A DNA stretch of 64,000 nucleotides from Marsupella aquatica. Its lineage: Eukaryota; Plantae; Marchantiophyta. The notes under the pieces are model-generated. The model searched no databases. It had not been told where the DNA came from and saw only the letters and a program-made list of their open reading frames with translations. Both the position numbers and the translations under genes were made by a program. Of this stretch, positions 1-64,000 are shown piece after piece. Positions within the stretch are counted from its first letter, which is position 1. Every line of letters starts with the position of its first letter. The stretch spans positions 25,009,233 through 25,073,232 of the forward strand of contig OZ316892.1 of the NCBI GenBank assembly GCA_973895155.1. Reading direction: 5' to 3'.

Positions 1-109
1 GGCCATTCTGGAGGCTAGGACCATAGAGGAGCTTAGCATTGAAGTCAACGATGCTAGAGCTAAGTGTTAAGGTAGTCGAGTTCCGTGACTGCCTTGTACT
101 TTGGTTAGA

Positions 110-660
110 GTCAAGATTATTTGATAGAGTCGAGGTTGATGTTCTGTCAAGTGTTCTTCTCGATTGAGCCTTTGTTTATGTTCTGGCAACACGTTCTTTC
201 CACAAGAGTCATGCTTGCCATGTAACAAAATCTAAGTGTTCAAGCAGAGCCTAGTACTTTTCTTAAAGAGACATGATTAATAGAGTATTAGTTGATGTTC
301 TACCAAATGCTTCTTTTCTATGGAATAGTGGTTTATGTTATGACAACATTTATTTCCAATCAAGTCATGCCTCTTTTGTAATAGAGTTCAAGTGTTTAGA
401 CAAAATAAGTCTAGTAGTTTGAATAAAAGTCATGATTAATTTATAGTCTTGGTTTATTTATGGCAAACTTGGGCCAGAGCGGGCAGCAACATTGGGAACT
501 TGGGCCGGAGCGGCCAACAATAAGTGAAGAGTTTCAAAGCATAAACCCTAAGTCAATGACACAAAGTTGATCGGGCCAGAGTGGGTGACAAAATGATAAA
601 ATATTGTTTATGTCTTAGCAAACTTGGGCCAATGCAGACAAAACATTGGGGACTAGGACA
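110..660. repeat. Degenerate tandem repeat, period roughly 140-160 bp
   Basis: Recurring gtttatgtt(c/a)tg(g/a)caac-like, agtcatg and aacttgggcc(a/g)gag motifs at ~175, ~331, ~452 and ~607. Confidence 0.55.
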
Positions 661-3279
661 GGTAAGGCATGGAGCCCCGGGAAAATGGGAGAGCATTAAC
701 TTGACATAGATTTAATGCCTTGTGTTGTCTTAACTATGGACTCAAATAGATAGCTTTGGGAGCAATAATTGGAGCCGAATGAGAGCCCTCATAGCTGTCG
801 ATCCTCATTCCTGATGACAATGCACAATGGAATCACCCTTAGTTTACATATAGGGTAATGACACTTTAGTCTAGGGTTAATAATCTATAACCCTATGACC
901 AGAAAATGAGGAAATGAGGAAATGCTCACTAGCAAGAGGTTTTATGAGCTTTGTGTGAACAGTGAACAGGTTTCCAACTAGAACCCCAACCCAAAGAGTC
1001 ATTATCATAATATACCTGCCCCCGGAACAAGATTATGGGGCAAGATTTTGAGGGCAGTGGGTTATGGAAATGGTGGCTAGTAGAAAAGGTTATTCATGAG
1101 GAATTACTATGGCTACTTTTACTTTCCTGTACATTTGATTGACGTAACATCTCGGCGCCACCTTCTAGTGTACTCTTTCTGTCTGCTCTCTGGCGTGTTT
1201 GTTCGTGGAAGGTGGGCGCGGGCCCTTGGCTATGGCGCCCGTCATGCGTTGAGTAGGAGCTTGTCCATTGGGCCGACGACGCTGATTGCAACGCACGAGG
1301 AGGTCGTGGTGACCGAAAAGTAGAGGATGATGACGCGGAATCGCTTACTGATCGACACGATCGTTCTGTTTGTCAATTTGTCTTGAAGTGCTCGGAGTGT
1401 TTAATCGAAGAGCGAGAACCGACAAGCGGAGGCCGACTTGGTACAGACTCCAGAAATCCAATACGATTTCGCAAGTGGTGCCACCGATGAATCCCCGAAA
1501 TTGGCTGAAACGGATCGTGCGATTCACTGAGGTGCATTGGCCCCGCAGCAATTTGCATCGTAGGGCGTGAAAGGTTCGCTTTCGAAAGATCGATCCTGCG
1601 GTTGCGTTTCAGTCGTAGGCGCGAGAGCACTGAAATAGGCGCTATTGATAGGCAGCACAATGATGTATATGAGTATATCGCGTGGCTTGAAATTTGCAAA
1701 CTAATGATTATTGCAGTACTATTGTCGTCACACGATACCGATGATTGAGGAGATCAATCGAACCAAATTACCAAAGTGACGAGGATCTTATATTCTGCTT
1801 GGAAAAACAACAGCCAGGTCGACCTAGTTAGTTTGAAAATTCAAATTTGTGGAGAGCCGGTCCGACCGAGGTCGTCCTAGAAGAACGGGCAGCCGTTAGG
1901 GGTTGATGACGATGTTGTGAACTTGTGATCCTCATAACTTCCAAAGTGACTTTGCTACATAGTTTTGTCGTTTTACGTGAAGAAAATGTCGAATTTTTTT
2001 TCTTCGTATCGATACGGACAAACCAGCTTATCCTTCGCTGCGGAAGCAAATGCTTGCTAATAACTAAACTCTCGTTCGGGCTCCCTAACACTAGGCTAAC
2101 ACTAGCGCTTTCTCGTTTTTGTAACTATGGTTTTTTTTTTTTTTGCCTTGAAAACCGAAAGCAGGCCCATCCAACAGAGGATAGACGTCCTGCTTTGGAG
2201 CATGGACTATGGTTTTTGTAACTATGGTTTTTGTTATCTGTTGATATTCTCCACATACAATAGCTGTAATTTCACCAAGAAGCCTCAATTTCCTTAATCG
2301 CTTATCAAGGATGCTGATCTTGCAACACGATCGCTTCATTGTTTTCGTTGAACACGCTCACAGCGAGGAAGTTTTAAAATTGCAGCATATCGACTTCAAT
2401 CTGGTTGACCGTGGGCTTTGTCGAGAGACCTTTTGGCCTTCAAAGATTGTTGTAAGTACAGCATCAAGCTGAAGAGGGGCTGAAAAGAAGCTCAGAGTGG
2501 AATTGGACGTTCATGTGCTGTAATCTGGTGGACCCGGCGCTAGGATAGGACCGGTCTCTGCTCTGTCCTTTTCAGATCATTTACCTTGTAAGAAAGTCGA
2601 ATATCTTTTAGCGACCACAGCTTCAATTCCCATAACCCTCCACAATCTCCTTTGATTGATTGCCATTTTGTTTTCTATGATCTAACTATAGCAAAATCAA
2701 TATCACTTCGAGCGGCCGAATTTTTTACATTCTACTGTCATTGCATTAATGTATCTTGAAGTCGATGCTTCACTGTTCTCATCAGATGTAATCAAGTTCT
2801 GCAGCCGTTTCCTCGTCAGAAGTAACCTACCACCGAGAGCTCTCGAGTGAACTGTCTTGTAATGGATCGCGTCATTGTTCTAGTCAGGTACTGTTCCTCG
2901 ACAAAGTAATCTTTCAGTCTACAGCCTCTTCTTGTTCGTTTAAGTTAATCAAAGCTTGTAAGCAGGCTTGTAAGTACTGTAATTGTATTTGTGATTCAAG
3001 CGCTTTACAACTTTCTTCCGATACATAAATTCCTCATTACATATCGTCGTTTAGTCAGTCTCTTTATTGACTCTAAGCACAAAGATATCTTCAAGGCAAA
3101 AACGAAGAGCTTTTAGAGGACCTCTTCACTATTGTCTCAGATAATCTCCTCGCGACGATAATTATCATTGAGTTGACTATGCCATTCGATCTTCAACGTA
3201 TACCAGGTCCTTTCACCGTCACAATGGATGACACCTGAATTCCGAAGATACTCGCGAAGATATCGTTGCCTGACCTTGC

Positions 3280-3720
3280 TGTTGATTACAATAAGAGGAC
3301 TTAATTATTACTCTTGTGACCAAGTGCTTTGGTACAAAGTTGTTGAACTACCCTAGTTGTCAGCGTATCTCTCATTCGCTAACAACTTATTAATGAAGGC
3401 ATTCTCTTCAGTCAAACAACGTCATAAACTCGAGATGTGAAGAGTAGTGTTCGAATGCTTTGATAGTCGTTGGTTCTGCAAAGAGCGTTGGCCAAAAGAC
3501 TTCATCCTTACTCGTTGGAACTCGGCCTTGGTCTTTGACTCGACTACTGCTGCTGTGGCTGTGTACTTCGTCAAGGTGCCCTGCACGGAAGCGGTCAGAT
3601 GGATAGCCCGTACTAGTTGATAACGCCTGGACTCTTCGTTGATCGCGACTGTGGGATGTACCAAGGGGGGAGAGATAACATCCACATGCACGTTCGCTGA
3701 TCCTGCTGCAGGTTCAGTCC
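3280..3720 (-). mobile_element. Highly decayed Ty1/Copia pol remnant (RNase H region)
   Basis: The minus-strand translation gives 'ESRR...AAVVESKTKAEFQ' (compare D.RRSTSG...VALSTTEAEY) and, near 3310-3345, 'LCTKALGH' (compare AD.LTKAL). No LTR pair was found. Confidence 0.45.
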
Positions 3721-5185
3721 GGTTCTGGCACCAGCCATCGCAGGGTGTCTGTTATGCAGGAGCTCGCGTACAATGATGTTCAACTGCCTAAGCGCATAGA
3801 CTTGGTCATGAACAATGTCAGTCAGTGACTTTCCGACTCAGGTAAGTTAGCACGTCAGCGACTAAAGGTTCGACCGTAGTTAGTAAAGCGACTTGGTATA
3901 TATTCATGGCCAGTTACAAGCTAATCAGGTTCTGCTGCATTGCTGTCTCGATCGAACTACACTAAATGATTTTCAGACCTTGGAGCAACCTGCAACAAGA
4001 ATTTTCAGACCGACCTCGTACTTGGAGTGTAGTGGCAGGTAACCGATACACCTTATTTTCAGAGCAATCAGCTGACCTGCTCTGTACTGTGCCAAATTAC
4101 TATTCCCCCTGTGCGCTGAAGATACACCATGTGCAGCAAGCTGAGAGGACATCAGAAAGGTCGGCATCATCATAAATGGACAGAGTGTCGATAGCCAGGA
4201 TATACAAATTCATTAACTATTGCGCTCACAATGGAGGTCACGACGAGCTCGCTCTACTGTTGTTTTAGTACACATCAACGTCCAGTTCGATTTTCAGCCC
4301 CAAGCGTCATAGAGCAGTCAGCAGATTTTACAACGAAACATTCAAATGCTCTAAATCACGGCGATTCCATCTTTCGTTGTGTCTTTAGATACAGGGTAAC
4401 GACTCTGCATGATCCAAGTAAAAGAAAAAGAACGAGTACGCCGGGAATTCGAATTCATCTGTAAGATTTGATGCAATAACAGCTTTTAGCTAACAAGCAA
4501 AACTAAAGAACCAATTGCGTATCCATCATTGTGCCAGAGTAAAAACAATGCATATGACAAGTACGCGATGATGCGGGCATAGAATATCACATGTTGAAAG
4601 TTGTGGACCTGCATAATACTACGAAGGCAACAAGACGCATTGCCCTTCACATTATAACCAGGTGAAGCTGCTAACTATTGTACATGGAGAAACGTTTTTC
4701 TTTCTAAAATTTACTTATCCTGCAATAGCTCTACTGTACTCTACAAGTAGCGTGCGAACCTGTACAAGTCAAAGAGTAAGCTTAGTACATCATCCCCAAG
4801 AGACCTTCAAAGGGGACTGTACAAGTCAAGAGAGTCTATTTAGTACATGATCCCTGGCGAACCTTCAAATGGGGACCGTAATACTGCTCAAGGCCATGAA
4901 CTCATTTCCGTATGTCGATACTCGCGATTTTCACTGATTGCACCCTGGGATCGGGGAATCGCCATCTACCTACCTTTCATCTTTTCCAAATTTTAATAGA
5001 TCTGACATGTCCTATGCATGCTTGTCTCGCCACGGTCCGGAGAGCGCGCATTCATAAAGTTGATATTGATGGTCGCTCCAACACTAACATCTCAGCTTGT
5101 TACGCCCTAACGTAAAAACAATTCTTCTAGTCCATCGTTCCACTCTACAAGTTCATCGCTAATTAATAGTACAAGCCAGAAGGAC

Positions 5186-6763
5186 TTAAGTTGGTATTTC
5201 CAAACCGAGTAGTCTGGGCATGCATCGTCGTTTCCAGAGGGCCGCTTCAGTAGCAGGCTGAAGAATGACAGCAGATGGAGCACATTTTATGATGAGATTC
5301 GAATAAGAGATGGAATTGTACGCATACTTACTAGGGTTGATGCTATCATCATTTTGCTCTTTCCCTTCTATCTCTTCCTTCCACGATCTTTGATTTGCAG
5401 CCCCTTCGGGATGCTGCTGCGAGCGCACACGGATGTCGGGCAGTTTCTTTCCCGTAACGTGCTGGTAGAATCTCGTATCCCTGAATGATGGAGTTTTCGC
5501 CGGAAAGTCACCTGCTGCAAATCGGCTGAGGTCGATTTCACAGTTTTCACATTCAGTTTCTGATCGTTCCGATTTCGGCGACCTTGGAGAAGTTTCACCA
5601 GAACTCCATCCACAAACAAACCCAGCCTTAACCATAGACGATCCCAATTTCTGTTTCAAGAAATGATTGAGATATCGAATAGAATTTCTCTGGCTAGGGG
5701 ACTTAACTCCTTCGTCCTCCATCGTTTTCTCCTCCTCCACAACTCTTTTGCACCGCATCAATCTAGCCGAATTATTTACGCAACTAGGATCGAAGTAACT
5801 CAAATTCTCCTCCGAAGTGTTTCTGCCTGCCAGATCCAAATGCGGTATGTCATGGACCGGTATGTCAAAGGGTATCTGCTTGTTATGCAATTTCAAGGAG
5901 AACTCTTTTTGTAGTTTGAAAGATTCCTCTTTCTGTCGCTTGAAAGATTCTTCTTTCTGAACCTTGAAAGACTCCTCCTTTCGTAGCTTGAAGGACTCCA
6001 CGTTTTTCAGCCTAAACGACTCCTCCTTCTGCAACTTAAATGACTCTCCCTTGTGCAGCTTGAAGGACTGCCGTTTCTCAAGCATAGCTGTAGAGTAAGT
6101 CTTGCTGCTGATGTGCACAGAATGGGGAATTACTCCATCATTAATATCCATACGGGCCAAGTCCTCAGCGACCGCCTCGACCGCTTTTGCTGTCTTCACT
6201 TGCCTGTGTTTTACCTGTCCTATGCAGGACAATTGAGGTGATTGCGGCTCGCCCGTCTTCTCATTCACCCGGCTCGTGTCAACAGGAATTAAAGAGAAAA
6301 AGGTCCTTTGCGAACCGCCGGATGGATCGCAATTCGGAGACAAATGGATGTCTCTCTCAGCGACAACCGATTCTCCGAGGAAACAAGCCAGCAGAGGATG
6401 TCGAGAGTAAGCTAGGCTTCTTCGCCTGACGTTTGCCTTAAAGCCTTTCTGCGATGCTGACTGCCTCATTTTCGGACTGGCGGCTATCAAGAAATGTCTT
6501 CCGATGCTGAATGTTTCGCACACAACTCTCGCGTCGCGCCTACCACTACCCATTTGAGTGGGAAAGCTCCTAACCTCATCACGCCTCCCGCTGCCCATTT
6601 GAGTGGGGAAGCCACTGAACTCGTCACGCTTTGCACTCACCATGTGGGTTGGAAAGTTGCCCACCTCTTCGTCTGAATGAAACAAGTTGAGGTCCAGGAA
6701 GAAATGAGGATCACTTTCTGCCCTTCGGTGAAATACCCGTGAGTCCTCCGAGGACGCGTCCAT
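5186..6763 (-). CDS. Plant-specific protein of unknown function, 525 aa, single exon, resembling the At1g76070/syringolide-induced 14-1-1-like family
   Basis: Uninterrupted 525-aa ORF with EPQSPQLSCIGQVK (family motif EPxSPKxSCIGQ) and a C-terminal ALWKRR motif. It contains internal tandem peptide repeats. Confidence 0.8.
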   Translation of the reverse strand: MDASSEDSRVFHRRAESDPHFFLDLNLFHSDEEVGNFPTHMVSAKRDEFSGFPTQMGSGRRDEVRSFPTQMGSGRRDARVVCETFSIGRHFLIAASPKMRQSASQKGFKANVRRRSLAYSRHPLLACFLGESVVAERDIHLSPNCDPSGGSQRTFFSLIPVDTSRVNEKTGEPQSPQLSCIGQVKHRQVKTAKAVEAVAEDLARMDINDGVIPHSVHISSKTYSTAMLEKRQSFKLHKGESFKLQKEESFRLKNVESFKLRKEESFKVQKEESFKRQKEESFKLQKEFSLKLHNKQIPFDIPVHDIPHLDLAGRNTSEENLSYFDPSCVNNSARLMRCKRVVEEEKTMEDEGVKSPSQRNSIRYLNHFLKQKLGSSMVKAGFVCGWSSGETSPRSPKSERSETECENCEIDLSRFAAGDFPAKTPSFRDTRFYQHVTGKKLPDIRVRSQQHPEGAANQRSWKEEIEGKEQNDDSINPSKYAYNSISYSNLIIKCAPSAVILQPATEAALWKRRCMPRLLGLEIPT

Positions 6764-8308
6764 TGCTCGGATACTAAAGCCCCGAGCTTGCTCTCCTGTC
6801 TTAACCCTTTCTCTCTGCGCCTGCGAAGCAAGACTCCTCGTTTCTTCCCAGATGTCCCTCCTACGGTCTTTTCGATGTAGACATTATAGGAGACAGCAAC
6901 AGCGAAGCTGCACACTTTCCCGAGTGAAACTTATGGTATGCCGATTCTCCAACTCGTGAGGTATTCGAACCGTAAAAATGCGAACGGGCCCTCGAAGACC
7001 CCAGCAATGCTGGACACGAACTACGGCAACTGCGTCAGCTGTTGAGATTTTAAAACCATCGAGACCCAACTGGCCCTTGCTGTCAAATGGGTTTCTCTAT
7101 GTGATTCTTCCTATCATCTTTCCAATGCTTGCCATATTCTATTCCTCTCGTCACCGAAATGACAATCTAGAGCAAAGAGGAGGACAGACCGAATTTTGCT
7201 TCAGCAGACAACGAGCGACAGGTTCTATTCAATATACCGTACATTGGGGACCCTCAGTCGGGAGGACAGCAGCAGGATGACATACTAAACCACTGCCCAA
7301 TTTGCTACGCACGTACAAGCCAGTGTCACCAGCACTTTCCGAAGACAATATCGAACAGACTTTCACTGATTTCTTAGAACTAGGGACAGACAGAAAGCGA
7401 TGACCGCCCACGAGCCTGAATGACCCTTTCCTACGGAGTTCCCCCACCAGGCAAGAAACACTGCAGGATTCCCACAAGGAGAGACATGCGAGCGCATGAG
7501 CAAATGAGGTAGGACAGTGTTGACGGGAATTTTGCACCACACAAACAGAAGCGCTAGACGGATCCGGGTGAAACGGTAGAACGAAGCAGAGTGCAGCAAG
7601 TTTCTGTCAACAGAGCATTTCGTGCTGCATCTCGACGCTGACTCCCGATAGCAATGGGAAGCGAGTAAGATTGTGCAGCCAAGTTTTGTTTCGAGACGTA
7701 AGTAAACTATGCGACGTGAGAAAGCCGGCTACGTAGGAGAGGAAGCAAGCATACGGAAAGGGGACAGTATCTGAACACCGGCAGTAAGAGATAGAATTGA
7801 GTGGATTGACTGTCCGCTCACCTTCATGCCAGTGTGATCTATTATGGAGAGAAAACAGTTAGCGGGAGAACACCGCCCATGTTATTGTGCAGAGATGGAA
7901 TTGTCTACACAAGAGCAATACATCAGAGAAATACATCCAGGTACGAGAGGAGGGGGCTTTTCCTAGTGTGCCCCGACAGGAAAGGAAGAATGCGAACTGA
8001 ACCAGAGACAGGAGTCGACGACCGGATATATGGTCTCCAGAGTCCAGAAATGCAATACGAAGCACTGGCAAGGAAATTCAGGAAAGCTGCATGCTTTGCC
8101 AGCGCTGTCGGTGTCTCGCCGAGTCGAACAGCCCGGGTACGAGGCATCCTGGTGTAATTCTTGTTCTTGTACAGTACGTAGGAAGAAGGTTAGATGGGAG
8201 CTTGAGCCAGGAACAGACAGTGAATTGAACGTAATCAGACGGGCCCCACAGAACTGTACATTCCGTTTACCCGTCCTGTACTCCCTGAAGCGCTCTGCAT
8301 CCCCCTCC

Positions 8309-8325
8309 CTCTCTCTCTCTCTCTC
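8309..8325. repeat. (CT)n microsatellite upstream of the 5186-6763 gene
   Basis: Read directly from the sequence. Confidence 0.85.
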
Positions 8326-11300
8326 GCTCTCCCTCCTTCAGTGCATTCACTGATAGCCCCTCTTCTTCACCTAATTCCAATTTATTTACATTTATTGTGG
8401 ATTTCGCATTTTCATTCGATGGACGGTAACAAGACCCACACCTATCACGTTCACAAAATGCCAGAGGCTCTTCACGGTTGAAGATTTTGAGGTCCTGCTT
8501 TTCATAACTGACGCCAAGCCTTGCACGCATTGTCTCCTTCGTTCACTCTACGATATTAATATTAATGAGGTTGACGGTTAGTGAAAAATCATTTATTATA
8601 ACCCTTTGGGCCCCATTCTTAGATGCTCCCTGCCATTTAGGTGACCCTCAACTCTTTCAAGTGTCAAGTCTTTTATGTGCAAAGGGCTTGTGGATAAAAT
8701 CTTTATGTGCAATGGGCTTTGGTAAACCCCACTTTAGGATAGGAACAGCAAGTCTACTTGTGAGCTCGGAACTTCACTTGTCACTAATTACTGCTGCCCT
8801 TGGACTTTGCTTGTTGATGCAAATAATGCCCAGACTAATGTCAAGAAAACTCTACAATTATGTGTATCTTTACAATAAGTAGCATTTGTAAATGTGAAGA
8901 CTGACATCCATATATGTTCACCTTGTGTATGTGATGGGCAGTGTCCAATAACTTGCAACATTGAATGACAAAAATTAATGGGCAAAAATAAATGAGTTTT
9001 CCAAGTGGTGATACCTTTTAGGGAGATTGCTCAGGCCACTTTGCCTTTCTGAGATTTTGGTTACGTATTTTTTGTGTTGAGATTTGCCTAAGACAAGGTC
9101 CATTTTGTATTATTAGATTTTGGACTTGCTTTTGCCCCTTTCTTAATGCATGTTTTTCACACTTTCTTCTCCTATAATTACCCCCTCTTAAGCTCCATAT
9201 TTATTTTTTGATCTTGCCCATCCCTTTATTAACTTGTGATATTTTACTCTTTTTATTAAAATAACATTTAATTGACAGTTCATACGTGAGGGATAGCTTG
9301 GCTAGAATAAAGCCAACTGCTCCCCTTCTAAGTACTCTTTCCACCATTGCTTTCCTAAATATATGGTTTCGATTGATTTATGTGTCACTACTAAAGTCAT
9401 TATCGGAGAAGTACATGAAAGTCCAATTTTTTAGAAGCTAAACATTGTCTTTCAGAAAGTTATGACACGTGGGGAGGGTTGTGGGGCACCACTTTGTAAG
9501 GCCATGAGCGCCAAGGAGATGACACAGGAACCCAGACACAAAACCCAATTTATTCTTGCTTTAAGTTGGTTCATAAAAAATTATCCCAGTTCTAAAAGGA
9601 ATGATTACTTATTCTCCTACATATCAGAAGCTTTTTGAGGGGGAACACTACTAGGCAAGCTACTTTACTTTCAAGACCGTTAGCTATCTCTCAAAAATTG
9701 TTTTGCTGATTTATCTCTATATTATATTATAGTCTTCAAAAAAACTTTAATACCACACAAGAAAGGTTCGTCAAAGTTAGAGCAAATTGAAAAATTCTAT
9801 CGTCGACTCTAAGGGAATATCATAGAGTGGACTAAGATGACAATGCGTGCAGTCACTAATGAAAAGCATGAGCTCAAAGTCTGCACCTTCGTCAAATTCA
9901 GTCTCTTTCTTCTTTTCTGTTTTATTCTTTCACATGGCAAGGACAAGGTCTTTCATCTTTGACAAAGTGATCCGAGCCAGGTCTTCTTCCATCATTCTCC
10001 AATGGCAATGGTTGAAACCAGTCCATGAACTTGATTAGCCTCGTTCAATACAGATATTCAAAAGTTGAAGGTGACTCGCTCCCTTTGCTCATCCATTTCT
10101 TTCCTAACGCAGTACTCAGCATTCCTGCTTAATTGGGATTCAAATGAATTGTTGTGGATATGAACATATCCCAAGGAAATACGATTTATTTATTTTTCTA
10201 AACCTACTTCCATTGTTTATCTGTTAGTTGTCCCTTTTTACAGGTTTTGACCTGTCTGGTGCCTTCGTTTTTCCGTTGGGTTTTTTTTTGGGTCATCATT
10301 TGCTATCTTCATTTGAGGTTCAAGTTTGTTCTCTCGTGATATCCGTTTATGTTTTCTCCATCGTACTTTGTTTTGCCTTCTTTTAGTGCACTGGTCCTTT
10401 TCTCATATGGCAATTACCAACCAACGTTGACCTTGCATGTCAAGTGTTTGGCACTGAAATCATTCATGCAAAACCTTATAAGTTTAGCGACATAAATAAT
10501 ACTAATCATACCAGAAATCCTAACTAAATATCGCTACATTTCTACCTCAATCATGACATTCATGCTTGGCATTTAATGTGGAGCATGCAAAGAGACTCGC
10601 TCTGTCCATGCTTCATCATTCCATTTCTGTACTTCTGATATCAGGCATGAGGATCTTGGACCTGTCTGCAACTCTATTCTCCCAAACTTGATTTTGAATA
10701 TAGAAACTGTTGAAGATAAAGACCAGAAGTTTGAACACTTCATGGATATTTGATGATGATGCACCCATCTCTTTTGATAGCAGTCTGCCTGGCTGAGTGT
10801 AACCCGTTGCGAGTAGCCTCAGCCCAAGTTGCACTTATTTAGTTCTTTCATTTCCAATCATATTTAAGGGAGCTTCAACGCGTTCTTTTTTCCGATCAGC
10901 AAGGAGAACTTGAGGTTCCTTCTTCTTTACTAGGGTGTCTCCAAGCTGACAATTTGATGGACCTTAACTCCCTAGTTACGGGTTAAGGACACAAAAAATT
11001 ATGGACCACCAAATTCATAGTCCATAACTTTTTGACATAAGGATTGGTTGTATGTCATTACCACTGGTCATGGTAGAGGCTGGTGAAAGGAAAAAAAACC
11101 AAAAAACTTGAGAACTTGGTAGTTCTTAGCCTACTGAGAGGGAAACCCGCATTGAGGGAAAACTCTGCCCTAGCACACTAGTAGTGGAGGTGTGTGAATC
11201 TGACCCAAGGGCGATAGAAACCATTGGATTGTTCCACATGACAATCTCACAATCTAAGAAATATTGTGGCTAACCCGGTTTAAGTCACATGACCCATGAC

Positions 11301-11764
11301 AAAAAGTGGCATTTTAGTAATTAATCCTTAAAAAGTAGCAAGTAATGAAATCTGACAAACAATTGTAGCAATTGAGAAGTATGTGTGTTTGCCTTCTCAT
11401 ATTCCTTAATACATGTTCATGTCATAGGAAGGAGTGAGTTCTACCCAGGACCCAAATCTTTTATCATCTTTGCAGAATGATGACTCTTTTCCATTAGAAG
11501 GGATTTTGTGAGACAGTGAGCTTAGAAAGCTGGTTCCAGAACCTCGCCTAGTTTTTGACAGTTTGTGCATGAAGGCCATGGAGAGAGGGGCTTGCAAGAG
11601 TAAGCACACCATGAACAGGTGGGGTTAATGACGAACAGCAACAAGACATTGTGACTATTGTGTCAAGTACAGTATGATGTATTATTTTTGGGTAAGGCTT
11701 ACCCATAACTACCTGCCATAGCCTAACCGGGAGCCTAACTGTTTAACAATCCTTGACAAGTGAC

Positions 11765-11953
11765 TAGGTGGCTAATTCTTAGTTGATTTGAAGCCAATAA
11801 AGATAAACACTTATTTCATGCATATGTTGAAAAAGAAACTTACTGAGATTTGAGCCAAAAGTGGGTAGGTGGCTACTTCTTAGCTGACTTAAAGTCCATC
11901 AAGATAAACACTTACTTCATGCATCTTTGGAAAAAAACAAACTGAGATTGAGC
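11765..11953. repeat. Diverged tandem duplication, ~102-bp period
   Basis: taggtggcta..tcttag.tga.tt.aag.c.at.aagataaacactta.ttcatgcat...actgagat occurs at 11765 and 11867. Confidence 0.8.
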
Positions 11954-12456
11954 TCAGGGGGAAGTGCCCTCTTTGGGAAAGCACAGGTTACAAGGTTGAA
12001 GTAAGCTAGGTACACCCAGTTTCCTCTTAAACCGCCACTAGCCAAGACCAAAATGTGGTTACATAGTTTTCACCATTTTTAGTACTTTTCCCAAAATTGT
12101 GGAGCAAAGTCTTACGATAGAGGAAAAGAATGTGAAAAAGTGAGAAGTTTTGGACACTCCTCCTTTTATATGGCCAATGGTGGTTTAATCAAAACACACC
12201 CCACCCAAAGTGGAGTACACTAGATGCACTTTGGTCTCAGCCTTAGAAAACTCAACTGACAATCAGGCAACGGGAGGAGTGAGTTGGGCAGGGGACTCAA
12301 GGCTCATTATGAGCCTTCAATATTGGCTTTTGTCATGAAGTTGTGATCCATCTGAGTGGACAATGTCATTCCACTTTCTAGTCCTGAGGATTTGCTGGCA
12401 CTTGGAGTGTGGTACAAATGGGAACCCATTTTGTGCACTTGAAGTGCTCCCCCTTT

Positions 12457-13664
12457 GCATGTTTGGACTTAACAGGCCCCTTTCGCTTCTTGTGGACTTA
12501 ACAGTTCAACAAGATCATTTTAAGACTTAAAAGGGCCCCTATCACTGTGCACCATTGTGTGTTCTTCTAGGGTCCTTCTGGCACAGTTTCACAGGGAGGA
12601 ACATGCTAAGTTCATTGCAGTAGCACAAAATGGTAGGATGGAGCTAGCAAACTTTTAGCGGAGGCTTGTTTACAAAGCAGGGTTTAGGGTCTTAGAGAGT
12701 GGAGTCGGCTTCGCAGTGAGGCCCCGAGTGAGGCTGGGCAGCAATGGTCTGAGGGGCAGGGAGGACAGAAAAATGTTGATGGGACGCGGGGATGTGGAGT
12801 CGGGTGTGGAGTGATGGTCGTTGGCAGGGATTGTGGCGCCCTTAGTATTTCTATGGCACCTTGACTGACAGAAGAAAAATAGGGTGAAGTGCACTTGAAT
12901 TCACAGGACTTCAATCTTGCAGCGCCTATTCCTATATGTGAAAACTGGCGGTGGTGACGTCCAGATGGATGATTGTCTATGGGTGAAGAATGCAGGTCAT
13001 GGGTCCTTTGTCCTATAGTACAGTTTACAAAATGGTGTCATACCCTTAAGAACTATGTCTTGTCTAGGATAGAATGCTTTCCTCTCCAGCACAAGCAGTG
13101 CAGAAATCACTAGCAGCACAAACAACCTCCCTCCATTTGCACAGCACAACAAATGGACCTCAATCCATTTCCAAATTAGACATGATTGGGTTTTTTCCAA
13201 TTGAGTTCCCAATATTCAGCATTTGACCTCCCACCATATTGATTACTTAGTGTTTTTCAATTGCTCCTTGCATTCCTGTCTCCCTCCCCTTTTCAATGGA
13301 GTCCAGATCTTGGGTCAATTGAAATGCTTTCACTCTGATGTGTAAAGAGGCCCTTCTTAGTGAAGCTCTTTCCTCCCCTCCCCTCCTTCCCTCCCTAGCA
13401 CTTGCTTCCACACCAAAAAATTCCACTCCTTCAGCCACACTAGAACTTTTGGCCGAGGTAAACTGCCACTAAATGTGCAATACTGCGGGCTGCACTGTGT
13501 GGTGTTGCACATGTTCTTGTAACATGCTTAGCAAGGAGTTAGAACCCCAGAACAACACACGATGGAGCACAATGATAGGGGCCTGGTTAAGTCTTAAGAT
13601 GATCTCGCTGGACTCTTAAGTCCACAAGATGCTAGAGGGGCCAGGCTATTAAGTCCAAACTTGC
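12457..13664. mobile_element. Non-autonomous DNA transposon with long terminal inverted repeats (Mutator-like or large MITE)
   Basis: 12457-12571 (gcatgtttggacttaacaggcccc...cttgtggacttaa...aagacttaa...ggcccctatca.tgtgc.ccat.gtgtgtt) matches the reverse complement of ~13546-13664 at roughly 80% by eye. There is no coding capacity and no clear TSD. Confidence 0.7.
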
Positions 13665-14057
13665 GGCCTTTGTGTTTATAAAACTGGCCCTTTCCCCTCT
13701 TTTCGTCCCCTTCATTGGGTTGCTTTGCCTTGGAGATCATGTCTCCCGGTTCGGCGTTTTTTGCCCTTGAACACTGTGATATATATTTTCAAAGGCAAAA
13801 AGAAACCTCAACTTGAAGCCAGGCCAATAAAGTATTCGGAGTGGTCAATTGGGATTGCATCAACAGCCCGCCATCCAGTCTCACATGACACAAGAGCAAG
13901 GTCACGTCCATTGTCGACTGGGCAAGTCATATTGAAAAGAATAGGGCCATGTTAAGTCAACCTTTAAAAAGGGGGGGGGGGGGGAGGGGATATGCGAGTC
14001 TTTCTCTCCACTAGTGCCTATAGAATAATACGTTTTGCATAGTGGTGGTGGAGCCAC

Positions 14058-14510
14058 GTCCCCTTGTTAAAACAAATCTTAGGGGTCCCTGTACCTACGC
14101 TACTATATATATATAAGAAAAAAGAGCTAGGGGGTTCATTTTATCCAACCTATCAAAAATCAAGCGCACACCTCATATGACGATTTATGCTCCTGGAGGC
14201 ATGCTACTAAGTCCAGAGATTAAAAAAATAAAAACGAGCTATGGGAGTTTATATCAATCGTCCCCTTGTTAAAATTCTTAGGGGTTCCTACGCTACGCTA
14301 CTGTATATAATATATATACAAACATAAATAAAAACGAGCTAGGGGGTTCATTTTATCTAACCTATCAAATATAAAGCGCACACCTCATATGACGATTTAT
14401 GCTCCTGTAGGTATGCTAGTAAGTCCAGACATAAGAAACAGCGGGCTATGGGAGTTCATATTAATCCAACCTATCAAAGAAAAGCGCATACCACTAATGG
14501 CGATTTAAAT
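14058..14510. repeat. Tandem repeat, ~200-bp unit, two copies plus a partial copy
   Basis: gtccccttgttaaaa...gagctagggggttcattttatc.aacctatcaaa...aagcgcacacctcatatgacgatttatgctcctg occurs at ~14058 and ~14260, with a partial third copy at ~14445. Confidence 0.85.
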
Positions 14511-15649
14511 GTAAATAACTCCACATAAAGATATCATCCAGTGCAAGTCAAGTTAGTTACTGTGGCACTGCACTCCCTATAAGGGAAAGTGTGTCCCTAT
14601 CGGGCGCCTTTTGTTTTTTTGCAGTATATATTTGGCTTATATCATATGGCTATATTCTGCTGTTAAATAATATCACCAAAATGGACCCTTTATATAGGTC
14701 AGTGATTTTAATCTAATTTCTGATTCCCAGCAGTATAGCTTGCAGCGCTTCAGTATCGCACTATTTCTTAGTCTGGTGTTGCCATGCCAAAAAAACTACT
14801 CTAATTGATTGAATTCAAACAAAAATAAAGCTGCAATTATTTATTTATTTATTTATTTATTTTTTGAAAATACGTGTTTATTAGAGAAGCCACCACGGCA
14901 AAGACCAGCGAGGCAGGCAACAAACCACACAGAGGGTCACACACCCCAATCGGCGACTAAACGCCAAAAATTGCCCCAACAGTACACAAGGTCACCTCCT
15001 AAAGAAAGGCCAAGCCAAGGGGGAAGAAAGAAAAATAACTAAGTTACACAACAGGCAAACAAGGCACCACCTGCAGGCAAAGGGGGGCCTCAATAAATGC
15101 CAAAATAAAGCTACAATGTCAATCCCTTATTTAGTGGATCCCTATGAACAGGCTCCTGGTCATTTGAAGCCCATTTTCATTACACTATTGACTGTTATTA
15201 GTATGACTCCCACTGATTGTGAGCAGGCATATTTAGTCTAAACATGAATCAGCTTTACACACACAGTCACACATTTTTAGTACATCAGTCTGTGTTCCTT
15301 TGGTCTCAAGAGCGGAAATGAATTAATGGAGAAAAAACTGTTTTCAAATTTACACAATAATTTGTGTCAATATCACCCATTTAACCAGCACTTTAGATTA
15401 AAAAAATTAGACTAATGTAGAACTGACAAAAATTAGAATTATAATCAACTCAAGATGATTTAAGTCGCGAATACGACTTTCATCTACTCACGATCTTTCC
15501 GGCATTGCCTAACTCCAACATTGAACCTCTGTAGATTTGCTACCAACATGGTCAATAGGGATAAAATTAAGGATGAGAAGAGTAATAAGAGCAATGGCAG
15601 TGATTATTCAGTCTAGGACTTGAGAAAAGCACGACCATGGATAGCTCTA

Positions 15650-16283
15650 ATGGGCCATTATTGACCATTGAAAAATGACCTATTTTTCAACAAAGCATCG
15701 TAGATACCCAGGAAGCTCTACATGAGCCAAGTCATGGGGCCCTGTATTCCTGCCCGTATTTCCAGGACAACAGACCTAGGGGTCTAACGTAATGGTCGAC
15801 TCAAGTTTATACTTCTATTTTGCGCTGGTTGTCAACCATGGAAAATGAACCATTTTTATAACATATCACCATAGGAGCCCAAAAAAGTACACATGAGCTC
15901 GATCATGAGTTCACATATGTTCTGGCCAACAGATCCAAGGGTTTAAAGCTATGACCAACTCAAGTTTATACTTGTAGTTTTGGGTCAATTACCAATCATG
16001 GAAAAATAAATAAATTTATATTTGTAATTCAAGTTATATTTAAGTTGGAAAATTAATCCAAAATTAATTAATCATGGAAAAATAAATTAGTCCAAAATTA
16101 ATTATATTTGTAATTTAAGTTTATATTTGTAATTCTGGGTCGATTGCCAATCGTGGAAAATATACCTTTTTCTTACAAATCACCATAGAAGCCTAGGAAA
16201 ATTCATGTGAGCCCAATCATGGGCCGCATGTTTCTTGGCTAAGGGATCCAAGGATCTAAAGTCATGTTGTTTCAAATTTATAC
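15650..16283. repeat. Degenerate ~160-170-bp tandem repeat array, left part, interrupted by the P-like transposon
   Basis: Units share caagtttatactt.ta.ttt...ca(a/t)c(a/g)tggaaaa...aaatcacca(t)ag...catgagc...catgggg. The array resumes in register at 25448. Confidence 0.8.
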
Positions 16284-16879
16284 CCCGGGGTCCTCACTTA
16301 TTTCCTTCCGACCCATCACGCGCGAATAAGTATAGGGTTTTTTAATTCAATTTTGCAGAATACTTAAGAAGTTTTGTTGAAGAACTTTAGGGGTTGAGAA
16401 ATACATATTGCAACTTAGAATTATAATAGGGGTGCTAAAAACCTCACTTCTTCAAATTAAGTTGTTAGTTTAAGATAGGGCATTTTAAGAGAGGCCATAT
16501 ATGAGGAACACGTGTCAGTTTTTAATTGGTACACGTGGCACTTCCTTATGTACATTAATAGGTTGTAGGGTTTGGGGGAAAATGGGGGTTCTGTGGTGCG
16601 GTGAGACTTTGAGGGAAAATTTTGAATTATGTGGGCGGGAGGTACTGGTGGCTTGGTGGACCATGATGGGGAAGGGAGGGGTTAGGGTAGGTGGGAGGGT
16701 GGGAAGTGTCGGGGCCTTTAGGGCCATGCATTCGATCCATCCATCCATCCATTAGTTGGGCATCCAATGGTTGAGCGTTGCCTGGCTGTTTAGGGCAAAT
16801 GTGAGACCGTTGGAGAGGATTGCGCCTTGTGAACGCTACGGAGTGTGCAGGGTGAGCCGTGGACCGAGGGGCTAGGTGT

Positions 16880-18000
16880 TGCTTTGATCTTTTTCGAAGG
16901 AAATGCATGCTGAAACTAGCCGGGCTGCTGCAATCGTGATCGATGTGAGCTGGGGGTCGGGGTCTAGGCATTGCTTCGAGCATTTCTTGAAGGAAAGTTT
17001 ACACACAGACTGGGCACTACGGATCTATTGATGGAAGGTGGCAGCTTCGAGTGTAATTGAGGGACGTCGCGAGTGTGACTAAGGTCGCAGCTGAAGTTGA
17101 TCGGGACTAGATTGAAAGTGATTGGGCGACTGCGGGCACTGTGGGTGTGATCAAGTTGGCTGCTGCTGGGATTGATGTGCAAACTTCAATCACAGCCGCA
17201 ACATTGATTCAAGTTGTTTTGAAGGAATTTTTTACACACAAGCTGGGCAAGTCTGCGGTTGTGATAGAGGTGTAGCTGAAGTTGGGGCTGAGTGAAGTTG
17301 GCTGCGCGAATGTGGGTGTTGCAACTTAGTTTGATGAAGGCGCGCTGTACATGAACAAGTGAAAAATGCGCAGGGTGAGATGGGGGTCGAGGCTGTGCAC
17401 TACCGCAAACGTTTTTGAGAGGAATGCACACAGATTGGGTGTTGCAGCTGCGATTGAGACCTTGGGCAATATGTGCAATGGAGTGAGATCGGGGTGCGCT
17501 GCTGCTGTGATGTCCAAGTGAGGTTGGGGTACGCTGCTACTGCGATTGAGTTGGTAGGGGTGCATTGGAGCTGCTACTGCGATTGTTGATTGAAGTTTGG
17601 GTGATCAGTCTGTTGCTGAGTTGCGATTGAGTCACGGTTTACTGTTGCTGTGATTGATCAAGCGGAGGTCAGGGTGTGCTATTGCGCTGCGTTGCTTGCA
17701 AATCCGCATCAAATCAAGATTGAGTGGAGGTCGGGGTGTGCTGCTGTATTGCGCTGCATTGCTGGCTGTGCTCAAGTGAAGGTCGAGTGAAGATTGAGTG
17801 AGTTTCTGTTGCTGTGATTGAGTCGAGGTGGGGTGATACAAGCTTCGCTGTGTTGCTGGCTGCAAACAAGTTCATAGAAGGTGTGGTTGAGTGGTTTGCT
17901 GGTGCTGCAATTGAGTGGAGGTGGGCTGATTTGAGCTACGCTGATCAAGCTCCGCCCTGAAGTCCAAGTGCAAGTAAGCTGCCTGATCAAGCTCTGCTCT
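16880..18000. repeat. G/T-rich degenerate repeats in the 5' region of the transposon
   Basis: Recurrent tttgaaggaa...cacaca.a(c/t)tggg, gggggtcg(g/a)gg and gctgctactgcgattg motifs. The short minus-strand ORFs here are low-complexity artefacts. Confidence 0.55.
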
Positions 18001-19347
18001 AGGCTCGCCTGGGTGACTGTGTTGTGTCATGCTTTGACTGCATCTGGTGGAGTTCTCACTCACTTTCCTACTACTTTAATTTGATCTTTAGACTACATTG
18101 TAGTCAATGCTTGGTTTCTTTGCTAGATAGTGCTGTAATCTTTGTGTCTCGTTTGCTCTCAAGTTCCCGATTGACTTTGCGTGCAGGAAGCCCTATGTAC
18201 TGTTCTTTTGTTTAGAAGCCAGCTATTTGATGCAACTATTCTAGTGATTTTGGCATGGCCAAAGGAGGACTGGCCTGAATGCCCACAATAAGTATTATAG
18301 CTTAGGGTGGGCGTAGTTCTTCTTCCACCCTCTGGAGTACTGTATGGGGATTCTATTTGCACATGGTTCTTTCTGCATGGGACTGACTATATCATTCTTC
18401 CCAGAGTTGCTTTTGACTGTGAATAGCTAATCATTCATAGAACAATGCAGTGTTTAGAGCTCTCAAATAATCCATGATATATGTACCTCCCCCTCTTTTG
18501 CAAGCACCCTGACTACATATTCAAGTGAAAAGAAATAGTACTTTACCATGTTCAACTATGCATTATTCGACTGAACTAGAAATAGACAACTGAAGGAAGA
18601 ATCTAATAAGAATTAGATTAGTTGCTGAAAATAAGTCAAGAATCAAAAGCTTTCATTGACATTCAGTTGGCAATGTGTTGTGCAGCTTGTTCAAGAAGAG
18701 GACAGTGCTTGGTCTAGGGTCTGTGTAATTTTAGGACCTGGAATCAGTTCTTGCCAAGGTACGTTAAGTTGTGGCTCTTGTGTTGACAATGTTATTTCTT
18801 GGTTTATGCTCAGTTCTCCATGACTCTGCAATTGTTTACTGTCTGTACAACTAAGCTCTTTTGTACTCCTTTGTTGTGTCTGGTCTTAGTTATTGGATGT
18901 TTTATGGTATACTTCATTTGCCTCTCTTAAGTCCTTAGTTTATGCATTTAGTCTCCTATTTGCTCTCTACCAGGGAATGAATTTCCATTGGGAATGAACC
19001 TGGCCTCGGTTACACTCCTCGAGCTCAGTCACCTACATTTCTGATCAGTTTAAAATATGTTCTGAACTCTTCTTGCAGGATGGATTGGTTTCCTGATTGG
19101 TTTAGAGTGTAGGGGAAGTATTTCAGAAGCTTCAGCAATATACGTTCAAATCCAAAAATTGTGTACAGAGCAGACAATCAAGGTAACTAATTATGCTTAT
19201 CTTTAAGATGCTCAATTTGTAGTTGCACCAATAACTATGAATGTGCTGTTCAATGCTGAATGGATATCGAGGCAGGGGTTGAAATTGGATGCTAAGTGAA
19301 TGGAGCATTTGTTGTGCACAGGTAAAATCATCATCAGACAAGCTGAG

Positions 19348-20013
19348 ATGGCTTTAGATGTACCACGGATTGACATATTTTCCCATAAGGAGCACCACCG
19401 CATGGATCCCCCTTGTTGTTTCTTCTGTGATGAGACAGATGATGTGGTATTTTGTGATGGTCCTTGTAGTAGACATTTTCACTTCGTTGGTGGAGAAGGT
19501 ATGCAGGGGGCCATTTGCACTCCTGTCACATTGCCTGAAAACAATGACTGGAGGGCACCCTGGGTTTGTCAACTGTGTGCTGCCGGTAGAGCTAGATGCT
19601 TTGCTTGTGGACTCATTGGCAGATTTGAAAATCCCACAACACAAGAATCTCTTGTGCTCCACTGTGCCCACCCTCATTGCTTTTCTCATTACCACCCTGG
19701 CTGCCTTAGGGTGCTACTTATGGTTGGGGCACTGCCTCATAGGTCTCATCCAGCAAGTCCTAAAAACCTAATGTGCCCAAGGCATTTTTGTGACTACTGT
19801 AAAGTCTACAAGGATGGGATTAAAAACTTTGTACAGTGTCGCAGATGCCCTCGCAGTTGGTGTCATGATGAGACACCTGGGGGGGTGAAACACCTTAGGA
19901 GGTGTGTGAAGGGTAGGGACCATTGGGATGTGGAAGGGTGGCATTTTATTTATTGTCACAGGCATGCAATACCTGAGGGGGAATTGGTTCCTGTGCAGCC
20001 TCATACCTCTTAG
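19348..20013 (+). CDS. Multi-PHD zinc-finger protein (NSD/EDM2-type tandem PHD and variant PHD), transposon-borne
   Basis: Open ORF (track 19300-20013). The likely start is MALDVP at 19348, because a candidate splice acceptor ttgtgcacag ends at 19320. Motifs: CFFC..DDVVFCDGPCSRHFH..C...W.CQLC, then RCFAC...LHCAHPHCFSHYHPGC, then CPRHFCDYC...VQCRRCPRSWC...IYCHRH, the Cys/His spacing of NSD-family PHD arrays. Confidence 0.85.
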   Translation: MALDVPRIDIFSHKEHHRMDPPCCFFCDETDDVVFCDGPCSRHFHFVGGEGMQGAICTPVTLPENNDWRAPWVCQLCAAGRARCFACGLIGRFENPTTQESLVLHCAHPHCFSHYHPGCLRVLLMVGALPHRSHPASPKNLMCPRHFCDYCKVYKDGIKNFVQCRRCPRSWCHDETPGGVKHLRRCVKGRDHWDVEGWHFIYCHRHAIPEGELVPVQPHTS

Positions 20014-20288
20014 AGGCTGTGAGAAATATTGCTAGAATTTCTTTGCTAGAGGCCTTATAACATGAGTAATCACATGTGAACAATGATAACAAGATTTTGT
20101 TTTTGTTGGTCTCCAAATTTGGAGATCAAAAGCTTTTTTGAACTATTTTGGAGTAATCTCTAATACTCTTTGTATTGTTTTGTTCACTATGCTATATGGC
20201 AGGTTCAGTCTATATGGGAGGTTCTTTACGTGACTGTGATTGTATTTAGAACCCTTGATCACTCTCTAACTTGAACAAATTGATTGAA

Positions 20289-23200
20289 ATGGCTGCCCAG
20301 TTTGTAAAATTTACTTCACAAAAAAAGGGATGTGGTCATTGATGGGAAAGATGAAGAACCTATAGCTGTGTTGGCCTTCAAAGAAGGACAAACTTTAGCT
20401 GATTTTCGAAGTTGAATTCCTGATTTGGTTGATTTTGATTTTGATTTCTGGGATTATAGACTTCCTGGTCGCATGAAGGTCAAGAGTGAGAAAATGACTG
20501 AGTTGTCTGAATTGGATGGGAAAGTTGCTGTCATTGAACAAATAGGATCCTTGCCGACTGGTAGAACACAGTTTCCATCAGTATCTCCTGCTGTCACCCA
20601 ATCGGTTGCAGTGGACTCTTCACAAGGTGAACAGCTTCAAGAAGCTCCCCCTATGAGAGCTTCTTTTGAGTCTCTTCTCATGTCTCAGGCGGCTGTCAAA
20701 GTCTGGAATGATGAATATATAAGACTAGAGAAGTGGATTCACAAGAATGGTTATAAAGCTCATAATTGGAGAATTCGAACTTGGGATGAAGGACAGGATG
20801 TGAGAGGCCATCTGGAGTGTCTTGAATGTAGAGTGATCTATGGGAGGGCAAACAATTCACAAGATAAGAAGTCAGTTGCTAATTTGTTCAGCAATTTTAA
20901 GACCAAGCACCTTGCCTTTGCTAAACACAAAGACAATTACTGCAGGAGAATGGGCATTGCTATGACTGGGGTCAAGCCCTCAGATCTTGCACAAAAGCCT
21001 GAGTTTGATTATGAGGGGGCCATAGCAACTAGCCTAGAGATAGTCCAGACTCTGAATGTTGAGTGTGGAGGTGATGATGAGCTATTTCATGTGCCCCCTG
21101 TGCCTGGTTTAGCCAATAATGCAAACAAGTGGTTCCTGTATAAGGTCAGGTGTAAGGTTTGTGGGGCAATCATGGATCTGGTTTGTAAGAAGGGGACTTT
21201 GGATCACAACCTGAGGACACACTTGGTCAGTCGGGGTCACCTGGATGTAGTTGAAGCCAGAGAGAATACTGCTGAACTTGCATTGAGATCTGGAAAGAGG
21301 GGCAGACCAAGGAAGCCAGATGAGAGGGATCAACATCCTTCCCAAAATTCAATTTTAAAATTCTTCAAGGAGGATGCTTCCAATGCAAGCAGCAGCTCTG
21401 GCACAGGTGGGTCTGTAGACATCGATATGGGCCTAAGTTTGCTCTGTTGGGGAATATGGGATGAATATGTAGAGTGGAAGAATGTGAAGTATGTTGTGAA
21501 GGGTATCTTGCAGGATCAGCATGGAGGACATGTATGGAATGTGAATGCCACAGTCTCTGTTGATGTCTACAATCCTAATACAAATTCTATTGTACATATA
21601 GAAGGACTATTTAGGCATAAACAGTGTTGTAGGCTGTCCTTGTATGGTGGAGGGTTTCTGAACTTAACTTGCAGTAGATGTCATGCTATAACACTAGAAG
21701 ATGACTTTCGTGGGCGGGTGCACAGGGAAGCGGAGGCTTTAGCAAAGAGAGGGGAAAGAAGCACAGAGGGTGGTTTGAATGCACGTTACTTGACACGTCC
21801 AGAGTTGCCCACATAGATGCATGGTCTCAATGTCAAAAGAAGAAAAGAGGGATGGTTGTTGGCATTACAAAACTCAGAAAGTGTGTGCCCTTAGTACTAG
21901 GAAGAGAAAATTGCAAGAACTGTTAGGAGTAGCTGCAGACAGAAAAGATTTGAGACTTTTCCTAAGGAGTATAGTCAATGGACATAGGAATGGTGCATTT
22001 GGTGGAAAAGAAGGTCTGTGGGATTTTCTGAAAGATGTAGGTAGAAATTTGGAGAGAAGTGCAAGGGGGTTTCGTTACAGTCAGAAAACAAAAGCCATAG
22101 CTCAGGCTATGTTTCAATATGGGGGCCGGTAGGTGGCCCATGTTTTTGCAAGGAACTTAGCTGGGCCAAGCCTGAAGACACTAAAACGAGATAGAGCAAA
22201 ATTTGTTCAATTTTGTGCTGGAATTAGGCCAGAAACATTCAAGGAGGTGGCTTGAATTCTGTCTGCTGCAAAGGAGATATTGGGAATTGAAGGAGATGTA
22301 CCTGTCATGCTTGCAGAGGATGAAACCAGGATCAAGGAAAGCCCAAGGTATGTTTGCATATTATAGCACATAATGATGCAATTGAAGGTGAAGATTATTT
22401 GTGATGCATAGTTTTACCAATTCTTTGAAATTGACTTGGTTTTCATTGGGCTCTCTGCAGGTGGGAGGCCAAATATGACACTTTGATTGGTTTTTGTGGC
22501 CATAAGGATGGGCATACCTGTGAATTTGGATTAGAAATTCTTGTAGGTGATGGTGAGGATGGCTATAACAAGATTGTAAATACATTTGAGGATTTTAACA
22601 AAGGAATGTATGCTAGAGTTGTCATTGTGAATCCATTGCATGTTGGAATGCCAAAGTTGGCCTTCTGTGCTATATCAACATGTAACAAGTTCAAGGCAGA
22701 ATGGGTTAGAGAGCACTGGAAGCAATTAAAAGAATCTTGGGATCTACATTGCAGAGACTCTGTAGGTCCTTTGCTTGGGCATGCTAGTGATGGTGATGCA
22801 AGGCGCAGGAAATTGATGTTAGAAGATTACAGAGGAGCTAATGGGTCTTACCCTAGATTTTCTGTAGGGTGGGAAGGATGGCCTTACTCAGTTGCCATAT
22901 TGCCTAATGGGGACCTGTATGGTTTTGGTGATCAAGACCAGCCTCACAATGGGAAAAAACTTATTAACCCACTAGATCGAGTGTCCTCAATAATGGCACT
23001 TGGAGACCAACATGCTTCCCTGTTTCATGTCTGTAATGTGTACAATAACTATCCAATCCATCAACATGGATTGAATTGGGATGATGTGAACAGATTGGAC
23101 CGTCAAAACTGGGCTGGTCCCCAAAGGATAGCATCAAAAAAGGTGCGTGACTGTTTAGCAGATTTGCATGGAAGAATTGATATGTTGCATGAACGATCCA

Positions 23201-24868
23201 AGTTTGGGGACAGAGTTGTATCTGCAGATCTGTGCAGACTATATTGACATTTTCTACTCCCAGAGACATGACCTGAGGACTAGAGTGAAGCTGGCAGGTA
23301 AAGTTTCTTGGTTCTTTCGATTGTGGAGGTTGTGATTGAGGTATGGTGATCATGCTGTAGGTGGAAATGTTGCTTCACATACAGAGAGAAATATGATATC
23401 AATCCAAGCTTTTCATGATGTTAACATGTCATGTCAGTTTATTGTATTGCTTATATGTGCATTTCGTGATAAGTTTTCTCACTTGTGTATTCCATTTTAT
23501 GAGTTAGGTTCTGATTGTTGTGAGATATTTTTCAGCAAAGTAGGTGGAATGAGTGGCCACAAGAGGAATTATGATTTTGGCTCCTTGCTGGACAGTGCTG
23601 TAGGGTTAAATCATCTTGCTGGATTAGAATGTGGACCAGAGGGCTTGAAAATAGCTCGATCACATAAAAAGCAAGATCATGTATGGGCCAAGCTTCATCC
23701 TTTACTTGAAGGTGAAGATGCACCTAATCTTTTTGATTACTCTGAAGTGCAAACTAATGAGTTGGTGGTTGCAGCCTTGAAAGAAGGTTTTGAAGAAGCA
23801 AGAGAGTTTCTTAGAAGGTTACAAATGTCTCCTAGAAGTGATCTGCCAGCAGCAAGAAAGCGATGGTGGACTCACCCTTGGGATGTGGAAGTTCAGACAT
23901 GGCCAAATTCAGCTATAATAGCAGAGGCAGTTATTGTTGACGATTCTGAAGAGCATGTAGAGCACAGATCTCCAATTGGACCTCGTCCAGAAGGAGATTT
24001 TCATGAATTTGAAGACCCTGAGGAAGATCTAAATCGAATTGATGCATGGTTGGCAGATGAGCTAACCATTCCTGATGATGTTTTGCAGGATGGGGTTGAG
24101 TTAGACATACCAGAAACTCATTCTGTGGAGGTAGATACTTTGGGGCATGAGGTTCGTCATGTGCTGTCTTCTGTTGTAGCTGAGTTTACACAGTCTTTTC
24201 AGAGCCCTCTACAGGAAAAGAAGAAGGTTTTGCCTACAGTTACATATGAGGGTAGAACAATTTACAAATCAACTTTGGTGAGTCAATTAGTGGGCAACCC
24301 TCATTTGTCTAAAGATAGGCTGACAAGAGTGAAGCAAGTGGCATACTATAATCTTGGTAAGAGGAAACAATGTGATCCGAATACTGTGACTTGTTTTGTT
24401 GATGTTGGGAGTGATTGTGGAGTAGCATTTGAAAGTGCTAATGATGCAGGCCCTTCTACAAGATCAAAAAAGGGGAAAGGTAAGGGAAGAGGTAACTCTA
24501 GGATCCAAGAACCAGTAGTGTAAGTAAAGAAAGAATTTTGGCTTGGTCGGATTATGATGATGAGACAAAAAGTTAAGGGACAATGGACTAGAGTGAGATC
24601 TGCTATTGATTTGCTTGACAGACCAACACCTCCTCATGGACACGTAGGGAGTATTTGTCAGTTCTTGTTCAATTGGTATAAGCCAACAAGCTCAAGCAAA
24701 GTTGAATTCACTTATGATACAACTGATTTACAATGGATTGATATAGAAATGGTGATGACTAATGTTACTCTAACCATGAAACAAGGGATTGGATTAGTGT
24801 ATGTGTTAGATCGAGTTGATAAACAAGCTTTGGATACTTATTTGGAGACCATGTCTAGAGTTGAATGA
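20289..24868 (+). pseudogene. Decayed P-element/THAP9-like transposase with one intron (22348-22460)
   Basis: The reconstructed frame gives GPSLKTLKR (compare LPSxRTL), catalytic D in MLAEDET (GAT 22319-22321), ASDGD (22789), DQPHNGKKLINPL (DxxH), DRQNWAGPQRI (compare DKMNV..A.QL) and LGSDCCEIFFS (E at 22522+1000=23522; compare QDxLExFF). The GT-AG intron joins ...ESPR|WEAKYDTLIGFCG in frame. In-frame stops lie at 20413, 22130, 22253, 23333 and 24521, with frameshifts near 20325, 21810 and 23200. Confidence 0.88.
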
Positions 24869-24940
24869 TTTTCATGCATCAATAGTCATGGTAGTGGTTT
24901 TAGTATGTATAGGGGATAGGTTAGGGGAATAGGCTAGGGG

Positions 24941-25001
24941 GTGGCAGATTTGGATACTTAAGCTTCTTGCTCAATCAGGGGTTCAATTCCCCTCTGCCAC
25001 A
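24941..25001 (+). ncRNA. tRNA-like (mascRNA/t-element-like) structure downstream of the transposase
   Basis: Perfect 7-bp acceptor stem GTGGCAG/CTGCCAC (24941-24947/24994-25000) abutting a 5-bp T-stem AGGGG/CCCCT with a canonical TTCAATT T-loop. There is a GG-containing reduced D region and a short stem-loop TTAAGC-TTCTT-GCTCAA. Expression is not shown. Confidence 0.55.
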
Positions 25002-25447
25002 CTCACCATTCAGATTCTTCACTCAATTCCTTTTTGGTGTACCTACCTTTCACATCAGACAAGCACAACAGATTGCAATATGAATAACTCATACTGTATA
25101 TTGTTGAAGCTTCTACTAGAATTGGTATTCTTAGTGGAAGCATCAACACTATATACTATCAGTTTTCCATGAGATATGGATGCCTAAGGAGCACATTAGG
25201 GTTCAAATAAGCTTGACGAAGACCCAAATAAGGTGCGCATTTGAATGAACTTTTCTTTTCTTACTAAGGGGTGTTTAATTCACAACAAAACTTTACTTAA
25301 CTATTTTTAGGGGTCAAAATGTTAGGATTTGGAATTCTTATAAGTATGATAGGGAAGGGGAAAAAAAAATTACTTAATAAGTTAGGGGTGCAAGGGTCCA
25401 AAACGTCGAGCGTGATATGGGGGTCTCTGTATACTGAGGCCCCCGTG

Positions 25448-25610
25448 ATTTATACTTGTAGTTCTAGACCCATTGTCGATCGTGGGAAAATGAATTATTT
25501 TCCAACAAATCATCGTAGGGACCCGGGAAGCTTCACATGAGCCTCATGATGGGGCCATATATTTTTTGGCCATTGGACCTATGGATCTAAAGTTATGGTC
25601 AATTCAAACT
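25448..25610. repeat. Continuation of the ~160-bp tandem array to the right of the transposon
   Basis: atttatacttgtagttct...tcgtgggaaaatgaattattttccaacaaatcatcgtagg...cacatgagcc matches the units at 15802, 15961 and 16145. Confidence 0.8.
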
Positions 25611-28600
25611 CAACAAGAGTCAACCTGCCTCAAGGGACGCGTGTGGACCGAGGAGGTTGTCTGGACCAGAGTGGGTTATTAGGCATTAAGTTCTAGGAAT
25701 TAACCTTCTAGATGAGGCCAAATTGCAAAGGTTTTTTACTGTTGTCATTTTGATTAGGTCTTGGGAGGTTAACTAAGTGTATATTTTTTGGTATCACGTA
25801 CAATTCTAACCTAATACAAATAGACCTATTTCATAAAAAAATATATTCCAAGAATTTTTCATTTTTAATACTAAGAACTTGTTTTATAAAAGATATATAT
25901 TAGAGAATATTCTATAAATATGAGCTTATAATATCTCTTTTTGCCTCCTACGCTTTTTTAAGTTAGATTTTGGATCGCACGTGGTTCCTATGATTTTTGA
26001 TAGTCTACCCCCCAAGAGCTAAGTGGCAGGGCCCATGGACCTTTGAAGGGGGCGCCGGGGGGGGGGGGCAAAGATAAGGAACCAAAGCTGGTTTGGGGAT
26101 CATGACATGTCTCCAAAATCATATATGATGGGGGTAATTCTCTTGAGTTTGAGCTTGAGCTGATCATAATCAACAAAGATACATTGTTTCTAGTTTTAAA
26201 GTTGAAACATGCATAACTCAACAACCAAATCTCCGTTGAAGGAGTACTTGGGCTCATTGGAAATATAATAAAGAAAAGTAACTCATGATGCTCTTGAATT
26301 GTGAATTGGATAGTTTGGTTTTGAGGCTTACAATGAAGGCAATTCCTCTTGTTGTATTTGGTTTGCATGGGAAAGTAGAACCAAACAGACTATGGGGGCT
26401 GCCATTGAGATGTAAGCCCAGATGAATGCATAGTGAGAGCTTGAGCAGAACATGGTTTTGTTGAGATTGAGGTGGCCAAGGGTTAGGAATTGAGTGGTCT
26501 TGACGTGTTACTACAAGCTTGTGACAAACTGAACTTTGGGGCATGGGCATGTCGTGGAGGCAGGGCGATCAACTGCTGACAAGTACAAAGTGAGGAAATG
26601 TGGGTGGCACCCGAAAGAGAGTCTATTCTGGATGAACAATTGATGCTAATCTTAGCTTTTGCTTATAGCAAGCCCGTGTGGGCCTGATAGACTCTATTTG
26701 CTAACGTACTTACTAGTGATTGGTGAGCATGATGCAATGCTCTTGGAAGTTTTAAGATCACTTATTGGTTGGTGGGTTGCTTGTGTAGATAGTAGGGACC
26801 GTTGAACGACCATCATGGTCAAGAGGGCGAGTGAAACTTTACATGAGAGTGGTCGCAAATGACAAAGAGTATAGTCAAAGAATGTTTGCCACAATGTTCT
26901 GTTTTAGTGGAAGGTTTGATTTGTTTCAAGGTTTAGAGCCAAATTTGGACGTGCACGTGGTGAGAGATCCACCACTACTTTCAACAAAATTAATGTTAGT
27001 AACCCTAATTCTTACAAAGTAGCACTAATTATGGTGAACAACATAGTTCACCTGGTGGGAAGTGCTCCAATGCCCAACCTACTCAGGGTGTTCACTAAAC
27101 TTATTATAAGCATTGTACTCAATTGGGGTATAACACCCATGCCTGAACTACTTGGAGCATCCTTCACAAACGTGAAGCATTCATTGATTTAAAACATTTG
27201 ACCATTTTTGTGCTCATAAAAAATGGAGGAATTGATCTAAAAAAATTCAAACTTTGTGAGGTAATCGATAGAATATAGTCATTAGCAAAAGTGAAGAGTC
27301 CATCCAGAAAAGGTTACTATTTTTTTGTGTACATTGACTGATGACTGTATCCTGTCCACGGGCATGGGTAGAACAAACCCTTGGTTAATCCAGACTAATA
27401 TTCCTTATTTTTAAGATCTTATGATGGGAGACATGTTTGAGAAGATCACACCACTTGCGAAGCTCTTTGGATAAGGATAAGGAGTTCTCACCATAAGGCA
27501 TGTTTCATTTTCTGTCTTGTACTTTTCCATTAATGATTTTCATTGTAGACCTATCTCGAGACCTATTCGCAAAGGTCATGATTGGCTTAGTGCAAATATC
27601 TACAAAATTTTTCAAAAAAGAACCTATCCGCCCAACTTGCTGAACCAAGTATGACTGGTGACTATTTTTTGACAAAAAGTGACACAACATGATAAAAGCT
27701 CAGCACAAATGGAAAGATATGCATGAAAACTTCAACAAACGGATAAGAAGTATGAGGTTACGTATAGCCCTAGTTTCCTTGGAGGTCAAATATTAATTCT
27801 TCAGTAGTCATACTATTGTGACTTCAGGAAGTTATTGGGTGAGTGGGAAAGGGACCTTAAATGTCAATCGTCACTTGCCCATGGTGCTAGCATTGGGGCT
27901 AACATTGTGGAATTTAATATTGGTTATCACAATAGGATTAGCCCAATAAGCATGTGACGCATGATTATTATGGGGGCATGTGGAGCCAAGGAAATGTTGG
28001 AGCAAGACCTAGGCAGCAGTGTTGCGATAGTCAGGCCATAGCACCATGCAGTGCTGCTAAACATTCCTCAGGATGGCGAGCAAGGGAGGGATGCAAGGTT
28101 GCAGCGTGGGCAAAGTGAGGCAGTGTTACTTTCTCCCACCCATTTTGCTCCTCTCCCTCCCCACACGGGCATTGGGCAGGGAGGCAGATCTTCATGCGGA
28201 GACCAAGGCACGGCCTGAGCAGGCTGTGTACGCTGGGCCAGACAAGCCAGCGTGCAGGATGGCAAGCGCAATGTGCAACGACAGGGTGAGAGGAGTCAAG
28301 TGGGTAGGCTTTAGGAGGGGTCTGCTGGTGATCCAATGGGGCAGGAGAAAACAGGCACATCACCTAACGGCTTCCTGCCCACAATTCCATTTGTAAACAG
28401 AATATGGAGGAGTTCTCTCAAAATTGCATATTATAGTGATTGATGTATACTGATGTATAATTATGTTGATGTCTCTTTGAATAGTTTTTAATTTTTTTTT
28501 AAAAATAAAGGGGAAATCTGTGAAACCCCATAGGGATCAGTGAGTCACAACTTTTGAACCCAAGATCTATGAATCACTACTCAAGTGAGCTATCACATAG

Positions 28601-28849
28601 CCATAGCCCTCTAGGCAACTCTCTTTGAATAGTTTTACGTAACACTTCTTTTTATAGTGAGATCAAATATTTGCCATACTGTAAGGTGGGATACTTTCTA
28701 CATGATTGGCTAGTGGCCCTCATGGCAACTAAAAGGGGTATAAAATGACTACTACTGAGAGGGGTATTATAAAATTCAAAGAAAAATATAAAAGACTACA
28801 TCCCTATCCTGCACATTTCAAATTTAATACATGTCACTTGAGAAACTAG

Positions 28850-30700
28850 TAAATGATTATCTATGATACATAAGTACACTGCCATCACTAAAGGGCTCCC
28901 ATGGACTGAATGGACCATGCAACCACACCTGACGGTGATACCTTTTGGACTTTCCCTCATTGAAACCTTTTCTTTCCCAAACTTTCCAACAACAAAGTTT
29001 GACCTTGAATACCTCGTTCAATATGCAACTGAATTGGCCCTTCTTAGGCTCATTGGAAGCATCTTGAAGAGATCTTTAGAGCCAGACTAATACCTCTAGT
29101 TTTCTTAAAGAATTGAGAGATTTTTGTAGCAGCTAACTTTGACATTCACTATCGCCCTCAACACCCAATGGAATGTGATTTTCTTTGGGTTCAATCAAAA
29201 TGACTTCAGAGTATCTTTCCAGTGACCTAATCTTGTCCAATTTCATTGAGAATTGAGAAACCAACAAATTCCCAAAGATGTCCCTTGGGGTGTCTTGCCA
29301 CATTTCACCCATGGCTATAATATTTACTGTGTGTATTTTCACTGAAGTCCATCCGGGTTTCAGAGTCTATGGTATCACCTGTCGTAGCATTTTGGCAAAC
29401 TTGGAGGTCCGTGTGGCTAAAGGAAAACACCATCAGGGGTCTTTGCATTTGCTTTTCAATTTATGAGTAGAAATACCTTTTCCCGGTAAGGAAATAATGT
29501 CAAGAATATCCGTGCAGCAAGTTCATCGATTCATTCACCCATTTTCAAGAATATTCTCGTTGCATTGGATCCTGGCCGATCCCATTTCAGATGGAAGCCT
29601 GGCACAGATTTGTTAAAAAGCTCTCACGCTGGTAAAGGACTCCACTATTGATACTATTGATGGCATAGGACAGTCCTGGCTCATTGCAGACTTGCTGGCA
29701 CTAACTTGTCAAGGGCATCACTGTACAGTCCCATGACAAATCGCTCTGGCTTTGACCGCTTGGGTGGTCTCCAGTGTCACTTTACCTGACCTCTCTGACT
29801 ATGGAGTGGACGTCTCTGACTATGGAGTGGAGAGTAGGGACTTTGGGGCCTGGGATGGGGTGAAGAATATCAAAAAGTCACTTGCGACCCAAACTTCAAA
29901 GTGCACACACTTGGCAGGGACAAAGGGGGTTTGATTAAAGCATCTCAACTACCGTAGTGCTCCTTCATAATGTTGGGCGATTACTAGAGGCCCAATTTAC
30001 TGTTCTATGCTCATCTAGAGTAAAGCCTCTAGACACTGACTATGTAAAGTAGCTTAAATTGAGGGTGTGAGTAGAAAATGGGGGATTGGAGGCAGTTTGT
30101 GTATCTGAACTGGTACAATGGGCTATGATGTCTTCTCCACTATTTATGTTTAAAGATAGGGCACTCAGGCTAGTATTCGGGTTGATCCTCATCCCATCTC
30201 CCTTAAAGTTCATACCGGGAGCATTATTGTATGCATCTAAAAGGGTGCCATTACAAGACCTTGGGGGGAAATTACACTTTTTTTGGGTCCATAAGATCTG
30301 ATTGGGGTCATACATTTGGAAGAAACTTTTGTTCACTTTACAAAAAGTTGAGGGCACTTTCAACCTAACTTGTTATCAATCCTAGATGGAATGTAATGGA
30401 GCCCAAGTTTTGTGCATGTGGGACACTATATTTAGTGTATGCAATGGCCCTCCACGTTGTGACCCTCCAGGTTGGAGACTCTGGGGAAACAACTTCCCAA
30501 GTGCCCCCAAAGTCTTGTAAAGTACTCCTAAGTACAATTTATTGGTGCTAATCATTTGATAGATGTAAATTTATGGCTGCTGCCTTGGGACTCATCCAGT
30601 CAGCGCTTTAGGTACACAACAACAATGGTTGGCCTGGGGAAATAATCATACACGTAGTGCCTTGAGAGGAACTGCATAGGAGTAGCAACCCCAAGGTTAA
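28850..30700 (-). mobile_element. Decayed LINE (L1-like) reverse transcriptase/zf-RVT remnant
   Basis: Minus-strand fragments 'KLFP...TWRAIAY.LN' (~30420-30500; compare LIPK...WRPISLLN) and 'LEVLVWL.RSLQDA' (~29050-29100; compare K.K.FLWR..HDALP). Many stops and frameshifts. Confidence 0.45.
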
Positions 30701-31911
30701 TTGATGATTAGAGTTTGTTGCAGCTGACGCTATTTTGGAGGCCCCCTTAAACGCTCAGAAAGGTAACTGCTAAAATTAGCTGGAGTAAGACTGTAAAGGC
30801 ATCAGCTCTATTAGTGAATAAAGGATGCATTGTCGACGTGGTGATGTATAAGTCATAAGTAGTGGATAGGATAATGGATGTTGGACGTGGCCTCCTTAGA
30901 AGTCCAGAAAATTCGGAACGCAACAACTTAAATACAAACAAACAACTTTTCCGGAGTCCTTGCTAATTAATGTAAAAGTTACCGAGATTAAGTAAACAAC
31001 TACCAAACTTGGGAGTTGTGACGACTGCTCTTGTATTATTATCGTGTTGGGTGATTATTTCTTAACAAAGTTCGTACTTAGAAGAATGATCTCTTTGCCT
31101 TTGGCCATGTGGTGATTAGTTTCGCGCAAGCAGTGTCATCAAGCCAAACTACCCTACGTTGTGGACCCAAGCTAATTTAGGCCACTAAGTCATGACTTTT
31201 AAGTACGCCTTAAACACAGAAGATGGGAATGATTACAAAAGACTGTGTTTCGTTGAATAATAAAACACAATGATGAGACAGCCAAGCGCCACTTAATTAG
31301 ATGGGAAAGATAACGCGATTTCATTAAATAATGAGTTGATTGACCTAGGATTCCTATCAGACCCTAAGATAGTAAGATATGCTAGTTTACACTCATCGCT
31401 CAGTGACTTCTGAATATGGACTGACATGAGTGCACGTTTTTTTTGCAGGATAAGGAATGGGGGACGGTACAATGGTCTTCCTTTGACCCAAAGTTTTTTT
31501 AAAGGAACTTTGGGCCCAAAGTTGATTGCAGTGTGACAGGTATTGGAAAGAAACCTTTCAAGAAAGCCCATTATCTTTTCAGTAAAAACTATGAATATAT
31601 TCATTCATTGATGGATTATTAAAATACAATTTATTCACTATTCCTCACTTCTGTGACAGGGGCACTCTAATCATAGTGCCATGATCATAGTCCACTAAAA
31701 GACAAAAATTGAAACATGTATTAGATGAGCATCCCGTATATCCAGTGATGATCATTGGCTTATACCTATGGTTTGGGTGGTCAGAGCTAGTGATGAGAAG
31801 CAAATCCTCTAGTTTAAGTAAGATTTCCTGACAGCAACTTAGTGTAGAGCGTTAAAGAAACCACACTGACCTATTCGTCTGGCCTACAGTAGGTTCTGTT
31901 TTTTGTTGGGG

Positions 31912-31930
31912 GAGAGAGAGAGAGAGAGAG
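31912..31930. repeat. (GA)n microsatellite
   Basis: Read directly from the sequence. Confidence 0.85.
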
Positions 31931-32784
31931 CCAGTGGGGGAAGTTCACTATTGATGGGTAGGGCCTAGTTGTGAACTCCCCTTTTTATTCATGGAGCTTT
32001 ACCCATTCTGTTTGGTGCTTACTACGGATTTTGTTCTTTTGCCATTGGTGGGGACTCTGACCCTTTCTGGCAGTTTTGCTTTCTTAGGGTTTCTTTCTGG
32101 GTTGTCACTTTTAGTGGATCTCCTGCCTTTAGGATCTTGTCTCCAGGTTTGGCCCTCTTTATCCTATGGCAGTGTGATTTATTCCCACTTGTGAGTTGCA
32201 GCTTTGTGTGTGTTTTTGACAAATAGAGATTACTTTGACATGAAAAGAACGTTAAAGTAATGATAGGACTGACGAATGTAATCTGGCCCATGAACCAACG
32301 TATGGAATGTATGAAATCTGGAAGAAGGCACTCGAGTTTCAGTAAGGTGGTCAAGTTGGGTGAGTCATGGGTTACTTTGACTCAAGTTGGGGGAGAGTTG
32401 AGTAGAATTAGAGACCCCTTCACATCGGTGTGAGTGACATAGAGTGAACTGTGACCACAGTGACAATGAACCACACAGCACAAGTACTTTGGGTTTGCCA
32501 ACCAATAAATCCCCAACTGTGATGGTTCCCAAAATTTGAGTTTAATTGTAACTATAGGCTCATAAATTCACATATTTTTTAGTTTTCACAACGTGCTAGA
32601 GGAGTAGATAAGCTATACTTTCATCAAAGTGACAATGAATTTTTGACCATTTTGGTTGAATTATTCATCATGAATGTGGAGGGGTAAATTCTATCAGATT
32701 AATTTTCATTGTGTTATTATGAAATATAGGGGCTTTTGTTATTTTAGGTCTCCTCCTTCTCTACTTGCCTTGCAAGTTAGAAAT

Positions 32785-33958
32785 TAATCCATGGACCCCC
32801 ATGTTATTTTAGAAGCAGTTATCTAGAAACTGAAGCCTAGATGGACCCTCCAAATCTAAAGAAAAAAAATTCAAAAATGGACAAGTCAATGTTTGACACT
32901 TGAAACAGTTGCCAAACTTATTAAGGCAACCATAATTAACATCAATCGCAAAACCAGTTGCAATGTGAACTATTGTTTAATGTGTGGGTAACTTAATAGT
33001 CCACTTCAGCAAAACGGTGCTTGACTATTTCCTCCATGGTACCGAAGGGATGCTGGATGCACTCAAGTTGCATAGAAAGTAATCACTTTTCAATTCCTAC
33101 ATGCACATAGACGAAGAGAGAGAAGTCATCAGTGTCATCAAATCACTAACTTTGCATAATAGTTTAAGACAAAAAGTTTCATGGAAACAAATCTCCAATT
33201 GTGTTATTTGGAATCAGTCAAAAGTTAGAGAAATTTAGAAATTCATGACCACTTTATTGATAAAATCTCCCAATGTTACACTCATTGTAAAGCTAGACAA
33301 CATTGGAAACTTATAATCTCCTCAGAACTCAACTAAATCTATCAATGTTAAGTTCATTAAAAAGCTAAGAAATTCTAAGATTCATAATCTCCTTAGTACT
33401 AGATAAAATTTGTCAATTTTAAATTCATTCTCATGGAAGGGGTCAACATTTGAGGGGTTGTACAACAAAAGATTTCTATTCACGTTAGAGATTATGAAAT
33501 CATGGGTAAAGTCTAATTTTCAAATTATTTACTCAATTCTTTCCGAATGGTGACAATGCTAAGCTCATCAGGACCGTCTCTTCAAGATCTTTCCAATGCC
33601 ATATTATACATGAGTTTTCGTTGTGATTTGACTCAGCAATGTCAAATCAAAAATTCATACTGGGAAAATTTTATGTTTTGAATAAAATTAAAATATAAAT
33701 AAAACCGTTACTGGGAACAGTTTTACCTCAATCTTTTTGTCTTTTGATTTACATGTCAATTTTTTTTTCATTTTTTAACATTTTTTTTACAATTTTTTAA
33801 ACAATTTTTTACGACATGGCATCTCAGTTTTTACAACAAACTTGTCACAAACACGAATGCAAAAGTTAATTTTATCCAAAAATAAATCTCTTCCTGTTTG
33901 CAGCATGTCATGATGATGTGGCATGCTGTGGAGCTAGGAATTTTACAAAGGACCCCTA
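32785..33958 (+). repeat. AT-rich dispersed repeat, copy 1 (probable non-autonomous TE)
   Basis: Collinear with the reverse complement of 50393-51205, for example ggacccccatgttattttaga...tctagaaactgaagcct and actggga.cagttttacctcaatc.tttt gtcttttgattt. Confidence 0.85.
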
Positions 33959-36900
33959 ATGGAGATATGAAACTAAAAATAGTCTTAAAACAAAAATTGT
34001 GCTCTTTGGACAATTTTTTTTTAGATCACTTTTTCTTTCCTTTCATAGTACTTTGTTTTTATCTTGGTATATAAACTTTGGTGTAACTTTAGTCTTCAAA
34101 GTAGATACCAAAAGAGGAAAAAAATCATCATGAAGTTGTAAAAACTAAAAATTCACATGGACCCCACCAAAATGTGATCGACTGGAGTACTATGTCAAAC
34201 ATGTAGGTCCATCCAGGCTTCATTTGACTTTCACACGCGTGAAATTCTCCACCCTTAAATTAAAACGAAAAAAACCTTAACTTATGCTGATCCTTCCTTA
34301 AACACCCCTCAAGACTTGACCGTCTGGAACTGGGAAACATACGGAGAGACGAGGATTGTACCATTGACGGTAGACCCCACGGTGGCACGGTTTGTATGGT
34401 TCTGTGGTAGTTTGATTCCTTGGTGCGTGCCTGCTTTGTAGGAACGGGTTGTGTGGGACGCCCCTAGGGCCTGGGGCGTGCCGGGAAGTACTCCGAAATC
34501 CGAATCTCCGACGGTCGTGTTCGTCGACGGCTGGCGCGCAACGCGGGTTGGCTGACGGAGAAATAATGGAGAAGGAACGGCGGCGCTGTTATTTCTAAAT
34601 GCCTGTTAAAGGGGAAAAATGAGTGGGAAGCGGCGGGTCTAAACTTGGTTGTATAATGGCCATTGCTTTCAAAACAATTGGTGATGGTCTGGGGTGTTTC
34701 TAGATTGCTATCTCAAAGTAAACCCCTTTTATCATCCCAATCGCCCAAAATGGTTAAACTCACTAATCTGCCCCAAAATTGATTTAATCATTAGACTGCT
34801 CCACATTTTTCTCCGGGTTGACTTAATCTAGCTGGCATGCAAATCGTTATGGACACATGGAGTCTAAAACTCAGTTACGTGTTCTGTCAAACAGAAACCA
34901 CCCTCCCCTTTACCTGATTCCATGTGCTTTCACACTTCCTTGGGGTCCCATGTAGATTAAATAAGTTGATGGAGTGTCCTATGATTTTTATTTCTCCTTC
35001 ATAAAAATCAGACCCCTCTATAAGACTAACTGTACCCTCATATTAAAAGGAGAATAAGCAAACTTCCCCCACCCCACCCTGGAGCCAACTGAAGCCCAGG
35101 AATCATATTGCAACTTAACCAACCACTTGGTAAATGGCCACTCCTGGCTATTTCGAATTTGTTAGGATCATCATCCTTTTCATTGCGTCACAAGAGGTCC
35201 CAGACCAAAAGGCCCACCACCAAATTGAGCCTACTGGACTACTAATTATAGTGATGTTACGCACACTGATGATGTGTGTCCATGTGCCAAATCCATGGGT
35301 ACCCTAACTTTTGGGTGTAGTTTATAATCCAATAGCCAACTAAAGTAACTCAACATTGTTTTTCATAGTACTGGACAGGTTCATGCTTGGATGGACCACA
35401 AGGCTTGGTGTAGGCTTGGTACTACGGTAGTCTCACTCTTATCCAAATCTGACAAAGTTGTATGAGACAATAAAAAATTATCCATTTAATCTCTCACTCT
35501 TATCCAATTTAACTTCTTGCAAACTATGTTTTTTCTGTGGTAGATTTCCATCCCACAATTGTTTCTTGTGGATGGGTGCACAAACTCCTCGAATGTTCTA
35601 CATCGTGATGACTTCATCTTTTGCTCGGCCTCAGGATACAGTACATATGAGACTGCCAAAAAAACAAAAGGGGTCCAATCAGGTGACATGATCCCTTAGG
35701 TGAAAGACCCAACAAAAGAAGGGGGGGGACGCGCAAATGAAACCCAGAAAACCCCAGGACCAAGGATACAATAGGATTCTGAGAAAAGGTAAAGGAAGAC
35801 TACATGGAGGATGTCCTGGTCTCCAATGTGGCATAGGGTAGACTCAGTCATTTAATCTAGCCACCACTATGTTTGACAGTCTCTTTGGAGCTTGTGTAAA
35901 ATGGAGGCTTATCCCCACTGTTGGTCCTAATTTTGTTCTTTCAAAAGGAGATGTCAACTGCACGACAAAGGGTTCAAAGAGTTCACCATGTGGTGAATTA
36001 ACTATTATTTGTAGGGCAACGGCAATTGTCGTTATTAGGGTGTGTCAAAGCATAGCTGTAACTGAGTTACAGCTCAGGACATAGAACATTCTTACTGCCA
36101 GGACAAATTTGGTATGGGCTACCAAAATACATACCCCATAAGGGTGGTAAGTCCAGAAAATAAAAACAGTAACACTTTGGTTACGGGAGGACTTTGACAT
36201 GCCCTATTGAGCCTCTAGTGAGATTCCTCTTTGTGACCTCCTAGGCAATTTACAGGGCAATTTATTCCTGCAGAGATTTACCAGGTTTTTCAGTGTGGTG
36301 CTGAGTACTTTGGTTCTGGCTGTTGTTTGGGATTTCCAGTCTTTTTCTCTTGTTTTCTCCCCTTTATTGGGTCTCTTGGCTTTGGGATGATGTCTCCCAG
36401 TTTGGCACTCTTTTGGCAGTCTGATATGTATTAGCAAGTACTCAGCAAAGAAGAAGTCTGTAAACAAGTCACCACAAGTGAAGAACATAGGGGATGGAAC
36501 TCTTCAGCCAGAAGAGACTAAAAATTCTGACAAATGCCCTAAACAATAAGTATGGCAACCCAGTGCCTGTAGTGCACTCTTTCAAAAACACTGAACTTTA
36601 AACCATGTGTGAATCAAATCTAAATAAACAATGCGTGAACACAATGGACCCACATATATATATAGTTAAGGATGTGTTATTTCAACAAATTTGAACATTT
36701 GAACATTCACTATTCTCTAGAGGACCGAGCCTATTGGTTTTAGGGACTCAAGAAAATCCTCGTCATAATGCTCCCAGGCAGATTGCCCCAAGCTTTATCA
36801 GGCTTTTCAGTTTACTCTTCAATATTGTTTGAGTTCCGGGAGTTGTAGTGGAGGGCCAAGGCTTTTTTGGTGTACCGGTGGGTTTCCCTTTGGTGACTCC

Positions 36901-39249
36901 CTTTTCTTAGGTCTCATGGTTGTTAGATCTTGTTTGCAGCTTTGGCACTTTTTGAATTAATTGGCCATCCAAGCATGTTAGAATTTTGAGATCCATTGGG
37001 CATCCTTTTTCAGTTCCCCTTGATTAGTCTATGATAAAAAGAATGCTCAAAAAAGGGGAGAAAATAATGCTCAGTTCGCCAACCCGTTCTTGTTCTGAAA
37101 GTTGCGGCACTCAATCCATGTTCTGCAACATATCACTTAAGGAGATAATTGTGCCTGAAATGCCTCATTTGCCAGACTCAATAGCTTTTTAAAGTGGGAG
37201 CGCCAAGGCCAAGGTGTGCAAACATTCCGGCCCTTGCATTCCCTACCTTTTGGAAAGCACCGACAAGCCCATTGTGTGCTCCTTTGCTCAAGTATTTATC
37301 CTGAAAATTGAGGGGGTTTTAAGGGCCAGCTAAATGAACATAGCTCTTGGAGCATGTCCAACCATTTAGGAGTGAATGGCTGCCAAAACCCAAAATGTAG
37401 CTCATCATTTTGGAGTCCTGTAAATTAGCATGGCCCCACCTTGGATTCAGTCACCAGGGTTCCCCTTTCTTTTGATCCCTATATATACTAGTCTCCTTGA
37501 TGGTGTCGCAAAGTGAAGTGTTAGCACTGCTCTATGAACAGTCCTCTTCTTTTTCCAATCTCCAAGTCCTGAAATTTGATCTCTAGTATGAGCACAATGC
37601 AATGCTCCTCCAAAGTAAAGGCCCTCTCCACTGGTCTAACCTCAGTAGCTCTTAACTGTGGTTAAACTAGGATCCAGTTAACTTAATCAAATACTAGAGT
37701 TAAGTACCAACACATAGACTCTATGTGTCTAAGTGCAGGCTCCTGGGAAGACACTCCAAACCTGCAAGCATCCACATTATGCCTTACTTCATAAATGCAG
37801 GGGAAATCATTTATATGTACTTCTCCATGCACTATACAATAAGTGCATATGAGAAAGTGTATGCACTTCATCACATACCTTGTAAGGCTATACGCGTCAG
37901 ACTCCACGTACTTGGACACTCACATTGAACAATTAAACTAAACAGAATAAGTGCATGAAACTACTGTATGTATAGATGTCGATTGCACTCATTAATAAAT
38001 ATGTTTAATGTATGTGAACATGTAATTTATAAATGCATGTGTATTCTCATAGATGAAAATACACTTCTGTATCATTTAGTGATGTCTCTATGCACGAACT
38101 GTACATTTTTGAGTTCATCTACAAAAGAAAGCTCCACAATGTTAGGGGACATGATTTACCTGCTGGTACCCATGGAATGCACTTACAAAGGTTAGATTCA
38201 CTCTAAAAGTTTGGGTAACGGCACAAGGAGGTGCTTAGAAGTCAGCAGAGGCGTACCACTGTCGCACCCTCACCGAGGAGATCCATGCCAGCATGGTGCT
38301 ACAGGCGGGATCCGAAAAGGGTGTCAGAGGCTACAGTTACACTGTCAGGCAGGCTGTGCCGTACTAGGACTACTGTACAATCTCACGGAACTGTACAGTC
38401 ATGCTGTACTGGGTGAGTGTAATGTCGCCTCGGTAGCACCGAATGGGCAACGTGTGGGCGAGAGTGTTCCACAATCCCACCGCGTATTATTTCCTTCCAT
38501 ATACTGTCGGCCCTAACAAACCGTCATGTCTCGGGAGTACGCGAGTTGATTTAAGAATTGGATATAAACTACGGTACGTCAGAGTGCCAGAATCTGCATT
38601 ACAAAATGCTAGTGATGTTAACGGACCCCATTAGAGGTCTCTTGTAAATTTACTGGCACGAGTACATGCCACTCAAACATAGACGAAGACAAAGAGTACA
38701 CAACTATTTCACGAGAAAAAAACAGTGCCCAAAATATTCACCAGCTTGGGAGGCCCAATCGCCGAGAAAAAAGAGGTGGAAGACAAATTGTCTTCCTAGT
38801 TAAACCAATACAACATTTTGGGACCACACACATCTTCATTTCTGGCTTTCTACAGTTGGGCTGCACTGCAATTCTTTAATGGTGCATTGATCTACACAAG
38901 TTAAGGGTCGATGGATCATATTGGGATAACACACATCTTCATTTCTGGTTTTCCACAGTTGCACTGGACCTAAATCCTCTAATGGCGCATTCATAGTCTG
39001 TGTCATAGATTGCAAGAGCAACAAGTCTCAGATATAGACAAGAAAGATGGACCTTTCTAATCGGGAAGCCATACCCACCGACCAAATGACGCACATTCCT
39101 CAGGTAGTGTTCATGTTCCCGACTCTCACTGTCTTGCACTGTGTGTTCATTCATTCATATCAGAGTGTGATTGTTTTGAGCTCTTGGTTGAGTGATATTT
39201 TTGTGGTGCTTGTGGAATTGGCGACTGTCTGTCCTTCTTTGCATGCCAA

Positions 39250-40100
39250 TGCCTTGCATCAGTCGCTCTGCTACTGTTGACACTGATGGCAACATCAGCC
39301 AAAGCAAGTGTAAGGTAACCTACGGTTTTGATGACGGCATCAGTCAGCTCACTGCAATGGCCCTTGAGCTAGTCTTGAGCATACCCATGTTCTCCAATTT
39401 GTGATAATACTCTGTAACTGCACTTGACTACAGCTAAAATGTCTCATGAAATCAGCTACTACAGTCAATACCCCAATACCCATCCACCAAATGCAGCCGC
39501 TGTTGGAATGTATTGATTTAGCTCCTTCTGCAAGTTTGATTCACGATGACTTGGCATCACCATTTGTTTTTCCTTCAGCTGCTTTGCTCCTTAATTGAAG
39601 ACCCAGACACTTCAATCCAGGTCTTTAAAAAAAAAAAAGGGCACATGCTGTCAACATAAAAGTGAAGTAGAACAAGACATGCAGAGGATTGGCTTCAATG
39701 TCTCCCAAACTGGTACTAGGAGGAGTGATTAATTACCAACACACATACTATTTCAACGCCGACAGAAGACCCAGACAAGTTCTTCCTTTGCGACATCCTT
39801 AGCTGAATACCCAAACAACTTTCAATCCATGCCTATATTTTCTGAATCCTGATCCTCGCATCACCTATTCAGGGAAAAACTTGCTGAAATCATCATGAAT
39901 ACTATGACTACCGCAAGGATTCGACAGATGCTCCAAAGATGCTAGCACTGAGTAACTGATTTCAACATTCCAGATAGATGTATGAACTCCGGTTAAAGGA
40001 AAAGAATACTTTGTACATGAATTTGTTTTGGTTGCAGAATCACACCACCAAGCCTGGACACTCCTTGATTCAACGAACGGGATTGTCAGATTGTTCCGCA
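39250..40100 (-). mobile_element. Possible hAT-type transposase C-terminal remnant
   Basis: Weak minus-strand fragments resembling LDPRFK, EL..Y and W..H..YP.L..A in the expected order. Very degenerate. Confidence 0.25.
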
Positions 40101-40199
40101 TCTACTAGAAACTATGCAAAGAAACAAGAGGGTCCACAGATTTATTTAAAGGTTCGTCCTAAGTATCATTAATGATAAGTAAACATAAGTAGCACCCAT

Positions 40200-40325
40200 A
40201 CCTATGCCTAACAAGGGCTCTTGGTACGAGACTGGCACGCCTGTATCTATTCACAAGCCTAACAAGGGCTCATAGTATTCAGATTCCCCATGCCTCTATT
40301 CACACGCCTAACAAGGGCTCCTAGT
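40200..40325. repeat. Short tandem repeat, three copies of a ~50-bp unit containing gcctaacaagggctc
   Basis: The motif occurs at ~40206, ~40257 and ~40306. Confidence 0.8.
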
Positions 40326-43020
40326 TAGTACCCATATTCCCATCCTTGCCTAGGTATTCACAAGCATAGGGTTACTTCCAAGTTGGTCTCCACTCGCGAA
40401 TATAGTCTAAATGTCAAACATTTATGTTACCTCATAAATTATGCACTATGGCGCCATTCCTTGAAGTAAGTCACGAAGGGTACAGATGGACCTCGAATTA
40501 TATATAGATGATGATGTTATAATAAATTAGAAATCACGTCCCCAGAACATCATTTTAAATACGAGATGCTCATTTCTTTGATATAGCAAAGTACAACTAG
40601 CTGGACAAATATAATAAGTGCGCCCACCTCCTACTGTAGGTATAAATAAGTGAGCAGGATAGCTACTGTAGCGCTCTTGAGCACATAAATCTTCTCCAGT
40701 GGGTTATTCAAACAAATAGCCTCATTTGCTTGGCTTCAGATAGGTGTACATATCTTTGTCTTGTCAGGGATTTGGCATTCCAAGAACTATGATTATTCCC
40801 TTCCAAATAAACAAAACTGTGGGACTTGAGATTGATTGAGGTATATAATATACCTCCCAAGAAATCTATATCACACTTTCAAAGAACAAAACGAGTCAAA
40901 CCTGGGACTTGAGATTGATTGAGATATAATGTCTATGTCCCTAAAATATATGTCACATTGTCAACCAAAGTCCAAAACACATACTTTGGGCCAGGGATTT
41001 TTTTGCAGCCCTTCAGATTTGAGACATCCCAATAAAGATAGTAAGCTAAGAAAATAACCCCAACCAAGACCAAAGAGCCAAAAAGCCCAAGATTAGCCCA
41101 CTATGACAAAGGAGCAAAAGCCATGCTGAGCACTAAACTGTAAGGCATGGTAAAACAAAGTCGCTCCAAATTTCATTCACTGAGCAAACTTCAGCAAACA
41201 TGAACTCTCCAACCTTCTTGACTTTCGGTGAGTGTTGCAATTTCGTCACCTTCCCTTCTGCCCCAGAGACCTGCTGTAGATCTTTCTAGCGACCACTCTG
41301 TTCCAAATATTCCTCCTCTGAAATCTGACAGCAAGCTCGTCCTTTAGTGTTAGAAAAGTCTGATCCAGGCACACATGCTTTTTGTGGCTCCCCAAAATTC
41401 ACCAGAATGCCAACCACATGCAAAATGTATGACCCACGCCAACACAACCTGCATGTAGCTCACCAAGAACAACGCGTTCCTACCAGTCAGGGTTCGAGTT
41501 TGGTGATCGTTTTGTGATGACAATTACTCAAGCTCTTGATATAATATCCATAACTTGACGAGGTCGACTTGTAAAGCGATCTGACAGACTTTTTCATGTC
41601 TGGCTGGTTTAAGAAAGCTCAGTTTGAGTTCAGGTGATTCTTACCCAAATGAAAATTACTACTATATATGTTAGAGACATAATTGTGCATGCTCCTTCCT
41701 TAAAAAATTTGACAAGTACAACAGCTAATCTCACCCGGTACGAAGCGTTGTATTATCTCCAAAAGAATACTCGAAAGTACTCACAATCTGGCACAAGATT
41801 CACATGCTGAGTGATCGAGTGTTGCAAATTTAATCATCTTAGAAACTGGTCCAGATGATTGTAGTTTGAATTTCCTAGGCATGCTCTTCATCCCTTCCGA
41901 CATTTTAAATTTGAATCCAAATCTGAGCAAATATTTATTTGTGCATGCATTCAATGCCTCAAAAGACGTGGACGTCAATTGGACATCGCTGCGCTGTTTG
42001 ATTGCCTAATCTCAATATCCATGAAGCAATATTTTACTACTGAAGGAACGAATCAATCAGTATACTTTGGTCTGTTCGTCTTCGATATCGGTTTTAAATG
42101 GAGCGCACGGAAGACTCATCATTGGCCCAGAGCCTGTGGGTCAGTCAAAACGTTTCTCCGTTCAATTTGTACTGCAAGGGCAAGAGAGTGTAAGAGCTAC
42201 TTTTTCCACGGGGGATTATTGTTTCCTGTAGAGTAGTGACGCCATTGTTGCACTGCGAAATTGTTCAGTTGTGGACGCCCGAGTCCTTTATATGCCGGTT
42301 TCGTCTTTCGAGAACGGAACGACCAGACTTGGAAACGTCAAGACTTGCAACAAACACTTCCGTGCCCTGGACCGGCAAATCACACTTATGCTCTATCATT
42401 CATGCCAAAACTCAGGGTACAAAGCTCTTCCCAGCAGTCATCTTTGCATATTGTTGTTGCGCAGTCAGTAGCTACGATCACGAAGGTGTCGCCCTCTGTG
42501 AGACAAGAATAAGCTAGTTAATTATTCCGCAGGCTCCCGGTGAATCAGTGTTCATGAACTCTATTGCTGAAGTCGCCTCCTCTAGGACGACATATAGATC
42601 AGAGCATGAAGTAATTGAGAACCGACCCATACTTGCTCGTGGGAAGAAACAGGTGGAAGAACGTGAAGGGCACTTAATTGGGCACTTAATTTTCTACGCT
42701 GTTCTGAAAAAAATTGCACTGAATTAGATTCCAAAACTATTCCACGAAAATTTCTGATAGATCATCTTCGAACCTGAAACCGCCTCCATAAGAAACAACG
42801 GTAGTTTCTGAAGTATAAAACCGGCACTTGTACTGTATTAGGTGCTCTCTGCTCTTTATGATCCGCATCACAACGCAAAGCCTTCTAAGCCTGGCAGTTT
42901 GTCTGCTTTACCCATCGACGAACGGCATACTAATTAATGTATAAGCACAAAACTTTTCATACTCGGCGAAAACTGATTGTATATGTTTGTGGAAGTTGTT
43001 TGAAATCTACAACAAGCTTC

Positions 43021-43226
43021 TCACTTCACGTGTTTAACTAACCAGTTGATCATATCTGATTGTGGGTCATCAGCAGGGTTCACAGATTTTTCATCATTTT
43101 CATCATACCGAACAGTGCAGCCGTCACTTCACGTGTTTAACGAACCAGTTGATCATATCTGATTGTGCTTCATAAGCAGGTTTTACGGATTTTTCATCAT
43201 TTTCATCATACCGAACAGTCCAGCCG
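43021..43226 (-). repeat. Tandem duplication of the last 103 nt of the hydrolase CDS into its 3' UTR
   Basis: 43021-43123 is a slightly diverged copy of 43124-43226. Confidence 0.9.
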
Positions 43227-46200
43227 TGGTCAACTCCAGGATATATTTTTGTAAAAACATCCACCTGCAAAATCAATCCAAATCCTTTCAATTATTGTGC
43301 ATTCATGCAGCAATGCAGCCAAGTGTGACTCAAAGTACCATTGAAACGGGACTAAGAAGCAAACTTTCTCTAAAAATAACACTACTACTGTCTCTTACGC
43401 TTTCTGCATTTGTTTGTTTGAACAATTATACAAATTAGGATATCTTTGTACGAAAAGCATCTACTCTACTCAGATATCATGAGCGTAAACTATATCCCAG
43501 CTGCTGTAACGAGTGAGACAAGATGGATATCCTGAATAACTTCTACTGTTGAAATACCTCATCCTTTGATTCCAATATCTTTTTCCACTGATCCACTTCT
43601 GAAACAGTCGTACGCTTGTCGAGTTCAGCTGCCAAGATAGCAACTGCTACCTTCACCTCTGTTGACATGCAGAGTAGAGACGGAATCAGTCACTCAGTTT
43701 GACTTAACGGTTTCTCAACATCATAAAATCGATACCGTAGTTGTGGAAGGAAACCAAAGAAAGTTACTCACGCTTAATGTCATCCAAAGTGACGAAAGTA
43801 GGATGTAGAAGGACTACAGCATCAGCTGTACCTGGACCTTCTTTAGCTACTACAGCAGCAACTTTCCCTGCGCAATTGCAAAAACCATTAATACACGAAT
43901 TCTCCTTGTAGCTGGAACAAAAGAATATCGACAAGCAAGGCGTATAGCATACTTTGCGAGAATCTCTACCTAGAATCTCTAAAAGGCGGCTCGATTCCGC
44001 GAATTGTTGTTCAATTAGCTTCCGGAGTCCTTTTTACTGCTTTTGAATCTAAAACATTGACCACTTCAGAGTCCTTCTATAGTATCCTAGAGATACTTGC
44101 AACCATTTTTGGGCAGAAGTTGTACATACATTCAGGAAAATTGCCAGTGTGACATTCTCTATGAAATTCGTGCCAATCCTTTAAACACCGTTCTAGATAA
44201 ATGCTCAGCAAAAGGTGGCTTAATTTTTTTCCTTCGCAATAGGCATTTTATCACATCTGCTGTGGTCAGGAGTGTAGGTCTGGCACAAGTGCACACGTGA
44301 ATTTCGGTGGTGACCGTACGGGTAGTGTCCAGTGAAGCAGCAGGGCGTCTGTCTGGTAAGGTCCTTTGCTCCTCTGGGCAACCTAACTATTAGGACGCTA
44401 TTCGTACTAAGGTGCTAAATTTGTGTTTGCTTGCGCATGGAGCAGTGAATGCTTGCCCGAGTGTAGTAGGTTTGTGCTGCAAACTTCCGGTGCTAAAAAA
44501 GTAGAGAAATGGTGTTGTCTGCGAGGGCCATGAAATTGGCACCCAACCAGTTCAACGTCCATCACAACCGTGTCAAAGTAGGGAGCGTAAACAGGTCGAA
44601 GATGAGATAACGTAATCATACGTTGCGTCTAATGATGATGCGAGCGAAGGGTCTACCGAGCCATATTAGAATAATCAGAAGACTTAACCTCACTGCAGGA
44701 CTACAGGAAAAGTAGAAACTACTATATTTGATGTTAGACAGGGTGGTCCAGAAAGAAAATACGTTACCTCCATAGCAAAATCCAGCAACACCAACTGACT
44801 TGATGCCTTTGTCCTTCAGTCCCTTGATGACGGTCAAAGTCTCTGCGATAACAGGATCCTGTTCACCAACAAAAACAGGTAATTACCATCATTCATGCCT
44901 TATCATTATTTTGGTTCTGACCCCACACTCCTGTCTGCCGAAGTTGGATTCTGATTTCTTCTTCATCCCTCATCTGACCAATATAAAAACAAGCCTGAAT
45001 ACTGCTACTGTCCAGTTTCTCCAACTCTGGGATAATTTTAAACCCTGAGGTATTTAGATGAGAGTTAGGAAAGAGGATACTCTGACGTGTCGCGCTAAAA
45101 ATAGGTTCCGAGGATGGAGAAGGGCCCTACAAAGGGATGATTTGAAAACCAAGTGCTGCGATCGGTAGCATATCTAGGATGATCGATTGGATCCCCCTTA
45201 AAGTAGTCTGGAACAACAGCAACAAATCCTGCAGCTGCAATCTTATCCGCAAGCGTCCTGAGGATCCACAGAAAAACTATTTCAAATACCTAGACGTCAT
45301 AAGATTACAAGAACTACGTTTGAAACTCTGCATACCTACCGCCTGCCTGTCCTCCTGTAACTTCGTGCGTGAACCAATTTGAACGAGAAGTAAAATCGAA
45401 ACAATAATATCCCCCCATTAAACAGTGATCAACGGGAACGATACTAAAAAAATCACTTCCGTTCACTGAGAGGGTTATAATTTTGCATCCCCGTATACGC
45501 GCACTGCATTGCCTAAGCATCAGAGAGCGACTTATAGGATGCCTGCTGTTGGAGAAAAACGTTTACCCTCTTCTGCCACAATGTCTCTTAAAATCTCCAA
45601 AGGGGTGCCTTAGCCTAGATTGTGACGAGATAGTTCACCGGTAATCAAAACATTGCGTCTCTTGTGAGCACTATCGCTGACGTGGATGCGAGGGTGGATG
45701 AGCAAAACAGGCACTCTTACCTCAGTAGAGGCTTTTTCCATCCTGCCACGAAACACCAGATAATATGATCAGAATATAAAAATGTCGCAGATTTCTATGA
45801 TTCATTCCACCTTCAAGTCCAACGTTGCAAAATTCAGGTTCTTGGTGTAAAAACGTTTCATTAGAGGAGTGGAATGTGGAAGCTGTGATACGACGATACA
45901 AGCTGACTCATAATGAAATTCAGAATATTGCAGAATTGTTAATCATCTGTGTCACCATCGATTCACAAAAAGTGATGACAAGACGTGTTGATCAAGCACT
46001 TTCATCTGGAAATGATGTACGACTGCCGTCGAGTTCATCTGTGTGACAAACTATGCATCGTAGCTTTATCTGCGAGCAAAGTTGCTGGTGCGGATCATCT
46101 CTAGATTAATTGATTGAAACAAGAGAGAGCGAAGGGATTAAGGGAAGGACGAAGATGGGCTGACACGAGAACTTTTCCGGTGATCTGGGCGGGTATGGGC

Positions 46201-46446
46201 TGACATCTTCCCGTAAAGTAAATTCATCCAATGTCTTTCTTCACAAACACGAATGGGAAGGAGTTCATGAAAGTGAGACAGGGAGTGGGAGTTACCAAAG
46301 ACATCCGTAACCAAGACTACGGCCTTGGTGGCATGGGCTGGCCAGTTGAAGTAGACATCCAACCCCCAGCGTTTCTCCTCATACCCGCCAGAGCTATACT
46401 CCCCGGCAGCTGGTCCAGGATCGCAGCATTCCTTGTTCAGCTCCAT
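43124..46446 (-). CDS. Dienelactone hydrolase family protein (alpha/beta hydrolase; plant 'endo-1,3;1,4-beta-D-glucanase-like'), 7 exons, 242 aa
   Basis: Exons 46296-46446, 45721-45742, 45131-45257, 44768-44858, 43772-43867, 43558-43658 and 43124-43264 are all GT-AG and sum to 729 nt in frame. Motifs: CCDP, VTDVFG, LADKIAAAGF..VVPDYF, GFCYGG (nucleophile Cys), AAELD and HGWTVRY. Confidence 0.93.
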
Positions 46447-46769
46447 TCACCGCGAGCTTGCACAAACCAGGACCTCCTCGTCCGTGTCGTTCGCAGCGCT
46501 GATGTTCCAGCTTCTGTTGGCTTACCAAACCCGGCTCGTCAATGTCTTCTCGTGCTGGTCGTAATTTTTCTATTTCCAGCTTCTCTGCTCAATTTCCGTG
46601 CACTCGAAGCCACCGACAAATGTCTGTCTTCCTCTGTCTTCGTCTCTCGTCTACCGGTGCTCTCTTCTCGTGGCACTCTTCGCATTTCTCCTGGGCCTCG
46701 AAGCTTCGCCGTTTCGTTCGAGTCTGGTCATAATGATCCCTTTCGCCGAGTTTGATAGCCTCCAAAGTT

Positions 46770-47021
46770 CTCGAACCTCGTATGAATCTAGAAATGATTG
46801 TATATCAATAAATCAATAAAGTCCTGACGTCCTGACCCATGTAAATTTGGACATGATTGAATATTTTTAAAGTCCTAACCCCATATGAGTTTGGATGGTT
46901 GTGTATTAGTAAGTCCTGACCCCAATTGAATTTGGAACGATTGTATACTAGTAAGTACTGACCCCATAGGAATCTGGAGACGCTTGTATTTTAGTAAGAT
47001 TGTATATTAGTAAGTCCTGAC
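46770..47021. repeat. ~43-bp tandem repeat (gtatattagtaagtcctgacccc...) interrupted by the LTR element and resuming at 50328-50370
   Basis: Units lie at ~46800, 46858, 46900, 46942 and 47000. The right flank continues ctgaccccataggaatctggaga. Confidence 0.8.
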
Positions 47022-50000
47022 TCTTGAGGAATGATGCGGGAAATGATAATGTTCCTCTCTATAGAATGAATGGGTGCATCTCTATATATAGTTTTCGTCC
47101 GAGTTATCCTATACGGTAACTATGGTTAAGGTAACCATGGAGTCTAGTTAGGGTATAACACTCCCCCTTGGCTATATAGTGATAACTATGTAGACAAAAA
47201 GTCTTCTAACTAGATTATCATGCTTATAAACATGGCATGATTTGAGTACAAATGAGGAAGGTACTGCCTCGTTAAAACCTTCAACAACTCTAAAAAACTC
47301 TATCAGGGTAACAGAGAAAAAAAAAATCTCGGCTCTAAAGGAAAAAGAGTACAGCCCTGTCGGTCCTCAAGTGAATCCGGTGGTATGTGGAGTTAACAGC
47401 AACAACTCCACTCCGTCAAAATGAACAAGTTGTCATATGCTCAACGACTCAACAACAACGCGACATGTCTCCAAATCGCTCACCATCACGCATACATCCG
47501 CACATACATCCTCGCATCGAATACAAATTAAAACATATATGAAAAAATGATTAGTAATTAAGTTATTATCATAAAATCACTTGTCCGTGGCTCATCTGCG
47601 CAAAGTGTAAAGTATAATAATAAATAATGTCATCTCGTGCAACTGAGTGCGTAAAGTGTGGGATGTAAAAAGTCCAAAAAATATGATCTCCCCCTCAAAA
47701 CAAGGTTTCGAGGAATATATTATTCTCGTAAAACTCAAATATCGAAACTCTCCCTTAGAGTTCAAGGACTCCTAATTAGATTCTTAAATAGAGGGTTCTT
47801 GTGCAAAATGCACAATTCGCAAGCGTGTGTAGTCGACACACAAAGAAATCTCTCAATCTTAGATTTCAAAAACATGTAGTAGCAAATAGTTTTTATGTGA
47901 AAAATAATCTGCAGCACCAAAGGGTGTGCATTCACAACACCAGCGGGTGTGTGTATAATATGGCACGTCTGCCCTGCACGTCTGCAGTTCTCATATTTTG
48001 ACAAAAAGTGTCAAGTCAATATAACTTCACAAATAACCCTGTGGAATCCGAACATTCAGTTGAACGTCCATGTGTGTCATAGCACAGAAAAATGCTAGCT
48101 CAAAGTGATTCGCTATCTAAATATTCGCAGTTAAACCCCTAAAGGGTTATTGATTATCCGCTTTTGGATATGGCCGGAAACTAAGGTCATGGAACTAACC
48201 TGAAGTACTGTACCTTAGATTATTCTGGATCTTTCGTGAGAAACATATCTGCCATCGATCACTGGGTCTCAGAAAATCTATACCTTACCAAAATACCTCA
48301 AAAACTAGGTCATAGAGCATGGTTAAAGGTATGGTATTAGTTCCGTACTTAAAAACTATCATCCCACCGAACAATGGCTATAAAAGTTCTCGTTTGAGTT
48401 GTTTATGGTGTAAAGACCATGAGGATAAGACCCTTAAGTAAGATATTGTCCTAATGTAGGGTGTAAATGGGTGTAAAACCATGTCAATCGGTGTAAAAGT
48501 TGTAAATGGTCAATTTACACACAAAAAGTGTATGGACCAAAGTTTACTCCCCCTGATGGTGTAAATTGGTGTAAACCAGTGTAAATGCTATAAGAAAGTG
48601 TAATCTGGTGTAACCAGTGTAAACAAGTATAAACCCAATGTAAAGCATGGGATTATACAATGGTAAGACATACACCAGTGTAAACTGGTGTCATGAGGTA
48701 TAATCTAGGATGGTATCATTAGGTGTAAACTAGGGGTGTAAAATGGTGTAAAAACCATTTTGTGATTGAAATGGGTGTAATAATCACTTTGTAAATGGAA
48801 AGTAGAGGTATTTGGTATAAAACCATTATTTCCAATGTGGAAAGTCAAGTAAGGGTGTTATGACATGTAAATATGTCAAATGCATGTAAAGCATGTGTTG
48901 CACATGTAAGGCATGTTAATGTATGCAAATTCAACAAGTGACATGTAATTTCCCTAAACCAGTTGATGTGTTTACATGTATAAACTGTGTAAATTGCGGT
49001 GTAAATTTGCAATGTGCATTTATCATTTCCCATTTCATTTGTTTATCCATAAGTGCAAAACATCCGTTGTCAACAAGATTTTCTTTGTTAATATGTGCAT
49101 ATATGGATAGTTTTTCAAAAATGAAGATTTTGCACTGAAACACATGGGATTCTCTTGTCTTTGGATAAGTGCACCCAAGCATTTGTATTTCAGAAACTCT
49201 TTACTATACTGTGCATTTAATGAGGGTTGCACTTATCTGGTGTTCGAGTTTTTCTCGAGGATTTTGAGATCGAATGTTGCATGTTTAAGTCACTCATGTG
49301 TGTCTCTTGAAATCTCACTTGTCGCTTTGGCTCATTCTTTGATTGCAATCAGTTTCTCAGGCTCATACTTGGACAAGCACAACATTCCATATTTAGGATT
49401 CAGAAAATGCTATCAGATCTAGACCCCACAACGATGACTCGTTTCTTTCGCTGGATGCCATCTCCCGTACGTTCACAACCAAAGCCAAGATGTTCTTCCT
49501 GCATGACATTTGCTTCTATCTTCTCCAATTTGATACGATTGTATCAAATGGCTCTTATTGGAATCTTCATTGAATCAGCAAACGACCAATTCAACATCCA
49601 TGTTTGGCCTCTTGTAATGCCTGTACTTCACTCGATCGTGTGTAATGGGTATTTCCTTTCATCCTTTATGGCTCGCAGATCGACCGACAAGAAACTGTCA
49701 GCGGTTGAGAAACATTGTGAAATTCAGGGAAAGAGAAGGCACCTGCGTTCGTCCTTTATGAGTTTAGGGTTTTGAAATTTTTTTTTATGATCCCGATCGG
49801 GTCCTGATTTGCTCTCGATCCACCCGGCTTCATTCAAGGCTGTCTCTGTTTGGCTTCCGGTCTATGCTCTTCTCTTTCTGCCTCTTGTTAAGGTTGTCAA
49901 CTCATCGCCTCGAGTGATTTAGGTTGATCTAGCTTGGTTGGGTAGAAGGAAGCAGCGCGGCTGAACTCGATCTCTCTTGCCTCATCCTGTCGATGCTACA

Positions 50001-50327
50001 TCCTGTCGTTGCTTCAACATGACTCATGTTCTCTTGGTGGTTCAAACTACTAGTCTTCTCACTCCCAATTCAATTCTCTTCCATAACTTGGAAATCCTTA
50101 AGAGAACATTTATTCATCATAGCCATAGGGAAATTCCTAAAAAAAATTCATGATCAAGCTCAGCTGGTCTAGAGTCGTGCTGATAACGTGTTAAGGAATG
50201 ATGCGGGAAATGATAATGTTCCTCTCTATAGAATGAATGGGTGCATCTCTATATATAGTCTCCGTCCGAGTTATCCTATACGGTAACTATGGTTAAGGTA
50301 ACCATGGAGTCTAGTTAGGGTATAACA
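47022..50327 (-). mobile_element. Non-autonomous Ty1/Copia LTR retrotransposon, Bianca-like, 3,306 bp
   Basis: 139-bp LTRs at 47022-47160 and 50189-50327 with 4 mismatches. The 5-bp TSD CTGAC lies at 47017-47021 and 50328-50332. The PPT (minus strand aagggggag) is at 47161-47169, and a half-tRNA-Ile PBS is at 50157-50188. Decayed gag ('KDERRCLLFPEF.NVS', compare RDEW..LRFQDF..V) and RNase H remnants are present. Confidence 0.92.
48400..49010. repeat. (GG)TGTAAA-rich simple repeat tract inside the LTR element
   Basis: More than 15 copies of tgtaaa, gtgtaa and related motifs lie between the gag and RT/RNase H remnants. Confidence 0.75.
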
Positions 50328-50392
50328 CTGACCCCATAGGAATCTGGAGATGTTTGTATTTTAGTAAGTAGTGTTAGTTCAGCTCTAGTTAA

Positions 50393-51205
50393 GGGGGGTC
50401 CTTTCCAAAATTCCTGGCGTCACATCATCATGGCACGTTGTAAACAGGAAGAGACTTGTTTTTGGATATAATTAATTTCTGCATTCGTGTTTGTGGCAAC
50501 TTTGCTATAAAATTGGGACTCCATGCCGTAAGTAAAAAAGAATGTAAAAAAATTGACATGCAAATCAAAAGACAAAATGATTGAGGTAAAACTGCTCCCA
50601 GTAACAGTTTTATTTATATTTTGATTTTATTCAAAACATAAAATTTTCCCGGAAGTAATTTTTCATTTGACATTGTTGAGTCAAATCATAATGAAAACTC
50701 ATGTATAATATGACTTTGGAAAGAAATTGAAGAGATGGTCGTAATGAGCTCAGCATTGTCACCATTCAATAAGAATTGAGTAAGTAATTTGAAAAATAGA
50801 TTTTACCCGTGATTTCATAATATCTAACGTGAATAGAAATCTTTGTTGTAAACCCCTTCCATGAGAATGAACCTACAATTGACATATTTTATCGAGTAAT
50901 AAAGAGATTATGAATTTTAAAAATTCTTTAGCTTTTTAATGAATATTGATAGATTTAGTTGAGTTTTGAGAAGATTATAAGTTTCCAATGTTCTCTAGCT
51001 TTCCAATGAGTGTGACAATAGTTCATACTGCAACTGATTTTGTGATTGATGTTAATTATGGTTGTCTTGGTAAGCTTGGCAACTGTTTCAAGTGTCAATA
51101 AACATTGACTTGTCCATTTTTGAATTTTTTTTCTTTAGAATTGGAGGTCCATTTAGGCTTCAGTTTCTAGATAACTACCTCTAAAATAACATGGGGGTCC
51201 ACTAA
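50393..51205 (-). repeat. AT-rich dispersed repeat, copy 2, inverted relative to 32785-33958 and lacking ~300 internal bp
   Basis: Reverse-complement match to copy 1, with a deletion junction near 51016. Confidence 0.85.
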
Positions 51206-53348
51206 TTAATTATGAGGGGCTCTTATTGCCCATAATGCTATGGTGACCGGACCTTAATAGACTTAAAGGCCCTAGAGATTTTTACTTTTACTAATTCAAA
51301 ATTAAAGGAGAATTCTTAGTGAGTTGATTTTGCTCAAAATTACCAAGAGAAAAATCATGAAGGGCGTTAAGTTGTGTAAAGGGAGGGAGAGTGGCAATCC
51401 GGCAAACCCTCATAGAATTTTGACACGTGGAAACCTACAAAGTAATTATTAGGGAGCAAACTATGTACAGTCTACCTTGTCTAAGTGCAGACTCCTGGGG
51501 AGACTCTCAAAGCCTGCACTTATTCATGGTATGCAGTAATTCGTTATAAGTGCATGCGATATCATGTATGCAATTGTCCATATGTGCATGGTTGCATTAC
51601 CCCATAACTGCATGGGAAACTGCTGATTCATTTTCTCACCTGTGTTGTCAAATTGCTTATTCATTTTCTCACTTGTGCTGTCAGGTCACATACATCAGAC
51701 TAACTCCTCATACCCCAAGCCCTCATGTCTTATGGGGGACTAGGTTGCAGGCTCTAGGGAACATCTCATAATCCCTCATAGACTTATAGGGGCACCTGCG
51801 ATACTAAGGTGCTTTTTGGGCAAGCCTGGGCTCATGAGAGGACTCTCCAGTGCACTTCAATCCTTGCCCAAAATTTATGTTAGTAAATTAGGTGCTCTTC
51901 ATTAGAGCAACAGGAAGCCCCCCTTGCCGGTCCATTATGATGTTTATTTTTTCTAACCATGAGATGAGCTAAAGGTGCCATTGTGTACCTTTTGCTCGCC
52001 CAGTCTCCTGGTAGCCGGTGCCATTGTGCACATTTTGCACGCCCACTCTCCTGGTAGCTAGCACACTTTAGTTGCTGGACAGACTTGCCAACCTCCAGCT
52101 TCGGACTGCTTAGCCTAATTATGCTCAACAACCATTCCACGCAACATCATTACAGGCAATTCTGTGCAAGAGACATGCATTGGGCTAGTGAAAATTAACA
52201 TTTGATAGTCCATGCAAGTGTGATTCCATCCAAGTATACTGTCAAAAATTGCTCCGAAATATACATGTAGAAAATGGCAGCTCTTCCCTACTTCGGCTTG
52301 ACCTTGGGTGTCCAAAGTCCAGTCATTCGTCTTTGGATCTCACAAAAAAACTTCCATACACTCTTCCCGGATACTACGTAATAAGGACATTCTTCGTCTC
52401 TAATTGTTCCATTGAGGCTGAAGCTCTCATGGAGTTATTTAGAGCCCGACCTGGGCGGGATGGCAGGATAGATGCTGTCACCACAAATTTGAGGGTTTAA
52501 AATTGTTCTCATGCTCCTGGCGACCAGCTTGATTTCTACTATGATCAAGGCCCACACCTCTGCTAATTCAGATGATTCAATTCATTCATTTCAGCCTCCG
52601 ATTCTAGCTCTTTGACGGGAGAGGTCACCTTTCTAGTCAAGCTGAATTAAGGTGAGTGTTAATGTAGTTTCAAGCATAGGGGCAACCTGTTAAAAAAAAT
52701 TCTTAAATGAGCAGGCCACTAGACGGTGAAATAATCTGCAAACAAATGACAAAACAATTTAATCACGAAGAAAGTCCAGTCCAGACTAGTGACAGAATTT
52801 GTGCCCCTCAAGTTGTGTTGGCCCGATCCTTAAACTGATGTCTTATACTGTACCGTTGGACTAACCGGGATTTGACAGTAAGTAGGACTCACCACAACCA
52901 CTTCGCATTTACATAGTGGCAGCTCTTTTGTACAATTCCCACGTTTACACATGCAGTGATGTATTCTACATAGTTTCTCTAAATAGTGTGCAAAAGATCT
53001 TCTCTAAATAGTGTGCAAAAGATTGAAATGAATTGAGAATAAAAACAGAACTCAACAAGGGGCGAAGAACAGAATGTACACGCAGGTAGAGAGCTTGCCA
53101 GAAGTAATAGAAAAGAAGACTGGCATTAGGACAACGCAAAATAATAGTGAATTGAGGGCTTGCAGACTGTCTACATAATTTGTTCTCTCTTTCGCAATGC
53201 CCTTATGACCTTAGCCTCGCAGCCTGATTCCCGTGGGCAACAATGTTTTTCCGTAGAAAAATGCGGCTGACTGAAGAGTGGACGATGCCACGTACAAATA
53301 AATGCTTGCCACGGGGTGAGAGACCATGAGAGCAAAGGCAATACACAA

Positions 53349-54905
53349 TCAACTTTTCCTCACTGATGAGTCAAGATATCCTTCCGTCCTTACTGCAGAG
53401 CACACTCTTCTCATTGTCCTGTAAACCAGGGCTGCTCCATGTGTGGAACCTGCTGTGACGCACATCACATGAGGAAAACTTGGTTGTGTATTACCATTGC
53501 TCTCAACATCTTCAAAACTAACCAAAATTGGGGTCGTCTGTGTATCCTGGAGACTTGGAACCCCCAGTTGACTGTCACGATTTTTCCCCCATGTATAGAG
53601 CTCTCCAGACTCAGTGACAGCAGCAGTCCATGAACTACCACAAGATATTGAAATAACTCTCTGATTAGCCAAAGCCTCAACAACACTTGGAACTCTCCCA
53701 CTTTGAAGCGAGCCATGACCCAGCTGACCATGGCCTCCGTGACCCCATGTAAGCATTTTTCCATCATCAGTCAGGGCAGCAGCATGATAACCACCACATG
53801 CCACTTGAATAATACGAGTTGTCTCAATTTCTGGAATTGGTTTTGGTCTCCAATCATCTCGCCGATTTCCTCTCCCAAGCTCAAAATTACTGTTCCCTCC
53901 CCAGGTCCATAATTGTCCCTCAGGAGTTAACGCCATAGTGCAAAAGCCACCACATGCAACAGCCGCTACAGGTGTGAACAAGGCGTCCACCTTGATTGGT
54001 AGCGGTTCTGCTCCTTCATCTGCACCACCTCCTGCTCCATGTCCCAACCTACCCTCCCCCTCATCCCTCCCCCATGTGTATAATTCACCAGTACTGGAAA
54101 TAGCCGCTGTGTGAGATCCTCCAACAGACACACTCTTGACATTCTCCATCCATTCTTCACCATATAATTTCTTTGGTAAGGTTTGCTTGGAGTAGTTGCC
54201 GTGACCTAAAGCACCAAAACCCCCAAACCCCCAGGTGTACAGATTTCCTCCAGATATTGCAGCTGAATGCAGACCGCCAAGTGACACACAGGTAACATCC
54301 CTCAAGCTGGATACATGCGTTGGATTGTACTCTGGCTCTTCTGACCCCAACCCTAGCCTGCCTCCAGCTCCCTTGCCCCAAAGCCAAAGCTGCCCATCCA
54401 TCCACAAACCAGAGTGAAAAAGCCCACATGCAATCCCCACTCCTTCCCCTATCCCTGCACGTGATGATAAATTCGCCGGTCTCAAACAAGGCTTGGATCC
54501 ACACAGCACACTCTGTCCTTCTTCATTTCCTCTGTTCTTCTGAAATTTGACGTCTTGCAATAAATGCGAATTCTCCACAGGTTGGACTGTGGATCGGAGT
54601 ACTGCTGCATATTGGTTCAAGAGCCCTTCAACTGGAGCAACAGCAGAAGACAATGGAAGCCGCAGGGATTTCACAGGAGAAGGAGATCTTCGTGTCTCTT
54701 CATCGCCTAAACCTAATTGACCAAGTTCACCTTTCCCCCAAGTCCAGAGCTCCATTGTCCCGGGAGAAACCTCGTCTGCGGGGCCGGAGCTGGTACAGCA
54801 CGTATTGACTGCTAGACATCTTGGGGGCAATTTGGCCGCTATTCCGCTCCAGAGTTGTTGTTGGGGTATCCTCGCCAGAGAGAGCACGTAAATCAACTTC
54901 CTCAT
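53349..54905 (-). CDS. RUG3: RCC1/UVR8-like repeat protein, RUG3-like (probably organelle-targeted), 518 aa, single exon
   Basis: Multiple RCC1 repeats (WGKGELGQLG, IACGLFHSG...WGKGAGGRLG, WGFGGFGALGHG, WGRDEGEGRLG, WGGNSNFELGRG, WGHGGHGQLGHG, QLGVP) closely follow the Arabidopsis RUG3 sequence as I recall it. The N-terminus is Arg/Leu-rich and transit-peptide-like. The symbol is less certain than the family call. Confidence 0.85.
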   Translation of the reverse strand: MRKLIYVLSLARIPQQQLWSGIAAKLPPRCLAVNTCCTSSGPADEVSPGTMELWTWGKGELGQLGLGDEETRRSPSPVKSLRLPLSSAVAPVEGLLNQYAAVLRSTVQPVENSHLLQDVKFQKNRGNEEGQSVLCGSKPCLRPANLSSRAGIGEGVGIACGLFHSGLWMDGQLWLWGKGAGGRLGLGSEEPEYNPTHVSSLRDVTCVSLGGLHSAAISGGNLYTWGFGGFGALGHGNYSKQTLPKKLYGEEWMENVKSVSVGGSHTAAISSTGELYTWGRDEGEGRLGHGAGGGADEGAEPLPIKVDALFTPVAAVACGGFCTMALTPEGQLWTWGGNSNFELGRGNRRDDWRPKPIPEIETTRIIQVACGGYHAAALTDDGKMLTWGHGGHGQLGHGSLQSGRVPSVVEALANQRVISISCGSSWTAAVTESGELYTWGKNRDSQLGVPSLQDTQTTPILVSFEDVESNGNTQPSFPHVMCVTAGSTHGAALVYRTMRRVCSAVRTEGYLDSSVRKS

Positions 54906-57364
54906 TCCTGGTCTCTCCTTGCAGGTTTTTCCAGCACCCCAAAGCGTTGTGGTAACTCACTTAAATCTCTCCAATTCCCACCGCAGGAGAGCAGCTCTTC
55001 CCGAGCTGCTTCGACGGAGGGCTTCAGAGGTGACGGATCAAAATGCTGCATCGCAGAAATGTGCAAGCATCGGTAATCGTCGATTCCATATGGATCTTAT
55101 AAATGTCAGCCTCCCCTGTTTTGTAACAAAGAATGCGATTGCTTACTACAGCACTGAGAACTGCTGAAATCTCTTTAGTCTTTCTTTCACTACACTAGTT
55201 TGTTTGAGAGCTCCACAACATCAACGTCGTCTACGGAAATCTCTTTCTGTTAGTTTTTCGTCTTAAGAATATCGTTGAAATATATTAAACCATCATCGTC
55301 AGGTCTGGGAAATTTATGCTCCAATGAACCGAGCCCCTGAACCATGGAACCCCATGACGTGACACCTTTTACACCTTCATTCATTGACACCCTTGTTTCC
55401 AAAAACTTTCATTCATTGACACCCTTCTGGTGTCAGACAAGTTTTCAAGAGTATCACCTTCAATAGACCTCTCCATAAACTCATGAATTTCTCATGTGTA
55501 AGTGCTTCTTTTGCAAAACTTTGAGTGGCCTGTTTGTATCAATCTGGTTGCCATAAGGTTTCATGTAAATGTTTAGTTTCGTGTGCTTGTTTTGTCATGT
55601 CCCGCCACCTTCTGTAAATAAAGAGTCACCAATCATGCCTTGTTAAGCAAATTTGTGGATGGGTTCTGTTTTTTCCAGAAATTTTGAAAAAAAATATGTG
55701 TTTTTGCGAAAGACTAATTTTTCAGTTTTAGGCAGCAGTTTTGATCACTTAAAAAGCTCCATTGATGAGTGACTAACAAGGGCAAGCTCAGTGGACAGAT
55801 ACCTGATGTGCTTAACAACCCCCTTCTTTAAACCAACACTGACTTCTTCAAAGGAGGTCAAATGCCAAAAGATGGTCGAATGACCATTTTCCCCCCAAAC
55901 ACCGCACCATACTCGCATGTGGTGGGTGGGGGGAAGTACTGCTGTGGAAGGTGGGAGGGTGCGGATTGAGTGGTTTAGGGTAAAATTCCTCCTCATTCCT
56001 TGACTCTCTCCCTTTTCCCATCCATGCAGGGGAGGGAAAGGGCCAGGATCCAGGAGAATTAAGTCCTCCTCGACCCGCGCTCTCACTCTCCCCAATTTCT
56101 CATCCATGTGTCTCCCCTTTCCCCTTTCTCCTCTATCCCTGCTCCCTCCCCATTTTCACCCTTTGTTGGGCCTCTGCATTTCATTTTGTTTCTCAGTCTT
56201 TCCTTGGCACAGCAAACATATTTCATAAGAAGGCCACAGCAAAGAGTGGCATGACTGTTTCTTCTAGTTTTTAATTGTATCTCTTTTTCACTCTAAAATG
56301 TACTTACTTTTCAACAATCACATTTTTCAATGTTACTAATAAATCTCAAATAGAAGCTAGAGTTGGGGTCTAGGCTTCTAGTGTTAAACTTCTAGACTCT
56401 GACTCTAGAACCCCACCAAAATTCATGTGCATGGAAACAAGGAAAGGATAATGTACCCTCTATGAGGATCATGCATGATTTTATTCATATTCAAATAAGG
56501 GGCATAAAGGCTCGTACTCCTCCATACGATTCAACAATCACCTTTTCAATATTCTTTAATACGGCAGGATAACTTCTTTTGTAAGTTAAAGTAATGTTGT
56601 CTTGTAATGGTCCAGCTATATTATACGGAAAGCCACGCAAGCAGCAACCATTCTTGAAAACCAAGGGAAAGGCTCCCTTCACTGCTGCACATGCACCCAA
56701 GCATGTCAAAGACGGTCGTCCGAATCTTCCCTTGCAGCTTCCAAAACCAACTGGAGTAATCATCATCGACGGCCAAATGGCCTCAAATCTAATTCCACCA
56801 CCACCACAGGCGTTGATTTTCACTTTCAGCTAACTGCCAGGGAGGATCAGGTCCCAGTTCGCCAGTTGTCGGATGAGGCTGGCACTGGGCCCCGAATACC
56901 CAGATAACGGGAGCCAAACAGCTCACCGTTACTCACAACTGATGTCCACCTACTTGTATCGCCAGACCGTTGTTTTCACCTGAACCAGCTCAGGTGATGA
57001 GAACAGAGTGGATGAAAACGGAGTCACGAAACCCATGATTCTCACGATGTACAGTATAAATTGCCAGTGAAGTTGTTCGAGTTGTACAATGCTATCTAAC
57101 GACTTACTTGCGAGGCCTTACGAGCTGGGCTGATGAGTACAGAGGAAACTGGCTGGACTCAATCTTTCTGCAATTAGAATTCCGCAAGCTATACGAAAAG
57201 CATCAGGACAAATCCAAAGTCGTTGGGCTATTTGAGTTCTACAAATTACAGGTAGTTGACGGCATTCTGCAAAATCAAGCCTCAATTGTACAATTCTTAC
57301 TCGAAGAGACGGCGTTGGCTCGATCACTTGCTGAGCTTGTTCTGCTAGCGAATTTCATTAGAGG

Positions 57365-60300
57365 ATGGAGTGCAGAGCAATCTGTGGGTCGTTTCTTGGA
57401 AGGATGTCAAGAGCCCTCAATTGTGAGCTGGATTCGCAGCTGCATAATAATACAACTCCCTCAGTGAAGCAAGGATTGTCGGTGAAGAAGGAACCCGTGC
57501 AAGTGCGAGCTGTGGCAACTGACAGCAGCCCTGCAGGTGTGGGGAGGCGAGCTCGGCGTGAACAGAATGTCGTGGGCGAGTTCTTTGTGGGTAGGTGTAG
57601 ATGTCATTGAGCAATTGGTCTATTGTTCGAGTCTTAAGTTTCTGAATTGCTTTGATGTTTAGGCTGATGTTTGCTCTAAGTGTCCGATTGTGCTTCCTCA
57701 AAATGGTAATCATCCGGGCTTGTAATTTGACTGATTTTTGGATTAGTGATCATTTCTCCGCCTATTGAAGCAATGGTAGAACTCTGAAGTTCTTGAATTT
57801 TTTGGCTACTATATGACCTGTCGTCCTAAACGCAATATTCATATTGCCGGTTTATTCTCCTGCTGTTGCATATTTTCACTTATCAACAAACGTGAATAAT
57901 TTGTAATGAAGAGAACCTTTTTCTTCGAAGGGCTCAGGGTGGTAAATCCGAGTTGTCAAGTGTGAGGGACAGTTGGTCAACGTTCTTGACAGGCCCAATT
58001 GATTGGAGTTGGGCTTCTGCATTTTTCTCCTGGGGTCCACCTGCTTTTCTGTTTGGTGAAAGTTATTTTAGACGCAGATTGCGTAGTTTGTGAATAGTTT
58101 GGGATATAGCTCTATGCAACGTTGAACATACATGTTTCCATTTCCTTAGGGGGACTGTCATCGTAAGGGGTATCTCTGGCCACATATCTTGCCTTGCTTC
58201 ATGTGTCCTCAATGCCCTCGCTGTTACTGTCCCATTCGTGTGATTTATCTTGAAATAACTCTTATTCGTAAGTTCTGCGGACTATTTCGAGGATGAGTTT
58301 CTCTGCTTCCACCCACTAGATTCAACTATCTGACGACGGATCGCCGTAGCTGGCCATGTCATTGAGTACAAAGTGGCGGGACAGCCTCAAATGGACAATA
58401 ATTGGTGTCTGGTCGCAAAAGAATTTTACTGCGGAGGCAAACTTTTTGACATCCTTATACATGGAATGGAAAATCGAAATCATTCCAAATCGAAATCATT
58501 CTGGAGCATAGATTTGATAATTTTCTCCATGAATTCCATGACTCAATTGTTCATCATAACGGCTTGTGCAGACCGGACGTGCATTGATTGCGATACTTGT
58601 CGGTGGATGGCCCCTGTAAGTACTTATTGATACTCTTGTCATCCAACTCTTGTCATCCAATATAGACCGTTTTCTAGGCATTCCCCTCTTTGAATTAGCA
58701 TGTGCGCTCTGCCTCGCTCTCGCTGATGGACTTACCTAAATATTCGAATCAAGTTCCAACGTTAATGTCTGAGAAAACGTTGATGTTGTGCAGACTGTGT
58801 TTTCTCGAATAGGTGGTCAATCTGCAGTTCACCACCAACCCTCGTCCGGAGATGAGAGGCTAGAAGCATTGCAGGTGGGTGTGAATAGAAAATATTAGTT
58901 GTTGTGAAGATTTGGCAATGTTATAAGTTCGCCACGATTGCTGTTGTACATGTCAAACTGCTCGTCCAGTGTCGAATTCTCAGACCTATCAGGTTGGCGC
59001 AAAAAATATATGGTCTTTAGGAGAGAGCCTTGTTGAGAGGGATATGCAATAGTTTATAAATTTTGTTCCCTGAAGGTAGAAACGCAGTTGAGTTTGTTTA
59101 TGAAGAAACCATTTCTGCATAAAATTTGTGCTATGCATTTGTTGAGATTTGAGTAGGGCAGTCAAGTCTATCAAAGACTTCGATCGATACACTTAACAGT
59201 CAATTGCTTCCGTGGAATTTCAGGCTTTGCTAGCATGTCCTACAGCCTCAATTCGTACAGTTCATCCTCCAAAGGATATCATCGAAGCTCAAAACTCTTT
59301 TCCTTTACCTATTGACACTGCTCTACCTGTAAGTGGTCAACTTACTCTAGCATATCGAACTGAGTTACTGATGTTGAAAAAATAGCCTACACTAGTGTTT
59401 TGGTGTTCTCAACGACCATCTTTGAGATTTCGGGTATTGGCCTGACGTATCGTAGATACTGGGGGTGATTTCGCATCTTCAAAGCTACTCGGGAATAATG
59501 ATTTATTCGTGGGTCTTTGCTTCCGTTGTGGGCAGGCCCTATTCTTTTCGCACTAAATGTTTGGTATTTATGCACCGAAGTGGTTTATGGAGGACTCTTT
59601 ATCACATTTTTGCAGGGAGTATATCATTGCGGATACCACTCAGAGAAGTCATTTGCTGCAACGTCATACTTTATTACAAGGCCTGAGGGGAACATTTTGG
59701 TGGACAGGTGCATCACCTTGCGTTCTTTTATTGTTGGCACAGAATAAATATGGTCTTTCACGGTTTTTTAGTGTGGCCAGATTTTGTACGAGTTTAATTA
59801 AAAATGGTAGGCTTACTTGTTTTCGGCTTGTTGGGAGTGGCTGCAAGTTTAATTTGTAAAAAGGGTCTGCACCTCCGGGAAATTTGTGGTGACCTGATGT
59901 TGCTTGATACATGGGTGTACCAATTTACATTAACCCAGAATCGCTTCTAGACGAACTGTAAATTTAAAAAATGCTTGCTGCAAGTTTAATTTGTAAAAAG
60001 GGTCTGCACCTCCGGGAAATTTGTGGTGACCTGATGTTGCTTGATACATGGGTGTACCAATTTACATTAACCCAGAATCGCTTCTAGACGAACTGTAAAT
60101 TTAAAAAATGCTTCACTAATAAGTGTCTTTCTTGGTTGGAGATATTGCAGCCCGCGGTTTTCAGAGCGGTTAGCAAAACGATTAGATGAGCTGGGTGGTG
60201 TACGATACATGTTTCTGACACACAAGTAAGTCAGTTCACTTTCTTGGATTTGATTGAAAGTATGATGTTGCCAAGAATGATCACTGAGCTAGATTTGTTG

Positions 60301-61787
60301 GATGGCTACTCAGAGATGATGTGGCTGATCACAAAAAATGGCAAGCTCGTTTCAAATGTGAACGTATCTTACATAAGGATGAGGTGAAATGTCTTACACG
60401 AACCTGCCACAATTGAGATTCGAGGTTCAATTTAGGGCTGTCTACTGTTTACTTTGTTGTTAAATTGGACTGCATTTTTCTACTGAACACCCGTAGATTA
60501 TACTGCTGTGGTGCCCACTTGCATCCTCTGTAATGGGAATTTGGGTACACGGTTGCAAGTTTATATGAAGTCATATTTGCAAGTGTCCTTAGTTGGTATG
60601 AACTATTGACGAGGTTTCTGATGATCAGCACAGATTGGTGCAAAGTTGCAATTGATAACGTAGTGCATGGTTGGTGTCGGCAGTATTTTTAGTTCCCCCT
60701 AACTTTATACCAATAATGGCCATGACAGGTAACTTCTGGTACAGCAGATGTTGAAGTGACGTTGACAGGAAATGGAAACTGGAATCTTGGATTAGACATT
60801 GACCTGATCTTCACACCTGGCCATACAAAGGTGCTTGACTGCTAAACTCCAGCCTTGCTCTTTCATTCTAGATGGTTAGCATGTTTAGACAGGTTTGTTA
60901 GCGATTGTACAGAGTACAAAAACAAAAATCAAGATTTTGGTTGTGCGTCTGCTATTAAAATAATCCGTAGTAGATGGAACGGAGCATGTTTTGTGTTGTG
61001 TCGTACAGCTTGAGGCAGTTTCAACAGAACTCTGTGCACTTCAACTGAGTATAAACTCACACCACTTTACGTTTAGGCTTAGCAGTGAACTATAATCCAG
61101 AGTAGTCCGGGCATAAGAGAATTGAGTGAAGTATTTCAGCTGCTACTCCTTCATTTCATCGGGCATTTCATTCCATAAAATTCGTCTGGATGTGTTTCCC
61201 TACAGGCTCATGTTGTTCTTTTCCTCAAAGACAAAGGAGTTTTGTTTACCGGTGATCATTTTGACGAGTCTTTCAGGGTCGATAAAGTGCATAACTGGTA
61301 TTCAGGTCAGTTCTTCTCGATATTCATTTCTTCCTTAATTCCTGAGGCTTTGCAGACAATTTGTGATTGAACTCTTCTTTCGGATGATCACGTTTACTCG
61401 TAAGTGGGACTTCACAGAGTTACAGCTAACCTTAGATTTGCAAACCCATGATAATATCTTCTGTTTTTTGCAGTTTCTCAACAAGTAGACAGTTTAGAAG
61501 CTCTCATCCCCTACGACTTTACTTGGATACTTCCAGGTGAGACTCCAGTCAATGTCATTTCGAGTTGAATGTTACAAGACTCATAATCTTCCGCCGGGTT
61601 AATCTTACAAGTCGAACATAACGATCTCATCCCAGAATGTTACTATTGAAGAAACATTGCTGTGTGCTCAGTGCCTGCAATTTATTTGCTTCTTGCAGGC
61701 CATGGACGAAGACATCAGTTTCGATCTGTGCAAGAGAAGAACGATGTCCTGAAAGAACTTGTGGCACGGGAAAGGAGGTCATTGTAA
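57365..61787 (+). CDS. Ferredoxin-like Fe-S domain plus metallo-beta-lactamase-fold hydrolase, 11 exons, probably plastid-targeted
   Basis: Exons approximately 57365-57590, 58571-58614, 58793-58873, 59224-59328, 59616-59707, 60151-60225, 60314-60383, 60729-60830, 61206-61305, 61474-61536 and 61699-61787 splice in frame with GT-AG boundaries. Motifs: GEFFVDRTCIDCDTCRWMAP...ACPTASI, FLTHKDDVADH, TPGHT, LFTGDH and ILPGHGRR. Confidence 0.9.
59840..60113. repeat. Apparently perfect 137-bp tandem duplication in intron 5 of the MBL gene
   Basis: 59840-59976 and 59977-60113 read as identical. Confidence 0.92.
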
Positions 61788-64000
61788 GCAGAATGGTTTT
61801 GAAGCACAATTCATACCTTGATAATAGATGTAGCCTCCGTATAAATTATGTATGATGGGATAGATTGAGCTCAACACATGATGCCTCCGATGGCAGTTTA
61901 TGTAACATGATATGGTGGAATCAAGTCACACGCCACGATTGATTTTCTCAAAAGCCAACTGTAAGGGAGTTTTGAAACGGAATGCTTCGACCATTCCTCA
62001 AATGATTAGCACAGTTTTCAAGAGTGATAAGAGGTAGTTCTGAATTTCTCCTCTGCGTTTTTTGTTGTGCTTATTTGGGCCATTTTCAATAAATTTTCCT
62101 CTCGATTCTGATTGCCGCGAAATCAGAAACAACAAGACAGCATAGACCGCAAGATTTAGAGCTAGGAAAGCACATACCGTACAAGCCAAGCTATGGTACT
62201 TGTGGTATTCATATGGTATTTGTGGACGGAACGCTCAAGTTGATAGGGTAATAGTGAGGAAGAACCGCTTGACTCAGTCCAGTATGTACCTTCGGTGGCC
62301 ACACTTAAACCTACCAACTCTATGGACGCTCGACTCCTGAACCAATTTTCCCTACCAAAGAATCTATTGGCGATCATTCTGATTTACGTTTCTCTGGTAA
62401 ATTTCTTTGAGCGTTTGGTTGGAGTACGTGTTTGGAGAGACACAGTTGTGAAAAGCTTTTCTTTCAGCGTTTCTGATCGATGTCATTTCGCTCAGTTAGT
62501 TTCCGTGGGCGTTTGGGTGACGTTCAAATCTGATCGTACCGTTTTTTTGTGAAATAATGTCTTAAAAGTGTCTTGCCTCTTGACTACGCCTGTAATTTAC
62601 GTTCATGCTTTGTTGGAGGCTGATTGTCAATGGGTCGCGATCCGATGCAAGCAAAGGAAGGCTGCATTTTAACCTGCTGGATTCTGGACTGATTGAGTCA
62701 AGAAATTCATTGAATTCTCTTGATCACTGCTCTATCGTTTGCACTGTCGTTCAGGCACTTTCGACAAAGCTGCAGTAGATGAGTATTATGGGAAATGAGC
62801 AGTTCGTGGTATACACTGGGAGATGACATTGAAGTCTAGTCGACCTCTGACTAGCTACGAAAGGTTGATAATAGTGGCGTGACCGTTTAGCCAAATTTTG
62901 CAATTTGCATCATCTACAAGTAGACTGGGTTGATATCTTGAAAAGTGATGTCCCAAATTGTCCAAGCTATGCCCGAAGAGCATGGAAGGCAGACGAGCTG
63001 AGAGTCAAATGAACTTTCTGAGTTGCTTAGGCTTGATTTTGCACAATTAAGACACAGCAGGTGGCTGTGGGTGAGGATCTTGGGAGGCATCTGGAACGCA
63101 TAACGTTTCAATTATTTATAAATTGACTTCCTCTTTTACTTCAGAATCATGTCCTGGCCTTGGGAGTAGTTTGTCGTTGTTAATTTGTTCCCACTGAAGG
63201 GACCGTGTCAGGCCATGTTTTCTTTGTAAATTACAGTACAACCTATGTCTTGTGTAATTATACGTTTCGATAGACTTTGCCGTTACCAACGCATGCCAGC
63301 TCTGACTAGAATGATGATCGGTTCCATATATCAAACCTGCTGATTTTGATTAAATTTCTGTTCCCCACTTAGAATTAGAGGAAATTGGAACAGTCATTTG
63401 ACCTCAGACAGCGCACAACTCCCTAATCCTTAAAAACAAGTATTTAGATGCACGTTAGCGTAGAAGCTCATTCATCGCATCCAATTCATTGCATACGAAG
63501 TCCATTGTCGCAGACATGATTACTCTCCAAGATCAGGTTTACATCGTCAGAGAGGAACATGATTTCTCAATAAGAGAGACCAATAAGTATAAATTATGGT
63601 TGATGCTGGCTACTTGAACAAAGTGTCACAATTTGAGAGTGGGTGCAATATAGTATATCCAATACTTTATAAAAATTAAGCTTACATGTGAAGCTGGAGT
63701 TGAGATCCGGTACTTAGCTAGAGGGTCCATCAGGTCATGTTACAGTTTTCAACAAAAAGCAAGAGATTCATCAGTGGCCTCCTCCGCAATGCTGCACGTT
63801 TTATAACTCACACTTCCTACTTACAAGGTGGTCGGGCATCAAACATCAAAGCATGCTTTTGTATGTACTTAGAAATCTTTCTAGTCTCCTGTGTAGCTCA
63901 CTCCAATCTGTTCAGTGTGGGCTTCGCTGTCATGCTTTCTGTCATGAGTGAGTTTATTCTCACACATTAAAGCAAGCGAACAGCTATATTAGCCAGACAC

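What the first reader, a model, noticed from the sequence alone, without database searches (positions are those of the whole stretch)
16276..25455. Complete P-element-superfamily transposon in a land-plant genome, carrying a separate PHD-finger gene
Seen: an exact 8-bp TSD, TIRs ending in ...GTG (CA...TG-type termini, with the left end reading CC), a transposase with the P/THAP9 signature (xDE, SDG, DxxH..K..N, DRQN and SDCCEIFFS) and a tandem array that rejoins in register when the 9,164 bp are removed. Established: Drosophila P elements make 8-bp TSDs, and a DxxH motif (rather than the CxxH of hAT/Mutator) is typical of the P superfamily, which is described mainly from animals, some protists and green algae. 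Inference: this is a large two-gene P-like family, and I know of no description of this architecture in land plants.
Basis: partly seen in the sequence, partly recalled or inferred. Interest (0 to 1): 0.9.

Follow-up and report, generated by a model that had tools for sequence, protein, structure and literature searches.

The report
P-element-type transposon in land plants
This is a damaged copy of a multi-copy jumping gene whose relatives' cutting enzyme is predicted to fold like the fruit-fly P element enzyme; its closest named relatives are in liverworts, so a transposon group known mainly from animals likely has an overlooked land-plant branch, here carrying an extra gene predicted to read chromatin.

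Summary
The element is real: 16284-25447 (9,164 bp), exact 8-bp TSD, 13-bp TIRs (11/13), a 10-bp inverted motif at position 32 of both ends, and a tandem array back in register once the element and one TSD are removed. In sequencing-run contigs the left end joins dozens of unrelated flanks. The ~1,500-aa transposase is broken here (6 stops, 3 frameshifts) but intact in relatives. A relative's predicted fold matches Drosophila P transposase at Z 24.4; Transib, RAG1, IS256/Mutator-type and hAT enzymes score 10 or less. It lacks THAP, has two C2H2 fingers and ends in a BAH/Tudor-like barrel (weak match). The NSD-type PHD gene accompanies the transposase in other copies of this family, but none of 78 relative loci carries it, and one complete relative is a one-gene 6.1-kb element. 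The two-gene layout is a local add-on. Ten literature searches found no land-plant P family; Repbase was not searchable. Verdict: new variant of the P superfamily.

The parts
16276..16283 (.). Left target-site duplication (8 bp, ATTTATAC)
   Evidence: Exact match to 25448-25455
16284..16296 (+). Left terminal inverted repeat, 13 bp, starts CCC
   Evidence: 11/13 match to the right end; pattern found only at the two ends; depth step and unrelated flanks at 16283/16284
16315..16324 (+). Left subterminal 10-bp inverted motif (position 32-41), likely transposase-binding site
   Evidence: Same offset at both ends, unique in the element; 6 of 41 correctly oriented candidate ends in relatives carry it, against 1 of 30 wrongly oriented and 32 of 7354 random positions
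16284..16350 (+). Very high-depth left-end segment, likely shared with short non-autonomous derivatives
   Evidence: Summed depth 12,000-18,000 at 16288-16323 in X1, about 1,200 by 16351, 19 in the flank; the tool warns that summed depth is no copy number
18686..19182 (+). Two putative non-coding 5' exons (18686-18758, 19079-19182)
   Evidence: AG/GT contexts read by eye; no RNA data, inference only
19348..20013 (+). Intact ORF, 221 aa, NSD-type multi-PHD zinc-finger cassette (open from an upstream ATG at 19300)
   Evidence: PF22908 E 1e-7, weak PF23011 and PF23004; two stand-alone homologues 55-57% identical, 29 of 41 Cys/His kept in all three; atlas top clusters PHD_NSD, mostly Streptophyta
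20289..24868 (+). Transposase gene, about 1,500 aa, decayed: stops at 20413, 21814, 22130, 22253, 23333, 24521; frameshifts near 20310, 21870, 23196
   Evidence: tblastn of 1,423-1,530-aa intact homologues; other copies in the runs differ at 21814, 24521 and at the three frameshift places
20818..21240 (+). Two C2H2-type zinc fingers (20818-20928, 21151-21240) in place of a THAP domain
   Evidence: At least one finger in 7 of 7 proteins tested, both in 5 of 7; THAP-type C2CH pattern in 0 of 7
22118..22183 (+). Predicted helix-turn-helix preceding the RNase H domain
   Evidence: Homologue model residues 1-467 align to P transposase 168-566; relative P0077 passes the PF12017 Tnp_P_element cut-off
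22313..23536 (+). Catalytic core: D at 22319, D at 22789, DxxH 22936-22947, helical insertion domain, D-x-x-E with E at 23522
   Evidence: D71 76/76, D190 94/96, D237 94/97, H240 97/97, E432 84/84 in alignment A4; fold Z 24.4 to 6p5a
22348..22460 (+). GT-AG intron in the transposase gene (113 bp)
   Evidence: Gap in the homologue alignments and restored frame; no RNA data
24401..24865 (+). C-terminal beta-barrel, BAH/Tudor-like, predicted chromatin reader
   Evidence: Homologue model residues 701-853 match BAH domains of EBS, DNMT1, ASH1L, ORC1 at Z 6-7, rmsd 2.2-3.6 over 79-94 residues, chromo and Tudor barrels at Z 5-6.5; below the tool's Z 8 caution line
25407..25416 (-). Right subterminal 10-bp inverted motif (position 32-41 from the end)
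   Evidence: One mismatch to the left motif
25435..25447 (-). Right terminal inverted repeat, 13 bp, starts CAC
25448..25455 (.). Right target-site duplication (8 bp)
15655..16275 (+). Degenerate tandem array (unit about 157 bp) that received the insertion; it continues at 25456 to about 25600

Best explanation
This is a dead copy of a multi-copy cut-and-paste DNA transposon that likely belongs to a deep, THAP-less branch of the P superfamily and carries a second gene predicted to read histone marks. Shown: ends, 8-bp TSD, many insertion sites, conserved DDE and DxxH residues, and a relative's predicted fold matching P transposase over the HTH, RNase H and insertion domains. Inferred mechanism: the N-terminal C2H2 fingers would bind the 10-bp motif 32 bp inside each end, doing the job of THAP; the HTH would hold the terminal repeat; the DDE site would excise the element and insert it with an 8-bp stagger. 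Use of GTP as in P is plausible but untested. The C-terminal BAH/Tudor-like barrel would bias insertion or activity by chromatin state. The PHD gene is a lineage-specific accessory, likely kept because it reads histone tails; most likely it helps choose targets or keeps the element expressed inside silenced chromatin. It may be made from the same promoter as the transposase by a choice of splice acceptor (19322 or 20203).
For: Foldseek best hits 6p5a/6pe2, E 1e-8, next RAG1 2e-3. VIA Z 24.4, rmsd 3.3 over 371 residues, against Transib 10.0, RAG1 9.3, ISCth4 8.6, Hermes 8.4; the same top hit among 48,161 chains without Foldseek; model pLDDT 84.9. Atlas: 10 of the 10 best family-bearing hits are in the THAP9/P group. 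A D-x-x-E spacing like P's D528/E531 is kept (D429 73/84, E432 84/84; residue numbers from PMC7776569). L003 is a complete 6,096-bp relative with a 26-bp perfect TIR, an exact 8-bp TSD and an intact 1,520-aa ORF. L010, L011 and L012 share one right end with three unrelated flanks. PHD bins are as deep as transposase bins in all four runs (X1 594-745 against 252-746, flank about 20), and an X4 contig with 23 differences bridges the PHD end and the transposase start. The PHD ORF is intact while the transposase has nine breaks, and two stand-alone homologues of like size keep 29 of 41 Cys/His at 55-57% identity.
Against: No sequence-level link to Drosophila P: three profiles found no P chain in the PDB at E up to 10, and the window's five transposase pieces have no Pfam hit. 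The fold was predicted for relative P0014 (51% identical in the core), not for the broken window protein. GTP-contact residues look only partly kept when matched by spacing (S303 43/94, D339 25/87, no Asn at 342), and no residue-level alignment to P was available. The barrel match is below Z 8 and has no sequence support (BAH E 0.14 in 1 of 19 homologues). The PHD gene is absent from 78 of 78 relative loci, though many are short, and the genomic context of its homologues could not be fetched. A short ORF stays intact more easily by chance. L001 has matching ends without a TSD. Splicing is read from sequence only.
Confidence: 0.68

Rival explanations
1. The element is a P-type transposon, but the PHD gene is a captured host fragment (from an NSD/ASHR3- or EDM2-type gene; these names are recalled) that rides along without a role, as in Pack-MULEs.
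For: 0 of 78 relative loci carry it and a complete relative works as a one-gene element. The atlas neighbours are ordinary plant PHD_NSD proteins. P0055 is a deleted, frameshifted relative of the PHD ORF.
Against: The ORF is intact in a copy with nine breaks in the transposase; it lies at transposase-level depth in four runs; stand-alone homologues of the same size exist at 55-57% identity; no longer host protein containing it was found among 3,201 candidates (weak evidence by the tool's own note).
Confidence: 0.22
2. The lineage is a separate superfamily, sister to P, with its own termini (C[ACT]CGGG) and possibly without GTP dependence.
For: Only 14% identity over the structural alignment; profiles do not reach Drosophila P, and Repbase classifies by PSI-BLAST convergence (PMC4455052, passages); different N- and C-terminal domains; 5,172 clusters at 50% identity score E up to 0.001; the top atlas cluster is unannotated and mostly basidiomycete.
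Against: One relative passes the Pfam cut-off for the P HTH domain and others hit the P RNase H and GTP-binding domains weakly; the insertion domain superposes on P's; 8-bp TSD, 13-bp TIR and subterminal inverted repeat mirror zebrafish P-like elements (PMC7776569).
Confidence: 0.09
3. The boundaries are a chance pairing of short repeats around an old transposase remnant, or an assembly artefact.
For: TSD-plus-TIR pairs of this strength arise about 0.3 times per shuffled window; no empty site was seen among the joints shown.
Against: Depth step and unrelated flanks exactly at the left end; array register; motif at position 32 of both ends; same terminus type in relatives.
Confidence: 0.01

Closest known systems
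Drosophila P element and THAP9 (P superfamily; PMC7776569, parts 2-4 of 8 read)
   Same: Predicted HTH, RNase H and helical insertion domain superpose at Z 24.4; DDE with DxxH; 8-bp TSD; terminal G at the 3' end; an internal ~10-bp site near each end.
   Different: No THAP; two C2H2 fingers instead; about 1,500 aa against an 87-kDa protein; a C-terminal beta-barrel; 13-bp imperfect TIRs starting C[ACT]CGGG against 31-bp perfect TIRs; the internal motif sits at the same offset at both ends, whereas P's spacers differ (9 and 21 bp); a second gene; 14% identity.
Zebrafish P-like (THAP9) transposon (PMC7776569)
   Same: 13-bp TIR, a short subterminal inverted repeat, 8-bp TSD, internally deleted copies.
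   Different: Zebrafish has THAP, a 12-bp repeat about 400 bp inside, and one gene.
RAG-like transposons (RAG1L-RAG2L; PMC7204232, passages)
   Same: A DDE transposase beside a separate gene with a PHD finger; the sea urchin RAG2L PHD binds methylated H3K4; ends built of a terminal repeat, a spacer and an inner motif.
   Different: RAG1/Transib score Z 10 or less; RAG2L is kelch plus one PHD, not an NSD-type multi-PHD cassette; partnership is universal there and local here.
Plant two-gene TIR elements (MuDR/MULE, CACTA, PIF/Harbinger; PMC9033089 and PMC12973397)
   Same: Transposase plus accessory gene; PHD domains occur rarely in MULE transposases and accessory proteins (5 rows of Table S6).
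   Different: Different catalytic fold (IS256/Mutator-type ISCth4 Z 8.6); no BAH row in that table; P is absent from both papers' lists of plant superfamilies.
Kolobok (PMC9587614, passages)
   Same: C/DxxH motif; lineages with accessory proteins.
   Different: Kolobok makes 4-bp TTAA duplications and has RR...YY termini; neither holds here.

Membership tests
P superfamily | DDE RNase H core with D(2)H motif | tested here: met
   D71 76/76, D190 94/96, D237-x-x-H240 94/97 and 97/97, E432 84/84; intact in the window copy
P superfamily | P-type fold: HTH, split RNase H, helical GTP-binding-type insertion domain | tested here: met
   Z 24.4, rmsd 3.3, 371 residues to 6p5a for relative P0014; next transposase 10.0
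P superfamily | 8-bp target-site duplication | tested here: met
   Exact in the window and in L003; absent at L001's matching ends; only these three had both ends recognised
P superfamily | Short TIRs plus internal transposase-binding sites near the ends | tested here: met
   13-bp TIR and a conserved 10-bp motif at position 32-34; binding itself not tested
P superfamily | CA...TG termini (recalled, from no call) | tested here: inconclusive
   Right end CAC fits; left end CCC does not; relatives read CCC, CTC or CAC. Only the first C is invariant
P superfamily | Sequence convergence with known P transposases | tested here: inconclusive
   No PDB P hit from three profiles; PF12017 above cut-off in 1 of 38 and weak in 1 more; weak PF21787 and PF21788 in 1 each of 19; atlas 0.92-0.95 to THAP9/P clusters. 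Repbase proteins not available
P superfamily | GTP cofactor requirement | not testable with these tools
   D528 equivalent kept (73/84), others partly or not, matched by spacing only
Animal P/THAP9 branch | N-terminal THAP (C2CH) domain | tested here: not met
   THAP pattern in 0 of 7 full-length or N-terminal proteins; no PF05485 hit. THAP is restricted to animals (PMC7776569), so this excludes the animal branch, not the superfamily
Kolobok | 4-bp TTAA TSD and RR...YY termini | tested here: not met
   8-bp TSD, C...G termini; definition from PMC9587614
hAT | Hermes-type fold and CxxH motif | tested here: not met
   Hermes Z 8.4, rmsd 8.1 against 24.4 for P; Asp not Cys in 94 of 97; the 8-bp TSD alone is shared
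MuDR/Mutator | IS256/Mutator-type fold | tested here: not met
   ISCth4 Z 8.6, rmsd 6.7 over 245 residues; no MULE Pfam hit
Zisupton/KDZ, Novosib, Dada, Academ | Family-specific catalytic profiles | tested here: inconclusive
   No such Pfam hit in 57 homologues; no structure of these appeared in the fold lists, so the fold search cannot rank them
BAH domain (C-terminus) | BAH beta-barrel fold | tested here: inconclusive
   Z 6-7 to many BAH domains, tied with chromo/Tudor barrels; no profile hit

The most novel reading that the evidence does not exclude
A large, undescribed, THAP-less lineage of P-type transposons is spread through early land plants and other eukaryotes and is invisible to Pfam-based screens. 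It replaced THAP with C2H2 fingers and added a BAH-like reader. This family also recruited a stand-alone NSD-type PHD cassette, spliced from the same promoter, giving the element its own two-part histone-reading system to choose targets or escape silencing: a parallel to RAG1-RAG2 in the P superfamily.
Probability: 0.3. Interest if true: 0.85.

Novelty: new variant of a known kind. Interest (0 to 1): 0.68.

Why it matters
A 2022 review lists six TIR superfamilies in land plants without P, and a 2025 survey of 1,007 plant genomes screened for P with Pfam and reported seven other superfamilies only. This lineage gives no Pfam P hit at that survey's threshold, so a whole class of plant DNA transposon has probably been filed as unclassified repeats and hypothetical proteins. 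It opens a direct test of a standing oddity: P is the only transposase known to need GTP and to leave 17-nt staggered ends. An intact relative at 14% identity (L003) can show whether those traits are ancestral to the superfamily. The swap of THAP for C2H2 fingers, with a conserved inner motif, shows how end recognition is rebuilt. If the barrel and the PHD cassette read histones, the element is a compact model of chromatin-guided insertion or anti-silencing in plants.

Tried and rejected
No genome is held for the window, so copies could not be paired end to end and no empty site could be sought directly; none was among the joints shown (40 more not shown). No RNA holder listed. Sequence searches of the PDB with the window core and with three transposase profiles found nothing relevant; the C-terminal profile and the PHD profile likewise. 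The N-terminal model (pLDDT 79, pTM 0.39) gave no match above Z 8; its best hits, ribosome-hibernation and dsRBD-like folds at Z up to 7.8, are treated as a common arrangement. Complex prediction of the PHD protein with the transposase N-terminal part returned no answer, and the alignments were not used. No relative in viral contigs. One relative in prokaryote genomes, a 2.1-kb contig of an archaeal MAG, is read as likely contamination. Pfam on 68 other window ORFs gave no lineage marker. Automated TIR-plus-TSD scans gave a clear pair only in L003; GC-rich loci gave low-complexity false pairs. hAT, Mutator, Transib/RAG and Kolobok were rejected on fold, TSD or termini. The scan's earlier notes held no look-alike sequence and none for this genome.


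Full report
Observation. The sequence shows an exact 8-bp duplication at 16276-16283 and 25448-25455 around 9,164 bp whose first and last 13 bases match at 11 positions. By itself that is weak: the same test finds a second pair in the window and 3 pairs in 10 Markov shuffles. Four independent facts fix the boundaries. First, the ~157-bp array on both sides is in register when the element and one TSD are removed: spacings across the element are 9172 plus 157-159, alignments cross the junction, and the best period is 158. Second, in contigs of public runs the summed depth rises from 19 in the flank to over 12,000 at the first bases of the element, and 40 of 268 contigs in X1 and 43 of 440 in X4 carry unrelated sequence joined at 16283/16284, with consensus agreement 0.36-0.40. 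These runs may include the window's source, and summed depth is no copy number, but the many unrelated flanks show many insertion sites. Third, a 10-bp motif sits at position 32 of both ends and nowhere else in the element at up to one mismatch. Fourth, relatives end the same way.

Anatomy. An intact ORF at 19348-20013 encodes a 221-aa NSD-type multi-PHD cassette (PF22908 above cut-off). The transposase runs from 20289 to 24868 with a likely intron at 22348-22460. It aligns along its length to intact proteins of 1,423-1,530 aa. This copy has six premature stops and three frameshifts, and other copies in the runs read differently at several of these places, so the damage is at least partly copy-specific. 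The coding regions are strongly CpG-depleted (observed/expected 0.15-0.18), as expected after long methylation.

Relatives. A search with the 270-aa core ORF returned 52 proteins; 20 are named Riccia fluitans or R. sorocarpa and one Calypogeia fissa, on contigs of 11-77 Mb, nearly all labelled hypothetical or uncharacterised; one UniRef label says Transposase. A profile scores 5,172 clusters at E up to 0.001, of which I saw the best 150. In a tree of 140 core sequences (446 columns; sequences aligning over fewer than 330 residues, or 300 for loci, left out; midpoint root, no P outgroup) the window groups with two unnamed proteins, then five Riccia proteins (support 0.997), then a clade with Calypogeia. 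The lineage is therefore in land plants whatever the window's host is. That host is inferred to be a land plant from these neighbours; no call names it. Of 78 metagenome loci, L003 is a complete 6,096-bp element with a 26-bp perfect TIR, an exact 8-bp TSD and one intact 1,520-aa ORF. L010-L012 share a right end with three unrelated flanks. L001 has matching ends but no TSD. The inner motif recurs in 6 of 41 correctly oriented candidate ends, against 1 of 30 wrongly oriented and 32 of 7354 random positions.

Superfamily. Sequence alone does not reach P: three profiles found no P chain in the PDB. Pfam gives one hit above cut-off to the P HTH domain in 38 relatives and weak hits to the P RNase H and GTP-binding domains in one each of 19. 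The language-model atlas puts THAP9/P clusters at 0.92-0.95, behind an unannotated, mostly basidiomycete cluster at 0.96. Structure is decisive. The model of relative P0014 (865 aa, 102-sequence alignment, pLDDT 84.9), 51% identical to the window core, hits Drosophila P transposase at E 1e-8 and Z 24.4, rmsd 3.3 over 371 residues; Transib scores 10.0, RAG1 9.3, ISCth4 8.6, Hermes 8.4. A search of 48,161 chains without Foldseek gives the same top hit. The three catalytic acids and DxxH are nearly invariant and intact in the window. DxxH itself is not diagnostic, being shared in C/DxxH form by five superfamilies (PMC9587614, passages).

Differences from P. There is no THAP domain (0 of 7), as expected outside animals (PMC7776569); two C2H2 fingers lie in the N-terminal part, whose fold otherwise has no clear match. 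The C-terminal 150 residues form a barrel that matches BAH domains at Z 6-7 and chromo or Tudor barrels at Z 5-6.5; that is below the tool's caution line and has no sequence support. Of the GTP-contact residues listed in PMC7776569, the D528 equivalent is kept in 73 of 84, the S409 and D444 equivalents in 43 of 94 and 25 of 87, and the N447 equivalent is not; these matches rest on spacing only.

The PHD gene. It travels with this family: its bins are as deep as the transposase bins in four runs, and a diverged contig bridges its end and the transposase start. It is not a feature of the lineage: 0 of 78 loci carry it, though many are too short to hold it. Only three homologues were found; two are stand-alone proteins of like size at 55-57% identity on short contigs whose context I could not fetch. 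No longer host protein came up. Atlas neighbours are plant PHD_NSD proteins. A likeness to EDM2 or ASHR3 is recalled, not shown by a call; EDM2 binds H3K9me2 at transposons (PMC7529245, passages). Only 275 bp separate the PHD stop from the transposase start, and a good acceptor context lies at 20203, which suggests two products from one promoter; no RNA data bear on it.

Mechanism. Most likely the transposase binds the inner motif through its zinc fingers, pairs the ends, cuts with the DDE site and inserts with an 8-bp stagger, as P does (established for P, inferred here). The barrel and the PHD cassette would read histone marks to guide insertion or sustain expression. I put the P-type assignment at about 0.9 and a maintained role for the PHD gene at about 0.7 given that.

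Literature. Ten full-text searches found no land-plant P family. PMC9033089 (section 6 part 1, passages, Table 1) lists six plant TIR superfamilies without P. PMC12973397 (part 1 of 6, passages, supplement searches) screened 1,007 genomes for 17 superfamilies including P at E below 1e-5 and reported seven others. That survey counted only recently active, near-identical copies and did not include Riccia or Calypogeia, so it does not show absence; none of 57 homologues scanned here reaches that threshold for a P domain. Also read: PMC7776569 (parts 2-4 of 8), and passages of PMC3698922, PMC4455052 and PMC7204232. Yuan and Wessler 2011 and three other papers were not held, Repbase and Dfam were not available, and bioRxiv supplements were closed; any of these could hold a prior record. 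P elements in green algae are recalled, not checked. PHD modules on transposons recur in other superfamilies (unchecked notes), which lowers the surprise of that part.

Verdict. A real element and a new variant of the P superfamily: THAP-less, with a probable reader barrel, present in liverworts and apparently unrecorded in land plants. The two-gene layout is real but local. Interest 0.68.

Noticed in passing
window 33673-50639: A second pair with an exact 8-bp AT-rich direct repeat abutting a 13/13 inverted repeat, 17 kb apart; may be another element or chance.
   Followed up: no
window 25883-25970: A very high-depth repeat just right of the element, with many loose ends at 25883 and 25967; likely the end of another repeat family.
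   Followed up: no
window 16784-19009: The 5' part of the element is covered far less deeply than the two genes at 85% likeness, with many deletions among copies; it holds degenerate GCT-rich short repeats at 17150-17930.
   Followed up: partly
window 53352-54956 (-): An uninterrupted RCC1-repeat ORF, 7 repeats.
   Followed up: no
window 5189-6883 (-): A 565-aa open frame with no Pfam hit and an internal 24-bp tandem repeat.
   Followed up: no
window 59840-60113: A perfect 137-bp tandem duplication.
   Followed up: no
window 18000-24870: CpG is depleted to 0.15-0.22 of expectation while CHG is not depleted (about 1.1).
   Followed up: no
P0064, P0089, P0093 (proteins, no locus): Distant relatives end in other modules above Pfam cut-off: a PTM/DIR17 Tudor domain, a SAP domain and a C1 domain, so C-terminal add-ons vary across the lineage.
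   Followed up: no
L001:308-9065: An 8.8-kb relative with an intact 1,517-aa ORF, matching ends, 3.3 kb of unexplained 3' sequence and no TSD; possibly a chimeric assembly.
   Followed up: partly
L023:1-52 (-): A lineage-type end with the inner motif pointing away from the transposase, probably the end of a neighbouring or nested copy.
   Followed up: no
L079:53-1677: A relative (39% identity) on a 2.1-kb contig of an archaeal MAG, the only hit in prokaryote genomes; likely eukaryotic contamination.
   Followed up: no

Follow-up and report, generated by a model that had tools for sequence, protein, structure and literature searches.

An EDM2-like triple-PHD gene under purifying selection within a P-like DNA transposon of the liverwort Marsupella aquatica

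A 64,000-nucleotide stretch of the Marsupella aquatica genome (hereafter the window) contains an open reading frame for three PHD fingers that lies immediately upstream of a decayed transposase gene. This arrangement raises the question of whether a DNA transposon has acquired a chromatin reader as a gene of its own, and if so from where, and to what effect. There is precedent for accessory genes such as MURB of MuDR, VANC of VANDAL elements and the fungal TET/JBP genes, which are reported to be patchy among related elements (PMC12973397, PMC6446971, PMC12730594). Additionally, capture of histone readers by mobile elements has been described, with roles in targeting or evasion proposed (bioRxiv 10.1101/2021.11.30.470311; PMC6446971). 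The element presented here resembles the MURB, VANC and TET/JBP systems in having a separate second ORF, but its accessory protein is a reader-only PHD protein of EDM2-like origin that is devoid of an enzyme or DNA-binding domain. It likewise resembles chromovirus chromodomains, the Rehavkus PHD and PHD/Chromo-TE fusions in that an element has captured a reader module; those, however, are one-protein fusions while this PHD is a stand-alone gene. Since reader capture and accessory genes are already known, the comparison suggests that what is new is a separate EDM2-derived reader gene in a P-like transposon. A survey of literature titles and abstract openings returned no EDM2-derived stand-alone transposon gene and no P-like elements in liverworts; Repbase may already have an entry for the family. 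An activity is known for few of the accessory proteins encoded by plant transposons; the present one is small and foldable, can be traced to a host chromatin pathway and shows measurable selection.

The element spans 9,164 bp and is bounded by an 8-bp target site duplication (TSD) and short imperfect terminal inverted repeats (TIRs), with the individual features collected in Table 1. A comparable TSD and TIR pair occurred in 4 of 200 shuffles, and the loose ends of 31 contigs from sequencing run X2 fall exactly on the first base of the element. A degenerate host tandem repeat with a unit of about 157 bp (15655-16283 and 25448-25610) runs on across the insertion site; when the flanks are joined, 90 of 132 bases align across the site to the neighbouring repeat unit, and repeat families D1, D2, D4 and D5 straddle the element. 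This tandem-repeat location describes a single insertion only, and the 5' flanks of element copies are diverse (agreement 0.35), so one shared target sequence is not indicated. Two other inverted matches were rejected as element ends, each being without a TSD: an 18/19 match between 19125-19143 and 25096-25114, and a 32-bp match between 18278 and 29306.

Table 1. Coordinates of the transposon and its features in the window
Feature	Position	Strand	Evidence
Left TSD copy, 8 bp	16276..16283	.	Identical 8-mer at both ends
Whole P-like DNA transposon, 9,164 bp, inside degenerate host tandem repeat	16284..25447	+	TSD, TIR, repeat continuity
Left TIR, short, imperfect, 12/15 match to right end	16284..16298	+	Terminal alignment; loose contig ends; similar start in the relative L006
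Predicted 5' non-coding introns 18759-19078 and 19183-19321 around short exon 19079-19182	18759..19321	+	Splice consensus only
Triple-PHD ORF, stand-alone, EDM2-like origin, purifying selection	19348..20013	+	Pfam, profile search, model, tree, dN/dS
275-bp spacer, predicted splice acceptor 20201-20202	20014..20288	+	Splice motif; contigs crossing from ORF end
Transposase pseudogene, about 1,490 codons, one intron 22348-22460	20289..24868	+	Alignment of relatives, model of P0005
C-terminal BAH-like domain, approximate limits, cut by stop at 24521	24390..24865	+	P0005 residues 617-772
tRNA-like hairpin, element 3' region	24938..25004	+	Fold z -3.5; 0/200 shuffles fold equally well
Right TIR	25433..25447	-	Terminal alignment to left end
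Right TSD copy, 8 bp	25448..25455	.	Identical 8-mer at both ends

The PHD ORF lies inside these ends and its stop codon is 275 bp 5' of the transposase ATG on the same strand, a layout that the original prediction had described correctly. Judged from splice motifs only, the predicted donor at 19182 could serve acceptors ahead of either gene. Contig depth in the bin holding the 5' end of the element (16284-16600) is far above that of the element interior, a sign that short non-autonomous derivatives are numerous. The tRNA-like hairpin, which has a B-box-like loop and lies about 70 bp 3' of the transposase stop, also exhibits very high contig depth (at 24960); ARAGORN detected no tRNA there and Rfam matches were weak only. 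The hairpin may be the remains of a SINE or a signal for 3' processing.

The PHD frame is open over all 221 codons. Pfam detects neither SET, PWWP nor methyltransferase domains in it, which agrees with the original description of an open ORF of about 220 residues lacking SET and methyltransferase domains, and no enzyme, RNA-binding or DNA-binding domain is found by Pfam either. PHD_NSD (PF22908) is matched at E=8.8e-8, which passes the Pfam cut-off; PHD-1st_NSD (E=0.007) and PHDvar_NSD (E=0.019) fall under their cut-offs and yet are arranged in NSD order. The ORF had also been called Cys/His-complete, and this holds in the alignment for 22 of the 24 canonical zinc ligands but not for finger 3, where a His has become Cys (C172), a Cys is lost (E175) and a new His182 is present, changes that are shared by 3 of 3 family members aligned. 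An AlphaFold model based on a 54-row alignment has a mean pLDDT of 78, with residues 171-190 in finger 3 less certain (57-65), and structurally it most resembles the tandem PHD domains of NSD proteins (Foldseek E 1.6e-4; Z about 6). Among solved structures the ORF as a single-sequence query gave no match, and a profile query built from it reached NSD2/3. Finger 1 retains the acidic residues flanking the first Cys pair, the Cys-Asp strand and the Trp, which we take to be the signature of readers of the histone H3 N-terminus. The Trp of the H3K4me3 cage is absent from this finger, and in the alignment its conserved Gly-Gly is replaced by Thr-Asp in the subfamily of the window.

The ORF is a multi-copy sequence, present repeatedly in runs X2, X3, X5 and X6 and not confined to the window copy, as befits transposon cargo. 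A 701-bp stretch over the ORF is covered by 153 contigs in X2, 361 in X3, 14 in X5 and 16 in X6. Its depth is of the same order as that of the transposase in four of four runs: 3,259 versus 3,242-6,234 in X1; 623 versus 376-807 in X2, where unique flanks have a depth of 14-19 (31 for one contig); 21,673 versus 19,913-39,611 in X3; and 55 versus 11-403 in X5. Summed contig depth is not a copy number, so these values are taken as an indication only. Contigs in X2 and X3 bridge the ORF end and the spacer (joints at 20015-20067 and 20086-20173), and others cross from the spacer into the transposase. Among the contigs listed none covers both the ORF and the transposase ATG in another copy; the evidence for linkage in other copies is similarity of depth and contig overlap. 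X3 is near-exact over the window flanks, so run labels A and B may stand for a single species or for closely related ones; in X5 (label C) the flanks are mostly missing. Frameshifts in the ORF occur at three sites and in minor copies only, as expected of dead insertions. By eye, loose ends at 19421 in X3 and X6 spell residues like those of P0001; they are matched by loose ends at 19378-19384 in X2, X3 and X6, and spikes in depth span 19378-19425. The PHD ORF thus appears to have a second subfamily, strongly diverged and at high depth, in the same runs.

The PHD ORF is under purifying selection and is not neutral cargo. A gap-free 508-bp contig from X6 (depth 166) differs from the window ORF at 39 positions. 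The 36 of these differences that are listed fall on codon positions 1, 2 and 3 in the numbers 9, 1 and 26, and comprise 24 synonymous and 12 nonsynonymous changes. This corresponds to a dN/dS of 0.12-0.17, or of 0.15-0.22 if the three unlisted differences are counted as nonsynonymous, with p <= 1.1e-5 under every transition bias tried. Synonymous changes also predominate among 40 listed variants of the ORF (27 versus 13, out of 98 rows), while 24 transposase variants, a selected subset of more than 1,600 rows, divide into 14 synonymous and 10 nonsynonymous. More distant family members were also compared. P0001 (Logan) and P0057 (JGI), both stand-alone, open and beginning at the same Met-Ala, are 55-57% identical to the ORF and retain 23 of 23 Cys/His positions checked. 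When neutral evolution was simulated to 40% divergence (n=20,000), the frame stayed open in 2.7% of cases and all 23 Cys/His were retained in none. An open frame by itself is weak evidence of selection, as the original prediction had cautioned, because the lesion rate of the transposase leads one to expect only about 1.3 lesions in a stretch of this length and none with a probability of about 0.26-0.30.

A profile search of 1.84 billion representatives addressed where the module came from, giving 203 matches at E <= 0.001, the best 150 of which are considered here. Next after the PHD family itself are liverwort proteins of 280-770 residues with a triple PHD at the C-terminal end, the nearest host proteins being from Riccia, Marchantia and Calypogeia. 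Longer proteins rank after this liverwort set; they were named EDM2-type from their architecture, with DNMT1-RFD found in 8 of 33 scanned. A motif read as the ELP domain occurs in 66 of the best 150 of 203 matches, and a SET motif in none of these 150. Identity of the ORF to the nearest named host proteins among those aligned is about 30-31%. The family shares with the liverwort clade an Asp-Pro-Pro before finger 1 and an Ala-Trp in finger 3, and a 27-row tree joins it to six liverwort paralogues with support of 100/99. At 2.6-3.4 changes per site the family has a very long stem, the liverwort grouping is supported at 83/86 when long-branched short proteins are added, and an AU test does not reject the alternative grouping of the family with P0064/P0068 (p 0.21); a 108-row tree was a quick tree only. 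From these alignments and trees a liverwort-type EDM2-like host gene is likely to be the donor. The earlier designation NSD/EDM2-like is therefore narrowed, with tree and residues supporting an EDM2-like origin in the liverwort paralogue clade and NSD being only a distant structural relative.

The triple atypical PHD module is common to Arabidopsis EDM2 and the liverwort EDM2-like proteins (Mp1g03210 and Mp4g03050 of Marchantia polymorpha, R1sor_003797 of Riccia sorocarpa, CAM6087769.1 of Calypogeia fissa), and likeness between EDM2 and NSD1 has itself been reported (PMC3776765). The liverwort paralogues carry the diagnostic residues and, as in the ORF, end in a PHD region with no methyltransferase-like domain behind it. 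Since that domain is already absent from the host paralogues, its loss at capture need not be assumed. We know of no function for these paralogues. The ORF differs from its host counterparts in being only about 30% identical, lacking the N-terminal region, having a single exon and a remodelled finger 3, and being transposon-borne. It has the triple atypical PHD of EDM2 but neither the ELP methyltransferase-like domain nor the long N- and C-terminal regions, and is thus derived from the EDM2 family without being a member of it. The ligand loss in finger 3 and the very long stem imply that EDM2 specificity may not carry over.

The transposase partner has accumulated 6 stops and 3 frameshifts over about 4.47 kb, and its N-terminus contains zinc-finger-like motifs as read by eye. 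Its fold was modelled through the relative P0005, which is 58-71% identical to it. The P0005 model matches Drosophila P transposase (6p5a) with Z 20.2 and an rmsd of 4.3 over 296 aligned residues (Foldseek E 5e-4), with Hermes the next-best DDE transposase at Z 6.3, and on this model the protein has a DDE RNase-H core with the P-element fold. The match also covers the region of the GTP-binding insertion, with PF21788 present on 15% of the members of one Atlas cluster; PF21787/PF21788 occur on 15-25% of members among Atlas neighbours of the transposase. Drosophila P and THAP9 share with it this catalytic fold, the two Pfam families seen on its Atlas neighbours and the 8-bp TSD, a feature reported with others for the P element (PMC7776569) and present in both the window element and the related element L006. 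The TIRs (12/15 in the window element, 26/26 in L006) fall short of the 31 bp in Drosophila P. Pfam matches no family on the segment 20416-21813 or on the full-length relatives P0015, P0022 and P0026; as no THAP domain is found by Pfam, the element is classed as P-like only and not as canonical P / THAP9. It further differs from these in the length of its transposase (about 1,500 residues) with a BAH-like C-terminus, in short imperfect TIRs that start with C and a G-run, in its second gene and in its plant host.

Residues 617-772 of P0005 match many BAH domains with a middling Z of 5.5-7.1, including those of DIM2, DNMT1, EBS and ORC1; the same tail gave no usable Atlas match and no Pfam match. 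The structural model makes it possible that this tail is a chromatin reader built into the transposase. It is also present in transposase relatives that are without the PHD gene. The element leads to a family of P-like transposases, seen in liverworts and other lineages and ending in a BAH-like tail, of which we found no description in the literature. Most named relatives belong to Riccia and Calypogeia, two more being EukProt records, and a search of viral contigs with the transposase gave 22 matches of which none was confirmed. Distant members were seen in other metagenomes (L021, L027-L030, L032, L044-L045, L048, L051-L059), with L029 and L030 named as marine, and the family may be broad in eukaryotes.

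The PHD gene does not extend across this family. It is absent from 60 of 60 more distant metagenome transposase loci, ten of which have a near-complete 5' end with more than 1.2 kb upstream, some of these being duplicates. They include L006:192-6287, a complete relative of 6,096 bp with perfect 26-bp TIRs and an 8-bp TSD. The expectation that the ORF recurs in other copies and relatives is thus borne out for copies of this element and, for the ORF itself, by the open P0001 and P0057, but not for distant loci, which makes the gene a lineage-specific add-on that is dispensable for transposition in the superfamily. The existence of related elements with and without the gene allows a direct test of the effect of a captured reader on insertion or on escape from silencing, and L006 provides a natural control element lacking it. 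No PHD is fused to the transposase in 52 transposase relatives, and no transposase is fused to PHD in the best 150 PHD matches as compared with five transposases. A metagenome scan with the PHD alignment returned 77 pattern matches, none confirmed. A second group of stand-alone triple-PHD proteins of 220-231 residues, 27-35% identical and sharing an N-terminal Phe/Glu motif, was also seen; its members P0167, P0180, P0183, P0190 and P0229-P0232 have a shortened middle finger and derive from unannotated sources only. By their sequences these proteins are candidates for further transposon-borne readers and may represent the same capture more widely in seed-free plants.

Under two readings the gene would be non-functional, or its selection that of a former host gene. 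The ORF might be a neutral captured host fragment in the style of Pack elements, open by chance, as the unremarkable open frame and the absence of the gene from every distant relative would allow. This account is already largely refuted by a dN/dS of 0.12-0.22 between element subfamilies, where a value near 1 would be expected of such a fragment, by ligands retained at 55-57% identity and by the closest aligned host gene being only about 31% identical; we regard it as very improbable. Alternatively, the selection signal could have been acquired in a host gene family that the element captured only recently. P0001, P0057 and the second group are known from sequence records without a gene neighbourhood, which leaves room for such a history, but every short relative was obtained from Logan, JGI or the sequencing runs and none from an annotated genome, and the selected differences separate high-depth variants whose depth tracks the transposase. 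This account is improbable, though less so than the neutral one, and non-functional and host-gene explanations remain improbable even when taken jointly.

The ORF is a second gene of a multi-copy P-like transposon. We tentatively propose, at rather less than an even chance, that it encodes a captured EDM2-like reader that binds the transposase and steers it to particular chromatin. A liverwort-type EDM2-like host gene, as its inferred clade of origin suggests, was probably captured by a P-like element, and transcription of the PHD gene would start at a promoter belonging to the element and give a spliced message of its own. The protein would then act as a stand-alone reader of the histone H3 tail through finger 1; reading of the unmethylated-K4 or K9-methyl type would be more likely since finger 1 lacks the Trp of the H3K4me3 cage. 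In a complex with the transposase it could tether the latter to that chromatin. Having no catalytic or DNA-binding part, the PHD protein could favour its own element mainly via the transposase, which is the sole sequence-specific protein of the element and bears the BAH-like tail. Binding of MURB to MURA offers a reported precedent for an accessory protein that acts on its transposase (PMC12973397).

Other uses of the protein deserve weighing against this targeting role. It may instead bind H3K9me on element copies and aid full-length transcription or processing, or could, as a variant of this, promote transcripts that reach the transposase by splicing or reading through beyond the PHD exon. 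The evidence for selection and for EDM2-like origin applies equally here, and EDM2 is reported to bind H3K9me2 (PMC9910501, PMC5364540, PMC7529245) and to promote full-length transcripts, including at genes with heterochromatic introns (PMC9910501, PMC7529245). Additionally, both ORFs are strongly depleted of CpG (observed/expected 0.16 for PHD and 0.18 for transposase versus 0.39-0.51 in the flanks), which fits past methylation, and the predicted donor shared by the two genes would suit the variant. However, the protein is without the other parts of EDM2 and, by Pfam, without an RNA- or DNA-binding domain, so that it has no evident means of choosing its own copies, and the splice model derives from splice consensus only. 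VANC, by comparison, is sequence-specific. We consider this anti-silencing or self-expression role unlikely, if a serious contender, and on our analysis targeting via the transposase would be favoured over it. Somewhat less likely again is that the protein is a non-histone adaptor or decoy which binds a host protein of chromatin or silencing, the one with which the donor paralogue interacts, or otherwise assists the transposase. PHD fingers also bind non-histone proteins, as in the case of MLL4 PHD and ASXL2, and the long stem branch, the remodelled finger 3 and the family-specific His182 are in keeping with this. Against it, no part is better conserved among all the short relatives than finger 1, which bears the presumed signature of H3 binding. 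A broader reading, on balance doubtful, is that a plant P-like transposon lineage converted the reader module of EDM2, a host system that normally permits gene expression across heterochromatin, into a separate subunit; this subunit and the BAH-like tail of the transposase would together make up a BAH-PHD reader encoded by the transposon and serving to target insertions or to sustain expression.

The window contains several features outside the element. High-copy repeat edges lie at 25883-26213 and near 28604, with many loose ends at 25883, 25967 and 28604. The segment 12449-13975 holds two nested inverted-repeat pairs that resemble MITE ends (12475-12576 with 13541-13642, and 12449-12481 with 13943-13975), and one repeat is present in two copies of opposite orientation, 81-90% identical, at 32782-33956 and 50395-51211. 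There are also two long host ORFs on the minus strand, one of 565 codons with short internal repeats at 5186-6883 and one at 53349-54956 that by eye encodes an RCC1-repeat-like protein.

Follow-up and report, generated by a model that had tools for sequence, protein, structure and literature searches.

The transposon and its surroundings

The window (the whole 64-kb stretch of DNA that was analysed) contains a DNA transposon in which a decayed transposase gene is followed by a G-rich tract and a tRNA mimic (Table 1). The right end of this element is backed by a fall in contig depth and by loose ends at 25445 in sequencing runs X1-X4. The transposon splits one unit of an array of ~155-160-bp repeats (70-78% alike), which extends over 15650-16275 and 25448-25610. 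Elsewhere in the window we encountered a single-ORF gene of the RCC1 family (53349-54905, minus strand), RUG3/UVR8-like according to the source names, whose product is 83% identical to a protein of Calypogeia fissa and at most 61% identical to the other matches listed, which makes a leafy liverwort the likely source of the window. The window also contains a 525-aa ORF (5186-6763, minus strand) with internal repeats of 24 nt and 45 nt and no Pfam match, and a ~1-kb repeat in two inverted copies (32782-33920 and 50421-51211), which are ~85-90% alike and lie 16.5 kb apart.

Table 1. Coordinates of the transposon, its tRNA mimic and their component parts within the window
Feature	Position	Strand	Remarks
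Whole transposon, 9,164 bp	16284..25447	+	Imperfect terminal inverted repeats (11/13 first bases match); based on ends and target duplication
Left 8-bp target site duplication	16276..16283	.	ATTTATAC; based on sequence
Right 8-bp target site duplication	25448..25455	.	ATTTATAC; based on sequence
PHD-finger ORF within element	19300..20013	+	Pfam PHD_NSD, E 1e-7
Decayed P-element-like transposase gene, ~1,500 aa	20289..24868	+	Start codon and intron (~22349-22460) inferred
G-rich TAGG(G) repeat tract	24910..24940	+	Possible G-quadruplex; conserved block in most, not all, families
tRNA mimic, 61 nt	24941..25001	+	No encoded CCA; based on base-pairing, fold, Rfam scan and conservation
Acceptor stem, 5' strand	24941..24947	+	Partner 24994-25000; overlaps A-box-like stretch 24942-24953
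D-like linker, 10 nt	24948..24957	+	GG at 24952-24953; 24955-24957 variable across copies
Anticodon-equivalent arm	24958..24974	+	Variable 5-nt loop, no anticodon; A at 24960 in the window
T-arm, also B-box-like stretch	24977..24993	+	Based on pairing, Rfam scan and constancy in copies

The gene named as a transposase in the earlier note aligns over ~20335-24860 to ~1,500-aa proteins of liverworts and other records. The copy in the window is a pseudogene with in-frame stops at 22130, 22253, 23333 and 24521 and changes of frame near 21800 and 23200, and therefore yields no intact protein. A Pfam scan of the transposase matched no family, THAP included, and no sequence-level match was obtained in the PDB. 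When the predicted structure of a relative (P0001, mean pLDDT 73) was submitted to Foldseek, the only two matches with E <0.001 were the Drosophila P transposase entries 6p5a and 6pe2 (E 3e-4 and 5.5e-4, probability 1.00), with an identity of 11-13% and a TM-score, by query, of 0.28-0.30. On this structural comparison the host element appears to be P-element-like, and we do not file it as P proper. It shares with the P superfamily an 8-bp target duplication, terminal inverted repeats and, apparently, DDE spacing, but differs in the ~1,500-aa length of the transposase, the lack of a THAP match, the additional PHD ORF and ends of the form C(A/C/T)CGGGG. P elements produce 8-bp target duplications, and the THAP domain is described as absent from plants (PMC7776569). 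The PHD ORF has no match within 30 related metagenome loci; it may represent cargo that reads chromatin, or else one portion of a fusion produced by splicing.

The motif TAGGG occurs in the element 24 times on the plus strand and three times on the minus strand, clustered near both ends, where it possibly marks sites for the transposase or a host factor. An imperfect hairpin of ~70 nt (25094-25164) lies 3' of the mimic, with weak matches to miRNA models that fall far below threshold, and a joint in contigs of X1 and X2 omits 25136-25202.

Structure of the tRNA mimic

The base-pairing claimed in the earlier note was confirmed, and the coordinates given there are exact. The acceptor stem forms seven of seven Watson-Crick pairs and the T-stem (24977-24981 with 24989-24993) five of five, with a TTCAATT loop closed by G-C; the GG of the reduced D region and the start of the mimic 72 nt beyond the transposase TGA codon (24866-24868) are likewise as described. 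The hairpin at 24958-24963/24969-24974 does form five of six pairs around a 5-nt loop in the window, as stated, but this is not the form of the family, in which related copies have six of six. The layout comprises a 7-bp acceptor, a 10-nt linker, a 17-nt arm, a 2-nt link (24975-24976) and a 17-nt T-arm, followed by the discriminator base A25001, and positions 8 and 10 of the mimic are A and T.

The predicted fold of the mimic has an energy of -21.6 kcal/mol (z -3.34), and none of 200 shuffled sequences folded equally well; G at 24960 completes the arm and lowers the energy to -27.1 kcal/mol. The minimum-energy fold contains an eighth acceptor pair (A24948-T24993) that replaces the first pair of the T-stem, and so the register is ambiguous. 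A descriptor of the T-arm plus acceptor gave a single match in the 64-kb window, as compared with matches in 2 of 500 shuffled windows when G-U pairs were allowed and in 0 of 500 with Watson-Crick pairs only. With the G-rich leader included and the trailer omitted, the predicted probability of acceptor pairing is 0.33; with the trailer it is 0.91-1.0, and the leader G's are then predicted to be paired beside the putative RNase P cut site. The leader tract has a G4Hunter score of 1.8, which is within the top 0.11% of window positions (there are 19 peaks of at least 1.5 in the window), and ViennaRNA placed no quadruplex on the leader alone, so that the tract gives at most a hint of a G-quadruplex. 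An interpretation of the TAGG(G) tract as a telomere repeat finds no support in the passages of PMC9827991 consulted.

The earlier note had also proposed comparison with Rfam models. The mascRNA-menRNA model (RF01684) scores 23.6 bits (E 0.038) on the window copy, as against a gathering threshold of 42.5, and the mimic is not a member of this family; the tRNA model (RF00005) reaches 21.4 bits on the same copy against a threshold of 29. The Rfam E-values for the mimic (0.04-0.12) refer to a search space of 1 kb (24500-25500). ARAGORN found no tRNA gene in the mimic, and an assignment as a tRNA gene was rejected on the grounds of this result, the 21.4-bit score and the arm loop being the most variable part. 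An Arg(UCU) anticodon arm was likewise rejected as an interpretation of the arm in view of the 5-nt loop and its variable bases. A minus-strand match to the Rfam Plastid-ycf2 model (25.1 versus 65.7 bits) represents the T-arm in reverse.

Conservation among related copies

Two sets of related contigs were examined. The wide set comprises contigs of runs X1-X4 (two organism labels, two studies) aligned on 24600-25700, and possibly includes the source of the window itself, as X2, X3 and X4 carry the right junction with 0 differences. The narrow set comprises contigs of X3, X5, X10 and X14 (X3 together with organisms C, D and F) aligned on 24895-25012. X10 is represented by two contigs of depth 4-5 and was excluded as independent support, and X14 is the most diverged run.

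The earlier note would have abandoned its reading had the structure been lost from other copies; we observed that the mimic is kept as an island across them. In each of the four runs X1-X4 the summed contig depth over 24970-25006, which is a rough sign only and gives no copy number, amounts to 0.85-1.5 times the maximum at the end of the transposase coding region, 3.4-165 times the minimum in the upstream UTR and 3.6-18 times the minimum downstream. In six of the 32 pieces listed for these runs, a stretch of 31 or more coding bases continues past the stop codon into the mimic, with 2-19 differences. In X14 the depth is 12 before 24910, 380 in the G-tract, ~890 in the T-arm and not more than 101 after 25003. 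The G-tract shows insertions of repeat units and is missing in one family, and some contigs (X1 record 2 and X14 records) match the G-tract and mimic only, their flanks being unrelated.

At position 24960, all of the aligned depth of runs X1-X5 and of X10 carries G, as does 89% of that of X14; the A found in the window is a mutant, and the arm of the family is a perfect 6 bp. The loop of the arm is changed in X14 at 24965 (34% of depth) and 24966 (62%), and 24955-24957 of the linker in 12-32%, whereas change in the T-arm does not exceed 1.5% and the GG is unaltered among the X14 rows listed. Compensatory change, which the earlier note had suggested looking for, was found at one arm pair, while any acceptor covariation is hidden in the tables. 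In X14 record 8 the change 24963 C>T is accompanied by 24969 G>A, which converts C-G to U-A; this is the sole compensatory pair observed, its two halves being tied to one record through equal depth. X14 record 3 has a U-G wobble alone at the same pair, and in one X14 record the pair is broken at 24969. Within the 5' strand of the acceptor, GTGACGG, GTGACAG and GTGGTAG occur in loose ends, together with changes at 24945-24947, those at 24946-24947 representing 3.6% and 7.6% of X14 depth and also occurring in one contig of X5. Some of these variants are wobble-compatible, whereas GTGACGG, GTGACAG and the changes at 24946-24947 break pairs unless compensated. The variant tables appear to list changes at least ~31 letters from an aligned end, so that 24994-25000 is hidden, and families whose 5' strand is unaligned are missing from them, which flatters conservation there. 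Judged from these sequences, the pattern of variation suggests a fit to the RNA fold.

Similarity between copies ends at the discriminator base. All six of the 3' loose ends listed in the narrow set (for which 12 of 31 loose ends are listed) lie at 25000-25003, as does one of the wide set, and none of those listed at this boundary in the narrow set has an encoded CCA. A joint in X4 omits 25002-25076 and leaves the mimic whole. From the copies compared, the 61-nt block is a conserved part of the 3' UTR in a lineage of P-like transposons, probably those of leafy liverworts.

Comparison with known systems

Crystal structures of menRNA reveal a 7-bp acceptor, a 10-nt D region, a 17-nt arm and a 17-nt T-arm, and two G's of the D-loop form an elbow that is read by RNase P and also by RNase Z (PMC11693755). 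The mimic shares with menRNA (NEAT1/MEN beta) and mascRNA (MALAT1) a length of ~60 nt, a 7-bp acceptor on a 5-bp T-stem with a consensus T-loop, a 10-nt D region containing GG (10-11 nt and two conserved G's in the family), a 6-bp arm with a 5-nt loop (3-5 nt in the family) and the lack of both an anticodon and an encoded CCA. It also appears to lie within a longer transcript near the 3' end, a position that is read from the DNA in the present case. It differs in having 2 extra nt before the T-stem, in lacking the G8/G10 D-stem triples and in belonging to the gene of a plant DNA transposon rather than to a vertebrate lncRNA. Rfam detected no upstream triple helix within 24500-25500, where the G-rich tract and the transposase gene are found instead. 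The structural likeness put forward in the earlier note thus gains support from the conserved island, the menRNA-like sizes of the domains and the one compensatory pair; it is most likely convergent.

Several plant systems offer further parallels. Plant mitochondrial t-elements, which are cut by PRORP1 and RNase Z, are tRNA-like structures in the flanks of mRNAs that set transcript ends (PMC3858429), but they are organellar, single-locus and attached to host genes, whereas the mimic is nuclear, multi-copy and carried by a transposon, and its cleavage is predicted. An assignment as a mitochondrial t-element was rejected in view of the nuclear-type context (the RCC1-family gene and a transposon with a target duplication). 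The ENE and dENE of plant and fungal transposons (for example hAT TWIFB1) resemble the mimic as structured RNA elements behind a DNA transposase gene, and the ENE governs the fate of the transcript 3' end (PMC13541005); ENEs clamp the poly(A) tail, whereas the mimic would create an end through cleavage. Arabidopsis GUT15 is described (PMC6152437) as a nuclear tRNA-like RNA derived from a Pol II transcript without Pol III synthesis of its own. It is intronic and confined to a single lncRNA gene, in contrast to a mimic located in a transposon 3' UTR. A tRNA mimic located in the 3' UTR of a DNA transposon was not described in the literature that we searched, which did not extend to most subscription papers.

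A possible role in 3'-end formation

We propose that nuclear protein-only RNase P (PRORP) and RNase Z use the mimic as a substrate, which would give the transposase transcript a non-standard 3' end, a reading that by analogy with known substrates has in our estimation an even chance of being correct. It is advanced because the mimic matches the domain sizes of menRNA, the requirements of PRORP3 and the cutting of t-elements by PRORP1. Arabidopsis nuclear PRORP3 depends on the acceptor stem and the T-arm, on a bulge where the two join and on U54, U55, C56, R57 and A58, whereas it can do without the anticodon arm (PMC4797305); the acceptor, T-arm, junction bulge and T-loop bases are all present in the mimic. 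Loss of the D domain lowers the rate of PRORP3 about fivefold and raises its KM ~60-fold, and the enzyme also needs a single-stranded leader (PMC4797305). PRORP1 cuts mitochondrial t-elements (PMC3858429).

In this scheme intact copies of the family would be transcribed by Pol II through the mimic, the GG would contact the T-loop to form an elbow, and the transcript would be cut by PRORP at 24940/24941 and by RNase Z after 25001. In place of a poly(A) tail the message would then have the G-rich tract at its end, and a ~61-nt RNA would be freed that is open to CCA addition. The cut may stabilise the message, with a G-rich cap in place of the MALAT1 triple helix; alternatively, it may limit the message as a form of self-restraint. 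The predicted pairing of the leader near the cut site, where PRORP3 needs a single strand, and the acceptor pairing probability of 0.33 with leader but no trailer count against a PRORP cut, and the lack of G8/G10 triples and, in one family, of the G-tract counts against the RNase P/RNase Z reading as a whole. Only tentatively, and with rather more doubt than confidence, we extend this proposal to suggest that P-like liverwort transposons independently built a MALAT1-style 3'-end cassette, in which a G-rich cap and a menRNA-shaped mimic, possibly from a tRNA-Leu-like gene, would give rise upon PRORP cleavage to a non-polyadenylated mRNA and a CCA-tagged small RNA.

Alternative explanations

It is unlikely that the block is instead a tRNA-derived Pol III promoter, with an A-box at 24942-24953 and a B-box at ~24980-24990, which would direct synthesis of a small RNA or form a TFIIIC boundary near the right end, the fold being secondary or serving for trimming. 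The 5' part of the mimic does resemble the D-arm or A-box of class II tRNAs, the T-arm is its most constant part, and a T5 run is located at 25031. Conversely, the A-box overlaps the acceptor strand and is off tRNA position 8 of the fold, its G10 is lost in the GTGACGG and GTGACAG variants (24942-24953 and the variants being read against the usual A-box and B-box consensus), and the spacing of the boxes in the window copy is only ~26 nt. A DNA box also leaves the 7-bp acceptor match and the compensatory pair unexplained. As for termination, the X4 joint removes the T5 run, and four T's are present in the first 30 letters of none of the seven 3' loose ends listed, a weak test given that the run in the window starts 30 nt out. 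With a pattern of the arm and T-arm, 36 matches at 35 bacterial loci were retrieved, and ARAGORN assigns 29 of the loci to tRNA-Leu; these loci are ordinary tRNAs, and the likeness of arm and T-arm is circular as the pattern required both. The D-arm of these tRNA-Leu genes, which lies outside the pattern, resembles 24941-24955 with a local score of 6-9 in 16 of 18 distinct sequences, a score without a random baseline. This likeness keeps alive both a Pol III promoter and the view, to which we attach a decidedly low probability, that a short tRNA-derived repeat (SINE-like or a captured tRNA fragment) entered the ancestor or spreads by itself and does no job for the transposon. At the level of sequence, descent from a class II tRNA, with loss of the anticodon arm and re-pairing of the ends, is suggested. 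Such a passenger, possibly derived from a tRNA-Leu-like gene without an anticodon arm, would fit the several contigs that share only the G-tract and mimic between unrelated flanks and the absence of the mimic from 30 fetched relatives, but it should decay like the adjoining UTR, which the mimic does not. Nor does its 3' acceptor strand resemble tRNA-Leu genes; it complements its own 5' strand. Depth over the mimic tracks that of the transposase end in four of four runs and is not far above it, and the 3' loose ends listed are mutually unrelated and are not poly(A). The earlier note had named a separate insertion with its own target duplication as a finding that would overturn its reading; neither target duplication nor tail flanks the mimic, and there is no second copy within the window.

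Some plant RNA viruses end in tRNA-like structures, and tRNA-like mobility signals exist. There is a small chance that the mimic similarly stays on the message, RNase Z alone cutting after 25001 and CCA being added, so as to provide a viral-style tRNA-like end for stability, translation or cell-to-cell movement, with RNase P blocked by the G-rich leader. The sharp 3' boundary at the discriminator, the lack of an encoded CCA and the predicted partial pairing of the leader beside the RNase P site are in keeping with this. It is opposed by the lack of an anticodon for charging, by the family in which the G-tract is missing, and by the Arabidopsis tRNA-snoRNA precursor, in which the RNase P cut must come before that of RNase Z (PMC3858429). 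Finally, it is highly improbable that the structure is a chance hairpin without function. The modest Rfam E-values on 1 kb and the dead state of the transposon copy in the window would suit this explanation, but the descriptor occurs in only 2 of 500 shuffles, and a chance origin is largely refuted because an island of conservation and structure-shaped variation are found in runs of several organisms.

To our knowledge, 3' ends of Pol II transcripts made by RNase P are represented mainly by two vertebrate lncRNAs and, in plants, by mitochondrial t-elements. If cleavage of the mimic by PRORP and RNase Z is correct, this would be a DNA transposon with an RNase P-made mRNA end and a mascRNA-type system beyond vertebrates, and a multi-copy mimic on a protein-coding transposon message would show that the mascRNA fold evolved convergently. 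Hundreds of natural variants would become available for defining the needs of PRORP, and a novel means by which a transposon might evade or tune poly(A)-based surveillance would be suggested. Should the block instead be a Pol III box or a passenger repeat, it would constitute a modest addition to the annotation of liverwort repeats.

Distant relatives

The descriptor of T-arm plus acceptor had no match in the 30 metagenome relatives (165,072 bases), ARAGORN found no gene in them, and Rfam gave no tRNA or mascRNA match at E up to 10 in 15 of the 30 loci. The right-terminus motif is reached in eight loci (L001-L005, L014, L015 and L022), so that their whole 3' region is covered, and L001 contains a complete relative (192-6287) with inverted ends and an 8-bp duplication. 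In a tree of 30 rows, from which rows with <150 aligned residues were left out, 12 metagenome loci fall within a 22-row clade (98/94) and the window lies apart. The mimic is not needed by the superfamily, because it is absent from all 30 fetched relatives; judging by these sequences, it belongs to the lineage of the window and not to the superfamily as a whole. Among viral contigs, neither relatives of the transposase nor matches to two patterns of the mimic were found, and blastn of the mimic against phages gave weak T-arm matches only (best E 0.3).

The P-like family, whose ends read C(A/C/T)CGGGG and whose ~1,500-aa transposases have no Pfam match, is little annotated; its relatives are found in liverworts, a fern and metagenome loci that include the eight named above. 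One of these, L014, resembles a deletion derivative of 1.36 kb.
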